DNA from: a virus
Lineage: Duplodnaviria > Caudoviricetes
IMG/VR virus record: IMGVR_UViG_3300023440_000007
Coordinates: 1-61,254 of that record
Length of the DNA stretch: 61,254 bases
Strand: one strand, 5' to 3'
Part shown: one piece after another, positions 1 through 61,254 of the stretch
Layout: the number at the start of each line of letters is the position of its first letter
Numbering within the stretch: position 1 is the stretch's first letter
The notes under the pieces: generated by a model
What the model was told of the DNA's origin: nothing
The model's input: the letters and a program-made list of their open reading frames with translations, nothing else
Database searches by the model: none
Made by a program: the position numbers and the translations under genes

Positions 1-337
1 AGAGGCTGAGAGCCTTCTGCCTGATCTCTAGAGGATACTTCTGTAACTGAGAAGACTTTACATATTTCCTTGAGCCTCTGTTATTAGAGACTCGGATGAA
101 CAGCCTCCAAGAAGTTGAACCGACACCCTGACCAACTTTATTGACGACGGCCCTGAGCCACGGCATACTATTATAGCTCTTCAAAAGCTCAGTCGTCCCG
201 AGCCTTGGAGGCGTGCTCTTACTTCCTATGAAAGAGACGCTTCCAGATGGAGATATAGAAAGCCCAGCTCCAGAAGCCTTTGAAGAACGTCCAAAGACGT
301 TAGACAATACTCTAGAGAAGAAATTCTCTTTTGCCAT
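1..337 (-). CDS. Probable portal protein, N-terminal part (runs off the left edge)
   Basis: Hand translation from ATG at 337: MAKENFFSRVLSNVFG...SYNSMPWLRAVVNKVGQGVGSTSWRLF, open to base 1; resembles the N-terminal helix of HK97-type portals. Confidence 0.55.
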   Translation of the reverse strand, partial: MAKENFFSRVLSNVFGRSSKASGAGLSISPSGSVSFIGSKSTPPRLGTTELLKSYNSMPWLRAVVNKVGQGVGSTSWRLFIRVSNNRGSRKYVKSSQLQKYPLEIRQKALSL

Positions 338-419
338 GATCTACTGATGCATTCCAATAGAATCGTTCTTTGCAGTATATCTTAACACAATCAGTATGCC
401 AATCGTTATGGAGAATTAA

Positions 420-761
420 ATGTTTCTAGACGCGAAAAGGAGATGGCTGAAAGCACTGGAATCTGGGAACTACAAAAAGGGCCGGTATGGATTACGGACT
501 AGAGACACATACTGCGCCACAGGAGTATTATGCGACATCTATAGAGCTTATATAGGAGGAGAATGGGTAGAATCTAAGAAGAATTCTGGTATGTTCAGAC
601 TGAACGTAAAAGGTCAATATTACATATCGTACATACCAGAGGAGATATTAGAACTTACTGGGCTGAGCAAAGAAGACGTAGACATGATACAAAAGATAAA
701 TGACAGCAGCGAAGACGAAGACTTCAGCCAGGCAATAAGATACATTAAGAGCATGCTCTAG
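420..761 (+). CDS. Conserved-looking phage hypothetical protein
   Basis: 113 aa; W..AL.SG.Y..G...L....YC..GVLCD pattern; GGAG RBS. Confidence 0.75.
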   Translation: MFLDAKRRWLKALESGNYKKGRYGLRTRDTYCATGVLCDIYRAYIGGEWVESKKNSGMFRLNVKGQYYISYIPEEILELTGLSKEDVDMIQKINDSSEDEDFSQAIRYIKSML

Positions 762-762
762 C

Positions 763-790
763 AAAAAAGATGGGGCCGAAAGGCCCCATT
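763..790. terminator. Intrinsic terminator between convergent genes
   Basis: AAAAAAG-ATGGGGCC-GAAA-GGCCCCAT hairpin with U-tract on the minus strand. Confidence 0.8.
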
Positions 791-910
791 AAGTTTACAG
801 GGAGGCTTGTAGGTAGGACACCTACAGACGGGAGAATCCGCCTCTGATGAGAATACAATACACCGAGAACTACACAACCGCAAGACTATATCTCTGTGCG
901 CTGCACCTCC

Positions 911-1093
911 TCAGTAGCTTGCTGAGAAAAGCGATGTGTGGATGCAGCATAGGCCAACAATGCATGACAAGCCCAAGAAGCCTATGCTGCTCGCGGACCC
1001 CACACAAGCCCGGAAAGGAGTCTTGAGCTTGATCCAAGCACCTGCAGAGGACACATATAAATACACAAGCAAAATCCGTTCTGTGAAGAACAA
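911..1093 (-). CDS. Small hydrophobic protein
   Basis: 60 aa, two hydrophobic stretches; abuts the upstream minus-strand ORF. Confidence 0.5.
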   Translation of the reverse strand: MFFTERILLVYLYVSSAGAWIKLKTPFRACVGSASSIGFLGLSCIVGLCCIHTSLFSASY

Positions 1094-1411
1094 CTATAGT
1101 CTTTCATATTCTTCGTCGTCAGAAGGACCGCCCGTCACTTCCAAAAAGCTCCTAAGAGAATCATTCTCTATGTCTTTCATGCATCTTATGACGCACTTCC
1201 AATAGACGTCTCCTTCCTGAGTAGTAAAATACGGTCTGAAAGGAAACCTCACATATGAGAACTCTCCAACATACTTCTTTGTAGAAGACATATATCTATC
1301 GACATATACCATCTTCTTATAAGACGGTACTCCGACCATGTGCCCACGTTTGTCCGATAAGTCCTTTATGTTGGAGAACATCATACCTCCTGAGTCGGAT
1401 AAATTTTCCAT
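1094..1411 (-). CDS. EG-x2-YW paralog family protein
   Basis: FPFRPYFTTQEGDVYWKCV. Confidence 0.75.
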   Translation of the reverse strand: MENLSDSGGMMFSNIKDLSDKRGHMVGVPSYKKMVYVDRYMSSTKKYVGEFSYVRFPFRPYFTTQEGDVYWKCVIRCMKDIENDSLRSFLEVTGGPSDDEEYERL

Positions 1412-1563
1412 CCTTTCCTACCGCAATATCCTATCAACCATTTCATGTCCTTACCTATAGCCCACTTCAGTATTGGAGCTGCGTCTATGATCTCATCATT
1501 GTCCGACACAATTATGCCAGCACAGAAATATCCAGAATCTACTGTTATTACTGACTCATCCAT
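1381..1563 (-). CDS. Phage hypothetical protein
   Basis: 60 aa, YFCAGIIV...AAPILKW; in the minus-strand operon. Confidence 0.7.
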   Translation of the reverse strand: MDESVITVDSGYFCAGIIVSDNDEIIDAAPILKWAIGKDMKWLIGYCGRKGWKIYPTQEV

Positions 1564-1585
1564 AGAACTGACAATTTTCTCATAT

Positions 1586-1661
1586 TGGCCCTCCCTCTAG
1601 GATTCGAACCTAGAACCTACGGTTTAGAAGACCGTTGCTCTATCCATTGAGCTAAGGGAGG
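1586..1661 (-). tRNA. tRNA-Arg (anticodon TCT)
   Basis: Cloverleaf: acceptor CCTCCCT/AGGGAGG, anticodon arm ACGGT-CTTCTAA-ACCGT, T arm CTAGG-TTCGAAT-CCTAG, encoded CCA. Confidence 0.95.
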
Positions 1662-1903
1662 AAGAGTTCTCTAATAATAAGGAATGAATCTGACCTAATT
1701 CCATGAACATTAATCCTATCAGCGCTGAATATAGACTTGACAACCTGCTGCCAATACATATGGCCTTCACGAGTCTTCCTTAGAGAAAATGGGAACACTG
1801 CTCCAGATACAGACGTCCTTTCATCAGATGTAAAAGGCATATAGTGGACCTTGAAAGTCTTCAAGACTTCAGGACTATCATATAGCAATGAAAAGCTTCT
1901 CAT
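1652..1903 (-). CDS. EG-x2-YW paralog family protein between the two tRNAs
   Basis: FPFSLRKTREGHMYWQQV. Confidence 0.75.
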   Translation of the reverse strand: MRSFSLLYDSPEVLKTFKVHYMPFTSDERTSVSGAVFPFSLRKTREGHMYWQQVVKSIFSADRINVHGIRSDSFLIIRELFLP

Positions 1904-1979
1904 GGTGCCCGTCCTGGGACTCGAACCCAGACTTGCGAGATTTTAAGTCTCGCTCCTCTGCCAATTGGGATAGACGGGC
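1903..1979 (-). tRNA. tRNA-Leu (anticodon TAA), short variable loop
   Basis: Acceptor GCCCGTC/GACGGGC, anticodon arm CGAGA-CTTAAAA-TCTCG, T arm CTGGG-TTCGAGT-CCCAG, CCA. Confidence 0.9.
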
Positions 1980-1984
1980 ATTAA

Positions 1985-2236
1985 TCACCACTTGTCTACC
2001 CTAACAAGATACGCATTAGGAGAATTGGAAAAGAATCTCATCCTACTTATATCAATCATATTTGTCATACTATACAGGACGCCTGACCAATAGTCAAATC
2101 CCTCAACCGAGTCTTCCAAGGAGAATGGACAAACAATCGTATGAGTCTCCCTGAGGTCGAAATTGACAAATCTAAATACTCTAGACCTGATCATTCTTTT
2201 ACGACTATGAGTCCATCTCTTCATGGAGCTACCCAA
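1985..2236 (-). CDS. EG-x2-YW paralog family protein
   Basis: CPFSLEDSVEGFDYWSGV. Confidence 0.75.
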   Translation of the reverse strand: MGSSMKRWTHSRKRMIRSRVFRFVNFDLRETHTIVCPFSLEDSVEGFDYWSGVLYSMTNMIDISRMRFFSNSPNAYLVRVDKW

Positions 2237-2493
2237 TAGTACAAATACTCATCCACATCTTTCATTTCAACGATCCTATACTGTGCACCTAGAAATCTAG
2301 AAAATACTTCTAGCCAATATGTCTCACCTTCATTAGAAGTAACTATTGGAAAAGGAGACAATACGAAGTACTCAAATCCATTGGGCGGGGAAGAAGTGCA
2401 TACTATATTCACTGTCTGATACATGTATATGTTCAATACGGATTCTATCTCTCTAAGAGATGAATAAAATCTTCTTTTCTTACAAGAATCCAT
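2221..2493 (-). CDS. EG-x2-YW paralog family protein
   Basis: SPFPIVTSNEGETYWLEV. Confidence 0.75.
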   Translation of the reverse strand: MDSCKKRRFYSSLREIESVLNIYMYQTVNIVCTSSPPNGFEYFVLSPFPIVTSNEGETYWLEVFSRFLGAQYRIVEMKDVDEYLYYWVAP

Positions 2494-2713
2494 TAGAACA
2501 CAAACAAAAGAATACTCTCTTCCAGTATTGCTTACCCTCTCTCAGGACGTCTATGTAAAATGGCAGATTAATCTCTCTGTAATAGTATCTTCTAGCATCA
2601 TTTGTGTCCTGCTCATAATAGCAGAAGACCGGGACATATCTATTCCTTCCTATAGGCTTTCCTCTAACATGAGAATATTCATATCTAACTAATTCATTAC
2701 CCATCAAAAACAC
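2480..2713 (-). CDS. EG-x2-YW paralog family protein
   Basis: LPFYIDVLREGKQYWKRV. Confidence 0.75.
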   Translation of the reverse strand: MFLMGNELVRYEYSHVRGKPIGRNRYVPVFCYYEQDTNDARRYYYREINLPFYIDVLREGKQYWKRVFFCLCSNGFL

Positions 2714-2916
2714 CTCTCCCCTATAGAGTCAAAGACATAATACCAATATGAATTGCCCTCCCTGGAAACATTAGAGGAAAACGGAGCCAGATGCGAATTC
2801 TTCCTATTGATAGGCTGCGCAGGAATTGCAATGAATCTGCGACCGTCTTTATAGATTATCCAATACTTCCTGCCATGCATATAGACTTTCTTTAAGACCT
2901 TTGTCATATCAAACAT
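2704..2916 (-). CDS. EG-x2-YW paralog family protein
   Basis: APFSSNVSREGNSYWYYV. Confidence 0.75.
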   Translation of the reverse strand: MFDMTKVLKKVYMHGRKYWIIYKDGRRFIAIPAQPINRKNSHLAPFSSNVSREGNSYWYYVFDSIGERCF

Positions 2917-2920
2917 CCAA

Positions 2921-3118
2921 TCAAAAAATCAGATAACAAGCATCCCTACTGATGTCTGAGATAGACCTGAAAACTGAGTTCCAATATAAATTGCCTTCCC
3001 TTGTGATAGAAGAATCGAATGGAGCCGATACTGATTCTATATATCTGTAATCACTTCCTCTGTCTATACCCTTCCTATGATATCTGATCATAAGAATTGG
3101 AGGAAAAGTCTCACTCAT
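2921..3118 (-). CDS. EG-x2-YW paralog family protein
   Basis: APFDSSITREGNLYWNSV. Confidence 0.75.
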   Translation of the reverse strand: MSETFPPILMIRYHRKGIDRGSDYRYIESVSAPFDSSITREGNLYWNSVFRSISDISRDACYLIF

Positions 3119-3297
3119 CTAGTGAGACTAACCCTGGAAAAGTCTATCATCTCAGAGTCATTTCTATAAGCTATTATAGAGAAAATGTGATCCCAATATG
3201 ACCTGCCCTCTCTAGTGAGATTGATATCAAAAGCAAGGTATGGATACCTATAAACTATGTGATCCTTATGTATTACCGTAGACATCGAAACGGTCAT
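3115..3297 (-). CDS. EG-x2-YW paralog family protein
   Basis: LAFDINLTREGRSYWDHI. Confidence 0.75.
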   Translation of the reverse strand: MTVSMSTVIHKDHIVYRYPYLAFDINLTREGRSYWDHIFSIIAYRNDSEMIDFSRVSLTR

Positions 3298-3500
3298 CTA
3301 TTGGGGTATGATTGTCTGATAGAAAGAGTGCATTGGCCGTATTTGAGTATAGTCTCATGCTCATCAATCTCTGTAAGAGAATGAAAGACGTGCTTCCAAT
3401 ACCCATCACCTTCTACAGCCAGACTTATATCGAAAGGAATCTCATAGCTTTTGTATAGAAATCCACCAGATGAGACTTCCTTTTTAGTCCATGCGAACAT
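3294..3500 (-). CDS. EG-x2-YW paralog family protein
   Basis: IPFDISLAVEGDGYWKHV. Confidence 0.75.
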   Translation of the reverse strand: MFAWTKKEVSSGGFLYKSYEIPFDISLAVEGDGYWKHVFHSLTEIDEHETILKYGQCTLSIRQSYPNR

Positions 3501-3560
3501 GAGAACAAACTCTTCACAATATCTACAGGATATACGACTGCAAAACCAAGTCTGTGCAGA

Positions 3561-3836
3561 TTATGACTCTATATGATCATAATATACAGAAGATATATGA
3601 CGCATGATACGCTCTAAGTGATGATTCAGATGAAGATAGGAATAATCTGGCAGACTCCTTAGAACATATCTCCAATAGTACTTGCCTTCTTGGGCTCTGT
3701 CCATAGCGAATGGAAGCCTGAGCCCTCCTCTGAAATCAAACTTGTTTATTGCCGGTCTGTTGTCAACGAATATGCAGACGTGGGTTCTCGCACCGTTAGA
3801 GTATGTTATATACATGGACTTCTTGTATTTCTTCAT
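3561..3836 (-). CDS. EG-x2-YW paralog family protein
   Basis: LPFAMDRAQEGKYYWRYV. Confidence 0.75.
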   Translation of the reverse strand: MKKYKKSMYITYSNGARTHVCIFVDNRPAINKFDFRGGLRLPFAMDRAQEGKYYWRYVLRSLPDYSYLHLNHHLERIMRHISSVYYDHIES

Positions 3837-4090
3837 GAAGATTCCCTAAGATCGAAAAATCTATTGCAGAGTTGTAGGATATCCAAGTCGTAGAGTCTTA
3901 TGAAGACATACTTCCAAAATAGAGGATGCTCCCTGCACAACCGAAAATCGGCAGGGATATACACTTCATCGTATACGACCTGCTGTTCATCTATGACTAT
4001 GAGCACAGGCTTTGAGTACTCTGTCGTATACTTCTCCATCTCTATGGAGTATGAGAAGAAAGACCTCTCAAGCCTGTGGTTGCTTATCAT
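3833..4090 (-). CDS. EG-x2-YW paralog family protein (divergent)
   Basis: ADFRLCREHPLFWKYV. Confidence 0.65.
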   Translation of the reverse strand: MISNHRLERSFFSYSIEMEKYTTEYSKPVLIVIDEQQVVYDEVYIPADFRLCREHPLFWKYVFIRLYDLDILQLCNRFFDLRESS

Positions 4091-4292
4091 CAGTATTCAT
4101 CTTCCTATGTATGCGCCAATAGACCTCTAGCCAGTACTCTGCTCCTTCTCTGAACATATTATATCCAATCCAATTCATCCAGTCTATGGGAATATTCACA
4201 TTATCATGCACATGATCAGAGATATAGCTCTCAAGCTCCTTGTCCATACATTCTGGGATATAGGAATAGTCGTCTAACTTTACCCATCTCAT
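4068..4292 (-). CDS. EG-x2-YW paralog family protein (WRIHR subgroup)
   Basis: FREGAEYWLEVYWRIHR. Confidence 0.75.
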   Translation of the reverse strand: MRWVKLDDYSYIPECMDKELESYISDHVHDNVNIPIDWMNWIGYNMFREGAEYWLEVYWRIHRKMNTDDKQPQA

Positions 4293-4477
4293 ACTTCTAG
4301 TATCTTCTTATATCTGATGAAGACTTGTCTCCAATAGTCATCTCCTTCACGCGTCCTGGCATATGCGAATGGAGTGACCGCCCATAGCTCCCATGACCCC
4401 AGCTTATCTGCAAGACCTACGAACACGCTTCCTTGAGGATTGATATAGGATATATGTGAACAGAAATGCTTCTTCAT
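4289..4477 (-). CDS. EG-x2-YW paralog family protein
   Basis: TPFAYARTREGDDYWRQV. Confidence 0.75.
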   Translation of the reverse strand: MKKHFCSHISYINPQGSVFVGLADKLGSWELWAVTPFAYARTREGDDYWRQVFIRYKKILEV

Positions 4478-4499
4478 ACATAGTCTCCATATGTAGAAA

Positions 4500-4745
4500 T
4501 CAATTCCTCTGAGATATGAAAGTCTGTATGTCTTGGATCTCCCTTTCTATGATCTTACCTGTTACGCATAACCAGTACTGAATGCCTTCTCTGGATCTAG
4601 CAGGTAAGAATGGGAATAGAAGATCTTCGCTCCAATCTTCTCCATAATATGTAAAGAACGTCTCAGATTTGTGCTCGCTGCGCCAGAAGAATCCAGCATA
4701 GTCTACCCTCCCATCTGATAGAATCTTCTTGACTATCGTTCTCAT
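4500..4745 (-). CDS. EG-x2-YW paralog family protein
   Basis: FPFLPARSREGIQYWLCV. Confidence 0.75.
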   Translation of the reverse strand: MRTIVKKILSDGRVDYAGFFWRSEHKSETFFTYYGEDWSEDLLFPFLPARSREGIQYWLCVTGKIIEREIQDIQTFISQRN

Positions 4746-4799
4746 GATCCAGATCCAAATTTTATTTGTGTGAAATTTCCTAGAAAATAGATGCCCTCC

Positions 4800-5009
4800 T
4801 CAGGTTCTCGCTATGCGTCTATATAGATACCCTAGCCTATTCTGACCTGTAATGCGGTAGATCCTCCTGTAAATGCAATCCCAGTACTTTGGACCTTCCC
4901 TGGAAAAGTCGGGAACGAATGGAGAATAGATCACTCCTTCCCCTAAATAGATTGGACAAAGACTAGGACTCTTCCTGAGCCTATCGTCTAGAGGCTTGAA
5001 TTTTATCAT
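4800..5009 (-). CDS. EG-x2-YW paralog family protein
   Basis: SPFVPDFSREGPKYWDCI. Confidence 0.75.
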   Translation of the reverse strand: MIKFKPLDDRLRKSPSLCPIYLGEGVIYSPFVPDFSREGPKYWDCIYRRIYRITGQNRLGYLYRRIART

Positions 5010-5056
5010 AGAGTCACTGCTTCAACGCTCTGACTTATTGAATAGATCTGTCCAGC

Positions 5057-5386
5057 TCAATCCCCAGAACTCTTCCCCTTATCATCCTTTTTCTGTTGTT
5101 GTCGAACTTCACCAATGACCCAGAACGATGACCAGTGACACGTGAATCTGTTGAATGCGACACAGTGATAGGCTTTATAGCCGTCTTTTGCGACATATTC
5201 TTTCCAAAACCTTATCTCATTGACTTTCTTGAACAAATCTTGTTTAATTTCAACATCTTCTACATATCTGAATTTATACGGTTCAAGCCAGATCCAATAC
5301 TCTCCTATCTTCACTGGAATCACAGCGTATCTATGTATGTATTCCTGTCTAGTAGACCTCTTCTTTACTTCAGCCTTGAATCTCAT
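5057..5386 (-). CDS. Hypothetical protein
   Basis: 109 aa, overlaps its neighbour in the operon. Confidence 0.65.
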   Translation of the reverse strand: MRFKAEVKKRSTRQEYIHRYAVIPVKIGEYWIWLEPYKFRYVEDVEIKQDLFKKVNEIRFWKEYVAKDGYKAYHCVAFNRFTCHWSSFWVIGEVRQQQKKDDKGKSSGD

Positions 5387-5600
5387 CTCTCATTCCCAAG
5401 AGCCTATGAATCCTCCAATACACATCAGACCAATATTCACTGCCTTCTCTGAACCTGCATACTCCGACCAGAGCTATCCAGTTTATGTAGCCACATGCAT
5501 CAAATCTGTGAGAATCGACGTACTGAGCAAGGTCTTCATCTTGACTGTAGAATCTATATTCAGAATACCCAGATTCATTTATTTCCATTATCCACTTCAT
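5370..5600 (-). CDS. EG-x2-YW paralog family protein (WRIHR subgroup)
   Basis: FREGSEYWSDVYWRIHR. Confidence 0.75.
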   Translation of the reverse strand: MKWIMEINESGYSEYRFYSQDEDLAQYVDSHRFDACGYINWIALVGVCRFREGSEYWSDVYWRIHRLLGMRDEIQG

Positions 5601-5793
5601 TCAAGAGCCTGTGAATCCTCCAGAATACTTCAAGCCAGTATTCCCATCCTTCTCTGAATTTCTCATATCCTACCGCCGCTATCCATTCTGCATATTCACA
5701 TCTCTCATATCTGTTCTTTTTGACGTATTCATCCAACTCCGCATCATTGGAATGCGGATCATATAGAGCAGATCCAGTTTTTACCCACTTCAT
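5575..5793 (-). CDS. EG-x2-YW paralog family protein (WRIHR subgroup)
   Basis: FREGWEYWLEVFWRIHR. Confidence 0.75.
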   Translation of the reverse strand: MKWVKTGSALYDPHSNDAELDEYVKKNRYERCEYAEWIAAVGYEKFREGWEYWLEVFWRIHRLLNEVDNGNK

Positions 5794-5844
5794 TTATAAG
5801 ATATATTCTCTAGATCTATGTCCTAGGATAATATTTTACAGAAC

Positions 5845-6730
5845 TCAGAATATTTCCATAAAGGATTTTATGAACTCTACTGCGACCTGCGGCACGATCG
5901 CGTTCCCATAGGCGCGCAGTCGTCCCACTCGGTTGGGTATCCCATGAGCCAGCGGGAATGAGCCGGGTTCAATACGTCTCGCTTTTCCGTCTCTGCACCA
6001 TACGAGTTCGTACTCGTCCCAGAAACCAGAGTTACTTGCATACTTAGGGGTTTCCCTCTTCTTTGTTTCCAGCGTCTCTGATTGAATTCGTCCGATGCCT
6101 TCTCGCTTTTGTAGTCTCTTGCCGTTGGCGTCGCCCAACCGCTCAGATCTATTAAATGAACTATGTCTTCTACTGACCATTGTCTCTTCTTTTTGCTTAG
6201 ATCCCTCTTCCTGCCTGTTTCTGTAGCGCAGGGAGTCGGCCACCCACCAAAGCCTTTGTCGGATGTGCGGCGCGCCGACGCTCGCAGCGCAGATATCTGC
6301 GGTCCCGACGGCATATCCCATCTTTTCCAAGTCAGAGCGTACTCTAGAGCCATACCCTTCCATCCTTCGAAGCAACCTGCTCTCCAAACACCGTTGGAGG
6401 TTTGCACTCAAGTATGATCTGTTTCCATACCGGCCATAGATGCCTTGGGTCTTTCTCAGCTTGTCGCTTCCCTGCGGCCGAGAACGGCTGACAAGGACAT
6501 GATCCTGTCCATACTTTCTTTCCTTCAGGCCATCCAGCAATTTCAAGCGCATAGGCCCATCCTCCTATCCCAGCAAAGAAGTGGCATTGAACATAATCAT
6601 CAAGAGCTCCAACATCTATGTCTTCTATACTCCTATTGTCTATATATCCTTCTTGTATGAGCCCTTCCTTCATCAAATTCTCAAGCCATCTACACACATA
6701 CGGATCATTGTCATTGTAATACGCAGCCAT
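5845..6730 (-). pseudogene. C5-cytosine DNA methyltransferase (two-polypeptide, overlapping-frame type) broken by a 2-nt frameshift at ~6347
   Basis: Motif I FFAGIGG, IV SCPCQPFS and VI EQV in 6344..6730; VIII HIRQRLW and [11 protein letters not shown] in 5845..6552; motif IX-like [13 protein letters not shown] in overlapping frame 5877..6407. Confidence 0.8.
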
Positions 6731-6876
6731 TGTTCAATGTCTAATCCCAATGATTACTCATTGCGTACATATTAGCCATAAATTCTCAGACTTGAGGAAA
6801 TATCTTATAGAAGAGTCTAGCACTTGAGCAATTGTATATGGAGTAAACAGTATAGGCTGGAGTCTCAGGTATATAG

Positions 6877-7002
6877 TCTCAGATCCAAGGATTCAATTCT
6901 CAAGCCTAATCTCAGATCCAAAATTTGTGTGATGGAATTTTTGTATTCTTAGTATGTGGAGTTCAATGAGTAGAGTTCTTGGTGTCAAGATCTCAGATCC
7001 AA
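6877..7002 (+). repeat. Three direct copies of TCTCAGATCCAA
   Basis: Copies at 6877, 6910 and 6991, just before the compositional switch at 7030. Confidence 0.8.
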
Positions 7003-7232
7003 AAATTTCATGAGGGGATTTTTGGGTGACCCAGGGTGTGCCAGTGCGCGCAATGCGCGCATAACCCGCCCCCCGTACCACCTATAGGCGCATAGGCCAT
7101 TGCTGCGCCTACAAGCCGCGTACACGCGCACTAGGCATTGTGCAGTACCTAGTACCGCACCAGGCCACAACGCGCACCACGCGCGCTTGTAGGGGCGTTG
7201 TGGCCATACCTAGCAGGCATGGTACAGGCACA

Positions 7233-7265
7233 ACAAAACCCCCGCGCCTACATGGTGCGGGGGCT
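7233..7265 (-). terminator. Intrinsic terminator of the 7362-7793 gene
   Basis: AAAA-CCCCCGCGCC-TACAT-GGTGCGGGGG hairpin, U-tract on the minus strand. Confidence 0.7.
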
Positions 7266-7361
7266 TGGTTTGGGTTTGGCCCGCTTACTTATGCGGGCCG
7301 GTTTGCCTTACCACTAGGCGCGCACGCCACCTAGTGGCAAGGGGCGCGCAGCATGCTAGCG

Positions 7362-7793
7362 TTACTTGTTGTAACGCTTAGCAAGCGCAGCATACACCGC
7401 GCGCGCCGCCGCTATAGTAGCGGCCAAGCTGGGCGCGGGCATACCGGGCTTGCACGCAGGCGCGTGCTTGGCCACCAGTTTAGTGGCCGCAGCAACATGC
7501 TGCGGGGCCACAAACACGGCATGGCCATGCTTGTGGTACCAGCTAAACTGGTGCCGCACGCCTGCGGCACGCCAGGCACCCTGCATAGTGGCCATAGTAG
7601 CACCGCTATGCTGCGCCAACAAACGCCCCTTTAACTGGGCGCCTGCGGCACGGTAAGGGTACCCCGGGCAAGCGCACACAACACAGTGTGCGCCCGCCTT
7701 GGGCGCTTGGGCGCTTGGCACGCCAGGCCAGGCCGCCGCAGCGGCCATAGTGGCGTAAAAAGCGCCAGGCGTGGTAGGTGCCTGCATGGGCAC
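7362..7793 (-). CDS. Early-island protein with no Asp or Glu (143 aa, Ala-rich, basic)
   Basis: GCAAGGGGG RBS shared with the neighbouring cassettes, own terminator downstream, TAA stop; no D or E in the translation. Confidence 0.7.
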   Translation of the reverse strand: MPMQAPTTPGAFYATMAAAAAWPGVPSAQAPKAGAHCVVCACPGYPYRAAGAQLKGRLLAQHSGATMATMQGAWRAAGVRHQFSWYHKHGHAVFVAPQHVAAATKLVAKHAPACKPGMPAPSLAATIAAARAVYAALAKRYNK

Positions 7794-7970
7794 AACCCCC
7801 TTGCCAATTAGTGCGCGCCGCCCCGCACCAGGCCTGGCCGCCCCGCGCGGCCAGTAAGTACACTACCACAACTACGCGCGCGTAGGCGCGCAATGTTTGC
7901 ATACCAGCCATGCAACAAACGCATACCACCTGCGGGTGTAACACACGAAAACGCAATACAACCCACAGTT

Positions 7971-8083
7971 GCACAACCACAGGTTGTGCGCCACACAACC
8001 AAAACACGTGCATACTTGCATAGGTTTGCAAGTATGCAAATGCGTCTCTCACAACTTGCGTATGTGCATAGGTTTGCAAGTAA
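7971..8083. repeat. Cluster of inverted and direct repeats
   Basis: GCACAACC-ACA-GGTTGTGC; TGCATACTTGCA-TAGGTT-TGCAAGTATGCA; GCATAGGTTTGCAAGTA twice. Confidence 0.7.
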
Positions 8084-8431
8084 GCAAGCGTGCAAGTGGG
8101 CGCAGACGCGCCGTTGACCCGACGCTTGTGTGACCGCTGGATGATTTGGACCTAGTGTGAACACTGGATGACTGAGCGCTTGTGAACTCGCTGGACGGTT
8201 CTCTCTTCTACGCTGAAGATGCCGTGAGTGAAGAGTTCCTCCTCTTCATCATCAAAGAAGATGAAGAGACATGAAGAACTCGTCTTCATCTTCTTTGATG
8301 AAGAACTCACGCACTGGAGTTAGGGTCAAATTTTTTGACAATGAACTTGTGATTCCGCTGGATGATTTGGATCAATATATATGACTAAGAGCTTGTGACT
8401 CTGCTGGATCATCTTCTTTGATACTGTACGG

Positions 8432-8464
8432 CAAAAGGGTAGCGGACTGACTGCCCGCTACCCC
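8432..8464 (-). terminator. Intrinsic terminator
   Basis: CAAAA-GGGTAGCGG...CCGCTACCC. Confidence 0.75.
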
Positions 8465-8470
8465 TGCGGC

Positions 8471-8770
8471 TTAGGAGTCCAGCGCCGTAACCTGGTAAGT
8501 CACAGGCGGCTGAGCGTACTGCCTAACCTGTTCGAGCGTGAGCTCCTTGCCACGCAAGTTGGGCGGCAGGTTAAGCGGAATCTCCGTAACCTTGGTGGCA
8601 AGCGCTGCCAAGTGCAGCGGGAGGACGCCAATAACGTGCTTACCGGCGATCTCCCTGGCAGGATCCGTCACGTGCATAATGCACGCAACGGTGCCCTGGT
8701 CGTCAATAAGCCCCAGCTCCTTAATGTACGAGAGCAGGGCCGGATGGCGTGTAACGATGACCTTTTCCAT
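8471..8770 (-). CDS. Csx16-like (Cas_VVA1548 family) protein; candidate anti-type III CRISPR ring nuclease
   Basis: VTRHPA...VIGVLPLHLAA...LNLPPNLRGKELT matches the Csx16 pattern SRHPGA...VIGTLPVHLAA...LDLP..LRG.ELS; no cas operon in the window. Confidence 0.75.
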   Translation of the reverse strand: MEKVIVTRHPALLSYIKELGLIDDQGTVACIMHVTDPAREIAGKHVIGVLPLHLAALATKVTEIPLNLPPNLRGKELTLEQVRQYAQPPVTYQVTALDS

Positions 8771-8778
8771 CTTTGTTA

Positions 8779-8849
8779 CCCCTTGCTAGTTGCTAGGCGG
8801 TATTGCCTAGTGTTTGCAGCGTAGTAGGGCAGACTGTCAAACGCAAATC
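8779..8849 (-). promoter_or_regulatory. Early cassette promoter, 5' hairpin and RBS
   Basis: GAT-TTGCGT-17 nt (GAcagTC)-TACGCT; hairpin CTAGGC/GCCTAG; CTAGCAAGGGG. Confidence 0.85.
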
Positions 8850-9116
8850 CAAAGTGCATCAGTCGAAAAGAAGATGCATCTGAGGAGGCATCATCAAACA
8901 GGAAGACGTGTCTGAGGAGGCATCATCATCTTTGAAAATGAGATCAGAGAAGCTGACTTGGGTCAAATTTTTTGATAGGACGCTTGTGAAATCGCTGGAT
9001 CAATTCGATTGACTGGGTCAATATATATGACTGAGGACTAGTGTGAGCGCTGGATCATCTTCACGGATGCTGGCGGGCAGCAGTAAGGGGGCCAGGATCC
9101 TGGCCCCCTTAGTGGC

Positions 9117-9365
9117 TTAAGCCGTAAAGCCGGTTTCGATCCCGCCCCCGTACTTACGGCAAAAAGCCACGATCCGCAGCTGCCGCTTGGGCATAACGGC
9201 AACCGCGCGGTTACCGAAGACCGTGTGGTTGTGGTAGGCCCACACGGCGTCGACGATCTGCTGCGGCTTAAAGCCAAGCAGCAGGCCGCGAACGAACGAT
9301 GACAGCGGCAGGGTAACGCCCTGCCAGCTGATCCAAGTACCATGCCTGGTAATTTCGATCTTCAT
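9117..9365 (-). CDS. Early cassette hypothetical protein
   Basis: 82 aa; shared promoter/RBS; terminator hairpin ~9086-9110. Confidence 0.8.
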   Translation of the reverse strand: MKIEITRHGTWISWQGVTLPLSSFVRGLLLGFKPQQIVDAVWAYHNHTVFGNRAVAVMPKRQLRIVAFCRKYGGGIETGFTA

Positions 9366-9373
9366 AGCATTTA

Positions 9374-9448
9374 CCCCTTGCTAGTTTTGGGCAGCACCAT
9401 TGCTGCCCATGTTGCCAGCATGGCAGGGTGGATTTTCCATTGCAAATC
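9374..9448 (-). promoter_or_regulatory. Early cassette promoter, 5' hairpin and RBS
   Basis: GAT-TTGCAA-17 nt (GAaaaTC)-CATGCT; CTAGCAAGGGG. Confidence 0.85.
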
Positions 9449-9776
9449 CTTTATGTATCCGTCAACAAAGAAGACAGCGCCTCAGACGCATCATAAGGAA
9501 GGAAGAAGTTAGAGTTGCATTCATCTTCTATGATGAAGATAACTCGAATAGGAGGCTGAATCATCTTTGAAGATGACATCATGCGAATTGAACAGACTCA
9601 AAATATCTGACTGTGAACTAATGATTCTATTGGATGATTTCGGTCAAATTGTATGAGAGAAGGCTAGTATGACTGCTGGATGATTTGGATCAACACATAT
9701 GAACTAGAGCTTATCCATTCGCTGGATGGTTTCCTCAAAAAGTGTTGGGGCCTACCTGGCCCCATAGTCAAGCCAA

Positions 9777-10325
9777 CTACTTGTTGGCGTAAATCGGCAA
9801 CTGCACGTTGCCGGGTCGTCTGTATTTGTACTGCGTTACGGCAGCCAGCATCCTGTAGGCGCAAGCCGTAACCTTAAGCGGGTCAGCGGCGGCAAGGCGG
9901 GCCGGTCCAACCAGGGCCTTGGCCAGCTCAATATGCTGCCGCTTAACCCAAATGGCGGCGGTCAAAGCAAGGCCGTCAATGCAAACGGCCACGTCGCCAA
10001 ACGGCTTGGCCCAATCAGGGGCCTGTCGTTCCGGGTTATTGTCTCCCCAAAACAGCGTAAGGCCGTCGTCCACGCTGGCAACATGCTGCAAAGCCGTGCT
10101 GTACAGCTTGCGCATGTCATCGTAGGGCAGGTCAAATGCCCCAAGCGCGTGGTCAATAACCTGCGTGGGCAGGTCGTAGGCATTGCCATACACCCACACA
10201 GGGTACAGGTCTTCCTGGCGGGCAATAATGGCAAAATCGCCAAACACGCCGCCGTAGCCGTCGTCGTCCCCGTTGGGCACGTACGCGGCCAAGTCATCGT
10301 ACAAGCTGGTTGTGTTGTTGGTCAT
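9777..10325 (-). CDS. Early cassette hypothetical protein
   Basis: 182 aa; shared promoter/RBS; terminator ~9737-9765. Confidence 0.85.
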   Translation of the reverse strand: MTNNTTSLYDDLAAYVPNGDDDGYGGVFGDFAIIARQEDLYPVWVYGNAYDLPTQVIDHALGAFDLPYDDMRKLYSTALQHVASVDDGLTLFWGDNNPERQAPDWAKPFGDVAVCIDGLALTAAIWVKRQHIELAKALVGPARLAAADPLKVTACAYRMLAAVTQYKYRRPGNVQLPIYANK

Positions 10326-10332
10326 CGCTAAA

Positions 10333-10402
10333 CCCCTTGCTAGTGCTGTGGCCCCATTGCCACAGTACCCACACTAATAGGGCTGATAATCAAACACAAA
10401 TC
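10333..10402 (-). promoter_or_regulatory. Early cassette promoter, 5' hairpin and RBS
   Basis: GAT-TTGTGT-17 nt (GAttaTC)-TAGTGT; CTAGCAAGGGG. Confidence 0.85.
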
Positions 10403-10686
10403 TAAAATGCATCTATCCCATTGGAAGATAACACGAAAAGGGCGTTGAATCTTCTTTGAAGAAGATGCCTCTATGCGTACCTCATCATCTTTGATGGGGA
10501 TGCTTATTCACACTTCATCTTCTTTGATGAAGATTTGGCGTCTAGTTTGTCTTGTTATAAGAGGATGAGCTTGTATGACCGCTGGATGATTTGGATCAAT
10601 ATATATGATAGGAAGCTTGTGATTCCGCTGGATGATTTGGATAGCCAAAAAGAAGGGGCAGGCTTTGATGCCTACCCCAAACAAGC

Positions 10687-11109
10687 CTAGATATACGGCC
10701 GACCATCCCCGCCTGGGCCTACCATGCCGTACAGCCCATTAGCGACGAAGGCGCAAGCCTTAGCCAACGACTTTTTGTTAACGGTGGAGCAGAACACCCT
10801 GCTGCCTACCTGGATAGTGCTGGAACACACCCTTACGCCACACAGATCTACATACCGTATGGCAAAACTAAAGTGCGCATGCGGAACTACGGCGAAGTAG
10901 CCCACATTGACCAACACCTTAAACCGCTGTATGACGTTCTCCACCTGCTGATACTCACCATTTACCAAATGCGTACCAGCAGTGAAGCGTTCCAGATCCG
11001 CCAGCTTTAGCCAGCCAACCCGACTGAGGACCTGGCACAAAACCGGCAGTTTGCTGGGATCGTCGCTGTGAGTAACCACGCACAGCGCATACAGGTTACG
11101 ATTTTCCAT
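10687..11109 (-). CDS. Early cassette hypothetical protein
   Basis: 140 aa; shared promoter/RBS; terminator ~10647-10678. Confidence 0.8.
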   Translation of the reverse strand: MENRNLYALCVVTHSDDPSKLPVLCQVLSRVGWLKLADLERFTAGTHLVNGEYQQVENVIQRFKVLVNVGYFAVVPHAHFSFAIRYVDLCGVRVCSSTIQVGSRVFCSTVNKKSLAKACAFVANGLYGMVGPGGDGRPYI

Positions 11110-11118
11110 AGTTTTTTA

Positions 11119-11187
11119 CCCCTTGCTAGTGTTATGGCACCATTGCCATAGTAACAGCCTAGTAGGGCTGAATATCAATAGCAAATC
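11119..11187 (-). promoter_or_regulatory. Early cassette promoter, 5' hairpin and RBS
   Basis: GAT-TTGCTA-17 nt (GAtatTC)-TAGGCT; CTAGCAAGGGG. Confidence 0.85.
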
Positions 11188-11347
11188 ATAAATACTTCAG
11201 TCAATTAAGACTCAAAGGCCGCTTCGAGTTATCTTCATCGTAGACGAAGAACAATACTCTACCGCAATCATCCACGTAGAAGAGACATACAGTCAAAAAG
11301 AAGGGGCGAGTTTTGATACTCACCCCAAGTTGCCTAGCAGGGGGAAG

Positions 11348-11458
11348 CTAGTACAGGAACTTGGCGGTAGCGATAATGCCCACGCCGAACACACCGCCAA
11401 GAATCAGAGACCCTATGGCTGCCAGGCCGAGGATAATTGCGGCTTCGAGCTTATGCAT
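11348..11458 (-). CDS. 36-aa membrane peptide (below the ORF-track cutoff)
   Basis: MHKLEAAIILGLAAIGSLILGGVFGVGIIATAKFLY; start overlaps the stop of 11451..11828; terminator ~11295-11326. Confidence 0.65.
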   Translation of the reverse strand: MHKLEAAIILGLAAIGSLILGGVFGVGIIATAKFLY

Positions 11459-11828
11459 GGTTTAACGCCTCCTTAGCGCGCTTGATGGTATCGCCGTACA
11501 GGGAGGCCAGCGCATTGTACAGCAGGAGCGACATGGCATAGTGCGGTTCCATGCCGATGCTGTGCGCTTGGCTGTGGACAGCCGCTGGCCACGAGCTGCT
11601 AAGCAGGTCGTCGACGCGCTGCACATCCCTGGGGTGAATGAACACAACCTTGCCTTCGTACAAGGCCGTGGTGCTGTCGAGCTCGTGGTCCCACACAGGC
11701 CCAAGGATTACACGGTGGGTGCATCCCGCAGCCTTGAGGTCGTCCACGGTTGCCTGCCCATCAGCCGCCAGGCGGTATGCCCGATAGACGGGCTGGGCAA
11801 GCTTCAGCATATCCTGAATGTCTTGCAT
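11451..11828 (-). CDS. Early cassette hypothetical protein
   Basis: 125 aa; shared promoter/RBS. Confidence 0.8.
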   Translation of the reverse strand: MQDIQDMLKLAQPVYRAYRLAADGQATVDDLKAAGCTHRVILGPVWDHELDSTTALYEGKVVFIHPRDVQRVDDLLSSSWPAAVHSQAHSIGMEPHYAMSLLLYNALASLYGDTIKRAKEALNHA

Positions 11829-11836
11829 TGCTTAAT

Positions 11837-11906
11837 CCCCTTTGCTAGTTGCATGGCTTGCTTGCCATGTTGCCAGCATGGCAAAGGTGATTATCAAACG
11901 CAAATC
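11837..11906 (-). promoter_or_regulatory. Early cassette promoter, 5' hairpin and RBS
   Basis: GAT-TTGCGT-17 nt (GAtaaTC)-CATGCT; CTAGCAAAGGGG. Confidence 0.85.
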
Positions 11907-12080
11907 TAAAGTGCGTCAGTCGCAGCGGAAGAGAAACCCTCGTGGCTGGTCGTCTTTGATGAGGATAACTCGAATAGCGGGTTGAATCATCTTTGAAGAG
12001 AAGCTGCGAGGCGGCATCGTCTTCTTGGATACCTCGAAACAAAAAGAACCCCGGCCTACCTGGCCGGGGATTTTGCTTGG

Positions 12081-12545
12081 CTACGTGCCAAGACGCCAGC
12101 CCAACAGCGCGCCGTAGACGGCGGCGGCAAGCTGGGCCGACGGAACCGTACCCTGCAGCGCACCAGCCAAGGACTGGGCGGCGCTGCGGTCCTGCTTGCG
12201 CGGGAACACGGCGCAGTAGTACATCAGTTCGTTAACCGCCGGGCCGTAGTCCTGCTCGAAGTTGGGCAGCAGGTTTTCCATTTCCCGCATGGCCAACACA
12301 AAGTCGTCTTTGTTGTTGGCCATAAAGCCGCGCAGGTTTGCCCAAGTATCCTGCACGCTTCCCGTGCTGCACTCAGCAAGCGCAGCAACAAAAGCGGCCA
12401 GGTCATCCGGCAACGGCTTAGCGGAAAACACCCAAACCGGGACCGGACCAACCTGCTGCATCAACTTAGGCCAGCCCGGCCAATCAGGGTGCATGTTGTC
12501 GTTACGCACCCTAAGGATTTCGCTGTAGTACTGGTAAGCATCCAT
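12081..12545 (-). CDS. Early cassette hypothetical protein
   Basis: 154 aa; shared promoter/RBS; terminator ~12041-12070. Confidence 0.85.
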   Translation of the reverse strand: MDAYQYYSEILRVRNDNMHPDWPGWPKLMQQVGPVPVWVFSAKPLPDDLAAFVAALAECSTGSVQDTWANLRGFMANNKDDFVLAMREMENLLPNFEQDYGPAVNELMYYCAVFPRKQDRSAAQSLAGALQGTVPSAQLAAAVYGALLGWRLGT

Positions 12546-12553
12546 TGGTTAAT

Positions 12554-12624
12554 CCCCTTGCTAGTTGCTAAGCACCATTGCTTAGTGTGCCCATGCTAGT
12601 AAGGGGGACTTTCAAAGGCAAATC
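12554..12624 (-). promoter_or_regulatory. Early cassette promoter, 5' hairpin and RBS
   Basis: GAT-TTGCCT-17 nt (GAaagTC)-TAGCAT; CTAGCAAGGGG. Confidence 0.85.
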
Positions 12625-13052
12625 CAAAGTGCATCAGTCAGGCCGGACTCAAAACAGCTCTGCTGGCTCATCTTTTGCGAGTCACAGCGCCATTCGAGTT
12701 ATCATCATCTATGATGAGGAACAGTACTCTGCTGCAATCATCAGTCCTGATTCATTAGCCTATTCGAGTTATCTTCATCGTAGACGAAGACAAGTGAGTG
12801 CAAATCTTCTTCGCTGAAGAGGATAACTCGAATAGCGGTTTGAATCATCTTTGATGAGGCAATCATCTTCATGATGATGAAATGCCTGGCAAGCTCATCT
12901 TATATGAGATAGAGCTTATGAATCCGCTGGATGATTTGGTCCTAGCGTGTGAACTAGAGCTTATGGATTTGCTGGATCAATTGGATAGACATATACCGTC
13001 AAAAAGATGGGCGGGGCATTGAGCCCCGCCCGATGGCCGCCTGGCAAGGGGT

Positions 13053-13601
13053 TCAGGCAGCCGCGTCGCTGGCCTGCTCGTTAACGAGCACCGGCACCGG
13101 CGGTGTGGACTCGGCCTTGGGCTTGGCCTCCTCCTTGGGCTTCTCCTTGGGCGTAATGGCGTCGACCAGGGCCTCATAAAAGCCCATGAACGCCTGCTTC
13201 CTAGCCGCCTCGAAGTTGGCCCGGAAGCTGGTAGCCTCGCCCTGGAACTTCTTGCGCCCCACCTTCAGCGCCCCGTCACTGCCGATGGACACGGCGTAAC
13301 GCTTGGCAAACTGAAGCGCCTTGCGCGTGTGGGTGGGATGGACCAGCGCCACGAAGCAGTTCTTGTAGTGCCAGGACAAGCCCCACCTGTCGCGCGGGAC
13401 GCTGCGCTTGCTGAACGCCTGGTTCAGCTCCCCCACGGTCTTGCCGGGGTTGTGGGTAATCACGTCCCACTTGACCGGGGCCGTGTCCCCACGGGGATTG
13501 TAACCCTCTCCCACCAGGGGGATGGCCACCGCGCAGCCCGCGTTGAGCATGCCACGGTAGCTGTTCTTCAACTCGCTGGCCTTGTAATAGGTATCACGCA
13601 T
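13053..13601 (-). CDS. Early cassette protein; possible DNA-binding domain related to the C-terminus of 42681..43400
   Basis: YNPRGDTA..KW....GKTVGEL....LSW....FVAL; AAGGAGG RBS; terminator ~13001-13031. Confidence 0.8.
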   Translation of the reverse strand: MRDTYYKASELKNSYRGMLNAGCAVAIPLVGEGYNPRGDTAPVKWDVITHNPGKTVGELNQAFSKRSVPRDRWGLSWHYKNCFVALVHPTHTRKALQFAKRYAVSIGSDGALKVGRKKFQGEATSFRANFEAARKQAFMGFYEALVDAITPKEKPKEEAKPKAESTPPVPVLVNEQASDAAA

Positions 13602-13657
13602 TGTTTCCTCCTTTGCTGCTAGATGCGCGGCACTAACTGCACCGCCCTATGGTTTGC

Positions 13658-13689
13658 AGCATGGCAGGGTTGATTGTCAGTTGCAAATC
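13658..13689 (-). promoter_or_regulatory. Early cassette promoter
   Basis: GAT-TTGCAA-17 nt (GAcaaTC)-CATGCT. Confidence 0.85.
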
Positions 13690-14327
13690 TAAAATGGCTG
13701 CATTTTTGTGAGGTGGGACGGCTCATCAACCTTGAGTCAAACCGCTATTCGAGTTATCTTCATCGTAGAGGAAGAACACAGCCCTATATATTATATAAAG
13801 TGCGCCAATTCGTCAAAGCTGAGTCATTGGCCTATTCGAGTTATCCTCATCAAAGAGGACTCAAAGCCCTATTCGAGTTATCTTCTTCAATGAAGAACGT
13901 ACTCGTTTTGTTTCGGATCATCTTTTTTGATGATACCGCATCCTCATCATGATGAGGATCTATGGGAATGACACCCGACATTACGCTAGAGTATGAGCTT
14001 GCATATGAGCTGGATTGATTCAAAATATCTTCATTTTGAAGATGAACATGACGGTTTTTTGTCATTTTTCGGATTCACAAACTTCATCCAGCTAAGTCAT
14101 TGTAAAACAACAAAACACGATCGCGTGTCTCAAGCGGGGCAGACGTCGTTTTTGGACCGTGTTTCATCTTCATCCATGACGCTTTTGAATCATAAAATCT
14201 TCCTCATGAAGAAGACATTCCACACTTGAACCGGAATCCATGGAATGATGCCAGAGGTTTTGTATGAAAGTGAGCTAATATGACCGCTGGATGAGCCTGT
14301 ACACTCCCATACTTTAGACCCAAAAAA

Positions 14328-14365
14328 GACTTGCATGTGAAATTCCACCATGTAAGGGTTATAAT
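14328..14365 (+). promoter_or_regulatory. Divergent promoter of the same class
   Basis: GAC-TTGCAT-17 nt (GAaatTC)-AAGGGT, immediately followed by TATAAT. Confidence 0.65.
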
Positions 14366-14367
14366 GC

Positions 14368-14735
14368 TGGCGCGGCATATGCGTCAGGGCCTAAAAGTCA
14401 ATGGTTCCATAGGAGTAACCATTGGCAGGACGACAGGGGTTATGCCCGGCCATAGAGAGCCTAGGGGGCCAGACGGGAGCGGTACTTGCCTTTGAGCAAG
14501 CAGCGCACGTCGCAGGGTAGCGGAAGCCTACAGCGAGGCGCACAACGTGGTCTGCGCCGGTAGAGCTGGATATGACCGCTAAGGAAAATTCCCTGGGTGG
14601 AATTCCCAGGGCCAGGGGCTGAGTAGCTGATATAGTGAAACCCCTGCGAGGACTGCGGAATACTCTGGTTTTACTCGGTATGCAGCAAGCCGGACGGTGT
14701 GATGAGCTGTAGGGATACAACCGCCCTGAAGGTCA
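14368..14735 (+). ncRNA. Candidate structured RNA (~360 nt)
   Basis: GC-rich, no credible + ORF; closing TCAGGGC/GCCCTGA; hairpins CAATGGTT/AACCATTG, CCCTGGG/CCCAGGG, GCGCA/TGCGC. Confidence 0.45.
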
Positions 14736-14854
14736 GAAAAACCTCCTCTTACCATGCAACTTGACAGGGGGTACTGAGTGCTGGCGTGATGCGGTACTGT
14801 AAGTATCCCCTTGCTTTATCCATTTATGGACCAACCAGTAGAGGACGTGATGAA

Positions 14855-15196
14855 ATGACCAGTACATGGAGAACAATGCAAGGACTGAACACATACGGTG
14901 GTGGGTACAGCCTGAGAAAGAAACACAGGGCTGATCGCTGGTTCAAAGGGAAAGCCGGTGATGAAATAACCGCCAAGATGTGCCGTAAAAAGAGCAAAAC
15001 CTACAAAATAAGGAGTGGCCCAAGTCCTTGGACGCCAGGGGAAACTCTGGAACACTACCCTGAAATACATCCTTGGCATGTGAAAAACGCTGAGGCGCTA
15101 ATAGCGAAAATCAACCTATACTGGGAAAGCAAAGGGCTGCCGACCAAAGTAAACATCACCAATGAAATGAGAAAGAAATACGGACCCAAACAATAA
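14855..15196 (+). CDS. Basic hypothetical protein
   Basis: ORF 14786..15196; ATG at 14855 after GAGG is the likelier start. Confidence 0.65.
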   Translation: MTSTWRTMQGLNTYGGGYSLRKKHRADRWFKGKAGDEITAKMCRKKSKTYKIRSGPSPWTPGETLEHYPEIHPWHVKNAEALIAKINLYWESKGLPTKVNITNEMRKKYGPKQ

Positions 15197-15327
15197 AAAA
15201 ATCTGAGTAATACGTTACTGGAAGGAGGGGTTGGGGAGGGAAAATTGAGAGAAGAAGGGGGATAGCATTCAGAGATAGAGAATTTCGAGTTTGACACTTA
15301 CTCCCAATACATGAGAGAAACTGAATC

Positions 15328-15675
15328 ATGGTGAGGATCCTACCGGAAGACATAGAAGACCTATTCCATGAATCATTTGAATTCAGATATTCAAGGGAAG
15401 GTGGAGAATATTGGTGGGACATTTACGAACATGTAACTGACCACCTTGAATGGATAATGAGGAAAGATGAAGTGATGGACTACGAGATGATGGAATTCAT
15501 TCTATACAAAAGAATAGAATATGAATGGGAAGAGAAAGCCATATGGGAGAAGTTGAATGAATCTCTTTGCAGTGGGAATACCTGCGAAGGGAACAGATAC
15601 TGGAAAGAAGTTCTGAAAAGATTTGGGAAATTAGTGAACAAGAAAACTCTCCATCCTGCCTATAGGGAGAAATGA
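15328..15675 (+). CDS. EG-x2-YW paralog, two motif copies
   Basis: SFEFRYSREGGEYWWDI and TCEGNRYWKEV. Confidence 0.75.
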   Translation: MVRILPEDIEDLFHESFEFRYSREGGEYWWDIYEHVTDHLEWIMRKDEVMDYEMMEFILYKRIEYEWEEKAIWEKLNESLCSGNTCEGNRYWKEVLKRFGKLVNKKTLHPAYREK

Positions 15676-15676
15676 G

Positions 15677-16306
15677 ATGAAGATAGTGAAAAATAAATTC
15701 ATTGTGAACGACGAAGGAAGAGTAATCGGGAAAATCTCAAAAGTCAGATATGAAAACAATAGAGTGACGATCTACAACGTAAAAGGAGAGACGGTGGGTC
15801 ATACGAGTCTAGAGAAACTCTTTGATGTATGTAGAGCTCTAGAGAAAATCGGAGTGTTGGATTCCAATGATCCAAAACTGAATCCAAAATGGGGAATTGT
15901 GAAATACATAGGAGAAAGTCTATACAAACTCGGAGATACTATTGGATACATAAGTCCGAATATGGACGAGATGTTTGAGATTGATGAAGAAAATAAGATC
16001 ATAAAATTCAAACTTTCCTCGATGGAAAAAGAAATCAGAGAGGAAATTCAAGACGAGTTTGAAGGTAAATTCAAGAACTTTTTGAGGCTCTACTTCGACA
16101 AAGAGACTCTGAAACCCATAAAAGGGAATACGGTAAAAAACATCTGTCTGAAAAGCGCATTCGAGAAACAAGTTGAGCTTTACAACAAATCTCTCATTCT
16201 TTCCAGACTTGTAGCAGAGGTCTCACTGATAAGCTTCAAAGAAGCGAATGCCTCACTGGAAGAGGCTCTGTCCAAGTTTGGGTACAAATTCACAATCGAG
16301 TACTGA
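15677..16306 (+). CDS. Hypothetical protein
   Basis: 209 aa, GGAG RBS. Confidence 0.75.
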   Translation: MKIVKNKFIVNDEGRVIGKISKVRYENNRVTIYNVKGETVGHTSLEKLFDVCRALEKIGVLDSNDPKLNPKWGIVKYIGESLYKLGDTIGYISPNMDEMFEIDEENKIIKFKLSSMEKEIREEIQDEFEGKFKNFLRLYFDKETLKPIKGNTVKNICLKSAFEKQVELYNKSLILSRLVAEVSLISFKEANASLEEALSKFGYKFTIEY

Positions 16307-16693
16307 AAGGAGGTGAAGACCGCTGACACGCAGAATTCTAAAGAAAGCGCTGACGAGCTGCGTCATCGCAATCGCTTCACTTGCGATTAGCATCATCATG
16401 GCGGGCTCGTTCACCTATGGAGCCCTCATGATAGCTGAGGGAAACTTCCTCCTTGGAACAAGCCATCTCCTTCTTGGTTGGTCTATTGCCTTTCTGGTAA
16501 TTGGTCTGATTACAGATTTCAATCTCTGATAAGAAAGGAGGTGAAAACTCTTGAAAATCTCTAAGAAAATTCAGAGAAAGCTCGAAGCCAGGCTCAAAGG
16601 CTATAAGATAGCCTGCGAAATCGCAGAAAAGAAGAAGCCTGGATCGAGCAAGGGACTGAGGATTCCTGGATCTAGGAATCCAAGGAAGCAGGC

Positions 16694-17023
16694 ATGAGAA
16701 CGATGGAGCCTTACGAAGAAAGACTCATTGAATTGAAAGCCGTAGAAGCGCTGATACGAGCTCTGAAGTCTATGTCTGAGACGGAAGAGGAGCGTCTGGC
16801 GCATTCAGCGGCTTTGAAGAAGCTCAAGAGAGTTCAGAGAAAAGTTGGGATCTCTGGATCTCTCTTTGGGTTCCTTTCCAATTTCAAAATTTCAAAATTG
16901 GGAAGGAATGCGCTGCTTCTAATAAAGCGAGTAAGGATGGCGGTCAATGTCTACAAATTCTATCGGCATTACTCAATGCCGAGGAAAGCATCGGCCGTAT
17001 TGAAGACCTTACTCGCATTGTAG
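16694..17023 (+). CDS. Hypothetical protein
   Basis: 109 aa ORF in the + operon. Confidence 0.6.
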   Translation: MRTMEPYEERLIELKAVEALIRALKSMSETEEERLAHSAALKKLKRVQRKVGISGSLFGFLSNFKISKLGRNALLLIKRVRMAVNVYKFYRHYSMPRKASAVLKTLLAL

Positions 17024-17061
17024 AAGCTCTAAACTTTCTGATAGAAAGGAGGTGATAGTAA

Positions 17062-17346
17062 ATGGCCGAGAAGAAAGTGAAGAAGATCCCTCTGGACAAG
17101 CTTCCCAAGGCCAAGGTCGGATTGAACTACAAGCCGCATATGGACGACAGACGCGGTCTGTATCGCGGCGTCAATCAGGAAGCTCTGGCGAAGCTGATCG
17201 AGATTCTCGAAGATACCGACTTCTCTGACGCTCCAGAGCCTGAGGAGTTCTGGGAAGAGGTGATCGCCAGGCTGAAGAAAATTCAACGGGATACCAAGCT
17301 CGTTCTCACCACCCTGAAAATTCAGGGTAAATTGGAAGGAGACTGA
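17062..17346 (+). CDS. Hypothetical protein
   Basis: 94 aa, AAAGGAGGTGA RBS, hairpin downstream ~17357-17390. Confidence 0.8.
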   Translation: MAEKKVKKIPLDKLPKAKVGLNYKPHMDDRRGLYRGVNQEALAKLIEILEDTDFSDAPEPEEFWEEVIARLKKIQRDTKLVLTTLKIQGKLEGD

Positions 17347-17389
17347 GCGTCACTTTTGGGGGTGCGGACGCTTTCGCACTCCCAGTTTT

Positions 17390-17680
17390 ATGGATTTGAT
17401 AGAAATGAGTGATAATCTCATAGACTACCTGTTCGGTAAAACGAGCATAAAAGAAGAGATAGATAAGAAAAGACTGATGTGGAAAAACTTTCTTGACCAT
17501 ACCGAGACGGAAAACAAGAGAGAGGTCTGGAAGAACCTTCTGTCTAGAAGCGAGGAAGAGGTCACGCTGTTGACCTGCTTCGACCTTCTATACCCGAGCC
17601 TATTCCTTAAATCAAGAGAAGGATATGAGTATTGGGATTGCGTAGAAACGAGATTGATGAACTCTCTTGACCTCTCTTAG
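17390..17680 (+). CDS. EG-x2-YW paralog family protein
   Basis: LFLKSREGYEYWDCV. Confidence 0.75.
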   Translation: MDLIEMSDNLIDYLFGKTSIKEEIDKKRLMWKNFLDHTETENKREVWKNLLSRSEEEVTLLTCFDLLYPSLFLKSREGYEYWDCVETRLMNSLDLS

Positions 17681-17924
17681 AGTAAGTCTAAGATTGGATG
17701 AATTCAAAAATACTCCGTTTTATGAATTTCATGGAGTTTTAGGAGAACAAGACATGAAAAGGTATGAGATGATAGAACTCATGGCGCTAAGAATAGCGCC
17801 TTATTCTCTCCTTCAGGAAGGCTACGAATACTGGTACGAAGTCTCAAGGAGAGTAAGACGTCTATATGAGTTGAAGGAGAACAATCGTGAAAGTGTACAG
17901 AATTCAGAGGAAGCCTCTGACTGA
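17667..17924 (+). CDS. EG-x2-YW paralog family protein
   Basis: YSLLQEGYEYWYEV. Confidence 0.7.
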   Translation: MTSLRVSLRLDEFKNTPFYEFHGVLGEQDMKRYEMIELMALRIAPYSLLQEGYEYWYEVSRRVRRLYELKENNRESVQNSEEASD

Positions 17925-18378
17925 GAAACAGATAAATGAGCTTCCCTCTGTTATAAGGATGAAGCTCAAAAGAACCAGGAACTCTAGAAAGATCCTGAAA
18001 GTCAGATGCCTGTACATCAACTATCAGCCGGTTCTCTATTATCAGAGAGACATGGGCTGCATCAGAGCAGTTGACATGGTCGGGAGCGCTGATACGTTCT
18101 ATGCAGGAAGAAACAGAGATACCATCCATACTTCTGACCAGGAAGTGATCGATCTGATCAATAAAGAAAGAATCCTGGTTTCCATTGACGATCAGCTTAG
18201 AGCGCTAATACGCAGATGTCTTTCTAGCCTGATCAATTCTGCAATACGCAAAGCCATGATCGTACGGCTTTCGTATTCATCCGGCAATGAAATCTGTAGA
18301 AAGATTCTGCAGAGACTGGCAGAAGACGCAGGATGCAGTGATCGGGAGATAGAATCTCTAAAATATCTGGAATTCTGA
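17887..18378 (+). CDS. Hypothetical protein
   Basis: 163 aa, AAGGAG RBS before GTG. Confidence 0.7.
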   Translation: MKVYRIQRKPLTEKQINELPSVIRMKLKRTRNSRKILKVRCLYINYQPVLYYQRDMGCIRAVDMVGSADTFYAGRNRDTIHTSDQEVIDLINKERILVSIDDQLRALIRRCLSSLINSAIRKAMIVRLSYSSGNEICRKILQRLAEDAGCSDREIESLKYLEF

Positions 18379-18390
18379 GGAGAACTGCAC

Positions 18391-18576
18391 ATGTTCAAGC
18401 TGAAAAACGAAGAAGAGATAGTCAAATTATGGAAAGAACAGTTCAATAGTGGATATCGCTCTCCCATTATGGAAAGGGAGAGGGAGAAAATCTATGAAGA
18501 ATTCTGTGAGAGGATCCTGAGTATTCTGAGATCTGATCCTACTTTGTCAAAGAGCTCAGATACTGATCCAAGGTAA
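18391..18576 (+). CDS. Hypothetical protein
   Basis: 61 aa, GAGGAG RBS. Confidence 0.6.
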   Translation: MFKLKNEEEIVKLWKEQFNSGYRSPIMEREREKIYEEFCERILSILRSDPTLSKSSDTDPR

Positions 18577-19015
18577 TCGTGTTAGAGTCTTTCATGACTC
18601 TCTCCATGCCCATTATCTTGAGTAACATCGCCAAAGACCTAGAGACGACTATATAACGCTCAAACGTTTCCCTATCGTCGCTTCCTCGTGCAATCTCAAT
18701 TTCCAGGTCCTGCGCAAGAGTCGCAAGACCGGCACATCGTTTGGCGATTTCTCTCTGAGCAGTCGTAACGTAGTCCATACCGCCAAGATCTGATATGAAC
18801 TGCTCATAAATCGAGGTCATTGTTCTGACTCGTGGATCGTTGGCGCTCAATCCATCGAGCCACTTCCCAGTTCTTGGATTGTATCTTACAAGATCCCTGG
18901 CCTTTGTCTTAAGGACCTTCTTGAGGAACTTCTTATCAGACTTCCTTCTTTTGTAGATTTCTTTAGTGGCAGAAGACATTGCCTTCTGCAAAGAATCTGA
19001 AATGCGCTCAGTCAT
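18539..19015 (-). CDS. Probable terminase small subunit
   Basis: DLGG.D.VT.AQ..I..R.A.L...Y....SL..LL..MG.ER..KD...TLDQYL resembles small proteins that usually precede GRRGGKS-type TerL in alphaproteobacterial (pro)phages. Confidence 0.55.
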   Translation of the reverse strand: MTERISDSLQKAMSSATKEIYKRRKSDKKFLKKVLKTKARDLVRYNPRTGKWLDGLSANDPRVRTMTSIYEQFISDLGGMDYVTTAQREIAKRCAGLATLAQDLEIEIARGSDDRETFERYIVVSRSLAMLLKIMGMERVMKDSNTITLDQYLSSLTK

Positions 19016-19040
19016 GTGAACTCCCTAATATGACAGCTGG

Positions 19041-19250
19041 ATGAAATTGTACATGTCAAAGAAACTAAAGAAAAGACTTTTGCCTGACGAGACTGTCACA
19101 GCATCGATATTGATAGACATATCGCTCTCATTATCTCTTACAAGAGAGGGCGAGGAGTACTGGAGAGAAGTCAAAGATAAGATATTCGACAACAATGAAT
19201 TGAGTTTGCCTATGTCTGAAGTATTAATGCTTGCATTGGGAGAACAGTAA
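19041..19250 (+). CDS. EG-x2-YW paralog family protein
   Basis: LSLTREGEEYWREV. Confidence 0.75.
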   Translation: MKLYMSKKLKKRLLPDETVTASILIDISLSLSLTREGEEYWREVKDKIFDNNELSLPMSEVLMLALGEQ

Positions 19251-19291
19251 GACGGACAAAGATCCATCCTAAGAAACTCTCAGAATGGAGA

Positions 19292-19561
19292 ATGATATTG
19301 AATAGGTCGGGAAGGATGAATTATAAAGAACTGAGAGAAAGATATTCTGAGAAGGCTCTAAAGCAATGCTTCTCAAGCCCGATGAGGGTTGGGCATCTGC
19401 TGATTGAGGCATTCAAGCTTGACGTTTCAAGAGAAGGGCTCAGATACTGGTATGAAGTAGACAGCCGAATTCCCAATAAAGAACAAGCTCTGAGCGTAGA
19501 TGAAGAGTACAAAATCCTGAGTGAGATAGGCGGATACTTGGAGAAGAAGTATATCAGGTGA
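19292..19561 (+). CDS. EG-x2-YW paralog family protein
   Basis: AFKLDVSREGLRYWYEV. Confidence 0.75.
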   Translation: MILNRSGRMNYKELRERYSEKALKQCFSSPMRVGHLLIEAFKLDVSREGLRYWYEVDSRIPNKEQALSVDEEYKILSEIGGYLEKKYIR

Positions 19562-19646
19562 ATATCTCACTGGTCTTTTTGTGAGAGACCAGTGAGATGT
19601 CCACTGATGGGCATCATATAGAACTTCTACATGGAAGGAGGAGACA

Positions 19647-20660
19647 ATGAGACCAAGTGATGCCAAGGAAGTCCTCAAGGCCATGTTCCGCATGAGGCGT
19701 CCGATCCTGCTGTCCGGGATGCCCGGCGTCGGCAAGACATCCATTGTCGTGCAGGCGTGTGAGAGCATCGGCATGAAGTATGTTCTGTTCCACCCGGCAG
19801 TCAGCGAGCCGACTGACTTCAAGGGCTATCCGTTCGTTGTGGATGGCCAGGCGCTGTTCCTGCCGTTCGGGGATCTTAAGATCCTGCTGGACGCGCAGGA
19901 GCCGATTGTGGCGTTTATGGACGACTTCGGACAGGGACCCGCTTCCACTCAGGCTGCCATCATGCAGCTGCTTGGGAGCCGACGGCTGAACGATCACGTT
20001 ATCAGCGACAACGTGACGTTCGTACTCGCCACCAATCGCAAGCAGGACAAGGCCAATGTGAGAGGCATCCTGGAGCCGGTGAAGTCCAGATGCATCACCA
20101 TCATCGAAGTGACGCCCAATCTGGACGATTGGTGTGAATGGATGATCAAGAACAACAAGTCTCCAGAGGTCGTCGCGTTTATCCGCTGGAGGCCTGAGTT
20201 CTTGGAGAAGTTCAAGCCCACCAACGACATGACCAATTCTCCATGTCCGCGCACGTTGGCGAACGCGGCGGACTTGGTCGCAAATCCGGACATCCCGAGG
20301 AACTGCTTGTTCGAAGTCCTCGCTGGCGCTGCCGGTGAGGCCTTCGCAGCGGAATTCACGGGATTTCTGAAGGTCTATCAGAACTTGCCGGATCTGGACA
20401 AGATGCTTCTGATGCCGGACCAGGCGCATATTCCCACTGACGAGGTCGGCGTGTTGTATGCCATCGCCGTCGGCTTGGGAGTGAGGGCTAACAAGAGGAA
20501 CTTCAAGAATTACACGAAGCTCCTCAGCAAGATGCCTGACGAGATGGCCGTCACATCCATCAGGACTGCCGTTTCCAAGACTCCTGACTTGGTTGAAACC
20601 AAGGAATACATGGAGGGATGGGGAAGGCAGTTCGCTGAGAAGATGTACTCTGACGACTGA
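19647..20660 (+). CDS. MoxR-like AAA+ ATPase
   Basis: Walker A GMPGVGKT, Walker B AFMDD, LATN sensor, SPCPR; AGGAGG RBS. Confidence 0.9.
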   Translation: MRPSDAKEVLKAMFRMRRPILLSGMPGVGKTSIVVQACESIGMKYVLFHPAVSEPTDFKGYPFVVDGQALFLPFGDLKILLDAQEPIVAFMDDFGQGPASTQAAIMQLLGSRRLNDHVISDNVTFVLATNRKQDKANVRGILEPVKSRCITIIEVTPNLDDWCEWMIKNNKSPEVVAFIRWRPEFLEKFKPTNDMTNSPCPRTLANAADLVANPDIPRNCLFEVLAGAAGEAFAAEFTGFLKVYQNLPDLDKMLLMPDQAHIPTDEVGVLYAIAVGLGVRANKRNFKNYTKLLSKMPDEMAVTSIRTAVSKTPDLVETKEYMEGWGRQFAEKMYSDD

Positions 20661-20744
20661 CATCTCGCTACAGCGCAGGGGAGCCAGCCAGTCTGGCTCC
20701 CTCACGGTGCAGCGAGAATGCGCCGAACAGAAAAGGAGGTAACA

Positions 20745-21572
20745 ATGACCAGTATTTCAGAGAAAGCGATGCTGTCCAGGTTTCGTGCGACGGGCTGGAG
20801 AGCCAGCAAGGCTGACAGAAGCGTGAGCGATGAGGTCGCCGAGAGCAAGAAGGCAGAGCGGACGGCTGGGAAGTATTACAAGAAGTTGATCCGCTGTGTC
20901 GCCATCGACGACTTCAATCGCACCGTAGCGTCTGCCAGAGCGTATCACAACAAGGTGACGCTGCCGTGGCTCGACTCGGACTTCCGGATCTTGCCGAACA
21001 AGTTCCATATGGAACATGTCCAGCAGATGGCGAAGTTCCGTGAGGAGTGCATGGAGCACGTCGAGCACTTCTGCCAGTTGTACGAGCTCTCCAAGAACGA
21101 TGCCAAGAAACGTCTTGGGGAGTTGTTCAACGAGCAGGACTATCCGCCCATCGAAGACCTGAAGGCCAAGTTCACCTTCACGGTGAGCTACATGCCGATC
21201 CCAGAGGTCGGGGACTGGCGTGTCGAGGACAGCCTGAAGGCTGAGACGGAGAAGATGCTGCTCGAAGCTCAGAACGAGGCTGTGAGAGACCTGCTTCGCA
21301 GACTCCACAGTCGCGTCGAGAAGCTTCACGAGAGGCTGTCGGATCCTACGGCATCGTTCAGGAACTCTCTGCTCGACAAGGTCAAAGGGCTTGTGGAAGT
21401 CATTCCGGACATGAACGTCATCGACAATGCTGACGTCAGGACGTTCACGGAAGAGGTCCGCAAGCACCTGTGCTCCGTGCATCCTGACGACCTCCGCAAC
21501 GACCTCGTGAAGAGGCAGAAGGTCTCTGACGCTGTGTCTGAGATCCTGGAGCGTATGAAGGGATACGTATAA
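20745..21572 (+). CDS. DUF3150-like phage protein
   Basis: TLPW....RILP...LGELFN..DYP; lies between the AAA and vWA genes; AAGGAGG RBS before ATG 20745. Confidence 0.7.
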   Translation: MTSISEKAMLSRFRATGWRASKADRSVSDEVAESKKAERTAGKYYKKLIRCVAIDDFNRTVASARAYHNKVTLPWLDSDFRILPNKFHMEHVQQMAKFREECMEHVEHFCQLYELSKNDAKKRLGELFNEQDYPPIEDLKAKFTFTVSYMPIPEVGDWRVEDSLKAETEKMLLEAQNEAVRDLLRRLHSRVEKLHERLSDPTASFRNSLLDKVKGLVEVIPDMNVIDNADVRTFTEEVRKHLCSVHPDDLRNDLVKRQKVSDAVSEILERMKGYV

Positions 21573-21599
21573 AAAGCAGCTCGAAATCCTGTATAGCTA

Positions 21600-21640
21600 T
21601 GGGGGGAGTCATATATGACTCCCCCTAGTCTCTTTTATTT
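21600..21640 (+). terminator. Intrinsic terminator
   Basis: GGGGGAGTCATA-TATGACTCCCCC followed by a U-rich tract. Confidence 0.7.
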
Positions 21641-21651
21641 GGATATTCGTT

Positions 21652-21867
21652 ATGCGATTTAATCAGACACTGAGACCCATGAGGAAGAGAATTCTCCTAA
21701 AAGACAGTGACGCTCCCCGTCTTCTAGTATATTCGTTTGATTGGTTTGCATCTAAAGACGGAGGAGATGAGGACGGATCAGATGAATTCTGGCATCAGAT
21801 ATATAGGAGAATGTCGTTCTGTAGAGCAGAAGTTCAACCCAATAGAAAACGGATAAAGAAGAAATGA
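21652..21867 (+). CDS. EG-x2-YW paralog (insertion variant)
   Basis: SFDWFASKDGGDEDGSDEFWHQI. Confidence 0.6.
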   Translation: MRFNQTLRPMRKRILLKDSDAPRLLVYSFDWFASKDGGDEDGSDEFWHQIYRRMSFCRAEVQPNRKRIKKK

Positions 21868-22094
21868 GAAAAAAGCTTCTATTAAGATATAGTGAAGCTG
21901 GAATATTATTGATACGCGCCTTCCATTGGCGTTTATCTAGAGATGGAGGAGTCCCATATCTATCAGACCTATATTGGTACTTAGTCCATAAAAGGATTAT
22001 GGGAAGCAATGCGGAAGTCAGAAGTAGGACCAAATCCGTCTACAATAAGAATAAAAAGGATCACATTACTGAATACCGTAAGATGCATCATTAA
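21864..22094 (+). CDS. EG-x2-YW paralog (insertion variant)
   Basis: AFHWRLSRDGGVPYLSDLYWYLV. Confidence 0.6.
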   Translation: MRKKLLLRYSEAGILLIRAFHWRLSRDGGVPYLSDLYWYLVHKRIMGSNAEVRSRTKSVYNKNKKDHITEYRKMHH

Positions 22095-22195
22095 GACATA
22101 CTGCGACTTCTCAAAAATAGACCATAGATGATAGACTATAACGAATAATTCGTTAGCTCATTACAGAGCATCCATAACCAGAAAAGGAGGTTGAA

Positions 22196-23476
22196 ATGAC
22201 CGCTCAACCTGGAAACGTGATCCAAGTGACCGTGATCAGCGAGGAAGAGAAGAACCGACTGGAGAAGCGTGCTGAGGAGCTCATCTCCAAAGCAAAGACG
22301 AAGGTCGTTCTAGACCATCCGGAATTCTCCATTTTCATTCTGACGTCGAAAATGGAACCGGATTGGTCCTTCCCAACGCTGGCGACTGATGGACAGTGGA
22401 TCAAGTATAATCCACACTTCATCTGCCAGTTCAAGGTGAAGCACATCAAGACTTTCTTGATGCATGAGTGCCTGCACATCATGATGCTTCACGCTTCCAG
22501 GCGTAGGAACAGACCCCATGTGAAGTGGAACATGGCCTGTGACTATGCGATCAATGCCCTGCTGGTCCAGTCCAAACAGGACTTCGGCATGAAACCTGGA
22601 GAATTCCTGTACGGCAAGGAATTCGAAGGAATGTCTGCCGAGGACATCTATGCCAAAATCCCCGATCCGCCTGAGAGGGAAGGTGGAAATGGGGATGGTG
22701 AATGTGAGGGCCAAGACAAGACTGGGAAGTCCAATGCTGGACACGGTCATACGAATGCAGGCGGATGCACCTGCACCATCCTGGATCCCAGGAATCCTGA
22801 TGGCTCTAAGATGACTGAGTCTCAAATCAAAGAGCTTGAGTCTCAGGTAAAGATCGCCGTCGCACAGTCTGAGGCGATTGCGAAGCAGTGCGGCAGAGAT
22901 CCTCTTGGAGTCAAAAGGATCCTGAAGGCCATCGAGGCTCCGGTTGTAGACTGGCGAACCCTGCTGGCTAATCTTGCGACAGAGATCGCCCACGACGACT
23001 ACACGTGGACCAAGGCTAATAGGAGATACGTCTATTCCGGCGCATTTCTACCGAGCCTTGAGAATCGCGAAGTCGGTCACATCGCATTCGTGATCGACAC
23101 GTCTGGATCGGTGTCTGACAAGGAAGTCAGCAAGGCTGCGGCAGCAGCGGAGGACATGTTCAATATCATCAATCCAAGCAGGATTGAGGTAATGTATGTG
23201 GACTATTCGCTGCACGGCATCCAGAATCTCGATGCCTCTGACCTTCCCTTCAAGCTTGAGATCAAGGGAGGGGGAGGGACGAGCTTCCGTCCTGCGTTCG
23301 AGCATATTAGCAAGAACGAGGACGACGAGCCTGTCGCATTGGTCTACGTGACCGATGGGTATTGTCGAGACTTCCCGAAGGAGGAGCCGGATTATCCAGT
23401 AATCTGGCTGCTTATCGGGGATTACGACAGGCGGTTCACTGCACCGTTCGGAGACGTTGTAAGAACAGACGAATAA
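22196..23476 (+). CDS. DUF2201-type metallopeptidase-like / vWA domain protein
   Basis: TLATDG, HECLH (HExxH), N.ACDYAIN, DTSGS MIDAS, GGGGTSF, VTDG. Confidence 0.9.
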   Translation: MTAQPGNVIQVTVISEEEKNRLEKRAEELISKAKTKVVLDHPEFSIFILTSKMEPDWSFPTLATDGQWIKYNPHFICQFKVKHIKTFLMHECLHIMMLHASRRRNRPHVKWNMACDYAINALLVQSKQDFGMKPGEFLYGKEFEGMSAEDIYAKIPDPPEREGGNGDGECEGQDKTGKSNAGHGHTNAGGCTCTILDPRNPDGSKMTESQIKELESQVKIAVAQSEAIAKQCGRDPLGVKRILKAIEAPVVDWRTLLANLATEIAHDDYTWTKANRRYVYSGAFLPSLENREVGHIAFVIDTSGSVSDKEVSKAAAAAEDMFNIINPSRIEVMYVDYSLHGIQNLDASDLPFKLEIKGGGGTSFRPAFEHISKNEDDEPVALVYVTDGYCRDFPKEEPDYPVIWLLIGDYDRRFTAPFGDVVRTDE

Positions 23477-23546
23477 GAGTATCTGACCAAACTATTCTGG
23501 GATCTTGTATAAGATCCCAGACTTTATCCATTTATATGAGGAGAGA

Positions 23547-23702
23547 ATGATAAATACAGAGAAAGATAAGGATGATCACACAAAGTGTGTTGTATATCTA
23601 CAACAGATGTTTCCATATAGAAACAGCATGGAAGGATGGGAATATTGGACTACAGTCTATTTTAGGATAATCTCTTTTTATAGAAGGGATGATATGGAAT
23701 AG
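23547..23702 (+). CDS. EG-x2-YW paralog family protein
   Basis: MFPYRNSMEGWEYWTTV; ATG at 23547 after GAGGAG. Confidence 0.7.
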   Translation: MINTEKDKDDHTKCVVYLQQMFPYRNSMEGWEYWTTVYFRIISFYRRDDME

Positions 23703-23717
23703 GATCTGGACATAGAC

Positions 23718-23906
23718 ATGAAAACAAACAAGAAAACAGAAGATACCGCAGTAAGTGAAGCCTCAGAAATTAGTCAGCAGATCTTTTTCTATGGTCTGAA
23801 TGGTAGAGAGGGCTGGGAATATTGGCGATATGCGTTCACTAAAATAAATGAAATCTTAGTTAAGAACTTAGTAGAACTGGAGGTGATGAAAACAGACAAT
23901 GATTGA
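23718..23906 (+). CDS. EG-x2-YW paralog family protein
   Basis: FFYGLNGREGWEYWRYA. Confidence 0.75.
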   Translation: MKTNKKTEDTAVSEASEISQQIFFYGLNGREGWEYWRYAFTKINEILVKNLVELEVMKTDND

Positions 23907-24042
23907 AGGGACAAGAGCATTCATGGACGATAGGATGGAGCTCTTAGATAGAGCATTCACATGGATCTGTTCAAGAGAAGGATCAGAGTATTGGACATAT
24001 GTATTTGAAGCTCTAGACAACCTAAGACCCGTGTATCCTTAA
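23899..24042 (+). CDS. EG-x2-YW paralog (47 aa, below the ORF-track cutoff)
   Basis: Hand translation: RAFTWICSREGSEYWTYV. Confidence 0.75.
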   Translation: MIEGTRAFMDDRMELLDRAFTWICSREGSEYWTYVFEALDNLRPVYP

Positions 24043-24061
24043 TACGGAATGAAGCTAATAT

Positions 24062-24289
24062 GTGAACTGGATAGAAATGGACACTCTAGGAAATAGAATA
24101 ACGGTAAATATCGGTGCGCTTCTAAATGAAGCTTTCCATTGGAGATGTTCTGAAGAAGATTATGTTTACTGGCATCAGATCTATGATGCTTTGAATGATC
24201 TTGACAGTATCAGCACCGAAATCATATTCGTCCATAAGCCATTTGGACCACCCAAAATCTGTGTTTCCCCTAAGGGCAGGAGCAGATGA
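24062..24289 (+). CDS. EG-x2-YW paralog family protein
   Basis: AFHWRCSEEDYVYWHQI. Confidence 0.7.
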   Translation: MNWIEMDTLGNRITVNIGALLNEAFHWRCSEEDYVYWHQIYDALNDLDSISTEIIFVHKPFGPPKICVSPKGRSR

Positions 24290-24462
24290 AAGGAGTAAAA
24301 CCAAAAGTGTTCATAAGAATTTGGCGTAGGAATGAGAGACTCCTATGGAAGACCGGGATATTCTGGGTAAAGACAAGAGAAGGACTAGAATACTGGAAAG
24401 CCGTGGGAGAAAGATTCAGCATTAGACATGAGCAAGACGACGTTGATCTATACAATCAATAA
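24286..24462 (+). CDS. EG-x2-YW paralog (58 aa, below the ORF-track cutoff)
   Basis: Hand translation: GIFWVKTREGLEYWKAV. Confidence 0.75.
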   Translation: MKGVKPKVFIRIWRRNERLLWKTGIFWVKTREGLEYWKAVGERFSIRHEQDDVDLYNQ

Positions 24463-24628
24463 AGGAAAAGAACAGCCTCCCTGGTTTAGAGGGATAGTTT
24501 GGGAAGCAGTAATACATCCAGAAACAGAATCTATGAAGTTAATGGATATCAGCTTCTGGTATGACTGTTCGAGAGAGGGATTCGATTACTGGCTCTATAT
24601 CTTAAGAAGGATAGAAAGTGAAATATAG
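24428..24628 (+). CDS. EG-x2-YW paralog family protein
   Basis: SFWYDCSREGFDYWLYI. Confidence 0.75.
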   Translation: MSKTTLIYTINKGKEQPPWFRGIVWEAVIHPETESMKLMDISFWYDCSREGFDYWLYILRRIESEI

Positions 24629-24836
24629 CATAGTTGAAATACAAGAAGACCTTCCAGAATATTCTCTTTGCAGAAAGTATGGGGTGATTCCTTCAAAGGA
24701 ACATTACCCATATCAGAGTGAATATGATCTGAGTTGGATATCTGCATTGCTTGATAGTTGCTTCATATTCAGACATTCTATGGAAGGACCAGAGTATTGG
24801 ATGGAAATCCGCAAGAAGCTGAATTTCATAAAGTGA
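24618..24836 (+). CDS. EG-x2-YW paralog family protein
   Basis: CFIFRHSMEGPEYWMEI. Confidence 0.75.
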   Translation: MKYSIVEIQEDLPEYSLCRKYGVIPSKEHYPYQSEYDLSWISALLDSCFIFRHSMEGPEYWMEIRKKLNFIK

Positions 24837-24847
24837 AATCTGGTAAG

Positions 24848-25021
24848 ATGCCAGAGGAATACATGAATCCTGCTAAGAGAAGGAAGAAAAGATTCCTATT
24901 CGATCCTATAGAAGCAGCAAGACTGCTGGATCGCTCATTCATTTGGCATAGATCTAGAGAGGAAGACAGCTATTGGATATTCGTTCAGAGAAGGATCAGA
25001 ACATCATGCCAGAACGAGTAG
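24848..25021 (+). CDS. EG-x2-YW paralog family protein
   Basis: SFIWHRSREEDSYWIFV. Confidence 0.7.
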   Translation: MPEEYMNPAKRRKKRFLFDPIEAARLLDRSFIWHRSREEDSYWIFVQRRIRTSCQNE

Positions 25022-25254
25022 AAGTGAGGAAAAGACATAAAAGCAGTAATACGTATCTATGCATCAATACTGAGACTCCAAAGCCCAAGTGGTTTAGAGG
25101 AATAGAGTGGGATTTTCGTGTAAGCGAGAAATCTATGTTAGAGAAATTGGCCATTGTTTCCTTCTGGTTCTCAGAGCCAATGGAAGGGTATGAGTATTGG
25201 AGAGAGGTCTATGATCGGATAAAATTCTTGAACAGGAAAGACAGGGAAACATGA
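25006..25254 (+). CDS. EG-x2-YW paralog family protein
   Basis: SFWFSEPMEGYEYWREV; PKWFRG shared with neighbours. Confidence 0.75.
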   Translation: MPERVEVRKRHKSSNTYLCINTETPKPKWFRGIEWDFRVSEKSMLEKLAIVSFWFSEPMEGYEYWREVYDRIKFLNRKDRET

Positions 25255-25568
25255 AACTTCCTATCAAGATAAATGCAGAAAATATGAGACCAAAGTGGTT
25301 CAGTGGGGTCACGTATCACTTAACAATAAGAGAGAGTACTGAGATACATCTGTTACTAAATTCAGCTTTCTGGTTCAGTGCCTCCAATGAAGGAGCAGAA
25401 TACTGGTATGAAGTCAGAAATAGGATAGAGAGCCATACAAAAGAACAGGAATATGTCTTTCCATACGAAACAGCTATGGAGCTGCTAGATAAGTCATTTC
25501 TCTGGGCTTCTACCAGAGAAGAAGTAAGATACTGGATGCACGTATATTATGGATTTCAAAGAATTTGA
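25251..25568 (+). CDS. EG-x2-YW paralog, two motif copies
   Basis: AFWFSASNEGAEYWYEV and SFLWASTREEVRYWMHV. Confidence 0.75.
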   Translation: MKLPIKINAENMRPKWFSGVTYHLTIRESTEIHLLLNSAFWFSASNEGAEYWYEVRNRIESHTKEQEYVFPYETAMELLDKSFLWASTREEVRYWMHVYYGFQRI

Positions 25569-25665
25569 ATCTAAGAGTCCTACAAGCCTTAGGATCCGTT
25601 CCATTCAGACATCAAGATGAAAAAGAAAATTCCATACTCAAAAGAGATCAGTACCAGAAGAACAA

Positions 25666-25932
25666 ATGGAAACGACTCTAATGAACGAAATATTCATAAG
25701 GACCATAATAAGAAAGGAAATAAGTAAGATACACTTTTCTGTCATATTTGACTTCTGCTCAACAAGAGAGGGCAAAGAATACTGGAATGGATCTTTGTAC
25801 TGTCATGTCTATGTATTTTACTTTTACAGAGATTTCTGCATAAAAGGGAGCAAGATCGATAAATGGCTAGTAGGAAAACATGAAAGAGATTTCATTGAAT
25901 ATACAAATACGAGCTCTATTGATGCGCCTTAA
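25666..25932 (+). CDS. EG-x2-YW paralog family protein
   Basis: IFDFCSTREGKEYWNG. Confidence 0.7.
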   Translation: METTLMNEIFIRTIIRKEISKIHFSVIFDFCSTREGKEYWNGSLYCHVYVFYFYRDFCIKGSKIDKWLVGKHERDFIEYTNTSSIDAP

Positions 25933-26200
25933 GAAGAGACCCAAACAGACAATGGATGAAGAAAGATACAACAATATATTAGACCTATTTGTTAGAGACT
26001 CTAGAACTCTATACATAATAGAACCAGCCTTCTATACCTCAGTATCCCACGAAGACTGGGAATATTGGTACGAAGTATTCAATAGAATGTCTTCACTCTT
26101 TGCAAGAGAATTGAAAGCGAATGGAGTGTTTGAAGGAATTGGCGTCATAAGACCAAAAGTCAGGATGAGAAAGAAACCGCCGACGACGAAGCTATTCTGA
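25880..26200 (+). CDS. EG-x2-YW paralog family protein
   Basis: AFYTSVSHEDWEYWYEV. Confidence 0.7.
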   Translation: MKEISLNIQIRALLMRLKKRPKQTMDEERYNNILDLFVRDSRTLYIIEPAFYTSVSHEDWEYWYEVFNRMSSLFARELKANGVFEGIGVIRPKVRMRKKPPTTKLF

Positions 26201-26265
26201 CTGTGTTCCTCCACGCATGGTCAGTGAAGTATGTGAACCTAGTGGAGAAGAAAAGGAGGGTATAA

Positions 26266-26595
26266 ATGCACGAATCTGACCTTGTTGACGAGTATGCGCA
26301 AGTCTGTAAGCGCATCGAGTCTCTTAACAAGAAGAAACAGAAGCTCAAGCAGGAGCTTCTACGTCTCACTGGGAATACCTTCATCGGCAACAAGTATGCC
26401 GTAGTGAAAGTCGTCTCAACGAGGGAGACGCTGAAGACGGCAGAAGTCAAGAAGTTCCTTGGCAAACGCCTTGAAAAGTTCCTGCGCGTGACTGATGTTA
26501 TCTCCTTGAAGATTGTAAAGCTCGACAAGAGAACATCGAGCAGGATTGTTCCTCTCGATGAATTCTCAAAAGAGCAGAAGGAGAAAGTCGCGTGA
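26266..26595 (+). CDS. Hypothetical protein (coiled-coil N-terminus)
   Basis: 109 aa, AAGGAGG RBS. Confidence 0.8.
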   Translation: MHESDLVDEYAQVCKRIESLNKKKQKLKQELLRLTGNTFIGNKYAVVKVVSTRETLKTAEVKKFLGKRLEKFLRVTDVISLKIVKLDKRTSSRIVPLDEFSKEQKEKVA

Positions 26596-26816
26596 TAAGA
26601 ACCATTCTGTACTGTACGATCGCTGCTGGACTCACAGTAGTCGGGTTCTTCTGGGGACTCTATCTCCTATTGGAGAACCTGGATAAAGTAGTGAAGTAGT
26701 GATCATTATTCAAACTCGGCCACAGAAATGTGGCCATTCTTTTATCCATTTCATGCAGTGCAACATGAAAAGGAGGAATGGAGAGACCATACATCAAAAG
26801 ATGAGGAGAAAAACAA

Positions 26817-27818
26817 ATGAAGCATGGTTGGAAGTATTCCCCATACCGGATTGTGCGTGAAGGAACACGTCACTTCGGCGTGGGAACATGCGAAGAGTGT
26901 GGATTTGAAGTGAAGATCGGACTCTCAAAGAACTTGCCCAGAAATGTAATGATGGAAAAGTTCGCCCAGAAGGGTCTGTTTCCTTCACACAATATCCCCA
27001 CCAAGAAAGCGAAGTTCAGAACTGGGGAGTATCCCCCATTCATCTGCAAATCTTGTGAAGACAAGAGGAAGCAGAAGAACGTCGCTATTCAGAAACCTCA
27101 AAAGGAGGAGACAATGACTACTTTCCCGCAAGGAAAGGACCTGGTTGTGTACATGTCCATCACGTCTCCTGCTGCTCGCAGTGTGTACCACAGGGTCAAC
27201 TTCGCCCTTGATAGAGACGAGTGGGAGAAGATGGGAAGTCCGAAATTCGCCAGGATCCTGATAGGAGAAAACGGACATACCATTAAGGATACCTCCAAGC
27301 TGATCATTCAGTTCACTTCGGAGGGAAACGGAAAGTCCGTTCCTGGGTATAGGACGCTGGCGATCGGAGACTACGATTACGGCAAAACCCTTAATCGTAA
27401 AGTCAGGTTCACGACGTCAGCAAGATACCTTCCCATAAAGGACGTGACCTGCTTATGCGGGGCGACTCCCATCAAGGGGACGCTTTCCTACTCCATGGGA
27501 AACAAGTACCGACAGTTCGTTTCCAATGACAACTTCGTCGGAATCAAGAACTCTCTCATGCAGAGGAAGCGTGGAGTTCCCAAAACCGGACTCAAGCCCG
27601 TATCCGCTGTCGGTAAGTTCGTACAAGTAGAACAGACCAGAAAGAAGAACTATATGAGTCAGACTGATCACTCATACAGTCTGGAAGACGGTAGAGTGAT
27701 CTGTGACATGCTGGAAGGCTGGGTCAAATGGATGCGCGGCAGAGGATTCCAAGTATCCCTGAGCGTTGATCCAAACAACCCTGACAAGATCAACATCAAG
27801 GCATACATGGACCTGTAA
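26817..27818 (+). CDS. Hypothetical protein with N-terminal Zn-ribbon-like CxxC pairs
   Basis: CEEC...CKSC; internal AAGGAGG-ATG at ~27114 may give a second start. Confidence 0.8.
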   Translation: MKHGWKYSPYRIVREGTRHFGVGTCEECGFEVKIGLSKNLPRNVMMEKFAQKGLFPSHNIPTKKAKFRTGEYPPFICKSCEDKRKQKNVAIQKPQKEETMTTFPQGKDLVVYMSITSPAARSVYHRVNFALDRDEWEKMGSPKFARILIGENGHTIKDTSKLIIQFTSEGNGKSVPGYRTLAIGDYDYGKTLNRKVRFTTSARYLPIKDVTCLCGATPIKGTLSYSMGNKYRQFVSNDNFVGIKNSLMQRKRGVPKTGLKPVSAVGKFVQVEQTRKKNYMSQTDHSYSLEDGRVICDMLEGWVKWMRGRGFQVSLSVDPNNPDKINIKAYMDL

Positions 27819-27825
27819 AAAACTG

Positions 27826-27854
27826 TTGCATTTCCTGTCCAGCCTCGCTAGTAT
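27826..27854 (+). promoter_or_regulatory. Sigma70-type promoter
   Basis: TTGCAT-17 nt-TAGTAT. Confidence 0.75.
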
Positions 27855-27860
27855 GTCTGT

Positions 27861-27990
27861 CGTGGAGTAAGCAACCCCCTTGCTAGCTCTGCTTTGGAGG
27901 AGATGGAGGGCAACCCTGGGGATCATCCAGTCCAACCTGTCCGGTTGATCCTTGTCATCACTACTCCATCTCCTCCAGCTTTTTCATTTA
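27861..27990 (+). ncRNA. Candidate sRNA with a C-rich loop complementary to the early-cassette RBS
   Basis: 5' hairpin AGCAA-CCCCC-TTGCT; 3' stem GGAGGAGATGGAG/CTCCATCTCCTCC followed by a U-tract; promoter upstream. Confidence 0.65.
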
Positions 27991-27999
27991 GGAAATAAT

Positions 28000-29290
28000 C
28001 AATCTATTCAGTCTTTCAGATAACGGTTCCGTGAACAGGATCAGCTCTAAGACACCCAAAATATGGACTGATCGTCCATCAGCGATAAGGATCCTGTTCG
28101 AACGAGATGATCTCCGTCATGATTGGCGGGGATCTTTTTGTTCCTCCTACGGAGATTCTCAAATGTAGGAGACGGTTGACATAGCCTGACCGATGTTCCA
28201 TTAGGAACCGAGCCAGATTCGGCCATTTAGCTCTGCGGGGCGGTGCGCCGATGGGGGGCTGAGACAGGCATAAGGAGGCTGTCTCTATAGTTTCCATTAT
28301 AGAGACGGGAAAGTGACGAGGTGAAAAAGACTCAGGCATCATTGGTAGTGATGACCGTTTAGGGTTGCCTATGTTGCTCCCGTCGGTGGTTCTATGCGCA
28401 ACGTAGAGGCTAGACGGCCTGTAATCGTCTACAGCTCTTATAGAGCCAATTGCTGGTAGTTGTTACCAGCAGAGACCCTTGTAGGAGCCATAGACGATCA
28501 TACGACCATCTAGTAGAATTTTCTATGGCTGCCGCAGAAGTCGCTTCTATAGAGTGCGTATAGACCAGTGGATCTTGCGTAAAAGGTGACCGGCCGACCT
28601 ACCTAATCCCGCTGACTGTGTGTTAGATCGTGAGATATAAGTCGCATGTCTTTGCTTAGAGCTCAGAGACATGTTCCATCCTCTAGCCGCATCCTTCCTC
28701 CGGGGTACGGCTACGATGGTTAGGATGAAGTTCTCACCGTCTAGCTGGCAGCGTGGAGCTCTTCAATTCATCCATCACGGGTTGGGATCCTGATGGAGTG
28801 AATGAATCTACACGAGAAGATCAGCGGGTTGCATATCCCTACGGCGCTAATGTCAGTCAATCCCCTTAGCATTAGCTGTTTGATCCATCATCTAGGGTTC
28901 TTTGAATATTCCGGTATTGAACTGGATACTGATACTGGAGTATGAACCTTAGATGATGGATTGAATACTCTACTCCCTGGTAGGGGGTGGAGTGTGCTAA
29001 TGAGGGGGAGAGAGAAGTCATGAATCTACCACGAAATTAGCACACGACTAGAAATGGAGGGGGTGGGTGGCGGGTAAAGAATAACCGCTACTCGTAGAGT
29101 AGGAGAAGTCCTGCTCGTAGAGTAGGCCGCTAGGTAGGACCATACCTGTAAACAACATCTACGCTTGGGATTGGAGGCGTCTGGAAGGAGTGTGTCTAGA
29201 GAATGAAATGAATCTATGACTCAAGCCGTATTCAATTGAGTGGAATATATTTCTTAAGCTGTAAGAATCAGTCTCATGCGTTCAATGGGA
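28000..29290. ncRNA. ~1.3 kb hairpin-rich non-coding region; candidate large structured RNA(s)
   Basis: No credible ORF; long stems, e.g. 28883-28900 pairs with 28944-28961, and 28861-28876 with ~28996-29010. Confidence 0.45.
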
Positions 29291-29299
29291 TACTAGAAT

Positions 29300-29530
29300 A
29301 TGTGGGGAATACATAAAACCATGATGAAGATGGAGAAGATAGGGAATAAGATCTATTTCTATAGGAACAAGTATCTACCTGATTTGGAAGATCAGTTGGC
29401 CCTATATAGAATATTGAGGATTAATGTGAAGGCTCTACGTAATTCAAGAGAGCGGCAGGCATACTGGGAATATGTGATGTACTCTATTGAGACGTATAAA
29501 TCATATGAACGGCCTGGTTTGGACAGATGA
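29300..29530 (+). CDS. EG-x2-YW paralog family protein
   Basis: LRNSRERQAYWEYV. Confidence 0.7.
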   Translation: MWGIHKTMMKMEKIGNKIYFYRNKYLPDLEDQLALYRILRINVKALRNSRERQAYWEYVMYSIETYKSYERPGLDR

Positions 29531-29715
29531 TCATAAACAGGGACATACTTCCTGAAATGTTCAGAAATATCGAAAATATGTCCATCGTTGGAACCATAAT
29601 CTTCTATAATGGGAGAACGAGGGAGGGATGGAAGTACTGGCTTGCAGTCACTTCTAAGATCGAGGAGAGGTTCATTGAGAACTCTGAATCTATGGATCAA
29701 AGTGAATGGAGGTAA
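29527..29715 (+). CDS. EG-x2-YW paralog family protein
   Basis: IFYNGRTREGWKYWLAV. Confidence 0.75.
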   Translation: MIINRDILPEMFRNIENMSIVGTIIFYNGRTREGWKYWLAVTSKIEERFIENSESMDQSEWR

Positions 29716-29716
29716 A

Positions 29717-29860
29717 ATGAGCAGGTCTAGAAATAGAATCTCTAGGAAATTCGCCATTATCTATGACGCTTTGGACATATATAAAACCAGAGAGGGATGG
29801 AAGTATTGGTTTGATGTATCTGTAGAAATATTCAAGCTCATGGAAAGAGGGAAGATATAG
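29717..29860 (+). CDS. EG-x2-YW paralog family protein
   Basis: LDIYKTREGWKYWFDV; ATG at 29717 after GGAGG. Confidence 0.75.
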   Translation: MSRSRNRISRKFAIIYDALDIYKTREGWKYWFDVSVEIFKLMERGKI

Positions 29861-29862
29861 AA

Positions 29863-30078
29863 ATGAAGAGATTCAAAAGAATAGGATCAATAGAAGCAAA
29901 ATATCTGAGAATAGAAGATAAAGAGCTCAATAACAAAATACTTCGTCTATTCCAAAATGTGTTCTCATGGATGAGCGCTAGAGAGGGACGATTCGAAAAT
30001 TCGAACAAGCCGTATGATTACTGGTACTATGTCACAATGATTGTCAGATGTGACGGTAAATTCGTTATGAACGCTTGA
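29863..30078 (+). CDS. EG-x2-YW paralog (insertion variant)
   Basis: VFSWMSAREGRFENSNKPYDYWYYV. Confidence 0.75.
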   Translation: MKRFKRIGSIEAKYLRIEDKELNNKILRLFQNVFSWMSAREGRFENSNKPYDYWYYVTMIVRCDGKFVMNA

Positions 30079-30086
30079 TATAATCA

Positions 30087-30254
30087 ATGGCCTATATCGT
30101 GAAAGAAGTGATACGGGATCGGCAGCACAATCTTATATGGATCTATCTATTTGATTCCTTGCTCTCAAGAGAAGGACCTGAATATTGGGTAGAAGTCGTT
30201 AAGAAAATAGAAGATCTCATTATAGACGGGACTATACAGATCAGCGAATCATGA
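30087..30254 (+). CDS. EG-x2-YW paralog (55 aa, below the ORF-track cutoff)
   Basis: Hand translation: LFDSLLSREGPEYWVEV. Confidence 0.75.
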   Translation: MAYIVKEVIRDRQHNLIWIYLFDSLLSREGPEYWVEVVKKIEDLIIDGTIQISES

Positions 30255-30463
30255 ATAACTGCAACAGAGAGAAGAAATACAAAAGACTTGGGATCAAGCA
30301 TAGTTACGGAAACGGGAACATAGATAGGGAAATCCGTCATCTGTTCATTCGCATGTTTCCTTGGACTTGTGCTAGAGAAGGAATCCTAGATAAAGGATAT
30401 TCTTACTGGTGTGCTGTAGATAAATACCTCCAATTGAATGGAAATATAGTCAGGAATAGATGA
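30251..30463 (+). CDS. EG-x2-YW paralog (insertion variant)
   Basis: MFPWTCAREGILDKGYSYWCAV. Confidence 0.75.
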   Translation: MNNCNREKKYKRLGIKHSYGNGNIDREIRHLFIRMFPWTCAREGILDKGYSYWCAVDKYLQLNGNIVRNR

Positions 30464-30654
30464 TGGTCTATGTAGCCAAAGAAATGCTTGGATACGATGC
30501 GGGCCGTATGATTATGGTCCGCATATTCGATTCTGAGAGATCAAGAGAAGGGATCAGATACTGGATGGAGACTCTCTATAGAATAGAGGAGCTGCTTTGG
30601 AATAATGGACCGTCCCGTCGATATAAACAAAGAAAGAATGTACAGTCTGACTGA
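30460..30654 (+). CDS. EG-x2-YW paralog family protein
   Basis: IFDSERSREGIRYWMET. Confidence 0.75.
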   Translation: MMVYVAKEMLGYDAGRMIMVRIFDSERSREGIRYWMETLYRIEELLWNNGPSRRYKQRKNVQSD

Positions 30655-30715
30655 TGACAGGTCATGTTTCAATTTCGAATCTCCTCAAGAAGGCGTCTGA
30701 GCAAGAAGGTCTGAG

Positions 30716-30904
30716 ATGAAGAAATACAGACGAGAGGAATACATAAATAATTCATTTCTTAAGAATGAGATAGAAAGACTTTTTACGACTATGTTCAGCT
30801 GGAGGCGTGCCCAGGAAGGGATATGCTCAAATGAGCTCTCATATTGGGCATTGGTCTTCAGAGTCTTAATTAGATCTCCTAGGAATCGTAGATATACGAG
30901 ATGA
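30716..30904 (+). CDS. EG-x2-YW paralog (insertion variant)
   Basis: MFSWRRAQEGICSNELSYWALV. Confidence 0.75.
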   Translation: MKKYRREEYINNSFLKNEIERLFTTMFSWRRAQEGICSNELSYWALVFRVLIRSPRNRRYTR

Positions 30905-31125
30905 AGAAATACAAGAGAACTATGGATGAAGGGGAGGACACTTTAATCCCTCTTAAAGAAGACGAGTTGTTTATGCTGTTTGACCAAATGTTCATTTGGA
31001 AGTCTGCCAGGGAAGGATCCATAGACGATCATAATACATTCACGTACTGGAATGCGGTTATGAGAATTCTCCTATATAGAAACCATAGATTATGTATTGA
31101 GGACCATTGGGAGAACCATTGGTAG
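30901..31125 (+). CDS. EG-x2-YW paralog (insertion variant)
   Basis: MFIWKSAREGSIDDHNTFTYWNAV. Confidence 0.75.
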   Translation: MKKYKRTMDEGEDTLIPLKEDELFMLFDQMFIWKSAREGSIDDHNTFTYWNAVMRILLYRNHRLCIEDHWENHW

Positions 31126-31135
31126 GAGAATCATT

Positions 31136-31303
31136 ATGATTATAGACAAGATTGATGATGTCTGAGTGATCCCATCTGACGCGTCCTCTATCCAAGAAGG
31201 ATGGCAATATTGGGAAAGAGCGATGGACAGGGTTCTGTACATAGTACACAGTCTGTGCACAATACATAGAAAGGGAGGGAATTCGGAAGAGTTGTTCATA
31301 TAA
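31136..31303 (+). pseudogene. EG-x2-YW paralog with an in-frame TGA at codon 10
   Basis: AGGAG RBS; MIIDKIDDV*VIPSDASSIQEGWQYWERA. Confidence 0.6.
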
Positions 31304-31346
31304 GACAACGCTTTGATATTTGTATGGATATCCCTCTTGAACTCAG

Positions 31347-31577
31347 ATGCAGCGCTTAGGATATAAAGAAATGGGAAACGGCTTCATAGAGATATTCGAT
31401 GTCTATCGTCCTGTCACAATGGAAGCTAATATCTGCTATCTAATAAAGCCGGTTGGAGAAGAGGTCATTACTCTGGAATTTCCATTCGATATAGAGGATA
31501 CAAGAGAAGGATATATCTACTGGGCTAGAGCGTCGTGGAGCATATACAGATACTTCAAGGAAACACGAGGCAGATAG
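31347..31577 (+). CDS. EG-x2-YW paralog family protein
   Basis: FPFDIEDTREGYIYWARA. Confidence 0.75.
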   Translation: MQRLGYKEMGNGFIEIFDVYRPVTMEANICYLIKPVGEEVITLEFPFDIEDTREGYIYWARASWSIYRYFKETRGR

Positions 31578-31736
31578 ATGATGATATATGAAGGAGAACT
31601 GATCTGTTATGAAAAAGGGCCATGTACGATCTTCATAGATCTGTTCTCTGAGGAAGGTCCTCAATACTGGCAAGAAGTCTCTGTGAGGATAAATGAGATC
31701 TTGCGTGATAGAAATCAGGAAATTCTAGAGACATGA
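31578..31736 (+). CDS. EG-x2-YW paralog (52 aa, below the ORF-track cutoff)
   Basis: Hand translation: IFIDLFSEEGPQYWQEV. Confidence 0.7.
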   Translation: MMIYEGELICYEKGPCTIFIDLFSEEGPQYWQEVSVRINEILRDRNQEILET

Positions 31737-31948
31737 GCTTGCCACGACGTGGAGGACATTGGTCTTATATGCCGTTCGAAATCGATAACACTAAAGAAGG
31801 AACGGAGTATTGGATCTCTATCTCTAGAAGATTGGATGAATTAGTAGCAGATAAAATGTCCTCAGCCTTTCCTCACAGAGTAGAAAGATTCATCTCAGTA
31901 ATGCAGTATTCTGGAGATAAATACATATTTTACTGGGTTAAGGACTGA
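31733..31948 (+). CDS. EG-x2-YW paralog family protein
   Basis: MPFEIDNTKEGTEYWISI. Confidence 0.75.
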   Translation: MSLPRRGGHWSYMPFEIDNTKEGTEYWISISRRLDELVADKMSSAFPHRVERFISVMQYSGDKYIFYWVKD

Positions 31949-32179
31949 TTGGAGCAGACAAGAGCGATGGGCGATTATTACCCAATAAGATTCATGCCGT
32001 TTACAGAAGAAGATTCTATGGAGGGTAATGAGTATTGGGAAGAAGTCTCTGACAGGATTTCTCAAACTTCCGTATTTAATGTCATGCAGAGTATGAGTAC
32101 ATACGATAAAGACTTGGCTGGAATATTGATTTTTCCAGGAGCTGAAAGGATCCTATTTAGGGTGAGTCCAGTAAAATGA
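31949..32179 (+). CDS. EG-x2-YW paralog family protein
   Basis: MPFTEEDSMEGNEYWEEV. Confidence 0.75.
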   Translation: MEQTRAMGDYYPIRFMPFTEEDSMEGNEYWEEVSDRISQTSVFNVMQSMSTYDKDLAGILIFPGAERILFRVSPVK

Positions 32180-32379
32180 ATACATCAAGCACAATGTCTG
32201 TTATGCCATTCTTCATAGAAGTATCTAGAGAAGGTCCTAGCTATTGGTTTGACGTTTCTTGTATTCTTGATAGAGAGTTGTCTGACAAAGTAGTATCTGC
32301 AGATATGTCTTCAGGAATATACCTTTGCAGTTCTCCTAATGAGAATGGATATGTATTCTATGTAGTAGGGAAGCCGTAG
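32176..32379 (+). CDS. EG-x2-YW paralog family protein
   Basis: MPFFIEVSREGPSYWFDV. Confidence 0.75.
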   Translation: MNTSSTMSVMPFFIEVSREGPSYWFDVSCILDRELSDKVVSADMSSGIYLCSSPNENGYVFYVVGKP

Positions 32380-32381
32380 AC

Positions 32382-32597
32382 ATGAAACAAGATACAAGAT
32401 ACGTCCTATATCATCTATATGAACTATCGTCAACTGTTCCTATGGTCGATGTCATGCCGTTCTGTATAGAACATACCAAAGAAGGATCAGAATACTGGGT
32501 TGGAATTTCCAGTATTCTGTTTAGATCAGGAGTAACTCCATATAGGGTCCAATGTGGCGGTGAAGAATGGATAGAAAATATGGAGACATTCCAATGA
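32382..32597 (+). CDS. EG-x2-YW paralog family protein
   Basis: MPFCIEHTKEGSEYWVGI. Confidence 0.75.
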   Translation: MKQDTRYVLYHLYELSSTVPMVDVMPFCIEHTKEGSEYWVGISSILFRSGVTPYRVQCGGEEWIENMETFQ

Positions 32598-32785
32598 ACA
32601 TGCCGAAGAGCCTGATCCCATTCAGCGAACTTCCAAGTGAGAAGGAGATCATCCCAAGAAGCCTGGTTATATTCTTCAATTTCAGGACCAGGGAAGGCGC
32701 TGAATATTGGGTAGAAGTCAATAACAAGATCAAGTATATCTTGGAGAGGAACGTTGGAACAGAAGCAGATAGAAAAGCTTCATAA
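32594..32785 (+). CDS. EG-x2-YW paralog family protein
   Basis: FFNFRTREGAEYWVEV. Confidence 0.75.
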   Translation: MNMPKSLIPFSELPSEKEIIPRSLVIFFNFRTREGAEYWVEVNNKIKYILERNVGTEADRKAS

Positions 32786-32960
32786 TGCACTTAGACTAGA
32801 TAAGCTGTTGAGGGATGAGCCAATATTCACCTTCGGCAGGATCAAGTCTAATGGAGAATTCCCATTTATGGAGGGGTATGAATATTGGAAAGAGGTTGGA
32901 AATAGGCTTGCTAAGTACTGTTCATCCCAGCTTGGTAAGGAAACAGAGAATATTCTGTAA
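32754..32960 (+). CDS. EG-x2-YW paralog family protein
   Basis: EFPFMEGYEYWKEV. Confidence 0.7.
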   Translation: MEQKQIEKLHNALRLDKLLRDEPIFTFGRIKSNGEFPFMEGYEYWKEVGNRLAKYCSSQLGKETENIL

Positions 32961-32967
32961 TACAGAC

Positions 32968-33168
32968 ATGAGAGACATAAAATCAGGGAGACAGGATATT
33001 CTATATACTAATGAGAAAGAAGTATTCAATGTAGTCAGAAGAAATATAGATTGTTTTACATGGCTAAATTCTGAGGAATCTTATGATTACTGGAAAGAAG
33101 TATTCAGCAGAATGTATGGATATTACTACTGGAAGAGTACAGGAAAATATGGGCTTGTCTTCTCTTAG
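32968..33168 (+). CDS. EG-x2-YW paralog family protein
   Basis: CFTWLNSEESYDYWKEV. Confidence 0.7.
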   Translation: MRDIKSGRQDILYTNEKEVFNVVRRNIDCFTWLNSEESYDYWKEVFSRMYGYYYWKSTGKYGLVFS

Positions 33169-33349
33169 CTTATTAGAACGACACGAAATGATATCGAGCG
33201 GACTATGCGCATTTAGGTGGCACGGAACCATGGAAGGATTGAAATATTGGTCCTTAGTTGATATGCGTCTTCATGACTACGCATATCAATTAGAGATTCA
33301 ATATTATAATTCTGATAGACATGGAGAACATGAATGGAATTGTCGATAG
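33149..33349 (+). CDS. EG-x2-YW paralog family protein
   Basis: AFRWHGTMEGLKYWSLV. Confidence 0.75.
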   Translation: MGLSSLSLLERHEMISSGLCAFRWHGTMEGLKYWSLVDMRLHDYAYQLEIQYYNSDRHGEHEWNCR

Positions 33350-33504
33350 ACCAGAAGCTGTTGTTAGTTTTGATTGTTTCTATAGTCGTTACTATCAATC
33401 TGATATTCTTGATCTACAAGGAATATCAGACTGTGAAGATGTGCAAGACATACTTAAGACTCATTGAGGAGCTGAACAGAGACTATAGCAGAGAGTGATA
33501 TGTT

Positions 33505-34053
33505 GTGAATAGAAAGAAGGTAGACAAGATAATAGATCAGCTTTTCTATCTACAGAAAGACCAAGTCGAAGAGATAAAAGCTGCATGTGATCTTATTCTG
33601 TCCTCTGGAAAGAAGAGGAATATCAGTGAAGACCAAGCAGAATTCTATTCTAGGATAGTAGCTATCCTAAGAAAGAATAATGTTCCATTCATACCTACTC
33701 TGGATGGCAAGACTAGATCGCCAAAGATCAAAGGATTCTCTTATGAGAAGTTCGTAGATGCATACAATTCGGTTGTTTATTTTTCTGAACAATTGGATCT
33801 TCCAAGAAGAGGACCCAAGAAAATATTATGGTATGATCTTCTACTGGAGTGTTGCTGTAATTATATTCGTAGTAGAGAAGGGACAGTCGGTATAAAGTCT
33901 TTGCTTGAGTGTCTTAATGCCTTAGAAGACGTTATAGAAGAGTCCTATCCAGGATATATAAGATCTGGCCTTCTTCCCTCTATAATAAGGGATAGGGATG
34001 GAAAAGCTCTCAGAAAGCTTGCAAGAAAGTCTGCTGACTCTTCTATGTTATGA
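33505..34053 (+). CDS. Hypothetical protein upstream of the helicase
   Basis: 182 aa, overlaps the helicase start. Confidence 0.75.
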   Translation: MNRKKVDKIIDQLFYLQKDQVEEIKAACDLILSSGKKRNISEDQAEFYSRIVAILRKNNVPFIPTLDGKTRSPKIKGFSYEKFVDAYNSVVYFSEQLDLPRRGPKKILWYDLLLECCCNYIRSREGTVGIKSLLECLNALEDVIEESYPGYIRSGLLPSIIRDRDGKALRKLARKSADSSML

Positions 34054-35377
34054 CGAGAAGTCTGCGAAGATAATAAGAAATATAGCTTCCGTATCTCACT
34101 TCGATTCTTTTTACTCTCCTATAGTATCAAAGATCTATTCATACATAGATCAGTATGATTCTGTTCCTAAAGACAATACGATAGATCTATTTGATGATGT
34201 AATCTATGGAGACAATGAGGAAAAGGCGAGGGTATACAAAGAGCTGTTTATAGCTGTCGCTGAAAATTCAAGTTCTATATTCGCAAAATATCATCTAGAC
34301 AGACTCTCTGAGTTCATAGAAAGACAGGAGCTTAAGAAGGCCATCATAAAGGCTGCTCCATTATTGCAGTCTGAAACAAGGGAAGGACTAGAGTCAGCCA
34401 AAGCCGTAATATCTTCGAGTCTGAATAAGAAGCTTGAAATCTTTGATGCTGGCATAAGGCTTGGGGATGTAAGGAATTTAGACAAGGAAAATGAACCTGA
34501 ATTCGTAACCGGCATAAGAGAGCTTGATAAACACAGTGTCTGTCCAGACAGAGGACAGCTCATGACACTGATCGCCAAATACAATGCAGGTAAGACATGG
34601 TGGCTGATAAATATAGGCAAACGCGCTCTTATGAACAGGAAGAAGGTATGTCACATCTCATTAGAAATGTCAGACAAGATGATAGCGACCAGGTATTATC
34701 AGTGTCTCTTTGCTGTTTCTACAAGAAAGGAAGCATTGGTAATATCTAATTTCGTCAAAGATTCTGATAACAGACTTATAGGAATAGACGAAAATGACAT
34801 TCAAGCCAAAATGAGCTTTGAGAGCCCAACTGATGTGATAAAGCTCAAACAGAAGATACAGATGTGGGGACCTAGATTGAACAGTCTAGTCATAAAGCAA
34901 TTCCCTACAAGTTCCCTATCAGTCCACAACCTAGAAGCCTATCTTGATGCTCTTGAAGATAGGGAAGGATTCTTTCCAGACATATTATTAATAGATTATG
35001 CAGATTTGATGAAGCTAGACACGTCCTCTTATCGTTTGGAGCTTGGTCGTATTTATAGGGAGCTAAGAGGTATAGCCGTAAAGAGGAATATAGCCGTAGT
35101 CACTGTGAGTCAGTCTAATAGACAGAGTGAGAAGTCTAAGATAATAACTGGAGCAGAGGTTGCAGAAGACTTCAGCAAAATGGCGACAGCTGACGTTGTT
35201 CTGTCGTATAATCAGACAGAAGCAGAACAAAAGTCTGGTCTAGCTAGACTGTTTGTTATAAAGAACAGATCAGATAAGGGAAAATATGTAGTATTGATAT
35301 CTCAGAACTACTCTATAGGACAGTTTGTAATAGATTCCTGCATGATGTCTGATCATTACTGGGACTTGATTGAATAA
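33998..35377 (+). CDS. DnaB-like (SF4) replicative helicase
   Basis: AKYNAGKT Walker A, ISLEM, LLIDYADLM, VSQSNR, IKNR. Confidence 0.92.
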   Translation: MEKLSESLQESLLTLLCYDEKSAKIIRNIASVSHFDSFYSPIVSKIYSYIDQYDSVPKDNTIDLFDDVIYGDNEEKARVYKELFIAVAENSSSIFAKYHLDRLSEFIERQELKKAIIKAAPLLQSETREGLESAKAVISSSLNKKLEIFDAGIRLGDVRNLDKENEPEFVTGIRELDKHSVCPDRGQLMTLIAKYNAGKTWWLINIGKRALMNRKKVCHISLEMSDKMIATRYYQCLFAVSTRKEALVISNFVKDSDNRLIGIDENDIQAKMSFESPTDVIKLKQKIQMWGPRLNSLVIKQFPTSSLSVHNLEAYLDALEDREGFFPDILLIDYADLMKLDTSSYRLELGRIYRELRGIAVKRNIAVVTVSQSNRQSEKSKIITGAEVAEDFSKMATADVVLSYNQTEAEQKSGLARLFVIKNRSDKGKYVVLISQNYSIGQFVIDSCMMSDHYWDLIE

Positions 35378-36882
35378 TGATATCTAAAAAGGCAGTGCAC
35401 GTCTTTCTAAATAGAAAGCTCAGAGAGTTTGATTGGATCAATGATCTCTCAGATAGAGAGATAGACAGAGTCTGTGATAATCTAGGCTATGAGTTTACTA
35501 CTCAGCCGTTCAGACATCAAAAAATCTGCTTCCTGATCGGAGTTTTTGAGAGCAAGTTCATGTTCTTTTTGGACATGGGCTTGGGTAAGACCAAGATAAT
35601 CTTGGACATACTGAATTATCACAGGAATTATTCTCGTAAAGCGCGTAGGGCCTTGATTGTCGTTCCCAATGAGTCCATAATGAATACGTGGGAAACGGAG
35701 AATAGGCTGCATGCTCCTGATCTGAATATAGTCATATTGAACGGCGAGACGAAACAGCGTCGCAGGAAGATAGAGACTATAGATGCTGATGGATTCGTAA
35801 TCCATTATCCAGGCATGATGCATCTATGTACAACTATAGCTAAAAGGAAGCGTAGGATAGATCCTGAAAAGCTCTTATTCATGAAGAGTAAGTTTGACTT
35901 CATAGTGGCTGATGAATCTCATTCAATAGCAAACTGGTCTTCTATGCAGACCAAGTGTTTCACTGCCATAGCGTCTTCATGCAAGTTCAGATACGGCTTG
36001 ACAGGTACTCCATTCGGTAGAGACCCTATGCGTATCTGGGCTCAATTCAAGGCCATAGACGGCGGCGAGACTCTAGGTAATACGCTCGGACTATTCAGAG
36101 AAGCATTCTTCACTAAGCACCAAAATTACTGGGGAGGGTATGAATACAAATTAAGGAAAAGAAGGGAGGGGATACTACACAGAACTCTGAAGAACAGGTC
36201 TATAAGATATTGCATAGAAGACTGCATTCGTATGCCAGACAGGTCTTTTATCTCTATTCCTATCCCATTTCCAAAGAGAAACAGAGAAATCTATCTTGAG
36301 CATGTCAATAAGTTCAATAGTTCCAACAGGAACGAAAAGACAGAATCCTTCATTAAGATCAGAGAAGTCTTATCTGGATTCGTCATTCATGATGGGAAGA
36401 CTATAAGGCTTCCACAAAACCCGAAGCTTGATACTCTACTGGAACTCATAGAAGATATTCCTGAGGACAGGAAGATTGTTGTTTTTCACGAGTTCAACTA
36501 CAGCGGGCAAGTCATAGAGCAGGCTCTAAAGGGCAAAGACATATCTTGTGTCAGGCTCTATGGCGGCACAAAAGATAAGATGGAAGTAGTGAGAGAGTTT
36601 ACTGGGGGAGAAAAGTATAGAGTCCTGATAACCAACTCCGCTACCGGCGGTCAGGGAATAAACCTTCATATAGCGAATTACCAGATATTCTACGAATGTC
36701 CTGTTTCTCCAATCGTAAGGACTCAGGCAGAGAATAGATGTTATAGACCAAACCAGGAAAGGAAGGTGTTTGTGTATGATCTCGTAATCAATAATTCTAT
36801 AGATACCAAAATTCTAGGATTCGTAAAAGAAGGGAAAGACCTCCTAAAAGCCATTATAGATGGGAAAGAGACCATAGATTGA
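35377..36882 (+). CDS. SNF2-family SF2 helicase
   Basis: DMGLGKT, DESH, LTGTP, GQGINL, QAENRCYR. Confidence 0.92.
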   Translation: MISKKAVHVFLNRKLREFDWINDLSDREIDRVCDNLGYEFTTQPFRHQKICFLIGVFESKFMFFLDMGLGKTKIILDILNYHRNYSRKARRALIVVPNESIMNTWETENRLHAPDLNIVILNGETKQRRRKIETIDADGFVIHYPGMMHLCTTIAKRKRRIDPEKLLFMKSKFDFIVADESHSIANWSSMQTKCFTAIASSCKFRYGLTGTPFGRDPMRIWAQFKAIDGGETLGNTLGLFREAFFTKHQNYWGGYEYKLRKRREGILHRTLKNRSIRYCIEDCIRMPDRSFISIPIPFPKRNREIYLEHVNKFNSSNRNEKTESFIKIREVLSGFVIHDGKTIRLPQNPKLDTLLELIEDIPEDRKIVVFHEFNYSGQVIEQALKGKDISCVRLYGGTKDKMEVVREFTGGEKYRVLITNSATGGQGINLHIANYQIFYECPVSPIVRTQAENRCYRPNQERKVFVYDLVINNSIDTKILGFVKEGKDLLKAIIDGKETID

Positions 36883-37928
36883 TGGAAACCTTTGATTGGA
36901 GGTCATTCCTGGAGCTACACGGGATTCCTTATATAGAATCAGGCAAGAACGTAGCTTCTGGGAACATAAATATAAAATGTCCCTTCTGTAGGGATGATGA
37001 TCCTTCAGAACATATGGGCATAAATATAGAGAATGGGTACTGGGGATGTTGGAGAGATGATACTCATAGAGGAAAGGCTCCCCATAGATTGATAGCTCAG
37101 CTCCTAGGGTATACTCGCAGACAGGTTTTGGAGCTGTTAGGGCAATTTAGAACATTGCCAGATGATGAGGACATGATCAATGCGATAAGAGCCATTTCCA
37201 ATGAAAATAGAGGTGAAGATAGAAGCATTGCAAGAAACAAGCTGTCTATGCCGAAGACGTTTTGGAGATATTCTGAAATACCGTCTGAGGCTATGAAAGA
37301 ACAATTCAAAAGATATTTGATAGGCAGGGGCTTCAAGCACAATAGGATAGAGAGGGTATGTAATCAATATGATATAAGGTTTTGTATTTCTGATCCATTG
37401 AAGAATAGAATAATATTCCCAATAACCAAGAACAATTCTCTATATACCTGGACTAGCAGATCTATAGGAAGCAGAGGTCCTAAATACAAGACCTTATCCC
37501 ACAAGAGCAGGACAGTCATAGCAGGAAGATATTATACTGCGGTAGGAAGCATAAAAGACTGTGTGTATAGATATGATCATGTGATTAGAAACAATGCTGA
37601 ATTCGTATTCATATGCGAAGGAGTGTTTGATGCTATCAAGTTCAATTATCTCGCAGATAGGGTAGGCTTGAGCGATACGTTCACTGCTGTCTGTGTTTTT
37701 GGAAAAGTGACTTCTACTGAGCAAGAGTTCATGTTAATGCGTCTGCAAAGACAGGGAAGGAAACTTATACTCTTGCTGGATGAAAATACAACTCATGATG
37801 CTCTCAGAATATGCAGCAGATTTGGCAGAGATCCTGTATCTATTTTGACTTTGCCAGAAGACATAAAAGATCCTGGGAGTCTCACGAAGAGGTCATTCAT
37901 TAAACTCATTGGAAGCATGAACAGGTGA
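36879..37928 (+). CDS. DNA primase (Zn finger + TOPRIM)
   Basis: CPFC..., RIIFPI, ICEGVFDA, KDPG. Confidence 0.88.
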   Translation: MMETFDWRSFLELHGIPYIESGKNVASGNINIKCPFCRDDDPSEHMGINIENGYWGCWRDDTHRGKAPHRLIAQLLGYTRRQVLELLGQFRTLPDDEDMINAIRAISNENRGEDRSIARNKLSMPKTFWRYSEIPSEAMKEQFKRYLIGRGFKHNRIERVCNQYDIRFCISDPLKNRIIFPITKNNSLYTWTSRSIGSRGPKYKTLSHKSRTVIAGRYYTAVGSIKDCVYRYDHVIRNNAEFVFICEGVFDAIKFNYLADRVGLSDTFTAVCVFGKVTSTEQEFMLMRLQRQGRKLILLLDENTTHDALRICSRFGRDPVSILTLPEDIKDPGSLTKRSFIKLIGSMNR

Positions 37929-37931
37929 ATC

Positions 37932-38168
37932 ATGGAAAAGTCGGAGCTTCATTTACAGAGGGCTAGGAAGAATGCAGGAAAGAAATCCAAGCTGCGACAG
38001 CCAGAGATGCTGGTCTCTGTAATTGGATTTGACAGTCCCGGTATGATATTCAGGACGTGCCAATTCTTTCCAGGAGAAATTTATGAAGGTAAGTGCGGCA
38101 AGCCTGCTAAGAGGGGATCTCCATACTGTCAAGAACACTATGAAATCTGCTACAAGCCGATAGAATGA
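37932..38168 (+). CDS. GcrA C-terminal-domain-like protein
   Basis: TCQFFPGE....KCG.....GSPYCQEH...CY matches the Cys/His pattern of the GcrA C-terminal domain. Confidence 0.7.
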   Translation: MEKSELHLQRARKNAGKKSKLRQPEMLVSVIGFDSPGMIFRTCQFFPGEIYEGKCGKPAKRGSPYCQEHYEICYKPIE

Positions 38169-38413
38169 TGATAAGATCTTTTCGTAGTAGAGTACTGGAA
38201 GAGTTTGGAAATGAATGGGACATAGAAATAATAGATGGAATAGATCATGATCTTGATTCTGCTCTGTGGATATATCTCCGTATGAAGAAGTCAGCTACGA
38301 AATCTGTGTGGAATGCAGAGAATAGAAATGGAATAAGAACAAGGATATTTGAAATAGCGAAAGAATATGGGATCATAGATGACAGCATGATATACATAAG
38401 GTTCAGGAAATGA
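38165..38413 (+). CDS. Hypothetical protein
   Basis: 82 aa, ATGA overlap. Confidence 0.65.
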   Translation: MMIRSFRSRVLEEFGNEWDIEIIDGIDHDLDSALWIYLRMKKSATKSVWNAENRNGIRTRIFEIAKEYGIIDDSMIYIRFRK

Positions 38414-38634
38414 CTCTCTTAGAGAAGATAGTACATGCAGCGAAAATTTCTTCACTAATTATTGGGATATTTACTATATGCGTATTGATGATACTTTTCA
38501 TCATATTTGGCATAAATATGGCTTTGCGTCCAGAGTATTCCATATTTGATGTTCTTGAGGGGATATCTATAGTCATAGCTTCGGCTTTTATAGGGATATT
38601 CTCCATAGTCATTATGGTTGAATGTATAGAGTGA
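38410..38634 (+). CDS. Two-TM membrane protein
   Basis: Two long hydrophobic segments. Confidence 0.65.
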   Translation: MTLLEKIVHAAKISSLIIGIFTICVLMILFIIFGINMALRPEYSIFDVLEGISIVIASAFIGIFSIVIMVECIE

Positions 38635-38681
38635 TTCCAAGTCTGTCTTCAAAGGACTCACAAAGAACAGGTATAAGCCTA

Positions 38682-38832
38682 TTGTCTACAGCGGCGTGGA
38701 AAGTCGCAGACACGCTAGGGAAGTCTCTATGATCCTATCGCTCGTGAACCCGACGTGCCAGATAGGGGAGAGACTAGGACGTTCGATTCGTCCGATATCG
38801 GGCAGCCGGAGTAGCGCTCGGCCTGTAGACAA
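38682..38832 (+). ncRNA. tRNA-like RNA, unit 1
   Basis: Closing GTCTACAG/CTGTAGAC; GCGTG-GAAAGTCGCAGA-CACGC; GCCGG-AGTAGCGC-TCGGC. Confidence 0.7.
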
Positions 38833-38926
38833 GATTTGGGTCCACGGGGGTGCATGAGACGTATTGGATCATGCATATTTCCACGCCCAATGTCAGTCTG
38901 AAGCCGTGGGTAGGACTGGCGCTTAT

Positions 38927-39042
38927 GGACGCGGCGGCATGGAAAGTCGCAGACATGCGGGCAGTGGCGATGGGATGGTAAACCATGAGTTCTGACGCCT
39001 ATAGCCTCCATAGTCGGAGTAGCGCCCGACCCGCGTCCGCTA
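38927..39042 (+). ncRNA. tRNA-like RNA, unit 2
   Basis: Closing GGACGCGG/CCGCGTCC; GCATG-GAAAGTCGCAGA-CATGC; GTCGG-AGTAGCGC-CCGAC. Confidence 0.7.
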
Positions 39043-39266
39043 GCCATTAGATTTAATGCCTAGATGTGGCCCGCAGAAACGCATACGATAACGGCGCGTC
39101 GATGGGAAGCCCGTATGCGGTTTCCAGCGCCATGAGCTGACCCAAAGCTGCGGATAGGGTCGGCATCTATGGATGTGACAGCGATCTGAGTTACGACTGG
39201 TTCTGTTCTCAGGATCAGTTGCAGTCTTTGAATTTACGTTATCTGGATAACTACATGTATTCCTGT

Positions 39267-39507
39267 GGACGCAGCGGTGCAGAAGTCGCAGATGCACAAG
39301 CCCACGAGGTCATGCCATTAGGTATGAAAGGGACAGTGGCGCAAGCTCAAGGAAGGGAGTGACCGGAGTACCGGAAGTGGCTTTAGGGTCCCGGCCCACG
39401 CCTCGCCGAAGAATATCCTTCCTGATACGGCAGAGGGTAAGAATCCGAGATGAGTGTGGAGCCGAAGCGCCATGAGAGCAGGAGTAGCGTCCTGCCTGCG
39501 TCCGCCA
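39267..39507 (+). ncRNA. tRNA-like RNA, unit 3 (ends GCCA)
   Basis: Closing GGACGCAG/CTGCGTCC + GCCA; GTGCA-GAAGTCGCAGA-TGCAC; GCAGG-AGTAGCGT-CCTGC. Confidence 0.7.
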
Positions 39508-39512
39508 TATTC

Positions 39513-39660
39513 AGGCCCGTAGTTCAAAACGCTTAATAGAAGATCACTGTATTCTATAATGGGAAAGTGCAGATTTTGCGGTAAAGAATACGTAGGAAGT
39601 CTGCACTATGATTAATGAAATAACTACAATGTTGCAGGTTCGAGTCCTGCTGGGCCTGCC
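39513..39660 (+). ncRNA. tRNA-like RNA with canonical T arm and an enlarged central region
   Basis: AGGCCCG/TGGGCCT acceptor, TAGTTCAA start, GCAGG-TTCGAGT-CCTGC; internal stem AGTGCAGA/TCTGCACT. Confidence 0.6.
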
Positions 39661-39702
39661 GTCTTCACCAAAACGTGTAACTATGCAGTATATGAACGTA
39701 TC

Positions 39703-40116
39703 GTGAACTTAACGGAGCTATACACGATGTTTGTAGAATGTGAATACAAGAGGGAAAACAACAAGAATACAGGGATCCGCATCTGCGTATACAGGGTAGG
39801 AAGGAACGAAAGTCCTAGATTCGCCTTTCACATCATGGTAACAAAAGACCTCCTGAAAAAGGCGAACATTCCTGAAGACTCCAAACTTTCCCTGCTTTAT
39901 GGGATTGAAGAGGATTCTGGGAAAGTACTGATCCGTAGAGCGACCGATGGAAGAAAATTCACCTCCATGCGCTCCAAAACCCAGCTTAAAGTCCTAACGA
40001 CTCATCTGCCCTCTTGGCTTAAGAGGGATGTCGTAAAGCCCCAGAATGCCGATTTCTCCTTTGGGGACGGAGAGATCCTGTTTGAAGTTCCGAAAGAGTT
40101 CCGAGTAGATATTTGA
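39703..40116 (+). CDS. Hypothetical protein
   Basis: 137 aa ORF; start uncertain. Confidence 0.65.
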   Translation: MNLTELYTMFVECEYKRENNKNTGIRICVYRVGRNESPRFAFHIMVTKDLLKKANIPEDSKLSLLYGIEEDSGKVLIRRATDGRKFTSMRSKTQLKVLTTHLPSWLKRDVVKPQNADFSFGDGEILFEVPKEFRVDI

Positions 40117-40117
40117 C

Positions 40118-40155
40118 AATAAAAGGCCGAATTCCAATGATTCGGCCTTTTATTT
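40118..40155. terminator. Bidirectional intrinsic terminator
   Basis: AATAAAAGGCCGAAT...ATTCGGCCTTTTATT. Confidence 0.85.
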
Positions 40156-40156
40156 C

Positions 40157-40330
40157 CTACCTTGAAGTCCAGAGCTTATTAGCTCTGTCTATCTCCTGGA
40201 GAATTCTGTCCCACTGTTCCTTCGGGACTTTTCCACTTTCGCTGGCTGTCCGTATGACTTGCGCTAGATCAAGTCCAGTTGAAGCAAGTTCTGCTAAGGC
40301 CAAGCCTAACTGTATAGCTGCTGAACTCAT
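40157..40330 (-). CDS. 57-aa protein (below the ORF-track cutoff)
   Basis: MSSAAIQLGLALAELASTGLDLAQVIR...; ATGA overlap with the lipoprotein gene. Confidence 0.65.
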   Translation of the reverse strand: MSSAAIQLGLALAELASTGLDLAQVIRTASESGKVPKEQWDRILQEIDRANKLWTSR

Positions 40331-40629
40331 TTCCTGACTTCCTTCTCAACTATGAGCATTTTGCTCAATTCAGCTCTCACGGTATCCAAAGAGGATCTTA
40401 AGTCGTATACTTCACCGCTAGCGGCAGTCTGACAGATGGGATTGATTATTGCTCTTGCCTCATCTACTGTCTTTATCTGTTCCTGTGTCATCTTGTCCTT
40501 GTATGTCGCTAGGATGGTCAGTGTTGAAGCATATCCTCTACAGGCTATGGCCATCTCCTGATCAACGGTCAGAGAGGCGCATGAAGCTATAAGAAGAGGC
40601 AGAGCTATTACGAAAGTTTTCAGTTTCAT
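40327..40629 (-). CDS. Lipoprotein
   Basis: MKLKTFVIALPLLIAS|C lipobox; ATG at 40629 after GGAG. Confidence 0.75.
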   Translation of the reverse strand: MKLKTFVIALPLLIASCASLTVDQEMAIACRGYASTLTILATYKDKMTQEQIKTVDEARAIINPICQTAASGEVYDLRSSLDTVRAELSKMLIVEKEVRK

Positions 40630-40690
40630 AGGGACAGTCTCCATGTAGTATTCGGGTGAAGTATACCACTTAATAGGGAGATGGAAACGA

Positions 40691-41245
40691 ATGTCAGTTA
40701 TGTCAGACACATGGATAAAAGACATGGTTATTAAGCACGATATGATCACGCCATTCATTGACCATCTTGTTAAAGATGGCTGTATATCGTATGGATTATC
40801 ATCGTATGGATATGATGTAAGAGTATCAAATCACTTCAAAATCTTCACTGACGTTGATTCTGTAATCGTCGATCCAAAAAAGTTTTCCGATAAGAGTTTC
40901 GTGAATAGGACATTGGAGGAGTGTATAATTCCTCCAAACAGCTTCGTCTTAGCGACTACGGTAGAATGGTTCAAGATACCGAGAGATGTGATGGCATTCT
41001 GCGTGGGCAAGTCTACATACGCAAGAATAGGCATCTCTGTCGGCTGTACCCCATTAGAGCCCGAATGGTCAGGACAGATAACTCTGGAATTGGCTAATAC
41101 CACACCGATTCCAGCAAAGGTCTATGCCAATGAGGGGATCGCACAAGTTATCTTCTTTAAGGCTGACAAGGAATGTTCTGTGTCCTATAAGGATCGTAAA
41201 GGGAAGTACATGAACCAGATAGGAGTAACTCCAGCAAAGATATAG
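40691..41245 (+). CDS. dcd: dCTP deaminase
   Basis: [43 protein letters not shown]. Confidence 0.95.
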
Positions 41246-41249
41246 GACG

Positions 41250-41531
41250 ATGCTGAACCCAAAATCAAAGACCGTAGTTGTTCATGTTAAGGACAATCAT
41301 CCAGATGCCGTCTACATAGGCAGAGGCAGCAAATGGGGAAATCCTTTCAGGATAGGAAAGGATGGAACTAGGATGGAAGTCATAAGAAAGTATGAATTAT
41401 GGATAAGAACTCAGCCTCACCTCCTGTCAAGCGTGTGTGAATTGAAGGGGAAGAAACTGGCCTGTTTCTGCGCTCCAAAGCCTTGTCACGGGGACGTTCT
41501 GATAAAGCTCATAGAGGAGCAGGGAATATGA
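41250..41531 (+). CDS. DUF4326 family protein
   Basis: YIGRGSKWGNPF...LKGK.LACFCAP..CHGDVL. Confidence 0.9.
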   Translation: MLNPKSKTVVVHVKDNHPDAVYIGRGSKWGNPFRIGKDGTRMEVIRKYELWIRTQPHLLSSVCELKGKKLACFCAPKPCHGDVLIKLIEEQGI

Positions 41532-41603
41532 AATAGATTCAAAAATGATTTGCTTATCAAGGCCGGTTATGTAATGGTAATGGCCTTCTTAGAGGGGAGA
41601 ACG

Positions 41604-42158
41604 ATGATGCAAATCGAATGGAATGGAGCTATAGAGAACTGGACTAAGAAGTTTATAAGCAAGAACCTATGGAGATTCGAGGGATCATATGAGTTTGATG
41701 ACCTAATGCAGGACTGCTTTATAAAATTCATGTTCTGCAGAGACAAATACAAAGATACTGCTGAAAACATGGCTCATTTCATGAGCCTATACAAAAGAGC
41801 GGTAGTAAATCATTTTCATGACAAGGCTAATGAGACTACCAATCATAGACATTCTGATATAGAGGAAGTGCAAAACTATGCGGCTTCCTCTATATGTTTT
41901 AACAATCTAGGATTCTTGTTGGTTCTTATAAAAGAAGCGCCCAAAGAGGTACAAACAGTTATAGAGACAATGATATTGGAAGGGAACAGCGGTAAGCTGA
42001 GGAGACCATTCAGGAAAACGTATGGGAAGCGTTCCAAGATCTCTGGGAAGATCGTGCGCATAAGAGAGACAACCGACGAGTTCCTGTCTAGGGTCATGGA
42101 CATCCCAGAGCTTGAAGAGAATTTAAGAGAGAGGGTAAGAGAGTATCTATTGAAATGA
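41604..42158 (+). CDS. Sigma-factor-like protein (region 2)
   Basis: YEFDDLMQDCFIKF...F...YKRAVVNHFHD resembles sigma region 2. Confidence 0.55.
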   Translation: MMQIEWNGAIENWTKKFISKNLWRFEGSYEFDDLMQDCFIKFMFCRDKYKDTAENMAHFMSLYKRAVVNHFHDKANETTNHRHSDIEEVQNYAASSICFNNLGFLLVLIKEAPKEVQTVIETMILEGNSGKLRRPFRKTYGKRSKISGKIVRIRETTDEFLSRVMDIPELEENLRERVREYLLK

Positions 42159-42697
42159 GACATAGCCTAGCCTTTGTCAGCAAAGTCGAGCGCGATATCA
42201 CTCGTGCTACTGGGATAAGAAGGGCTCCTTCATATAAAAACTTGTTCAGATGGAGAGTGGCCCTGCTAGAAGCTGTCGCTGAATTGCCTGAGAAAGAGTG
42301 GCGGCTTCTCTCTGAAGACACGAAGAAATGGTATGTTGAAGCATGTCAAGCTCTTAAGAATAAGCAGAAGCTTCCACCGTTTCCAGATGAAGATGAAATA
42401 GAGATCAAAAGAAGACAAGCATATGGAAGCGCATATGAAAAGAAGCACAAGAACTTTAAGATAAACTACAAGGGAGCAGGATATAGGGCAAAGGAGATAA
42501 TGATAAAAGAGGGTATGTATTTTCCTCTTATGAAACTTCATAAGAGGCTTCAAGAAGAGGGATACATATACTCTCCTAGGACTCTGCAGATCGTTATTGC
42601 GGAGTTTAGATCAGCGGTTAGAGTCCTACAAGATCATGGACTTCTTAAGTGTGAACTGAATTGGGACAGAAGGAAAAAACATGAAGAGCAAGATTGA
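42155..42697 (+). CDS. Hypothetical protein; N-terminal motif paralogous to 42681..43400
   Basis: AVAELPEKEWRLLSEDTKKW vs AAASLSDDDWEQLSSPAQEW. Confidence 0.75.
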   Translation: MRHSLAFVSKVERDITRATGIRRAPSYKNLFRWRVALLEAVAELPEKEWRLLSEDTKKWYVEACQALKNKQKLPPFPDEDEIEIKRRQAYGSAYEKKHKNFKINYKGAGYRAKEIMIKEGMYFPLMKLHKRLQEEGYIYSPRTLQIVIAEFRSAVRVLQDHGLLKCELNWDRRKKHEEQD

Positions 42698-43400
42698 AGA
42701 GGAGCTTATGAAGGCTACCGCTACCTCTCCTGATGAAAATGAAGACAGGGAAGCGTGGTTGGAACGTCTCACTGTCGCTGCTGCTTCTCTTTCTGACGAT
42801 GACTGGGAACAGCTGTCTTCCCCTGCTCAGGAGTGGGTAAACATCAACGTAGACATCCTCACAGACTATGAAAACAATGATAAGCATCTGAATGACTTCA
42901 ATGACATTGAAGCTGAAGATGGAGAGCTCAGTGAGGAAGTAGAACAGAACGAAGAGGACACAGAGGAGAAAGACATGGTGGAGTTCAATAGGTTCGAAGA
43001 AGACGCGTTCAAGGGTAAAAAGCGTAAGAAGACTAAGAAAGAGAATGAAACGGCAGTAGAGGAAGCCAAGGTGGAGGCTGAGGAAGCTGCCGAGGAAGAG
43101 GCTGAGGAAGAGCCCTCTGTCGAGGAAATCGTTGAGGAGGTTGAGACTTCCAAGAAGATCAAGAAGAAAAAGGTGAAGTACACTAACGTTATCGAGATGG
43201 ATAACGTTATCAAGGTCAATGTCAAGGAAAATCCCAAGAGACAGGGAACCAAAGCGTACAAGAAGTTTGCGCTTATCAAAGACGGCATGACCGTGAAGGA
43301 GTTCTGTGAACTTGCTGATAAGCATGAAGAGTTCGGCAAGAAGTGGGGAATCAGAGAGCTCAGGTGGTGTCTGGCTCGTGGCTACATCGAGCTCAAATAG
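42681..43400 (+). CDS. Acidic protein with a C-terminal putative DNA-binding domain
   Basis: Glu-rich linker; NPKRQGTKAYKKF....GMTVKEF....LRWCLARGYIEL. Confidence 0.8.
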   Translation: MKSKIEEELMKATATSPDENEDREAWLERLTVAAASLSDDDWEQLSSPAQEWVNINVDILTDYENNDKHLNDFNDIEAEDGELSEEVEQNEEDTEEKDMVEFNRFEEDAFKGKKRKKTKKENETAVEEAKVEAEEAAEEEAEEEPSVEEIVEEVETSKKIKKKKVKYTNVIEMDNVIKVNVKENPKRQGTKAYKKFALIKDGMTVKEFCELADKHEEFGKKWGIRELRWCLARGYIELK

Positions 43401-43465
43401 GTCTGTATGAAGTAGGGTCTCCGTGCAGCTATCAACTGCACGGAGACTTTTTATAGGAGACACTG

Positions 43466-43633
43466 ATGGAAAACAGGAATCCTATGGAGTGGCTTGAATC
43501 CATTCCTTCGTTTTGGTTAGGCAGAGCAGAGGCTAGGCTTCAGATCGCTGAAAAAGCAGTAGGAGATGAAAAGCTTAGGCACTTGAGCGTCGCTGCTGAG
43601 TACGAAAGAATCGCCAAACAGAGAAGCACATGA
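43466..43633 (+). CDS. 55-aa hypothetical protein
   Basis: AGGAG RBS; MENRNPMEWLESIPSFWLGRAEARL... Confidence 0.55.
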   Translation: MENRNPMEWLESIPSFWLGRAEARLQIAEKAVGDEKLRHLSVAAEYERIAKQRST

Positions 43634-43634
43634 T

Positions 43635-44549
43635 ATGGGAGATTTAGGGGAACTGTGGTATGGCTTGGATGCGAACCAAGTCGTAAACTTCTTCTCCTTT
43701 ATAAGAGAAAGAGAGAACATACGCTTAAGAAGGCTTCGTAGACAGCCTTATCCATGGACAGAAGATCCAATCCTCTGTTCTTACAGGTTTACGAATGTAA
43801 AGAGGAAGCATGACAAGACTACGCAATGGGCTATAAAGAACTGGTATGAGCCAAATAAAGAAAATGAGAATTTAGGAGCGCAGTTCTTCAATTGCGCTGT
43901 GTTCAGATACTTTGGAACTATAGAGTTCGCAAAAAGATATGGCTGGAGCGAGAGCTTCTATCCCCAAAAAGCCATAAAAGTTGTAGAACAGCTCAGAGCA
44001 GAAGGAAAGCCTGCTTTCACAAGCGCTTATGTAATAACGAACTCTGGGATAAAGGCTCCAAAAGAGGAAGTTGTAGCCAACAACTTCCTAATGCCCCTCT
44101 TTGTCAAGAGGGAGGAAGTTGTCGAGATAGCCCAAGATACCAAGTCTTGGAAAGCCGTGTTTGAATACCTAAAAGAGTTTGAAGGATTTGGAGGTACTGG
44201 CTTCATGGCCAAAGAAGTACTCCAAGACACTATGTTCACTGCCGTATTGCAAGACTGTATAGATGCTGATACATGGTCCCCATGCGGACCAGGAGCTACT
44301 CGCGGCATAGAAATTCTTTTAGGAGAGCACGACTTTAATGCAGATGCGAAAAAGAGGATCAAGGGACTCACAGAATCTAAGAAGCTTTCGATAATGAAGT
44401 ATCTTAGGATGCTGTCCCTACACGGATTTTGGCCTAAGAGATGGGAGCCTCTCACTGTCCATGATATTCAATTTTCATTGTGTGAGTTTGCGAAGTATAT
44501 GCGGATTAAGAATGGGTGTAGAGCAAAGAGAAAATACCATCCAACATGA
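43635..44549 (+). CDS. aGPT-Pplase1 / 5-hmdU DNA kinase helical-domain family protein (thymidine hypermodification)
   Basis: F..ERE.IR..R....PWTEDPIL..YRFTNV.R..D; GFMAKEV..D; GPGA.RG; IQFSLCEF.KY. Confidence 0.85.
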   Translation: MGDLGELWYGLDANQVVNFFSFIRERENIRLRRLRRQPYPWTEDPILCSYRFTNVKRKHDKTTQWAIKNWYEPNKENENLGAQFFNCAVFRYFGTIEFAKRYGWSESFYPQKAIKVVEQLRAEGKPAFTSAYVITNSGIKAPKEEVVANNFLMPLFVKREEVVEIAQDTKSWKAVFEYLKEFEGFGGTGFMAKEVLQDTMFTAVLQDCIDADTWSPCGPGATRGIEILLGEHDFNADAKKRIKGLTESKKLSIMKYLRMLSLHGFWPKRWEPLTVHDIQFSLCEFAKYMRIKNGCRAKRKYHPT

Positions 44550-45364
44550 AGTTCTTCAAGCCTCTGAAAGAAGACTTCTGCCTATTTATTCCAACGTGCA
44601 GAAGACCCAATAGACAGATCACAGCAACAAGGCTGCTACAGGCTAGCATACCATTTAATGTCGTCGTACAAGGCCGTGAGGCGACCGCATACGACTACTT
44701 TAGGGAGCAGGGAGTGCCTGTCATCGTACTGCCGTGGTGGGTATGTGATCTCTCTGATACATGGCAGTGGCTATTAGAAAATACCCCGACAAGATACTTC
44801 ATGTGTATGGATGACGACTTGTACCTCTTCAGGAGGGAGCCAGACAGTGTAAAGCTCCACATAGCTTCAGATGAAGACATAAAACAGATGTTTGATACTC
44901 TTTATGGTTGGATGAAAGAAGGAGTAGTCCATGTCGGAGTATCTATGAGAGAAGGCAATAATAGGTATCCAGACCCATATTACGAAAACATGAGGATGTG
45001 CAGGGCGACTGGATATGATTCTGAAGTGGTTAGAAGCCTTGGAGTGAAGTTCAATAGAGTTATTTGTAGAGCAGACTTTCACATGACTCTAGAATTATTG
45101 AAAAGGGGTTATAAAAACAGAGTATTATTTGAATTTGCTACTAATCAACCTGGCAGCAATACTGATGGTGGATGCAGCAGCTACAGATCTGACGAAGTGC
45201 TAGAAGAAAATGCCATACTCTTAGCGAAGATGCATCATCCGTATGTTAAAGTCGTAGAAAAAGTAACCAAAACTGCTTGGAATAGCAGGCCGAGAAAGGA
45301 CGTAATCGTCTATTGGAAAAAAGCCTTCAGAGATTCTCAGAAGAATCAAAATGATAGTCATTAA
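44546..45364 (+). CDS. GT-A glycosyltransferase, TET/JBP-associated (GREB1-like) type
   Basis: IPT..R, MDDD, DFHMTLELL..GY.N, GSNTDGGCSSYR; sits inside the modification cluster. Confidence 0.75.
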   Translation: MKFFKPLKEDFCLFIPTCRRPNRQITATRLLQASIPFNVVVQGREATAYDYFREQGVPVIVLPWWVCDLSDTWQWLLENTPTRYFMCMDDDLYLFRREPDSVKLHIASDEDIKQMFDTLYGWMKEGVVHVGVSMREGNNRYPDPYYENMRMCRATGYDSEVVRSLGVKFNRVICRADFHMTLELLKRGYKNRVLFEFATNQPGSNTDGGCSSYRSDEVLEENAILLAKMHHPYVKVVEKVTKTAWNSRPRKDVIVYWKKAFRDSQKNQNDSH

Positions 45365-46412
45365 TTGCAGAAATGTAAGCGAGTCGCTTGCCAGGGGTAT
45401 AGACATGCTCCTGACAGAAGGAGTAGTGCATAAGAGCAGAGCAGGGGATGTTGTGGTATATCCAACCCCTGTGACGACCATATTCAGAAAGCCTACAGAG
45501 AGAGTACTTCTTTATGAAGAAAGAGACGCAAATCCTTTCTTCCATATATTCGAAGCTCTGTGGATGTTGGCAGGTAGAAATGATGTCTCATACGTGAAGA
45601 AATATGTCAAGACTATAGAAAAATACAGCGATGATGGCATTACATTCAACGGAGCCTATGGATACAGATGGAGAAGAGCATTTGGATTTGACCAAATAGA
45701 AAAGATAGTCCAATTGTTAAAGAATTGTCCGAATACAAGGAGGGCCGTATTGCAGATGTGGTTTCCTCCTCTTGACTTGTTTGAGGATGAGGACAATGCG
45801 AGCCTTGATGTATGTTGCAATACGGCTGTCTATTTCTGGATGAGCAGTGATGGACTGAACATAACCGTAACCAACAGATCCAATGACATAATATGGGGAC
45901 TTTATGGTTCAAATGCTGTCCATTTCAGTATCTTGCAGGAGTATGTAGCTAGTCGTATAGGAGCACAAGTAGGCAAATATTATCATATCAGTAATAATTA
46001 TCATGCATATCTAGATATTCTTGACAAGTGTGCCCCGATAAGAATCCATGCTCCAGATCCATATAGAACAGTAGAAAGAAATCCCTACTTAGGGGACAAT
46101 AGAATCCAATGTTATCCTCTTGTCTCCGATTCAGAACACTTTATGGAAGACCTTAACCATTTCATGGGAGACGAATTTGATTATCCCTATAAGAACAAGT
46201 TCTTTAGGGAGGTAGTCATACCACTAGAGAAAGGACATAGATATTTCAAGAACAAGAAGGATCCAGATAGGTTTGACAAGGCACTAGTAGAAATTGCTAA
46301 ATGCAAAGCTTCTGACTGGAAGACAGCCGCTGAGGAGTGGATAATAAGGAGGAGGGATCGTGCAAAAAGAGTTCAAACAGATAATAGAGAGACTAGCAAA
46401 ACAGGACGTTGA
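45351..46412 (+). CDS. Thymidylate-synthase-fold enzyme, probably dUMP hydroxymethylase
   Basis: ANPFFH..E.LWMLAGRND, GAYGYRWR, TRRAVL, CN, NRSND..WG...N (Asn suggests a dUMP substrate), HAY. Confidence 0.85.
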   Translation: MIVINCRNVSESLARGIDMLLTEGVVHKSRAGDVVVYPTPVTTIFRKPTERVLLYEERDANPFFHIFEALWMLAGRNDVSYVKKYVKTIEKYSDDGITFNGAYGYRWRRAFGFDQIEKIVQLLKNCPNTRRAVLQMWFPPLDLFEDEDNASLDVCCNTAVYFWMSSDGLNITVTNRSNDIIWGLYGSNAVHFSILQEYVASRIGAQVGKYYHISNNYHAYLDILDKCAPIRIHAPDPYRTVERNPYLGDNRIQCYPLVSDSEHFMEDLNHFMGDEFDYPYKNKFFREVVIPLEKGHRYFKNKKDPDRFDKALVEIAKCKASDWKTAAEEWIIRRRDRAKRVQTDNRETSKTGR

Positions 46413-46665
46413 AGCTCTAGAGAAAGCAGACGAGTCCTATGGAGATAGCTGGAAGAAGCGTGGGGGTATTGGGGCATACATGGTCTCAATACGGAAGATT
46501 GATAGGATCGAAAATCAAGTAGAGAAATTCAATTACGATATATTCAAGGCTGGAATAAAAGAGATAGAGGGAAATATACAGGATGGTATTCTAGACGACA
46601 TAAGAGATTATCGTAGGTATCTCTTTCTGATAGAGGCTGAAATAATCAGACTTAGCAAGAAATGA
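46360..46665 (+). CDS. Nucleotide-modification-associated small helical protein (DUF1599/Nmad-like)
   Basis: SYGDSWKKRGG.GA....RK.DRIEN...DDIRD...YL. Confidence 0.7.
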   Translation: MQKEFKQIIERLAKQDVEALEKADESYGDSWKKRGGIGAYMVSIRKIDRIENQVEKFNYDIFKAGIKEIEGNIQDGILDDIRDYRRYLFLIEAEIIRLSKK

Positions 46666-49193
46666 GCCTAGCTATAGTAAAGGAGAAGTTCAAGAGGTCA
46701 ACAAAGCCTGAAATGATCAGGCTTTGTAATCGGTACGGCTGCGCGCTATGTCCTCTAGACAACGCTAAAGTAAACAGCCCGAAGATGGAGCCTTCCGGGG
46801 CTGAGTACCCGGTAGTATACTTCCTAGCGGAAGCCCCAGGAAGAATAGAAGATGATAGAGGAGAGCCTTTGATTGGACCTTCTGGGCAACTGCTCAGGAG
46901 GGTCATTCCCAATAGATATAAGGACAAAGTGAGGTTCAACAACTGTGTTAGAACCCGCCCACCTAATAATAGGACGCCTACCTATATAGAAATAGAGTGT
47001 TGTCGTAAAAGCATTGAAGAGGACATTGAAGAATCCAAGCCCAAGGCCATAATAGGTTTGGGCAATATCCCGCTTAAATGGATGACAGGACAGTCAGGCA
47101 TATCTGCCTGGCGTGGAAGGATAATGCCTGTGAAGGTAGGAAGCCACGAGTGTTGGTTCCTGCCCACTTTTCATCCTGCTCTTATACTCAGGAGAGGAAC
47201 AGAGATTTATGGAGAAGAAACTCAAGAATATAGGATCTTTAAGAAAGACATAAGAAGCCTCTTTAGAGAAATAGAGGCTATGCCGGATGCGCATGTATTT
47301 CCTCGTGAAGACATAGAAAACAATGTTCAATTACTGGGCATAGATAGAGATGCAGCAGAGGTCAATAAGACCATCCGCTTAATGGAAGAATTAGCAAGTT
47401 CAGGACTTATAGCCATAGACCTGGAGACTACTTGCTTACGGCCATACGACGAGAATGCGAAGATTCTTTCTATATCCATGTGCGATGATAGGAGAGCTAT
47501 CGCATTCCCAATAGACCACAGCGAGAGTGCATTTGATAGAAAGTCAAAAGAAAAGATCTGGAATAAGTTCGTTGAAATCATACTGGATAGGTCAGTACAG
47601 AAGATAGTCCACAATTCTACATTCGAGTATGAATGGCTAATAGAATTCATAGGAAGAGATGTAGCTAAGCAAGAACCTTGGCACGATACTTTGGCTCAAG
47701 CATATGTTTTAGATGCTAGGAAAGGAGTCTTAAGCCTTGAGTGTTTGACGATCCAGTATTACGGATTCAATTTGAAATCTTACTCTGATGTAAATGTAAA
47801 GAAACTCAGTAAAGAGCCTCTAAATAAAGTTCTTCTGTATAATGCTCTTGATTCCAAATTTGAATATATGTTGTTTCAAGACCAGATGAGGAAGATAGAG
47901 ATTGAGAACCTGAAAGATGTATATTATGAGCAGATAAGAAGAAATAGAACGGTATCTTTAACACAAGCAAAAGGACTTCTTATTGATAAGAAGCAGAATA
48001 AGAATCTTGCTAGGAAGTATGCCTTAAAGATAAAGAACGTTTTGGATAAAATACATTCGTATGAAGAAGTGAAAATGTATAAACAGAACAGTGAAGATGG
48101 GGAATTCAACATTGGATCTCCTAACCAACTCGGACTGTTATTAGACAGATATTTTGGCATACCTATAGGAAAGACAGATAAAGGCAATTACTCAACCGGA
48201 AAAGACATATTAGAAGAATTGGATATTCCAATAGCGAAGGATGCTGTTCTTTACAGAAACTTGAAGAAGATGCACTCCACGTACATAGTGGAGTTCTCTG
48301 AGAATGGAAAATATTATTGGCCAGATGGGAGGCTGCACCCCAAGTTCAATACTGCCCATGTAGTCACTAGAAGGTTTTCCAGCTCAGAGCCTAATGGGCA
48401 GAACTTCCCAAAAACAGAAAATAAGGAGATCAGAAGACAGATAATCCCAGAGGAGGGATGCTTGCTTCTGAGCTGTGACTATGGTCAGATGGAGATATGC
48501 GTCGTTGCTATCCTTTCTAGGGATACCAAGCTAAGGAGAGCAATAAAGGAAAGACATGATATCCATATGGAATGGAGTCAGAGAATCGCCTATGCTAGAC
48601 CTAGTCTCATTGGAGGCAAGAAATTCATAAAAGACAAAGATGAGATGAAGAAGTTCAGGAGCAAGGTGAAGAATGGATTCGTGTTTCCCCTGTTATATGG
48701 GAGCTCAACCAATAAGGTCGGAATCGCTATGGGTTTGGAGGGGAGTATTCTATACAAGCTCGTGGACGCGTTCTGGCATCAAATGCCTGGAGTCAAGAGA
48801 TGGCATAAGATCATAAGAGAAACATACAAAGAGTATGGATATTTGGAAGCTCCTACTGGATTTAGGTTTAGGGAGCCTTTGGATGTGACAAAGCTTATAA
48901 ACTATCCTGTACAATGTACCGCTTCAGAAATAGTCGTTAATTCTATGAACAGAATTTCTGAGTACAGTATTAGTAAGGACAAAGAGTATTTTCAGCCAAT
49001 ACTTAACATACACGACGATTTGACTTTCTCAATACCAGAGAAGTCATTTGATGAAGATGCTGAAACAATCATCAAATTCATGCTGAATCCAGATTTTGAC
49101 TTTATTTCTGTGCCTCTTTCTGTAGAAGCTTCCTATGGAAAGAATTGGTGTGACATGGAAGACATAGGAGTGTTTTTCTCTGATGAATTCTAG
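46662..49193 (+). CDS. Family A DNA polymerase with N-terminal family-4 UDG-like domain
   Basis: C..CPL, EAPG..ED, G.SG.LL, RPP.NRTP, HPA; exonuclease DLET; motif A DYGQME, B K....F.LLYG, C IHDD. Confidence 0.93.
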   Translation: MSLAIVKEKFKRSTKPEMIRLCNRYGCALCPLDNAKVNSPKMEPSGAEYPVVYFLAEAPGRIEDDRGEPLIGPSGQLLRRVIPNRYKDKVRFNNCVRTRPPNNRTPTYIEIECCRKSIEEDIEESKPKAIIGLGNIPLKWMTGQSGISAWRGRIMPVKVGSHECWFLPTFHPALILRRGTEIYGEETQEYRIFKKDIRSLFREIEAMPDAHVFPREDIENNVQLLGIDRDAAEVNKTIRLMEELASSGLIAIDLETTCLRPYDENAKILSISMCDDRRAIAFPIDHSESAFDRKSKEKIWNKFVEIILDRSVQKIVHNSTFEYEWLIEFIGRDVAKQEPWHDTLAQAYVLDARKGVLSLECLTIQYYGFNLKSYSDVNVKKLSKEPLNKVLLYNALDSKFEYMLFQDQMRKIEIENLKDVYYEQIRRNRTVSLTQAKGLLIDKKQNKNLARKYALKIKNVLDKIHSYEEVKMYKQNSEDGEFNIGSPNQLGLLLDRYFGIPIGKTDKGNYSTGKDILEELDIPIAKDAVLYRNLKKMHSTYIVEFSENGKYYWPDGRLHPKFNTAHVVTRRFSSSEPNGQNFPKTENKEIRRQIIPEEGCLLLSCDYGQMEICVVAILSRDTKLRRAIKERHDIHMEWSQRIAYARPSLIGGKKFIKDKDEMKKFRSKVKNGFVFPLLYGSSTNKVGIAMGLEGSILYKLVDAFWHQMPGVKRWHKIIRETYKEYGYLEAPTGFRFREPLDVTKLINYPVQCTASEIVVNSMNRISEYSISKDKEYFQPILNIHDDLTFSIPEKSFDEDAETIIKFMLNPDFDFISVPLSVEASYGKNWCDMEDIGVFFSDEF

Positions 49194-49713
49194 CGATCCT
49201 CTGATAGAAAGAGCGAAAGAAAAGCTTCTGATAGATAAGTACAATCTTGACGATGCTTTACAGGAGCATCCATCTCTGTATTGGGACATATGCGAAGAGT
49301 ACATTCAGGCTGTATCCAAAAGAGATGAGGCATACGAGAACATAAAGACCGTATCTGCCGATCTCAATGTCTCCATAAGACAGATGTTTGAGTCTGAAGG
49401 TAAGAAATGCACTGAAGCTATGATCACAAATGCGGTATTGTCTGCTAAGCCTTACAAAGAAGCTGTAGAGAAACATCTTTCTTTGAAAGAGGAAGCAGCT
49501 AAACTGGGAGCGCTTAAGGACTCGTTTGAGCAGCGCAGCTATGTCCTAAAATCTCTGGTTGAGCTGTATATAGCAGGATACTTTACGAAGGAGACATACT
49601 TCTCTAAGCCTAAGAGGGAAGAAAAGAGCAGCAAGCAGATGCTTGCTGAAGACCTTCGAGCAAAGCTTATAGAGAAGCGTAGGAACAGAGCCTCTAACAG
49701 AACCTCGAAATAG
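49183..49713 (+). CDS. UvsY-like recombination mediator
   Basis: Helical protein, IDK.NLD...P.LY, TEA.I..AV; lies before the SSB and RecA genes. Confidence 0.6.
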   Translation: MNSSDPLIERAKEKLLIDKYNLDDALQEHPSLYWDICEEYIQAVSKRDEAYENIKTVSADLNVSIRQMFESEGKKCTEAMITNAVLSAKPYKEAVEKHLSLKEEAAKLGALKDSFEQRSYVLKSLVELYIAGYFTKETYFSKPKREEKSSKQMLAEDLRAKLIEKRRNRASNRTSK

Positions 49714-49724
49714 GGAAAAGAGCT

Positions 49725-50672
49725 ATGGAACGCAGGAAGAAAGTGTCTAGCAGACATGGACCTAAACACCCTACATTCAAGTATCGCAAAAGGGACATCT
49801 CGGTAGTCAAGAAGAGGGCGACCCAGAAGGGATACACGACTACGAGGATGCTCAAAGATGAGTTTGAGTATTTTGTCCCTACTGAAGGAGACTTTAGGAT
49901 AAGAATCCTGCCTCCTTCCTCTAAGCTCCCTGAGCCTTACTATGGCTACGATATCTATATCCACTATGGAGTTGGCGTAGACGAGGGTAATTACATTTGT
50001 CCTAAAAAGACGTTCAACGACAAGTGTCCCATTTGTGAAGAAAGAGACAGCATGGTCTCAAAGGACCCTGACTATGCTGCGAAACTCGACTCTAAGAAAA
50101 GGGTAGCTGTATGGATCATAGATAGGGACAAAGAGAAGGAAGGTCCCCTCATGTGGTTCATGCCTTGGACTGTAGATAGAGACATCGCTCAGATCTCTCA
50201 GGACAAGTACACTGGTGAAGTCTATTACATAGACGATCCTGAAGAGGGATATGATGTCATGTTCTCTAAAGAGGGTTCCGGGTTAAGGACAAAGTATACC
50301 GGGATCATGATCGCCAGGAAGAGCTCTCCCATCCATGACGATCCAGACGTAATGGATTCCTGGCTGGAATTTGTAGAGGTGAATCCCATAAATGAGTGTC
50401 TGGTAGTTTACAGCTACGACGAGCTCAAAGACATCTTCTGTGGAGCTTCTCCTGCTAAACAGGAAGTATATGAAGATGATGAAGACGAAGATGAAGAGTA
50501 CGAAGAAGAGGAAGAAAGTGATCTCAAGAAATATGTAACGAGTAGGAGGGAAAGACTTGATGTAGATGATGAGGAAGACGAGGATGAAGAGCCTTCTCCC
50601 TGGGATGATGAGGAAGAAGAGGAAGAAAGGCGTTCCATTTCCAAGCGCATTAGGAGGGCTAGGAGCAGATAA
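49725..50672 (+). CDS. gp32-like single-stranded DNA-binding protein
   Basis: IRILP, HY, CP......CPICE, DP..GYD, G..TKY, acidic tail. Confidence 0.8.
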   Translation: MERRKKVSSRHGPKHPTFKYRKRDISVVKKRATQKGYTTTRMLKDEFEYFVPTEGDFRIRILPPSSKLPEPYYGYDIYIHYGVGVDEGNYICPKKTFNDKCPICEERDSMVSKDPDYAAKLDSKKRVAVWIIDRDKEKEGPLMWFMPWTVDRDIAQISQDKYTGEVYYIDDPEEGYDVMFSKEGSGLRTKYTGIMIARKSSPIHDDPDVMDSWLEFVEVNPINECLVVYSYDELKDIFCGASPAKQEVYEDDEDEDEEYEEEEESDLKKYVTSRRERLDVDDEEDEDEEPSPWDDEEEEEERRSISKRIRRARSR

Positions 50673-51697
50673 TGAAAAGACCAGACCTTTCTAACTATAG
50701 AAAAGAGTCTGAAAGAGCTGGGAACTACTTCCTAAAGAAAACGTCTTCCCACAGATTTGTTTCCTCTGGGTGCGTCCTCCTAGACTGTGTTCTAGGAGGA
50801 GGCTTCCCTATAGGAAGGATAGTCAACATCGTAGGTGACAAAGCTGTAGGAAAGACTTTATTGGCCATAGAAGCCATAGCCAATTTCCATAGAGAGTACC
50901 CACAAGGCAAGATATGGTATAGGGAGACAGAAGCAGCATTTGATACAGAATATGCGAGGATGCTAGGTCTGCCAGTGGAAGATGTTGATTTTGGTGATCA
51001 TAAGTTCTTCACTGTAGAAGACATCTTCGATGACATCAGACAATGCATAAAGTCTATAGAAAAAGAAAATGTCGGTATCTATATCCTTGATTCTTTAGAT
51101 GCCCTTTCGGATAAAGCTGAACTAGAAAGGGACATGGACCAAGGGACTTATGGAGCTACCAAAGCAAAAAAGATGTCAGAGCTGTTCAGGAGGGTATCCC
51201 AACTTCTAGAAGACAGCAATATCCTCTTGATAATCATATCCCAAGTCAGAGATAAGATAGGGGTAATGTTTGGCGAGAAGCATACAAGGTCTGGAGGTAG
51301 AGCCTTAGACTTCTATGCTAGCCAGATCTTGTATCTTTCTCAGCTGAAAAAGATCTCTAAGACTGTCAATAAGATAAAGAGGCCGGTAGGAGTATATGTC
51401 TCTGCGCTTTGTAAGAAGAATAAGATAGGAATGCCGTATAGATCTTGTGAGTTTCCAATCATATTCTCTTTTGGCATTGACAACCTTGCAGCCTGCACAG
51501 AGTGGCTAAAGAGCGTGGATAGACTAGAGGAAGCAGGTCTAGGTGAAGTTAATATATCCTCTCTGTCTTGCAGGAGCAAGGGCATATCTGTAGACACGTA
51601 TTTCAAATACGACAAGAAAGTCAGACAGATTGTACCGAAGGTATGGAAAGAACTAGAACAAGAGTTCATGCCTACCTTCGGTAAGTATGATGGCTAA
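50672..51697 (+). CDS. recA: RecA/UvsX recombinase
   Basis: LD..LGGG.P.GRI, GDKAVGKT, ILDS, SQVR.KIG, GGRALDFYAS, KNK. Confidence 0.93.
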   Translation: MKRPDLSNYRKESERAGNYFLKKTSSHRFVSSGCVLLDCVLGGGFPIGRIVNIVGDKAVGKTLLAIEAIANFHREYPQGKIWYRETEAAFDTEYARMLGLPVEDVDFGDHKFFTVEDIFDDIRQCIKSIEKENVGIYILDSLDALSDKAELERDMDQGTYGATKAKKMSELFRRVSQLLEDSNILLIIISQVRDKIGVMFGEKHTRSGGRALDFYASQILYLSQLKKISKTVNKIKRPVGVYVSALCKKNKIGMPYRSCEFPIIFSFGIDNLAACTEWLKSVDRLEEAGLGEVNISSLSCRSKGISVDTYFKYDKKVRQIVPKVWKELEQEFMPTFGKYDG

Positions 51698-52235
51698 GCC
51701 TGGATACAGTAATGCTAAGGGAGGCAATTTTGAAAGAAGAGTCTCTAAAGACCTTTCACTCCTGATCTCAAAAGGCAGTAAGAAAGATCTATTCTGGAGG
51801 TCTCCATCCTCTGGAGGCAGAGCGACTATAGCAATAAGGATAGGAGACAGCGCTGATAGGATTTCAGGTGACGTTATAGCCTTATCTGAAGAGGGGAGAA
51901 TCCTAACCGAACACTTCTTAATTGAATGTAAGGCATATAAGGATGTTCAATTCGATTCTTTCATCATAAAAAGCACTGGACTTCTACAAGGGTTTTGGGA
52001 AAAGACATGTATACAAGCAAAGAGCATAGATAAGCATCCTCTTCTAATAGTCAAAGAGAACTTTGTAAAGCCATACATTCTTTTATGGGATTCCAGCGTG
52101 AGATTCTTGCAAAGGGTTGGTCCTATATGTCTAATAGCTAGGAAATATGTATCCAAGACTGACTATGAGAGCAGTATTATTTCTATTATAGACTATGAGA
52201 AATTTGTGAACTATAAAGATGCTGATAACTTCTGA
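51687..52235 (+). CDS. Holliday junction resolvase-like PD-(D/E)XK nuclease
   Basis: KGGNFER, RSPSSGG, GD, IECK. Confidence 0.8.
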   Translation: MMAKPGYSNAKGGNFERRVSKDLSLLISKGSKKDLFWRSPSSGGRATIAIRIGDSADRISGDVIALSEEGRILTEHFLIECKAYKDVQFDSFIIKSTGLLQGFWEKTCIQAKSIDKHPLLIVKENFVKPYILLWDSSVRFLQRVGPICLIARKYVSKTDYESSIISIIDYEKFVNYKDADNF

Positions 52236-53223
52236 TCTACACTTGACCAGCAATGAGAATGATTCCTACAGGTTAGGGATCCTCTTATGGCTCGCACAAA
52301 AGGCCAAGGATCTTGACGTGAATACCGTCTTCATACTTGGAGACCTTACCGATAAGAAGGATAATCACCCTTCTTCATTGGTGAATAGGATAGTATCTGA
52401 CTTGAAGACGATAGCGAATAGAGTCGAGAATGTGGTCATATTGAAAGGGAACCACGACTATATAGATCCGGAAAACCCATTCTTCAAGTTCTTATCCAAT
52501 ATTGATAAGATTTCGTTCATAGTCAGTCCTTCCATCATGACCATAGGAAGGAAGAAAATACTGCTCCTTCCTCATAGCCAAAATCCATACAAGGAATGGG
52601 GCACTATAGACATGTCCGGATTTGACCTGATCCTCATGCATCAAACTATAAAAGGAGCTATAGCATCTAACGGCATGAGGATGGACGGGTATCGACAAGA
52701 CCTTTTCTCAAGAGCAAATTGTAGGATCATATCTGGAGATATCCATGTTCCCCAAGTCTTGGGAAGAATAGAATATGTAGGATCTCCATATAGGATAAAA
52801 TTTGGAGATAATTTCACCCCAAGACTCATTCATATAGATCATAGAGACTTCACTTCTACAGATTTGTATTTTCCATGTCTTTCAAAACATGTAATAGAGA
52901 TATCCTCCCCAGAGGAGCTTGAATCTATAGACTTCCTAAATAAGGGAGATCAAGTGAAGATACGAATGTTCCTAGGTAGACATGATTATCATAAGTGGCC
53001 TGAATACAGAGACAGGGTAAGGAGGTACTGTGGCTCAATCGGTATGTCAACGTGTTCTATAGAACTTGTTTCAGACGCAAACATGATAGAGGGAGAGACC
53101 CCTTCTGAGGAGGACCTTACTAAAAAGCAGGATGATGAGGTCCTGGTAGCCTACTGTGAATACAAAAACGTTCCTGATTTCTATGTCAGAAGGGGACTAG
53201 AGATTATAGGGGATGGAGAATGA
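52219..53223 (+). CDS. Mre11/SbcD-like metallophosphoesterase nuclease
   Basis: SDLH, GDLTD, GNHD, HQ, SGDIH, YVGSP. Confidence 0.92.
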   Translation: MLITSDLHLTSNENDSYRLGILLWLAQKAKDLDVNTVFILGDLTDKKDNHPSSLVNRIVSDLKTIANRVENVVILKGNHDYIDPENPFFKFLSNIDKISFIVSPSIMTIGRKKILLLPHSQNPYKEWGTIDMSGFDLILMHQTIKGAIASNGMRMDGYRQDLFSRANCRIISGDIHVPQVLGRIEYVGSPYRIKFGDNFTPRLIHIDHRDFTSTDLYFPCLSKHVIEISSPEELESIDFLNKGDQVKIRMFLGRHDYHKWPEYRDRVRRYCGSIGMSTCSIELVSDANMIEGETPSEEDLTKKQDDEVLVAYCEYKNVPDFYVRRGLEIIGDGE

Positions 53224-55067
53224 ACATAGATTCTGTGGTCCTTACAAATTTCAGGTCATTTTTGGGTAGACACTCTCTGAACTTCAATAGATTCAGTCAT
53301 GGAGTCAATTTCGTTTTTGGAGAAAACAAACAGGAAGAAGGATTAGGAGCTAACGGGGCAGGCAAGTCTTCTCTGTTCGAAGCTATATATTGGTGTCTGT
53401 ACGGTAAGACGACTCGTAACGTTAGAGGCGCAAATGTGCTCGCCAGATCGTCGTCAGATCCGTGTAGCGTACTTGTGCGCTTAGGCATAGGCGGTAAGCA
53501 ATACGAGATCGAGCGGAGATTAAAACCAAACAGACTTACCATAAATGGCGAACAGGTTACTCAAGCTGATGTAGAACAGCTGATAAACCTTACACCCGAA
53601 GAGTTTCAGAGCTGCATCCTAATAGGACAGTTCTCAAGCATGTTCTTCGACATGCAGCCAGCACAAAGACTGCAGATATTTTCGAACATTCTTGATCTAG
53701 AAAAGTGGTCAAAATATGGCAAGAAAGCAGCAGAACTGTGTCGCATACGCTATGAACAACTTTCTGACTTAGAAGTTAAGTACTCTACGCACTGCTCATT
53801 ATTGCGTAGAGAGGAATCTCTGTACGAGGAAAATATTGAGAAGTCTAAGAATTTTGAAAAGGAGAGGGATAGAAGAATTAAGGACTGTGAAGCTAGGATA
53901 GAGAATATCCTATCTTCCATAAAGGAATTTGAGAGCTCAAACTCCAAAGCTCACAATAAGATAAAGAAGACCAAGATAAAGCTGCGGAAATACGAAGCTG
54001 AAATAGAAGACATACTTTCTATAAAAGAAGAGCTGGAAAGAGAAAGAAGTGTTATGAGAGATGAGGCTTCTAGACTCGAAGCTGAGATATCCGCTGAAGA
54101 GAGAGCTATACAGGATCTAGATTCCATTGGATCTAGGTGTCCAATATGTTTCAATGAGATAACAGAGAGCCACAAGAATACTGAAATCAAAAATAGGGAA
54201 GAGATCATAGAGAGACTCTCTGAAAAATTCGATAAGCTAGTGCAACCTTACGAAGAGATAAAAGCAGCTATATCGGAAGCGGATGAAAGGATAAGACAGC
54301 TTTCTGAATTGATAGCGGAGTGTAAGAGCACAATACCCGTCCTTGAGAATTCGATAAAATCGAACGATAAGACTATAGATCAATACAAATCTCTGATAGA
54401 ACAAGCTGCATCAGAGAAGACATGCGTAGAGAACATGATGAATTTATACGAAGAAGAGTCAAAGAAGAACATGGAAACCATATCTTCACTGAAGTCTAAG
54501 ATAGAAAGACTTTCTAGAAAGAAGAAGCTATGCGAGAAAGATATGGAGGCATATGAGTTCTGGTCTAAAGAATTCAGTAAAGTCAGGCTCATGATAATAG
54601 AAAATGCTGTATCTCATCTAACTCTTGAGACAAACAGCATATTGGGACAATTGGGAATGGGAGATTGGTCCATAAAATTCGACATAGCTAGAGAGACAAA
54701 ATCCGGCTCTATCAGTTCTGGATTCCATCTAATGGTCACTCCTCCTGGAAATAGGGATCCCATCCCTATAGAGTGCTTCTCTGGAGGAGAAGTCCAGAGA
54801 CTCAGAATGGCTACTACCTTCGGGCTAGCTAACCTTATACAGAACAGCAAGGGCATCAATACCAATATCGAGATATACGATGAACCTTCTCAACACTTGT
54901 CTGAAGAAGGAATCACGGACCTAGTAGAGTTCTTAAGCTATAGAGCTAGGTCTCAAAGAAAACAGATATGGTTCATAGACCATAGAACGGTCAATTTTGG
55001 TGACTTCACTTCTGTTATCACTGTGATAAAAGACAACAACGGTTCTAGGATCAGTAGAGTTGCATGA
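53220..55067 (+). CDS. Rad50/SbcC-like SMC ATPase
   Basis: NGAGKSS, CPIC zinc hook, FSGGE signature, YDEP, DH. Confidence 0.93.
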   Translation: MNIDSVVLTNFRSFLGRHSLNFNRFSHGVNFVFGENKQEEGLGANGAGKSSLFEAIYWCLYGKTTRNVRGANVLARSSSDPCSVLVRLGIGGKQYEIERRLKPNRLTINGEQVTQADVEQLINLTPEEFQSCILIGQFSSMFFDMQPAQRLQIFSNILDLEKWSKYGKKAAELCRIRYEQLSDLEVKYSTHCSLLRREESLYEENIEKSKNFEKERDRRIKDCEARIENILSSIKEFESSNSKAHNKIKKTKIKLRKYEAEIEDILSIKEELERERSVMRDEASRLEAEISAEERAIQDLDSIGSRCPICFNEITESHKNTEIKNREEIIERLSEKFDKLVQPYEEIKAAISEADERIRQLSELIAECKSTIPVLENSIKSNDKTIDQYKSLIEQAASEKTCVENMMNLYEEESKKNMETISSLKSKIERLSRKKKLCEKDMEAYEFWSKEFSKVRLMIIENAVSHLTLETNSILGQLGMGDWSIKFDIARETKSGSISSGFHLMVTPPGNRDPIPIECFSGGEVQRLRMATTFGLANLIQNSKGINTNIEIYDEPSQHLSEEGITDLVEFLSYRARSQRKQIWFIDHRTVNFGDFTSVITVIKDNNGSRISRVA

Positions 55068-55519
55068 AAAGAAACTGTGTAATTTTTGATCTAGACGGTA
55101 CTATGTCCAATGACAAGTGGCGCAGACAATTTGCCTATGATGGGGATTTTGACAAATACTTCTCTGGGATAATATATGATCCTCCAGTAGAAATGGTATG
55201 CAGACTGTATAGGAGGATGCATGATATCTGTCCCATCTTCATTTTGACTGGAAGACCAGATAAGTGTCTTAATGACACTCTATACTGGTTCAAGATAAAT
55301 AACATAGAGCTTCCCGATGCATTCATGTTTAGACTGAAAGGGGAAAGATCGAAGACTTCTGTAGTAAAGAGCAGGATGCTTAAAACAGTACAGACTAAAT
55401 ATGATCCTCTATTTGCAGTAGAAGATAATGAAGATGTGATAAACATGTATAGAAGTTATGGGATAAATTGTATTATTCCAGAAGACGTTCTAAAGATTGA
55501 TAATGGAGATTGCCATTAG
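55064..55519 (+). CDS. HAD phosphatase (PNKP phosphatase-like)
   Basis: FDLDGT, LTGRP, VED. Confidence 0.85.
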   Translation: MKRNCVIFDLDGTMSNDKWRRQFAYDGDFDKYFSGIIYDPPVEMVCRLYRRMHDICPIFILTGRPDKCLNDTLYWFKINNIELPDAFMFRLKGERSKTSVVKSRMLKTVQTKYDPLFAVEDNEDVINMYRSYGINCIIPEDVLKIDNGDCH

Positions 55520-55520
55520 G

Positions 55521-56927
55521 ATGTCTTCTGGTAGGAGAGAACTTTCCATAATCGAGGCAATGGATGACCCAAATCTCTTCTTGCCTTGGTTTCAGGATAA
55601 GAAGAGTTGGGCCAGATGGAGAAGTTTTCTTAAAGTACTATTCCATCTAAAGATGGATAGAGAGGATATTCGCACATATAGACAATTCACAAAAAGGAAT
55701 AAGCTGCCGAAAGCTCCTTTCAATGAAAGTTGGCTTGTCATTGGAAGAAGAGGCGGGAAGTCAAGAATATTAGCTCTTATCGCTGTCTACCTTGCCTGCT
55801 TCAAAGACTGGAAGAAATATCTGTCTCCAGGTGAGCGTGGGATGCTTGTCATCATCGCAACAGACAGGAGACAAGCTAGAGTCATATTCAGATACATACA
55901 GGCATTTTTTGAAGAGATTCCCCTACTGAAAGGCGTAGTGCTTAATGAAACCATGGAGAGGTTTGACCTTAGGGGACAGATCTCTATAGAGATCCATACA
56001 GCGACTTATAGAGGAGTAAGAGGATATACGATTATAGCTGCTTTATTGGATGAGATTGCGTTTTGGAGGACCGATAAAGCCCAAAATCCGGACTATGAGA
56101 TCTTAGCCGCTCTTCGTCCTGGTATGGCCACTATGCCAGGATCTATGATGCTATGCGCAAGCTCTCCTTATGCCAGAACCGGGGAACTGTATAACAACTA
56201 CAAGAAACACTTTGGAGAAGATGATTCTCCAGTCCTGATATGGCAGGCGAAGAGCTTGGACATGAATCCTACTCTTGATCCTAGAGTAGTGGAGGAGGCG
56301 TACGAAAGGGATCCATATGCAGCTAGATCAGAATATGACGCGGAATTTAGGACAGATGTAGAAAATTTCATTCCAATCGAAGTATTAGAGGACTGTACAG
56401 ATAAAGGATCTAGAGAAAAGCCGTATAGTCCTTCATTTTCTTATAATGCATTCGTTGACGTGTCTGGTGGATCTCAAGACAGCTTTACACTAGCCATCTC
56501 CCATAAAGAGGGAGACAGAGTAGTATTAGACGTAATAAGGGAAAGGATGCCCCCCTTCTCACCGGATGATGTCGTTGCAGAGTATTCTGAACTGATGAAG
56601 AAATACTCAGTATACAAAGTAACAGGAGACAGATATGGTGGAGAATGGCCGAGAGAAAGGTTTGAGAGACACGGGATATACTATGAAGTCTCTAAGAGGT
56701 TCAAATCTCAGTTATATTCAGAGTTTCTTCCACTAATCAATACTGGAAAAGTCGTCTTATTGGATAACGATAAAATGATCAGGCAATTTGCTTCTCTTAT
56801 ACGTCGTAAAACATCTTCTGGCAGAGAGACAATTGACCATCCTCCAAAAGGCCAAGATGACTTGGCTAACGTGGTTGCTGGATCAGTCGTAGAGTCTGGG
56901 ACTGTAACTTCAGTCGACTTGTGGTGA
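55521..56927 (+). CDS. terL: Terminase large subunit
   Basis: GRRGGKS Walker A, LLDE Walker B, ASSP, EY.AEF, nuclease D.SGG..D, DHP..G.DDLAN. Confidence 0.9.
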   Translation: MSSGRRELSIIEAMDDPNLFLPWFQDKKSWARWRSFLKVLFHLKMDREDIRTYRQFTKRNKLPKAPFNESWLVIGRRGGKSRILALIAVYLACFKDWKKYLSPGERGMLVIIATDRRQARVIFRYIQAFFEEIPLLKGVVLNETMERFDLRGQISIEIHTATYRGVRGYTIIAALLDEIAFWRTDKAQNPDYEILAALRPGMATMPGSMMLCASSPYARTGELYNNYKKHFGEDDSPVLIWQAKSLDMNPTLDPRVVEEAYERDPYAARSEYDAEFRTDVENFIPIEVLEDCTDKGSREKPYSPSFSYNAFVDVSGGSQDSFTLAISHKEGDRVVLDVIRERMPPFSPDDVVAEYSELMKKYSVYKVTGDRYGGEWPRERFERHGIYYEVSKRFKSQLYSEFLPLINTGKVVLLDNDKMIRQFASLIRRKTSSGRETIDHPPKGQDDLANVVAGSVVESGTVTSVDLW

Positions 56928-57377
56928 GCACCAACCCTTTCTAGGCCCACCTGCATAGGCTCTAGCAAGTCCTTCGTCTATCAGAGCTTGAGCGAGATTT
57001 CCCTTACTAGAGAACACATCCGCTAGGATCCTTCCTGCATACTTTCCAAGCCTGACGTCTACAAGTAAGACCTTATCTCCTATAAAGCTCTTCGTGAATT
57101 CTCTGGCAGCTCTAGCTCGCTCCTTCTCAAACTCACATTTCCCCTTTATTTCTGGAGTATCTATGCCATTGACTCTTACTGATATCCTTATAGACATGCC
57201 AGGCCACGGACGGGCCAGCGCAGTGAAAGTATCACCATCATAGACGCTGACGACGTCAGCCCAGACAACAATCTTCTGCCTGAAAGGACTGGTCTGCGCT
57301 GCCGTCCTAGCGCCTGACCAAACTAGGACCGTCGCAGCGCAGACCAGCGCGGCTACGAACTTGTGCCTACCTGTCAC
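56910..57377 (-). CDS. Thermonuclease (SNase-like) with signal peptide
   Basis: VYDGDT, RV.GIDTPE, KYAGRILA, L..EGLA..Y. Confidence 0.9.
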   Translation of the reverse strand: MTGRHKFVAALVCAATVLVWSGARTAAQTSPFRQKIVVWADVVSVYDGDTFTALARPWPGMSIRISVRVNGIDTPEIKGKCEFEKERARAAREFTKSFIGDKVLLVDVRLGKYAGRILADVFSSKGNLAQALIDEGLARAYAGGPRKGWCSPQVD

Positions 57378-57559
57378 TTGTCCGTAGCTACAGACTTGAT
57401 GCCCTTACGAAGCGTGATAGCCATAAAGGCAACGATAAACTTATCTATGGAATCACCGATAGTGATATCTCCCTGGAAAAGCTGGAATAGGAGATGGAAT
57501 ATCTCCGCTGCCGCCAACATATACGTCTTATAACCAGGGAAGAAGTCCAAGAGCTTCAT
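57374..57559 (-). CDS. Probable holin
   Basis: 61 aa, GYKTY, two hydrophobic segments, next to the endolysin. Confidence 0.6.
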   Translation of the reverse strand: MKLLDFFPGYKTYMLAAAEIFHLLFQLFQGDITIGDSIDKFIVAFMAITLRKGIKSVATDK

Positions 57560-57578
57560 ATCAATTCTCCATCAGTAG

Positions 57579-58136
57579 TTAGTCGTAAGCCCTGTTGAGC
57601 CAACCTCTCTCGTATTTGCTGAATCTCGGTGAGAACTTCCTAACGATGTTTCTGTAATGACACGCTGCTTCCGATCTAATGGAAGCCACTAGTGCAAAAG
57701 ACCTATCTCCAATCTCCAAGGCATTGATCGCTGAAAGTGTCTTTGGTCCTAGTATGCCATCCTGTACTACAGGAAGACCACATGCCCTAAGTGCTCTTTG
57801 AACGATCTTGTGAGCATTTATAGGACCGACATTTACAGACAAATCTAAGACCTTAGCCGCTACTTCACAGCTTGCAATTCTATCATATCCATACCTATCC
57901 CACCACTGATTCTTATAGATTTGTATAGCCTTTTCCTTAGTCAGCTTCTTTATATCATCTGGATCGATGTCTCCATCTTCATCCAAATCTCCGTATTTCA
58001 TACCAACTCTCTTTATAAAGTTCAGGCTTATGCCGTACTTGGTCACTCCGCCTGGATCATCTGGGTCATCTATATACCCGCCTTCATGCTTCAAGACAAA
58101 TTCAACGGCTTTAGTGAACTTTTGATCCTCTGTCAT
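57579..58136 (-). CDS. Endolysin, glycoside hydrolase family 108 + PG-binding
   Basis: HEGGY.DDP.DPGG.TKYGIS, DG..GP.T, GWLNR. Confidence 0.92.
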   Translation of the reverse strand: MTEDQKFTKAVEFVLKHEGGYIDDPDDPGGVTKYGISLNFIKRVGMKYGDLDEDGDIDPDDIKKLTKEKAIQIYKNQWWDRYGYDRIASCEVAAKVLDLSVNVGPINAHKIVQRALRACGLPVVQDGILGPKTLSAINALEIGDRSFALVASIRSEAACHYRNIVRKFSPRFSKYERGWLNRAYD

Positions 58137-58642
58137 AGCTGGTATCTCGGGGAGTTTAGATATTCCGGAACATCCTCTCCCTCTTTAGGAGGATTTGGAG
58201 GCTGTGGAGCAGGATAAAACATTCTGTCTCCATCTTGGAGTCCATGTCTATACATATTCTTCATCATTATTTCACCCTGCCCATTCTCAGTGGCTTCTTT
58301 TATAGCTCTTCTTAGATCCTTAGCGATGTTTGGATCCCATGGAAACTTGAAATATCTGGGCTGCTCTCCTTCTGAAAATCTAAGGAGCATGTATATAGCC
58401 GTGTTTGGGATGATCACGGCTGACACGACAACCGCATCAGAGTTTGAAGCATACAGCCTGGCAGAATAGACTTCTTTTGGGTTAGAAAGGGAAGCCTCTA
58501 TAAGACTCCATGAGAGAGGGATGCCAAAAAAGGCCAACACTACAGCAAAAGCCTTTAATGCGACTGAGCGACGACCGTAGGCGACAGCAGCGGCAGTTAT
58601 AGCTACAAAGGTAGATGCAATGATATAGAGAATAGGAGTCAT
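58133..58642 (-). CDS. Membrane protein
   Basis: Two N-terminal TM segments; third gene of the membrane triad. Confidence 0.75.
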   Translation of the reverse strand: MTPILYIIASTFVAITAAAVAYGRRSVALKAFAVVLAFFGIPLSWSLIEASLSNPKEVYSARLYASNSDAVVVSAVIIPNTAIYMLLRFSEGEQPRYFKFPWDPNIAKDLRRAIKEATENGQGEIMMKNMYRHGLQDGDRMFYPAPQPPNPPKEGEDVPEYLNSPRYQL

Positions 58643-59214
58643 GGAGTATAGCTCCTCAAATATACCTGAGTATCGTCTTCAGAGCCCCTATCTATACGAC
58701 CATTCACTACTCTGAAGCCTAGTACAGTTATCTCCTGTCCAAGAAATAGAAGCTTTGTCCTACGAACAAAAGCGGTATTTGATCTGTTTCCATTTATTTC
58801 CCATACTCTTATGAGGACATTCACAGGCCACTTCTTGGCTCTATTAGCATATGCATGAACATTTATGATGTATTTCCCATCTGGCATTCCTCTAGTGTAG
58901 GCATTTTCATAATTCAGTCTGGTTATATCAGAAGAGTCGCCTAGATCATCCCTGAGAAGATTGAATACCTTCCCAGACAGATTGGAATATCCAACCGGCC
59001 TATCCCCAGGAGCCTTGACCCACAAGTCAATGTCTATGTCTCCTTGATCCCAGATCATCTCTACTGCGATAGATCCAGGATTTTTCATCGTTATCTTCTG
59101 ATTCTCTCCCACAGGATTTATATGGGGAATCAGTATCATTATAGCCGCTGTCATAACAGACAGGATCAAGAATACGACGTCTAAGAAGGTCGTACTCGTA
59201 CGCCTATCAATCAT
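58639..59214 (-). CDS. Single-TM protein with ExbD/MotB-like TM Asp and YfaP-like periplasmic domain
   Basis: FLDVVFLIL TM; DIDLWV..P, L.RDDLG, NYE, Y.INVH.Y. Confidence 0.65.
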   Translation of the reverse strand: MIDRRTSTTFLDVVFLILSVMTAAIMILIPHINPVGENQKITMKNPGSIAVEMIWDQGDIDIDLWVKAPGDRPVGYSNLSGKVFNLLRDDLGDSSDITRLNYENAYTRGMPDGKYIINVHAYANRAKKWPVNVLIRVWEINGNRSNTAFVRRTKLLFLGQEITVLGFRVVNGRIDRGSEDDTQVYLRSYTP

Positions 59215-59220
59215 TGTAGA

Positions 59221-59640
59221 TTAGTCCTCCTTTTGAGGACGGAAGAACATCAATTTATTTATGGAGAGCCATACACTTCCTACTGCGCCCACTAGGGTCG
59301 TTCCTAGAGCAGTTCCAAGGCCGGACAGCAAAGTCGAAACCATCTTTGCAGCTGAAGATGGATCTGAAGCAGTGCTCGGATCTATACCGGACAGGGATAT
59401 CATAAACCCAATCACTGTCCCTATCAATCCCAGGAACACTAAGAAAGACCTAGAACTATCAACAAATCTCCATGCTTTTACGGAAATAGAAGCTACTGCT
59501 ACAAAGGCCCAAGCAGCGATGGCATATGTCAGATATGTATGATCATTTTCGAATATCACTCCAGCATTTCCCCAAAATACCGAAGCAAATATCGCTGCTA
59601 CAACACTGAGATTGAAACAAGCATAAACAAAGATGTTCAT
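59221..59640 (-). CDS. MotA/TolQ/ExbB proton-channel-like protein
   Basis: LGLIGTVIGF...GLGTALGTTLVG. Confidence 0.8.
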   Translation of the reverse strand: MNIFVYACFNLSVVAAIFASVFWGNAGVIFENDHTYLTYAIAAWAFVAVASISVKAWRFVDSSRSFLVFLGLIGTVIGFMISLSGIDPSTASDPSSAAKMVSTLLSGLGTALGTTLVGAVGSVWLSINKLMFFRPQKED

Positions 59641-59650
59641 AGTGATGCTC

Positions 59651-59938
59651 CTATTTGAATCTAATCATATTATCCCCCCTTCCTAAGACACAGGCTTTAT
59701 TCTCTTCTATGAATTCCTGCAAGACGACCCATTGATTGTCTTTATTGCTCATAACCACAATAACAACTCCAGGCTCTTCAGAAGTACCTATAAATGATAC
59801 CTTCATTCCAGCCTGAAAGACAAGAGCCTGTATAATTTTTCCTGAATCAAAGCACAGACCTTCTTTCAATAGATCTTCGTTATTGAAGAAATAGACGTTA
59901 GTTAATAATAACGAGGAAAGTACTATAGTATTTATCAT
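59651..59938 (-). CDS. Hypothetical exported protein
   Basis: Signal-like N-terminus, W......ACV..G. Confidence 0.7.
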   Translation of the reverse strand: MINTIVLSSLLLTNVYFFNNEDLLKEGLCFDSGKIIQALVFQAGMKVSFIGTSEEPGVVIVVMSNKDNQWVVLQEFIEENKACVLGRGDNMIRFK

Positions 59939-60420
59939 CTATTAGACAGCTTTTCCAACATCTCCTTCAGAGTCCTCCTCATCTCTTTTTGGAATTGTTT
60001 AGAATCGGTTATGAACTCTTCCTGCTTATTCTTTAGATTCTCAATCTTCTCTTGCATAACAGCCTGTTCACGTTCTATTCTCTGTATTGGGATAACAGCT
60101 TCCTGAAGCTTCTTATATCTCTGAAATGATTCAAGTCTCAGCTTCTCTATTTCTCTAGCACTCCTCATTTCATCCATGCTTATTCTATATTCTAGTGCAT
60201 CTATATCCTTCGCCATAGACACTTTGCTAGAGGTATACTCAGAAATCGCGGCTACAATTCCTATCAATGCAGGAATCATCACACTGATAATAGATACTAC
60301 AAATGTACCAACCTTTAGAGACTGAGAAGCTTTTTGTTTGACTTTTTCAATAGTCATTTCTAAACACTCGTTTTTGAAATTACCTATGGAAGCTTCCTTC
60401 CCAACAGTGTCTGAACTCAT
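59935..60420 (-). CDS. TM + coiled-coil protein
   Basis: One TM then a heptad-rich C-terminus; true start probably internal. Confidence 0.7.
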   Translation of the reverse strand: MSSDTVGKEASIGNFKNECLEMTIEKVKQKASQSLKVGTFVVSIISVMIPALIGIVAAISEYTSSKVSMAKDIDALEYRISMDEMRSAREIEKLRLESFQRYKKLQEAVIPIQRIEREQAVMQEKIENLKNKQEEFITDSKQFQKEMRRTLKEMLEKLSNR

Positions 60421-60664
60421 GATACATGATTTTCCATCTTTCTAAATCTGTCGGATCCCTAGGCTTAGGAACGTATATCCTACACCCGCTATCAAACAAT
60501 TCTGCATATCCAAGAGCTCCTCTCCTACCGTATTGCTCAGCATAGTCTATGCTTATTTGTTCAGGTTCCTGGAATATGACAGTTATAGGAACGTCTGGTC
60601 CAAACTTCGTTGAACATGCTCCGAGCACCAGTAGGATAGGCAGCATTATGAAGTATTGTCTCAA
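60380..60664 (-). CDS. Small lipoprotein with HExxH motif
   Basis: LVLGA|C lipobox; YHEFRHC.EG. Confidence 0.75.
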   Translation of the reverse strand: MRQYFIMLPILLVLGACSTKFGPDVPITVIFQEPEQISIDYAEQYGRRGALGYAELFDSGCRIYVPKPRDPTDLERWKIMYHEFRHCWEGSFHR

Positions 60665-60667
60665 TAA

Positions 60668-61162
60668 TCAGCTCCATGCCCTCAAAATCAACTTCCAATT
60701 AGCAACTGTAATGAGAGCGGAAAGGCCGATTGAACCAGAATCCTTTCTAAGGATTTGGATTCCTCCGGAGCCTATCGTTACATAAAGGTTCGTGGAGTCT
60801 GCGCTTGTGTTTATTCCGTAATTCGTATCGTTTGACATGGCAGAGGCCGAGAGGGAAATTTCATCTCCCACGGCATAACCATATTCGGCAGTAGCGCATT
60901 GAAGAACAGCAATTACTAGACGTGGAATAGCTCCCAATCCATGAGCTAACGTCAATGTTGTTCCCAGGGTGATAGTCTGGACACCCGAATCGTACTTCTT
61001 ATGTTCCTCGAAGGATGGATCAGTAGGGAACCCTCCCGCCGTCGCTCCATCATGGACAACAATCCTGTCCTTCGTGGTATCCACTGTGACCTCGCCGACT
61101 GCTCCTGTGAAAGAGGAATGGTCGCTGGTCGTTCCACGCCGGAATTGGACTTGAGTTGACAT
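60668..61162 (-). CDS. Tail fibre / Mtd-N-like protein
   Basis: QVQFRRGTT..HSSFTGA.GEVTVDT.K...VVHDG.TAGGFP; HGLG..P. Confidence 0.8.
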   Translation of the reverse strand: MSTQVQFRRGTTSDHSSFTGAVGEVTVDTTKDRIVVHDGATAGGFPTDPSFEEHKKYDSGVQTITLGTTLTLAHGLGAIPRLVIAVLQCATAEYGYAVGDEISLSASAMSNDTNYGINTSADSTNLYVTIGSGGIQILRKDSGSIGLSALITVANWKLILRAWS

Positions 61163-61165
61163 GGT

Positions 61166-61254
61166 TCACTTCCACGCTAGAATTTTAATATCAAGATCGT
61201 CCGTTAGAGTTACAAGTCCTACACTTCCTGTGTCCCGCCGGAGAATGGGAACCA
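61166..61254 (-). CDS. C-terminus of an upstream tail-fibre paralog (partial)
   Basis: ...ILRRDTGSVGLVTL..DLDIKILAWK* parallels ILRKDSGSIGL...KLILRAWS* of 60668..61162. Confidence 0.6.
   Translation of the reverse strand, partial: VPILRRDTGSVGLVTLTDDLDIKILAWK

Follow-up and report, generated by a model that had tools for sequence, protein, structure and literature searches.

Why would a phage clear one dinucleotide step from the surroundings of its promoters and, in the same surroundings, leave that step at a few fixed positions? The question is raised by positions 8,432 to 14,365 of a 61,254-nt stretch from a caudoviricete record (IMGVR_UViG_3300023440_000007), the whole of which is called the window here. 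Seven tandem minus-strand units and one divergent promoter lie there, and GA, with its complement TC, is the step concerned.

A promoter family at the head of seven tandem units

An ungapped 33-nt motif, GATTTGC-nnT-TGA-nnn-TC-nn-CCCT-nC-YA-nGCTG, is common to the seven minus-strand units, which follow one order: motif, hairpin with covarying stems, RBS, small gene(s) and terminator. A promoter motif and an RBS of its own were found in all seven cassettes. The RBS is CTAGCAAGGGG, which is GA-free, except in c7; early RBSs read AAGGGG, against GGAG/GAGG in bulk genes.

c1: promoter motif 8817..8849 (-), -35 TTGCGT 8846-8841, GAcagTC 8838-8832, -10 TACGCT 8823-8818; gene 8471..8770 (-), 99 aa, Csx16-like (PF09652), hairpin 8463-8437 then TTTT
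c2: promoter motif 9416..9448 (-), -35 TTGCAA 9445-9440, GAaaaTC 9437-9431, -10 CATGCT; gene 9117..9365 (-), 82 aa, no family, hairpin 9108-9087 without T run
c3: promoter motif 10370..10402 (-), -35 TTGTGT 10399-10394, GAttaTC 10391-10385, -10 TAGTGT; gene 9777..10325 (-), 182 aa, terminator 9764-9746
c4: promoter motif 11155..11187 (-), -35 TTGCTA 11184-11179, GAtatTC 11176-11170, -10 TAGGCT; gene 10687..11109 (-), 140 aa, terminator 10678-10655
c5: promoter motif 11874..11906 (-), -35 TTGCGT 11903-11898, GAtaaTC 11895-11889, -10 CATGCT; genes 11348..11828 (-), 125 aa plus an overlapping 36-aa hydrophobic ORF, terminator 11326-11303
c6: promoter motif 12592..12624 (-), -35 TTGCCT 12621-12616, GAaagTC 12613-12607, -10 TAGCAT; gene 12081..12545 (-), 154 aa, terminator 12069-12049
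c7: promoter motif 13657..13689 (-), -35 TTGCAA 13686-13681, GAcaaTC 13678-13672, -10 CATGCT; gene 13053..13601 (-), 182 aa, weak paralogue of ORF 7362-7787, terminator 13031-13009
P8, diverged promoter: 14328..14365 (+), -35 at 14331-14336, GACTTGC..GAaatTC (14339-14345), TATAAT 14360-14365

An earlier note on this DNA had described eight promoters of one class with GA-N3-TC at a fixed place in the spacer, and we recovered all eight sites at its coordinates, together with its eight GA-N3-TC readings as listed. The 17-nt spacing that it claimed is exact in the seven minus copies, since they align without gaps over 33 nt. With up to three mismatches, the strict consensus matched six of the seven copies against 0.00 expected (100 shuffles). 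With a weight matrix the seven copies scored 38.0-46.2 bits –high by construction, as it was trained on them–, against 17.9 bits for the plus-strand site and 8.8 bits for the best-scoring background site. A ninth match to the loose pattern of the note, at 5236-5208 (-) inside ORF 5057-5386, looks like chance. Relatives with the same promoter family were searched for, and none was found.

P8 faces away from the seven units, toward the replication arm. Its plus-strand location and GAaatTC were as the note had them, but the best sigma70 reading (GTGAAA-17-TATAAT, 14337-14365, 10/12 consensus matches) lies 6 nt downstream of the register given there. Likewise, a terminator for each cassette holds in five of the seven, where it is canonical by the scan rule, and those of c1 and c2 are weaker. 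Eight of the nine early ORFs matched no Pfam or PHROG family, the remaining one being Csx16-like; the cassette genes are presumably expressed early.

The fit to host sigma70 is good in the spacer, which is 17 bp in all seven and inside the 16-18 bp sigma70 range, and loose in the hexamers, with 6-8 of 12 consensus positions (hand count). The -35 hexamers match TTGACA at 3-4 of six positions and the -10 hexamers match TATAAT at 3-4 of six, with A2 and T6 (A-11 and T-7) in 7/7. A standard sigma70 scan, which needs 9/12, lists none of the seven minus promoters. The GA at -27 is also the GA of a second -35-like hexamer, TTGAnn (TTGACA, TTGATA, TTGATT or TTGAAA). The sigma70 assignment of the family is thus weak, and host polymerase is the presumed reader of these sites.

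The leader hairpins have perfect stems of 6-9 bp, at the same place in 7/7 units, with sequences all different yet always paired. Pairing is kept through changes on both sides of the stem in all seven.

GA/TC-free zones, retained steps and depleted genes

Between about -62 and the start codon, the surroundings of the seven promoters are nearly GA/TC-free, and the steps retained stand at -61, -53, -49, -38, -27 and -22. GA-N3-TC is simply the last two of them, -27 and -22. The absence of GA/TC from the -10 through the RBS had been reported for six of the seven units, correctly: c7 is the exception, with a single TC at 13623-13622. The suggestion that the melted and initially transcribed region stays unmodified agrees with a promoter-to-RBS zone purged far beyond chance, but the purged zone is wider than that, from about -62 to the ATG. 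The GA/TC-free runs are as follows:

c1: 8771..8831, from the TC at -22/-21 to the ATG; hairpin 8810-8793; RBS 8789-8779
c2: 9363..9430; hairpin 9409-9388; RBS 9384-9374
c3: 10326..10384; hairpin 10365-10346; RBS 10343-10333
c4: 11106..11169; hairpin 11150-11133; RBS 11129-11119
c5: 11837..11888; hairpin 11869-11852; RBS 11848-11837
c6: 12554..12606; hairpin 12585-12568; RBS 12564-12554
c7: 13623..13671; hairpin 13645-13627; RBS AAGGAGG about 13613-13607, which contains GA

The 61-kb window holds ten GA/TC-free runs of at least 50 nt, namely the seven promoter-to-ATG zones and three pieces of an adjacent block, 7029-8105. In 30 first-order Markov simulations there were on average 0.2 such runs, and the longest measured 52 nt. 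None of the other nine dinucleotide classes of the window shows comparable free runs. The control phage YuA (50 kb, same kinase family) displayed no dinucleotide-free outliers, which tells against the explanation proposed below.

Steps were counted after collapsing identical aligned columns; the seven minus copies are paralogues, and the unique-step counts are not fully independent. Between the TC at -22/-21 and the RBS, GA/TC accounts for 1 of 170 unique steps (binomial P = 1e-11 with p = 0.155), and from -62 to -21, leaving out the six fixed positions, for 2 of 119 (P = 5e-7). The rate is normal further upstream (32/206 at -100..-63 and 53/317 at -158..-101). The purge is present on both strands, including the presumably untranscribed -62 to +1, and the avoided context is TC only, not TG.

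A signature made of GA/TC spacing only finds the eight promoters and one other place, 10690 (+). The fixed positions were defined and tested on the same copies, and P8 is the only semi-independent check. Its GA/TC steps fall at -61, -49, -38, -27 and -22, with no others between -73 and +18. At -61 and -49 its flanks are about 36% identical to the other copies (9/25, hand count) and the GA-or-TC type is unchanged; steps kept in such dissimilar flanks point to the step itself, not to a longer motif. Those at -49, -38 and -27 are roughly one helical turn apart.

Depletion is also seen in coding sequences. The observed/expected ratio of GA/TC is 0.47-0.79 in early coding sequences vs. 1.32 in bulk, and synonymously avoidable GA/TC steps per 100 codons number 0-27.0 in nine early ORFs vs. 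27.9-40.7 in 24 bulk genes. On its coding strand the whole c3 unit (9726-10385) is free of TC, and of the 31 GA steps left in it 22 belong to Asp or Glu codons, which is what the removal of all dispensable steps would leave. The protein encoded in the adjacent block lacks Asp and Glu despite its weak paralogy to the c7 protein:

7029..8105: adjacent block, 4 GA/TC steps in 1077 nt; hairpins 8038-8009, 7987-7958, 7947-7920 and 7263-7239
7362-7787 (-): ORF of the block, 141 aa, zero Asp/Glu; RBS GGCAAGGGGG

GA/TC occurs about 165 times per kb in bulk genes, which are necessarily transcribed, so any block to transcription is not absolute.

Candidate modification genes and a proposed explanation

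In support of the modification part of the note's reading, PHROG/Pfam matches place a thymidine-hypermodification gene set in the window:

40691..46412 (+): candidate modification genes, a set of four
40691-41245 (+): candidate dCTP deaminase
43635-44549 (+): 5-hmdU DNA kinase (PF18723, E = 2.2e-45, 155.7 bits vs. a cut-off of 25)
44546-45364 (+): glycosyltransferase adjoining the kinase (phrog_842, E = 2e-36), which matches the TET-associated family
45351-46412 (+): thymidylate-synthase homologue (PF00303 at 78 bits; phrog_5131)

With its counterparts in YuA-like phages the kinase shares about 30% identity. In the printed alignment, the synthase homologue carries Asn at the place of an Asp in MilA, a CMP hydroxymethylase, and on this one residue it may be a dUMP hydroxymethylase. 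No AADT or aGPT-Pplase, the transferases that replace the (pyro)phosphate, was found among the 43 ORFs scanned with PHROGs and Pfam; the record is about 61% complete, so further modification genes may lie in the 39% or so of the genome that is unseen. The window gave no match to TGT/DpdA or TET/JBP and no HU/TF1-like reader gene, and its C5-methylase-like gene has a reading frame that looks interrupted.

Eight related promoters that have lost GA/TC except at fixed positions suggest that the sites where host polymerase starts are kept clear of the phage's own modification. Our preferred reading, to which we give slightly more credence than doubt, is that the T in TpC is hypermodified and that TpC has been purged from the units that host RNA polymerase transcribes on injected DNA. 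The eight promoters would be one family in a thymine-hypermodifying phage, seven of them heading tandem self-contained early units. The T of TpC (GA on the opposite strand) would carry a bulky 5-hmdU-derived group in virion DNA; TpC is put forward as the modified context from its avoidance alone, and its predicted share is about 28% of T. Because such a group would make initiation harder for unmodified host RNA polymerase, GA/TC would have been selected out of the polymerase contact zone and the leader, about -62 to the start codon, and also thinned in early coding sequences. The fixed positions would have survived because the promoter depends on them, whether as plain or as modified bases.

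Several published studies speak for parts of this proposal. For phages M6, ViI and phiW-14, the hypermodified context is suggested to be TG/TC, with the kinase probably determining it (PMC6449724), and a phage T-dioxygenase prefers NTC (PMC13229309). Phosphorylation of hmU templates by the kinase brought transcription by E. coli RNA polymerase down to 37% of that on natural DNA (PMC6457204), and bulky groups in the major groove block transcription, probably at the initiation step (PMC4838386).

A fuller version joins all these features, and we regard it as doubtful. The genome would bear the imprint of a TpC hypermodification code; host polymerase could not start on TpC-modified DNA; eight promoters and a 1-kb unit would have been kept clean, one protein being recoded without Asp/Glu; and the retained thymines would be a modification-dependent signal timing early transcription. 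If so, retained modified thymines would set apart the fully modified DNA that is injected from newly synthesised DNA.

Alternative readings and known systems

The fixed steps could instead be plain sequence, either tandem -35-like hexamers (TTGCnn, TTGAnn) or a factor site, without any modification switch; we lean against this but take it as a real possibility. The -27 GA does sit in a TTGAnn hexamer in its four versions, GTGAAA is the best -35 for the consensus TATAAT of P8, and the window has no HU/TF1-like reader gene, whereas the -61 and -49 steps that P8 keeps with type unchanged in dissimilar flanks speak against it. The same purge logic applied to another base, G in GA (DpdA-type 7-deazaguanine exchange) or C in TpC (methylase/dioxygenase/glycosyltransferase route), seems unlikely to us. 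PMC10484667 describes a phage DpdA whose motif is strictly GA, the window has a C5-methylase-like gene and a TET-associated-family glycosyltransferase, and much of the genome is unseen. However, TGT/DpdA and TET/JBP matches are lacking in the window, the methylase frame looks interrupted, the kinase, dCTP deaminase and thymidylate-synthase homologue all indicate the hmU route, and the synthase homologue has the Asn in place of the Asp of MilA.

We consider it more improbable still that the reader is not host sigma70, that is, that a phage sigma factor or polymerase recognises the 33-nt motif or that the hairpin is an N4-type promoter for an injected polymerase. N4-type hairpin promoters have a 5-7-bp stem and a 3-nt loop and serve an injected giant polymerase. 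Thirty-three conserved positions beside weak hexamers (6-8/12), a hairpin fixed in place in 7/7 with a conserved top (GC..GC) and loop, and an incomplete genome would all suit such a reader. Against it, the loops are of 4-6 nt, A-11 and T-7 are kept in 7/7, and the hairpins begin 6-8 nt past the -10 in 6/7, like a 5'-terminal RNA hairpin. No single-subunit polymerase matched in the window, where the control search was silent too, and the only sigma-like match was sub-threshold (17.2 bits vs. a cut-off of 24), with no added support from solved structures. Very unlikely, in our view, is an avoidance unrelated to the phage's own modification, caused by a TC-specific host enzyme (deaminase, nuclease or restriction system) that attacks incoming DNA, or by an RNase cutting early mRNA at GA/UC. 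Restriction-site avoidance limited to the first-entering DNA is known in T5, and the c3 unit is TC-free on the coding strand only. But the purge affects both strands and the presumably untranscribed -62 to +1, it is promoter-aligned with fixed positions retained, erosion of TC by mutation would lower the GC content of a region that is GC-rich, and the leftover Asp/Glu steps of c3 fit the removal of every removable step.

Returning to TpC hypermodification, the closest known arrangements differ from it in several respects. Arrays of strong early promoters occur in modified-DNA phages such as SPO1 (host-takeover module), T4 and T5. The SPO1 module likewise consists of many short early units, each with promoter, RBS and terminator, and T is replaced there via the hmU route; unlike in those arrays, modification here is apparently context-limited, the promoters are purged of the context and the hexamers are weak. 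TF1 of SPO1, an HU-type protein with a preference for hmU DNA, binds at early promoters; the putative operator of the earlier note would resemble such a modification-dependent protein site, and this window has no HU-family gene.

M6/YuA, ViI, phiW-14 and SP10 (PMC5889632, PMC8989533, PMC6449724) also combine a thymidylate-synthase homologue with a 5-hmdU DNA kinase, and a TG/TC context has been proposed in print; here a glycosyltransferase stands where an amino-acid:DNA transferase is usual, and TC is avoided but not TG. Artificial hmU on/off switching (PMC6457204, PMC4838386) uses the same enzyme family, and a bulky or charged T group depresses bacterial initiation; that work was in vitro on fully substituted templates, unlike the natural, position-specific arrangement proposed here. 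A promoter-aligned purge of the modification context was looked for in print, PMC10484667 included, and was not found.

As for the leaders, six of the seven units have their perfect hairpin beginning 6-8 nt past the -10. In this they would be like ompA-type 5'-terminal stem-loops, which stabilise bacterial mRNAs. Unlike in those, the stem top and the 4-6-nt loop are conserved here (GC-AATGGN-GC), a hint that they may serve a protein or act at the DNA level.

Promoter family and cassette anatomy

All eight promoters that the earlier note assigned to one class were found where it had placed them: one in front of each of seven minus-strand cassettes (c1 to c7, 8437-13689) and a diverged eighth, P8, at 14328..14365 (+). 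Over 33 nt the seven minus-strand copies form an ungapped alignment, GATTTGC-nnT-TGA-nnn-TC-nn-CCCT-nC-YA-nGCTG. Allowing up to three mismatches, this strict consensus recovered 6 of the 7, compared with 0.00 expected (100 shuffles). A weight matrix made from the seven copies scored them at 38.0-46.2 bits (by construction), P8 at 17.9 and the best background site at 8.8, so P8 is a diverged family member and not noise. The looser pattern of the earlier note gave one extra match at 5236-5208 (minus), inside an ORF, which looks like chance.

Every minus-strand unit has a hairpin with a perfect stem of 6-9 bp. The seven stem sequences are all different yet paired, and the top and loop are conserved (GC-AATGGN-GC). 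The hairpin starts 6-8 nt past the last T of the putative -10 (13 nt in c7), and the RBS is CTAGCAA(A)GGGG except in c7 (AAGGAGG). Each cassette holds one gene, or two in c5. Each was also said to end in its own terminator; a scan found a canonical one in five of the seven, but only a weaker hairpin in c1 and c2. The GC content of this region is 0.51-0.54 vs. ~0.42, and the RBS of the early genes (the cassette genes plus ORF 7362-7787, which we presume to be expressed early) reads AAGGGG vs. GGAG/GAGG in the other, bulk genes. A lone CTAGCAAGGGG lies outside the cassette region at 27876-27886 (minus), has no start codon at the usual distance, and probably belongs to a small hairpin that follows the gene at 26817-27818.

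The gene in c1 (8471-8770, minus) encodes a 99-aa Csx16-like protein (PF09652, E = 4e-18, 65.9 bits). This was the sole result of the Pfam and PADLOC searches, which left the other cassette proteins without a family; in a PHROG search of 10 proteins, only a methylase had a match. The cited text describes the Csx16 family as cA4 ring nucleases (PMC12409355); the c1 protein is a candidate for such a nuclease, encoded by the phage to counter type III CRISPR signalling. The cassette genes look like anti-defence or takeover genes.

Three repeat families are confined to the intergenic DNA of 8106-14330. One has ~46-nt units with ATCCAGCGG..CAAGCTC.. (12 of the window's 19 loose matches, all in minus orientation), another is a ~50-nt element around TATTCGAGTTATC in both orientations (10/10 matches), and the last comprises short palindromes such as TTCATC-N6-GATGAA. 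Directly 3' of P8, 14366-14850 (plus) is a GC-rich stretch of ~480 nt with no obvious ORF, no Rfam match and a folding z-score of -1.9, possibly a structured leader or non-coding RNA.

Clearance of GA/TC steps

GA/TC, counted on both strands, makes up 15.5% of the dinucleotide steps of the window. The ten longest GA/TC-free runs, which are all those of at least 50 nt, are the seven promoter-to-ATG zones (50-69 nt) and three pieces of the adjacent GA/TC-poor block (7029..8105):

7029-7946, both strands, GA/TC-free piece of the block
7948-8044, both strands, GA/TC-free piece of the block
8050-8104, both strands, GA/TC-free piece of the block

Thirty first-order Markov simulations gave a mean of 0.2 runs of at least 50 nt, the longest being 52 nt. 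Among the nine remaining strand-symmetric dinucleotide classes the ratio of longest run to expectation was 0.81-1.69, vs. 16.9 for GA/TC. All seven promoter zones stop exactly at the TC of the GA-N3-TC motif.

Since the cassette copies are paralogues, we collapsed identical aligned columns before counting steps. From this TC to the RBS, GA/TC accounts for 1 of 170 unique steps (binomial P = 1e-11). The claim that the leaders lack GA/TC in six of the seven cassettes was borne out, the sole exception being one TC in c7.

The clearance also reaches upstream. With the G of GATTTGC set to -38, c2-c6 have GA/TC between -62 and -21 only at -61 (TC), -53, -49, -38, -27 (all GA), and -22 (TC). In c1, -60 replaces -61 and there is one extra step at -55; c7 keeps -60, -38, -27, and -22. 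Apart from the six fixed positions, 2 of 119 unique steps in -62..-21 are GA/TC (P = 5e-7), and farther upstream the rate is normal (32/206 at -100..-63; 53/317 at -158..-101). P8 is a useful check because the fixed positions were defined on c1-c7 themselves: between -73 and +18 it has GA/TC only at -61, -49, -38, -27, and -22, each matching the other copies in being GA or TC, and between -63 and -39 its flank shares only 9 of 25 positions with that of c6 (hand count). A signature of spacing only (GA, GA 11 nt on, TC 5 nt on, none between, then 20 free steps) matched the eight promoters and one other place, 10690 (plus), antisense inside the c4 gene.

The GA-N3-TC that the earlier note singled out is therefore real and fixed, but represents only two of about six retained steps. 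Neighbours among -49, -38, and -27 are 11 bp apart, and by simple arithmetic (10.5 bp per turn) lie on nearly one helix face. The observation is confirmed and extended to a wider purge than first described. The interpretation in the earlier note is partly supported, through the cleared promoter-to-RBS zone and the set of modification genes; an operator or modification-dependent switch at GA-N3-TC would be one possible reading.

In the seven cassette coding regions, observed/expected GA/TC was 0.47-0.79 vs. 1.32 in bulk genes; intergenic DNA upstream of the promoters gave 1.24-1.41. We also counted avoidable steps, meaning those removable by synonymous choice (everything but GAN codons). Per 100 codons, 24 bulk genes had 27.9-40.7, and the nine early ORFs had 0, 4.9, 9.0, 14.3, 17.0, 17.5, 18.0, 21.7, and 27.0. 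From promoter TC through terminator (9726-10385, 660 nt), the c3 unit has zero TC on the coding strand and 31 GA steps, 22 of them in Asp or Glu codons.

The block spans ~1 kb with a GC content of 0.62 and has 4 GA/TC steps vs. ~126 expected from base composition. Its ORF (7362-7787, minus) has zero GA/TC and encodes a protein without Asp or Glu. This protein aligns with that of c7 as a weak paralogue (25% identity over 71 residues, pairwise E = 2e-5), so the ORF is apparently a genuine gene, re-coded under GA/TC pressure; a fully purged ORF without Asp or Glu is a measure of how strong that pressure can be. Neither the weight matrix nor the spacing signature found a promoter for it. Three terminator-like hairpins stand in a row on the minus strand of the block (8038-8009, 7987-7958, and 7947-7920), and a 34-nt unit occurs three times (8006, 8054, and 8062) upstream of the ORF. 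These hairpins and repeats (7920-8095) may correspond to small RNAs, attenuators or a structure resembling an origin.

Polymerase, proposed DNA modification and alternative readings

The promoters had been read as host sigma70 promoters. The fit holds only loosely, with 6-8 of 12 positions matching TTGACA/TATAAT in the seven copies by our own hexamer count, and a standard promoter scan lists 0 of the 7 minus-strand copies. Position 2 of the -10 is A and position 6 is T in all seven, and the hairpin lies where a 5'-terminal RNA hairpin is expected if transcription starts ~7 nt past the -10 hexamer. A second -35-like hexamer, TTGAnn (TTGACA in c1), sits 6 nt downstream of TTGCnn and includes the GA of GA-N3-TC. 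In P8, a GTGAAA hexamer pairs with a consensus TATAAT at 14360-14365 (10/12 matches), so its start may be 6 nt downstream of the register first proposed. Other options were discarded: by eye, pairing TTGAnn as the -35 with a 17-bp spacer puts the -10 on a hexamer without A2 or T6 in every one of the seven copies, and neither the sigma54 nor the Caulobacter-type consensus matches; the Sigma70_r2 match of a putative phage sigma factor (ORF 41550-42158) was sub-threshold and had no solved-structure support.

Candidate thymine-modification genes are present. The plus-strand arm encodes a dCTP deaminase (phrog_1663, E = 2e-61) and a 5-hmdU DNA kinase (PF18723, E = 2e-45; ~30% identity to YuA/M6-like phage kinases), with an adjoining glycosyltransferase (phrog_842, E = 2e-36; PF20691 just over the cut-off). 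A thymidylate-synthase homologue (PF00303, phrog_5131) has a CMP hydroxymethylase as its best solved relative, and in the printed alignment carries Asn opposite the Asp of that enzyme, which we take to mean uracil specificity, as in thymidylate synthases. No TET/JBP, TGT/DpdA or HU-like genes were found in the window, from a record ~61% complete.

According to the cited passages, conversion of hmU to thymine or to a hypermodified base takes place in specific sequence contexts (PMC8989533), and a 2018 paper described the hypermodification motifs as still to be identified (PMC5889632). For M6, ViI, and phiW-14, the sites that resist restriction point to TG or TC, with the kinase as the probable determinant; this 2019 evidence for context is indirect, from restriction resistance (PMC6449724). 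An NTC preference is described for a phage T-dioxygenase (PMC13229309). The window shows avoidance of TC but not of TG/CA, so its modified context would be TC alone; TpC holds 27.8% of all T in the window. As for transcription, the excerpts cited report that E. coli polymerase reaches 37% of natural DNA and 10% of hmU DNA on templates with kinase-phosphorylated hmU (PMC6457204), and that bulky major-groove groups stop transcription, probably at initiation (PMC4838386).

As a mechanism somewhat more likely than not, we propose that virion DNA would carry a bulky hmU-derived group on the T of TpC, and that host polymerase would have to initiate on this injected, modified DNA. TpC is cleared from the eight promoters on both strands, most strongly from ~-62 to the ATG, and is thinned in the early genes; both patterns may reflect that need. 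The steps that stay would be required by the promoter, either as bases or as modified bases. From its position and covariation, the 5'-end hairpin most likely stabilises short early mRNAs. Transcription must still proceed through the bulk genes, which carry ~165 GA/TC per kb, so any hindrance would act on initiation or rate, or be relieved later.

Several other readings were considered. That the retained steps matter as plain sequence only is a serious possibility, short of probable: the GA at -27 falls within the TTGAnn hexamer, which would suit it; against it, P8 keeps the steps at -61 and -49 in dissimilar flanking sequence, which points to the step itself. The modification genes point to thymine, and modification of another base at the same GA/TC step seems unlikely to us. 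Reading of the promoters by a phage-specific polymerase or sigma factor, which the loose sigma70 fit would allow, is quite unlikely given the invariant A and T of the -10. Least probable of these is that the phage evades an enzyme specific for TC, or an RNase; a cause at the RNA level does not account for the loss of GA/TC from both strands 5' of the start site. Under mutational erosion of TC, GC content should fall, yet the region is GC-rich.

If our reading of TpC modification is true, the modification context can be read from genome sequence alone, and the window makes a direct test possible. It would be the first natural case found of a phage arranging its promoters around its own DNA modification, and would tie base hypermodification, viewed until now as armour against restriction, to early transcription control. 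In the literature searched, limited in scope, no account was found of a modification context being purged in register with promoters.

Relatives and gene layout

Searches of viral_contigs and metagenome_contigs with two promoter-plus-RBS patterns returned 5 and 7 loci, each of them an isolated chance match, and the c3 protein had no relative in viral_contigs. The kinase had one relative, L009 (34% identity), which has no GA/TC-free run beyond chance length. In the first 50 kb of YuA, with a kinase of the same family, there were no dinucleotide-free outliers (largest run/expectation ratio 1.32 vs. 16.9 in the window). No close DNA match to the window was found among deposited phages, and no deposited phage protein is more than 31.5% identical to its DNA polymerase.

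The window is the full IMG/VR virus record (61,254 bp; completeness estimate ~61%). Genes run on the minus strand up to ~14.3 kb, and from there to ~56.9 kb a plus-strand replication arm encodes a DnaB-like helicase, primase, PolA, UvsX-like recombinase, SbcCD, and large terminase subunit. Two tRNA genes (Arg-TCT and Leu-TAA) lie at 1586-1979 (minus). They were the only Rfam matches above gathering score; three sub-threshold matches in 6900-15000 look like chance.

The stretch is present in contigs from two DNA sequencing runs of one study; no RNA run was listed for it. Six positions differ in the second run, all of them outside the promoters, hairpins and RBSs, so it offers no useful variation; four of the six cluster at 11952-11981, within a single intergenic repeat that precedes the c5 promoter. 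Finally, a C5-cytosine methylase-like gene (5845-6735, minus) appears by eye to be split over two reading frames, with the FAGIGG and PCQPFS motifs in one and the later conserved part in the other, a pattern that a frameshift, a broken gene or misassembly could produce.

Follow-up and report, generated by a model that had tools for sequence, protein, structure and literature searches.

The non-coding element at 27862-27984 raises the question of whether a phage can use a short RNA to control the ribosome-binding sites of a distant set of its own genes. A sequence-only reading of positions 27826 to 27990 had taken this element for a small RNA gene, antisense to the Shine-Dalgarno (SD) regions of early genes. 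We analysed the whole IMG/VR record IMGVR_UViG_3300023440_000007 (61,254 bases; completeness estimate 61%), referred to below as the window. Its genes lie in two blocks. Small genes on the minus strand run leftward from ~14,700 down to 1, and genes on the plus strand run rightward from ~14,786 up to 56,927. The rightward block contains the element and encodes an ATPase, an HNH-like protein, a DnaB-like helicase, a second helicase and a family A DNA polymerase, the last being ~30% identical to its nearest phage records (Edwardsiella and Vibrio phages of 71-79 kb).

Directly upstream of the element lies the plus-strand ORF 26817..27818 (333 aa; stop codon 27816-27818), in whose product no known family was recognised. 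The element starts 44 nt past this stop codon in a block transcribed from the plus strand, with all neighbouring genes in the same direction. It is most simply read as a 3'UTR that closes with a terminator and that may or may not give rise to a small RNA. In the same way as the seeds of 3'UTR-derived sRNAs, it is placed between a stop codon and the putative terminator of the same mRNA. It is best read as a 3'UTR or terminator-proximal module rather than a proven separate gene, and we refer to it as module c.

Folding of the plus-strand RNA 27860-27990 gave a structure of -54.1 kcal/mol (z -4.9) in two parts, hairpin 1 and a long hairpin. The core of hairpin 1, AGCAA-CCCCC-TTGCT, was present at 27870-27884 as the sequence-only reading had described, with the CCCCC loop at 27875-27879. 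In its extended form the hairpin spans 27862-27892 and has 12 pairs, the outer stem being formed by 27862-27868 and 27886-27892 around the inner stem AGCAA/UUGCU. On the plus strand it reached -13.6 kcal/mol (z -3.5), which none of 200 shuffles equalled, whereas the same region on the minus strand reached -8.4 kcal/mol (z -0.5) and was equalled by 59 of 200. Because its outer stem relies on three G.U pairs, the hairpin is good on the plus strand only.

The second part is a long irregular hairpin at 27894-27984, closed by a basal stem of 14 perfect base pairs (27895-27908 with 27964-27977; 15 pairs in the MFE structure) and followed by a C and a plus-strand-specific run of five U residues (TTTTT, 27980-27984). 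The terminal stem and U-tract had thus been seen correctly before, but the stem is longer than the 13 bp then given. Our terminator scan did not list this structure since the 55 nt enclosed by the stem exceed the 8-nt loop limit of the scan. It is the probable intrinsic terminator of both the gene 26817..27818 and module c.

What sets the element apart is its complementarity to distant leaders. The segment CCCCTTGCTAG (27876-27886, plus strand) is complementary at every position to the leader/SD motif CTAGCAAGGGG, which occurs in six exact copies in the window, all on the minus strand: one is the complement of 27876-27886 itself, and the other five stand in leaders, at 8779-8789, 9374-9384, 10333-10343, 11119-11129 and 12554-12564, 7-10 nt before an ATG. 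These leaders belong to the minus-strand ORFs 8471..8770, 9117..9365, 9777..10325, 10687..11109 and 12081..12545. The 11-nt match to five early-gene leaders was therefore claimed correctly, and for the right genes; the positions quoted for them (8471, 9117, 9777, 10687 and 12081) are the low ends of the ORFs and not the sites of the motif. The overlapping segment CAACCCCCTTGC (27872-27883) pairs at 12 of 12 positions with GCAAGGGGGTTG at 7793-7804 (minus strand), 8 nt before the ATG at 7787, and this agrees exactly with the second match that had been proposed, to the leader of 7362..7793. All six duplexes (11/11 with five leaders, 12/12 with one) take in the SD sequence AAGGGG.

A single 11-mer match says little, as a 1.5-kb control query from the region of the element shared dozens of exact 11-mers with the rest of the window; what counts is the identity and position of the match. 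With up to one mismatch, CTAGCAAGGGG had ten matches in the window compared with 0.83 expected, a number reached in none of 100 shuffles. Six of the ten are leaders, and the other four (27876, 13041, 11334 and 12596) are all non-coding and all antisense to local transcription. The matches at 11334 and 13041 stand 7-10 nt before terminators that our scans listed, and that at 27876 stands 8 nt before a 15-pair hairpin with five U residues. With 82 terminator-like sites listed by the scans over both strands of 60 kb, ~1% of positions fall as near upstream of one, and we estimate the chance that two of the four matches fall so near to terminators at ~6×10−4. The placement thus departs strongly from chance, given that two more hairpins of the anti-leader kind directly precede intrinsic terminators. 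Hairpins with a CCCC-containing loop number 18 in the window (both strands), and the only three that precede a terminator are module c and these two, modules a and b.

Modules a and b are found in 3'UTRs of the minus-strand genes. Module a (13009-13062) consists of a 9-bp hairpin, GGCUGCCUG / loop AACCCCUUGC / CAGGCGGCC, which begins within the stop codon of ORF 13053..13601 and is followed after 3 nt by a terminator (13031-13009 and UCUUUUU); its fold reached -41.2 kcal/mol (z -4.85), and the anti-leader site at 13041 lies in the loop. Module b (11303-11351; z -4.76) has a 5-bp hairpin, CUAGC / loop UUCCCCCU / GCUAG, which begins within the stop codon of an ORF (11348..11458) for a hydrophobic product of 36 aa and is followed after 7 nt by a terminator (11326-11303 and UUCUUUUU). 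Here the anti-leader site at 11334 takes up the loop and the 3' arm. Both match the leader motif at 10 of 11 positions, compared with 11 of 11 for module c. The stems of the three modules differ (AGCAA/UUGCU in module c, CUAGC/GCUAG in b, GGCUGCCUG/CAGGCGGCC in a), as do their loop sizes (5, 8 and 10 nt across the set), and all three carry a C-run in the loop.

The presumed targets form a family of seven repeated cassettes on the minus strand, with ATGs at 13601, 12545, 11828, 11109, 10325, 9365 and 8770. They share one plan: an upstream block of ~30 nt (GACTGATGCACTTTRGATTTGCGTTTGAYA), a leader stem-loop in which the cassette copies differ by compensatory changes, the motif and the ATG. Two cassettes have variant leaders, CUAGCAGCAAAGGAGG in 13053..13601 and CUAGCAAAGGGG in 11451..11828, the latter with the motif variant CTAGCAAAGGGG at 11838. 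The eighth gene, with its ATG at 7787, has the SD GCAAGGGGG only. A terminator-like hairpin listed by the scan ends five of the seven cassettes; the hairpins after 9117 and 8471 were unlisted. By eye, the cassette promoter could be read neither as a sigma-70 nor as a Bacteroidetes-type promoter, and the promoter scan listed it in one of the seven.

The leaders are also predicted to fold on themselves. When folded singly, all seven paired GGGG with an upstream CCCU box (for example CCCCTTACTAG at 12596-12606, minus strand, in the 5' half of a leader) and CUAGC with GCUGG around the central stem-loop. The alignment consensus gave the same cis fold, with 13 pairs of which three show double changes. 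Such pairing in cis would explain why the whole 11-mer is conserved, with no need for a trans-acting RNA. It also weakens the proposal that an sRNA is the reason why these genes use AAGGGG, given that the predicted cis fold alone constrains the motif. Moreover, if the SD is already sequestered in cis, as predicted, what a trans-acting anti-SD RNA would gain is unclear.

We computed pairing energies, net of accessibility costs, on full-length leaders and in a separate run on shorter start regions; we left out a duplex prediction for full-length RNAs, in which the duplexes were unrealistically long. Module c holds six of its 11 pairing nucleotides inside its own stem, and opening them costs 9.8 kcal/mol. 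The net energies were -4.8 to -6.1 kcal/mol on the four leaders paired through the seed and -11.5 kcal/mol on that of the gene with its ATG at 7787. On the leaders of 12081..12545 and 11451..11828 the best site was not the seed, and no site was predicted on that of 13053..13601. The loop of module a is fully open (opening cost 0.1 kcal/mol), and its net energies were -9.7 to -11.8 kcal/mol on five leaders and -6.4 kcal/mol on that of 12081..12545. No interaction of module a was predicted with the leader of its own cassette, 13053..13601, and that with 11451..11828 reached -2.0 kcal/mol at another site. The two variant leaders are accordingly predicted to be non-targets or weak targets of module a. 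When module c was ranked against 134 start regions (shorter targets), all seven leaders of the GGGG-containing GCAAGGGG/GCAAAGGGG type were among the top 20; the first place was held by an unrelated gene (-11.6 kcal/mol), and other unrelated starts scored equally.

From these data we propose, as a serious possibility that stops short of being probable, that trans-acting anti-SD RNA modules repress the cassettes as a regulon. Module c would be the terminal part of a plus-strand transcript that ends past 26817..27818, and one of three paralogous modules, each a C-loop hairpin joined to a terminator, of which the other two would be 3'UTRs of minus-strand cassettes. The RNA 3' ends, whether still attached to the mRNA or trimmed to small RNAs, would pair in trans with the leader sequence CUAGCAAGGGG, and the targets would be the at least six repeated cassettes that share it. 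First contact would be made by the C-rich loop with the GGGG of the SD; the duplex would then spread to 10-12 bp and block ribosome loading. Once rightward transcription runs, module c, which comes from the block with the replication genes, would further repress the leftward cassettes.

A wider version of this proposal seems doubtful to us: a circuit made of RNA only, in which the SD of every cassette leader is held in a cis stem and three dispersed RNA ends shut the regulon in trans through the one 11-nt motif, two of them from cassettes with leaders that escape by mutation and one from the rightward block with the replication genes. A structured RNA of 1.3 kb downstream of module c, described below, may belong to the same circuit.

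The alternative that survives best is a passive 3' end, which we regard as possible, if somewhat unlikely. The element would then be the terminator of 26817..27818 with hairpin 1 as a stabilising structure, and its anti-leader sequence would be a leftover from an ancestor shared with the 5' half of the leaders, spread by recombination and without function in trans. The position 44 nt after a stop codon among plus-strand neighbours is what such an end would show. By eye, modules a-c resemble the 5' half of the cassette leaders, that is, the 5' box (CCCYURCYAGGC) and the hairpin that follows it, so the anti-leader sequence could be inherited and not selected for pairing in trans. Assembly-graph break points and a contig depth of 1.7-3x in the cassette region fit recombining or shared modules. 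The modest net pairing of module c also keeps alive the reading in which inherited pieces were joined to terminators. Several observations speak against a passive origin. Three diverged stems have all kept the C-run in the loop, and module c matches the SD side at 11 of 11 positions while the cis boxes pair with it imperfectly. Modules a and b are carried by exactly the two cassettes with variant leaders, those predicted to escape (chance of this estimated at ~1 in 21). Finally, module c lies 15 kb away in the block of the other strand, with no further cassette sequence around it. Trans-acting mimics of the cis partner, selected as such, are favoured by the full complementarity of module c, by the loops that all three modules kept and by the apparent immunity of the producing cassettes.

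It is improbable, in our judgement, that the C-loop hairpins and the CCCU boxes of the leaders are instead bound by an RNA-binding protein of the phage or its host, such as a boxB/nut-like antiterminator or a translational regulator, and that the RNA pairing is incidental. In phage lambda the boxB hairpin stands before tR1, and a stem of 5 bp with a loop of 5 nt, located after a gene and directly before a terminator, would suit such a role. A second terminator-like structure on the plus strand (28109-28139) follows module c after ~120 nt, so regulated read-through would make sense. Against a protein ligand, the loops (5, 8 and 10 nt) and stems of the three modules differ, the complementarity to the leaders extends over 10-12 nt and hence over more than a loop-binding protein needs, and no antiterminator-like protein was present among the few neighbour proteins searched.

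Slightly less probable again is that the element forms the 5' domain of a longer structured RNA or leader, from 27860 to ~29200, which is transcribed through leaky terminators and uses the CCCCC loop for intramolecular or other contacts. The region that follows (27990-29299, plus strand) has no plus-strand ORF longer than 47 aa, let alone one of at least 60 aa, and each of the six frames is interrupted by all three stop codons. Among overlapping windows of 120 nt on the plus strand, 13 of 34 in this region had z < -3, compared with 4 of 66 in coding sequence, and in many of them the plus-strand energies were well below those of the minus strand. The region may encode one or several new RNAs. 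A single long RNA starting with module c is harder to reconcile with the two plus-strand terminator-like structures that intervene, at 27894-27984 and at 28109-28139 (stem-loop 28109-28134 and TTTTT), of which the second resembles the cassette terminators. When the region was folded as a whole, both hairpins of module c remained local, and no Rfam family matched. Another hairpin of this region shows UCCUCC in its loop. We also considered TAG as a sense codon, which opens a stretch of 182 codons (28180-28725), and rejected it; the product did not look protein-like in our judgement.

We hold it to be very improbable that the element is an independent sRNA gene driven by a sigma-70 promoter of its own, as the sequence-only reading had it. 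The sequence TTGCAT-17-TAGTAT is present on the plus strand at 27826-27854 (hexamers 27826-27831 and 27849-27854), but it agrees with the consensus at 7 of 12 positions (3/6 and 4/6) and was not among the sites listed by the promoter scan of the region. The scan found six promoter-like sites in 26500-30000 compared with 5.6 in shuffles, and sites of equal quality number 1573 in the window (12.8 per kb per strand). The repeated cassette promoters of this phage look different. We judged the claimed promoter to be uninformative, and a separate transcription unit is therefore unsupported.

A small protein gene is scarcely credible: the unit, previously called ORF-less, is so for ORFs of at least 35 aa and is overlapped below that size by short minus-strand ORFs and by a 34-aa plus-strand ORF (27894..27998; TTG start, with GGAGGAG before an internal ATG at 27903), but none of these has a usable SD spacing, the GGAGGAG stands 2 nt from the ATG with both inside the 14-bp stem, and the AAGGGG of the minus strand, named earlier as a possible RBS of a peptide, has no start at a workable distance, the only one after AAGGGGG being a TTG 1 nt away that opens a frame of eight codons, below the 20 aa from which ORFs were listed.

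Searches for relatives gave little to compare. Rfam at gathering scores found two tRNAs only in the whole window, and at E <= 1 the region 27700-29400 matched ftsZ-DE only (20.2 bits, gathering score 72.2). Neither blastn of 26800-29400 against phage records nor a search with the 333-aa upstream protein against viral and metagenome contigs produced a match, and a cassette protein had no relatives in genome contigs. A 17-mer from the hairpin matched one viral and 20 metagenome sequences whose flanks around the motif were unlike the unit; blastn of the window against these loci gave nothing at 1e-5. A leader 14-mer had 61 single matches and a pattern of leader hairpin and motif had one, all of which we take as chance. 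The HNH-like and DnaB-like proteins had relatives of 25-39% identity only, with synteny of at most two genes, and a scan of these distant loci for repeated 10-mers found nothing comparable. The collections searched thus held no relative closer than 25-39% protein identity and none with the motifs. Across 27743-28390, no variants occurred in three sets of DNA contigs, all from the same study of microbial mats; one of the sets is possibly the source of the record.

Bacterial sRNAs whose C-rich loops pair with an SD are well known, and antisense RNAs serve immunity in a few temperate phages. CpxQ and SroC are 3'UTR-derived sRNAs of enterobacteria, and modules a, b and c are like them in that the seed lies between a stop codon and the predicted terminator of the mRNA itself. 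In phage T4, the endoribonuclease RegB and the repressor RegA shut off early mRNAs via a feature of their ribosome-binding sites; those effectors are proteins, whereas the effector proposed here is an RNA and the mark is a shared 11-nt leader motif. The c4 RNA of P1/P7 is encoded at one site and complementary to the ribosome-binding region of another site of the same phage, as we propose for module c. Our region had no match to the c4 family RF01695, either at the gathering score or at E <= 1, and c4 controls one immunity operon, whereas at least six cassettes share the target site here. The c4 antisense RNA family RF01695 is listed with a distribution in phages (PMC2864571).

In mechanism the module, if active, would parallel SprX (RsaOR) and the RsaE-type UCCC sRNAs of Staphylococcus aureus. 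A C-rich accessible loop of these RNAs pairs with the SD or RBS of the target and blocks translation, which is an established sRNA mechanism; SprX is encoded by converting phages (PMC4005690). In our phage the pairing is predicted only. Our modules have no sequence or structure homology to it (no Rfam match), and their predicted targets are the phage's own cassettes instead of host genes. Furthermore, the seed of module c is partly buried in a stem, and there are three modules, dispersed over 3'UTRs.

In their genomic setting the cassettes are reminiscent of promoter-early stem-loops (PeSLs), which are described as mobile regulatory cassettes of T4-like phages (PMC4122927). Here, too, a run of small ORFs has a repeated promoter and stem-loop module before each (seven cassettes), the region looks plastic (depth steps and contig breaks), and most target genes are followed by a terminator-like hairpin. 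Unlike in PeSLs, terminator and promoter are not composite and stand 150-400 nt apart, and antisense partners acting in trans are absent from the PeSL description as available to us (PMC4122927). None of our observations places the phage among the T4-like phages; its DNA polymerase is the distant one noted above.

Should the element be no more than a terminator that inherited its sequence, the observation would be an ordinary one. If the trans-acting modules are real, the phage would repress a set of its own repeated cassettes via one shared leader motif, unlike in the known cases, and several RNA modules borne on 3'UTRs, with producer cassettes that are immune to them, would represent a new design of temporal control without a protein of the RegA/RegB type. 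The full circuit, if true, would be the RNA counterpart of T4 RegB/RegA. The case offers a simple pairing rule of 11 nt that is open to compensatory mutation, and it illustrates a way in which regulatory modules, once repeated, can give rise to trans-acting regulators of themselves.

In the contigs of sequencing run X1, the region of repeated minus-strand small genes (the cassettes; 8400-15784) was covered at a depth of 72-129, compared with 43.5 at 15755-28390, and contig breaks were located at 9512-9541, 11977-12006 and 15755-15784. We conclude that 8400-15784 is either repeated, perhaps as a collapsed terminal repeat, or common to two or more of the genomes sampled. The minus-strand spacers between the cassettes (8100-10700 and 12900-13000) carry many copies of a ATCCAGCG-N3-5-TCACAAGC-like motif as well as many TTCATCAAAGAAGATGA-like palindromes, and a further repeat, TTGCAAACCTATGCA, is present twice at ~8000-8080. 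Elsewhere in the window, a TCAAGAGAAGGA-like 10-12-mer recurs on the plus strand at seven sites of the rightward gene block (17612, 19427, 23971, 24374, 30165, 30541 and 31501), and two minus-strand tRNA genes were found, Arg(TCT) at 1586-1661 and Leu(TAA) at 1903-1979.

The product of the minus-strand cassette ORF 8471-8770 matched Pfam family PF09652 (Cas_VVA1548, a putative CRISPR-associated protein; E 3.7e-18). No Pfam family was obtained for the six other cassette products searched (9117, 9777, 10687, 11451, 12081 and 13053), nor for the alanine-rich 141-aa product of the ORF starting at ATG 7787, an eighth gene, whose leader is complementary to part of the plus-strand unit of a hairpin and a putative terminator at 27862-27984 (module c). 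The GC content rises to 63% at 7000-8000. Another minus-strand ORF (11348-11458) encodes a strongly hydrophobic peptide of 36 aa in which one membrane helix was predicted by eye; the start codon (ATG) of this ORF overlaps the terminal bases of ORF 11451..11828, and module b, a similar hairpin-terminator unit, begins within its stop codon.

Downstream of module c, a second putative plus-strand intrinsic terminator (28109-28142) follows 120 nt past the first, and its 3' arm and tail (CGGGGATCTTTTTGTT) agree at 15 of 16 positions with a cassette terminator on the opposite strand (12053-12038). At 28691-28706, the loop of a hairpin (AUCCU / UCCUCC / GGGGU) displays UCCUCC, a sequence resembling the canonical anti-SD. 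Inspection by eye also showed that the plus-strand CTGGTAGGGGG (28977-28987) could pair over 11 of 11 bases with CCCCTTGCTAG (27876-27886), the module c sequence complementary to the shared cassette leader, if three G.U pairs are allowed; the chance of such a pairing in the region is roughly estimated at ~0.01. In the local fold, the CTGGTAGGGGG site is taken up by a hairpin of its own.

The 1.3 kb at 27990-29299 lacks a credible ORF. TAG is frequent here (38 in the three plus-strand frames of the 1311 nt at 27990-29300); reading it as a sense codon opens 182 codons at 28180-28725 (plus strand), and this candidate was rejected, the product appearing unlike a protein. The GC content of the stretch is 49%, compared with ~40% in its surroundings, and its plus-strand RNA structure is unusually strong, with z < -3 in 13 of 34 windows as against 4 of 66 coding windows. 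A search of Rfam gave no match for 27990-29299, and this stretch could represent one or several phage RNAs of no known family.
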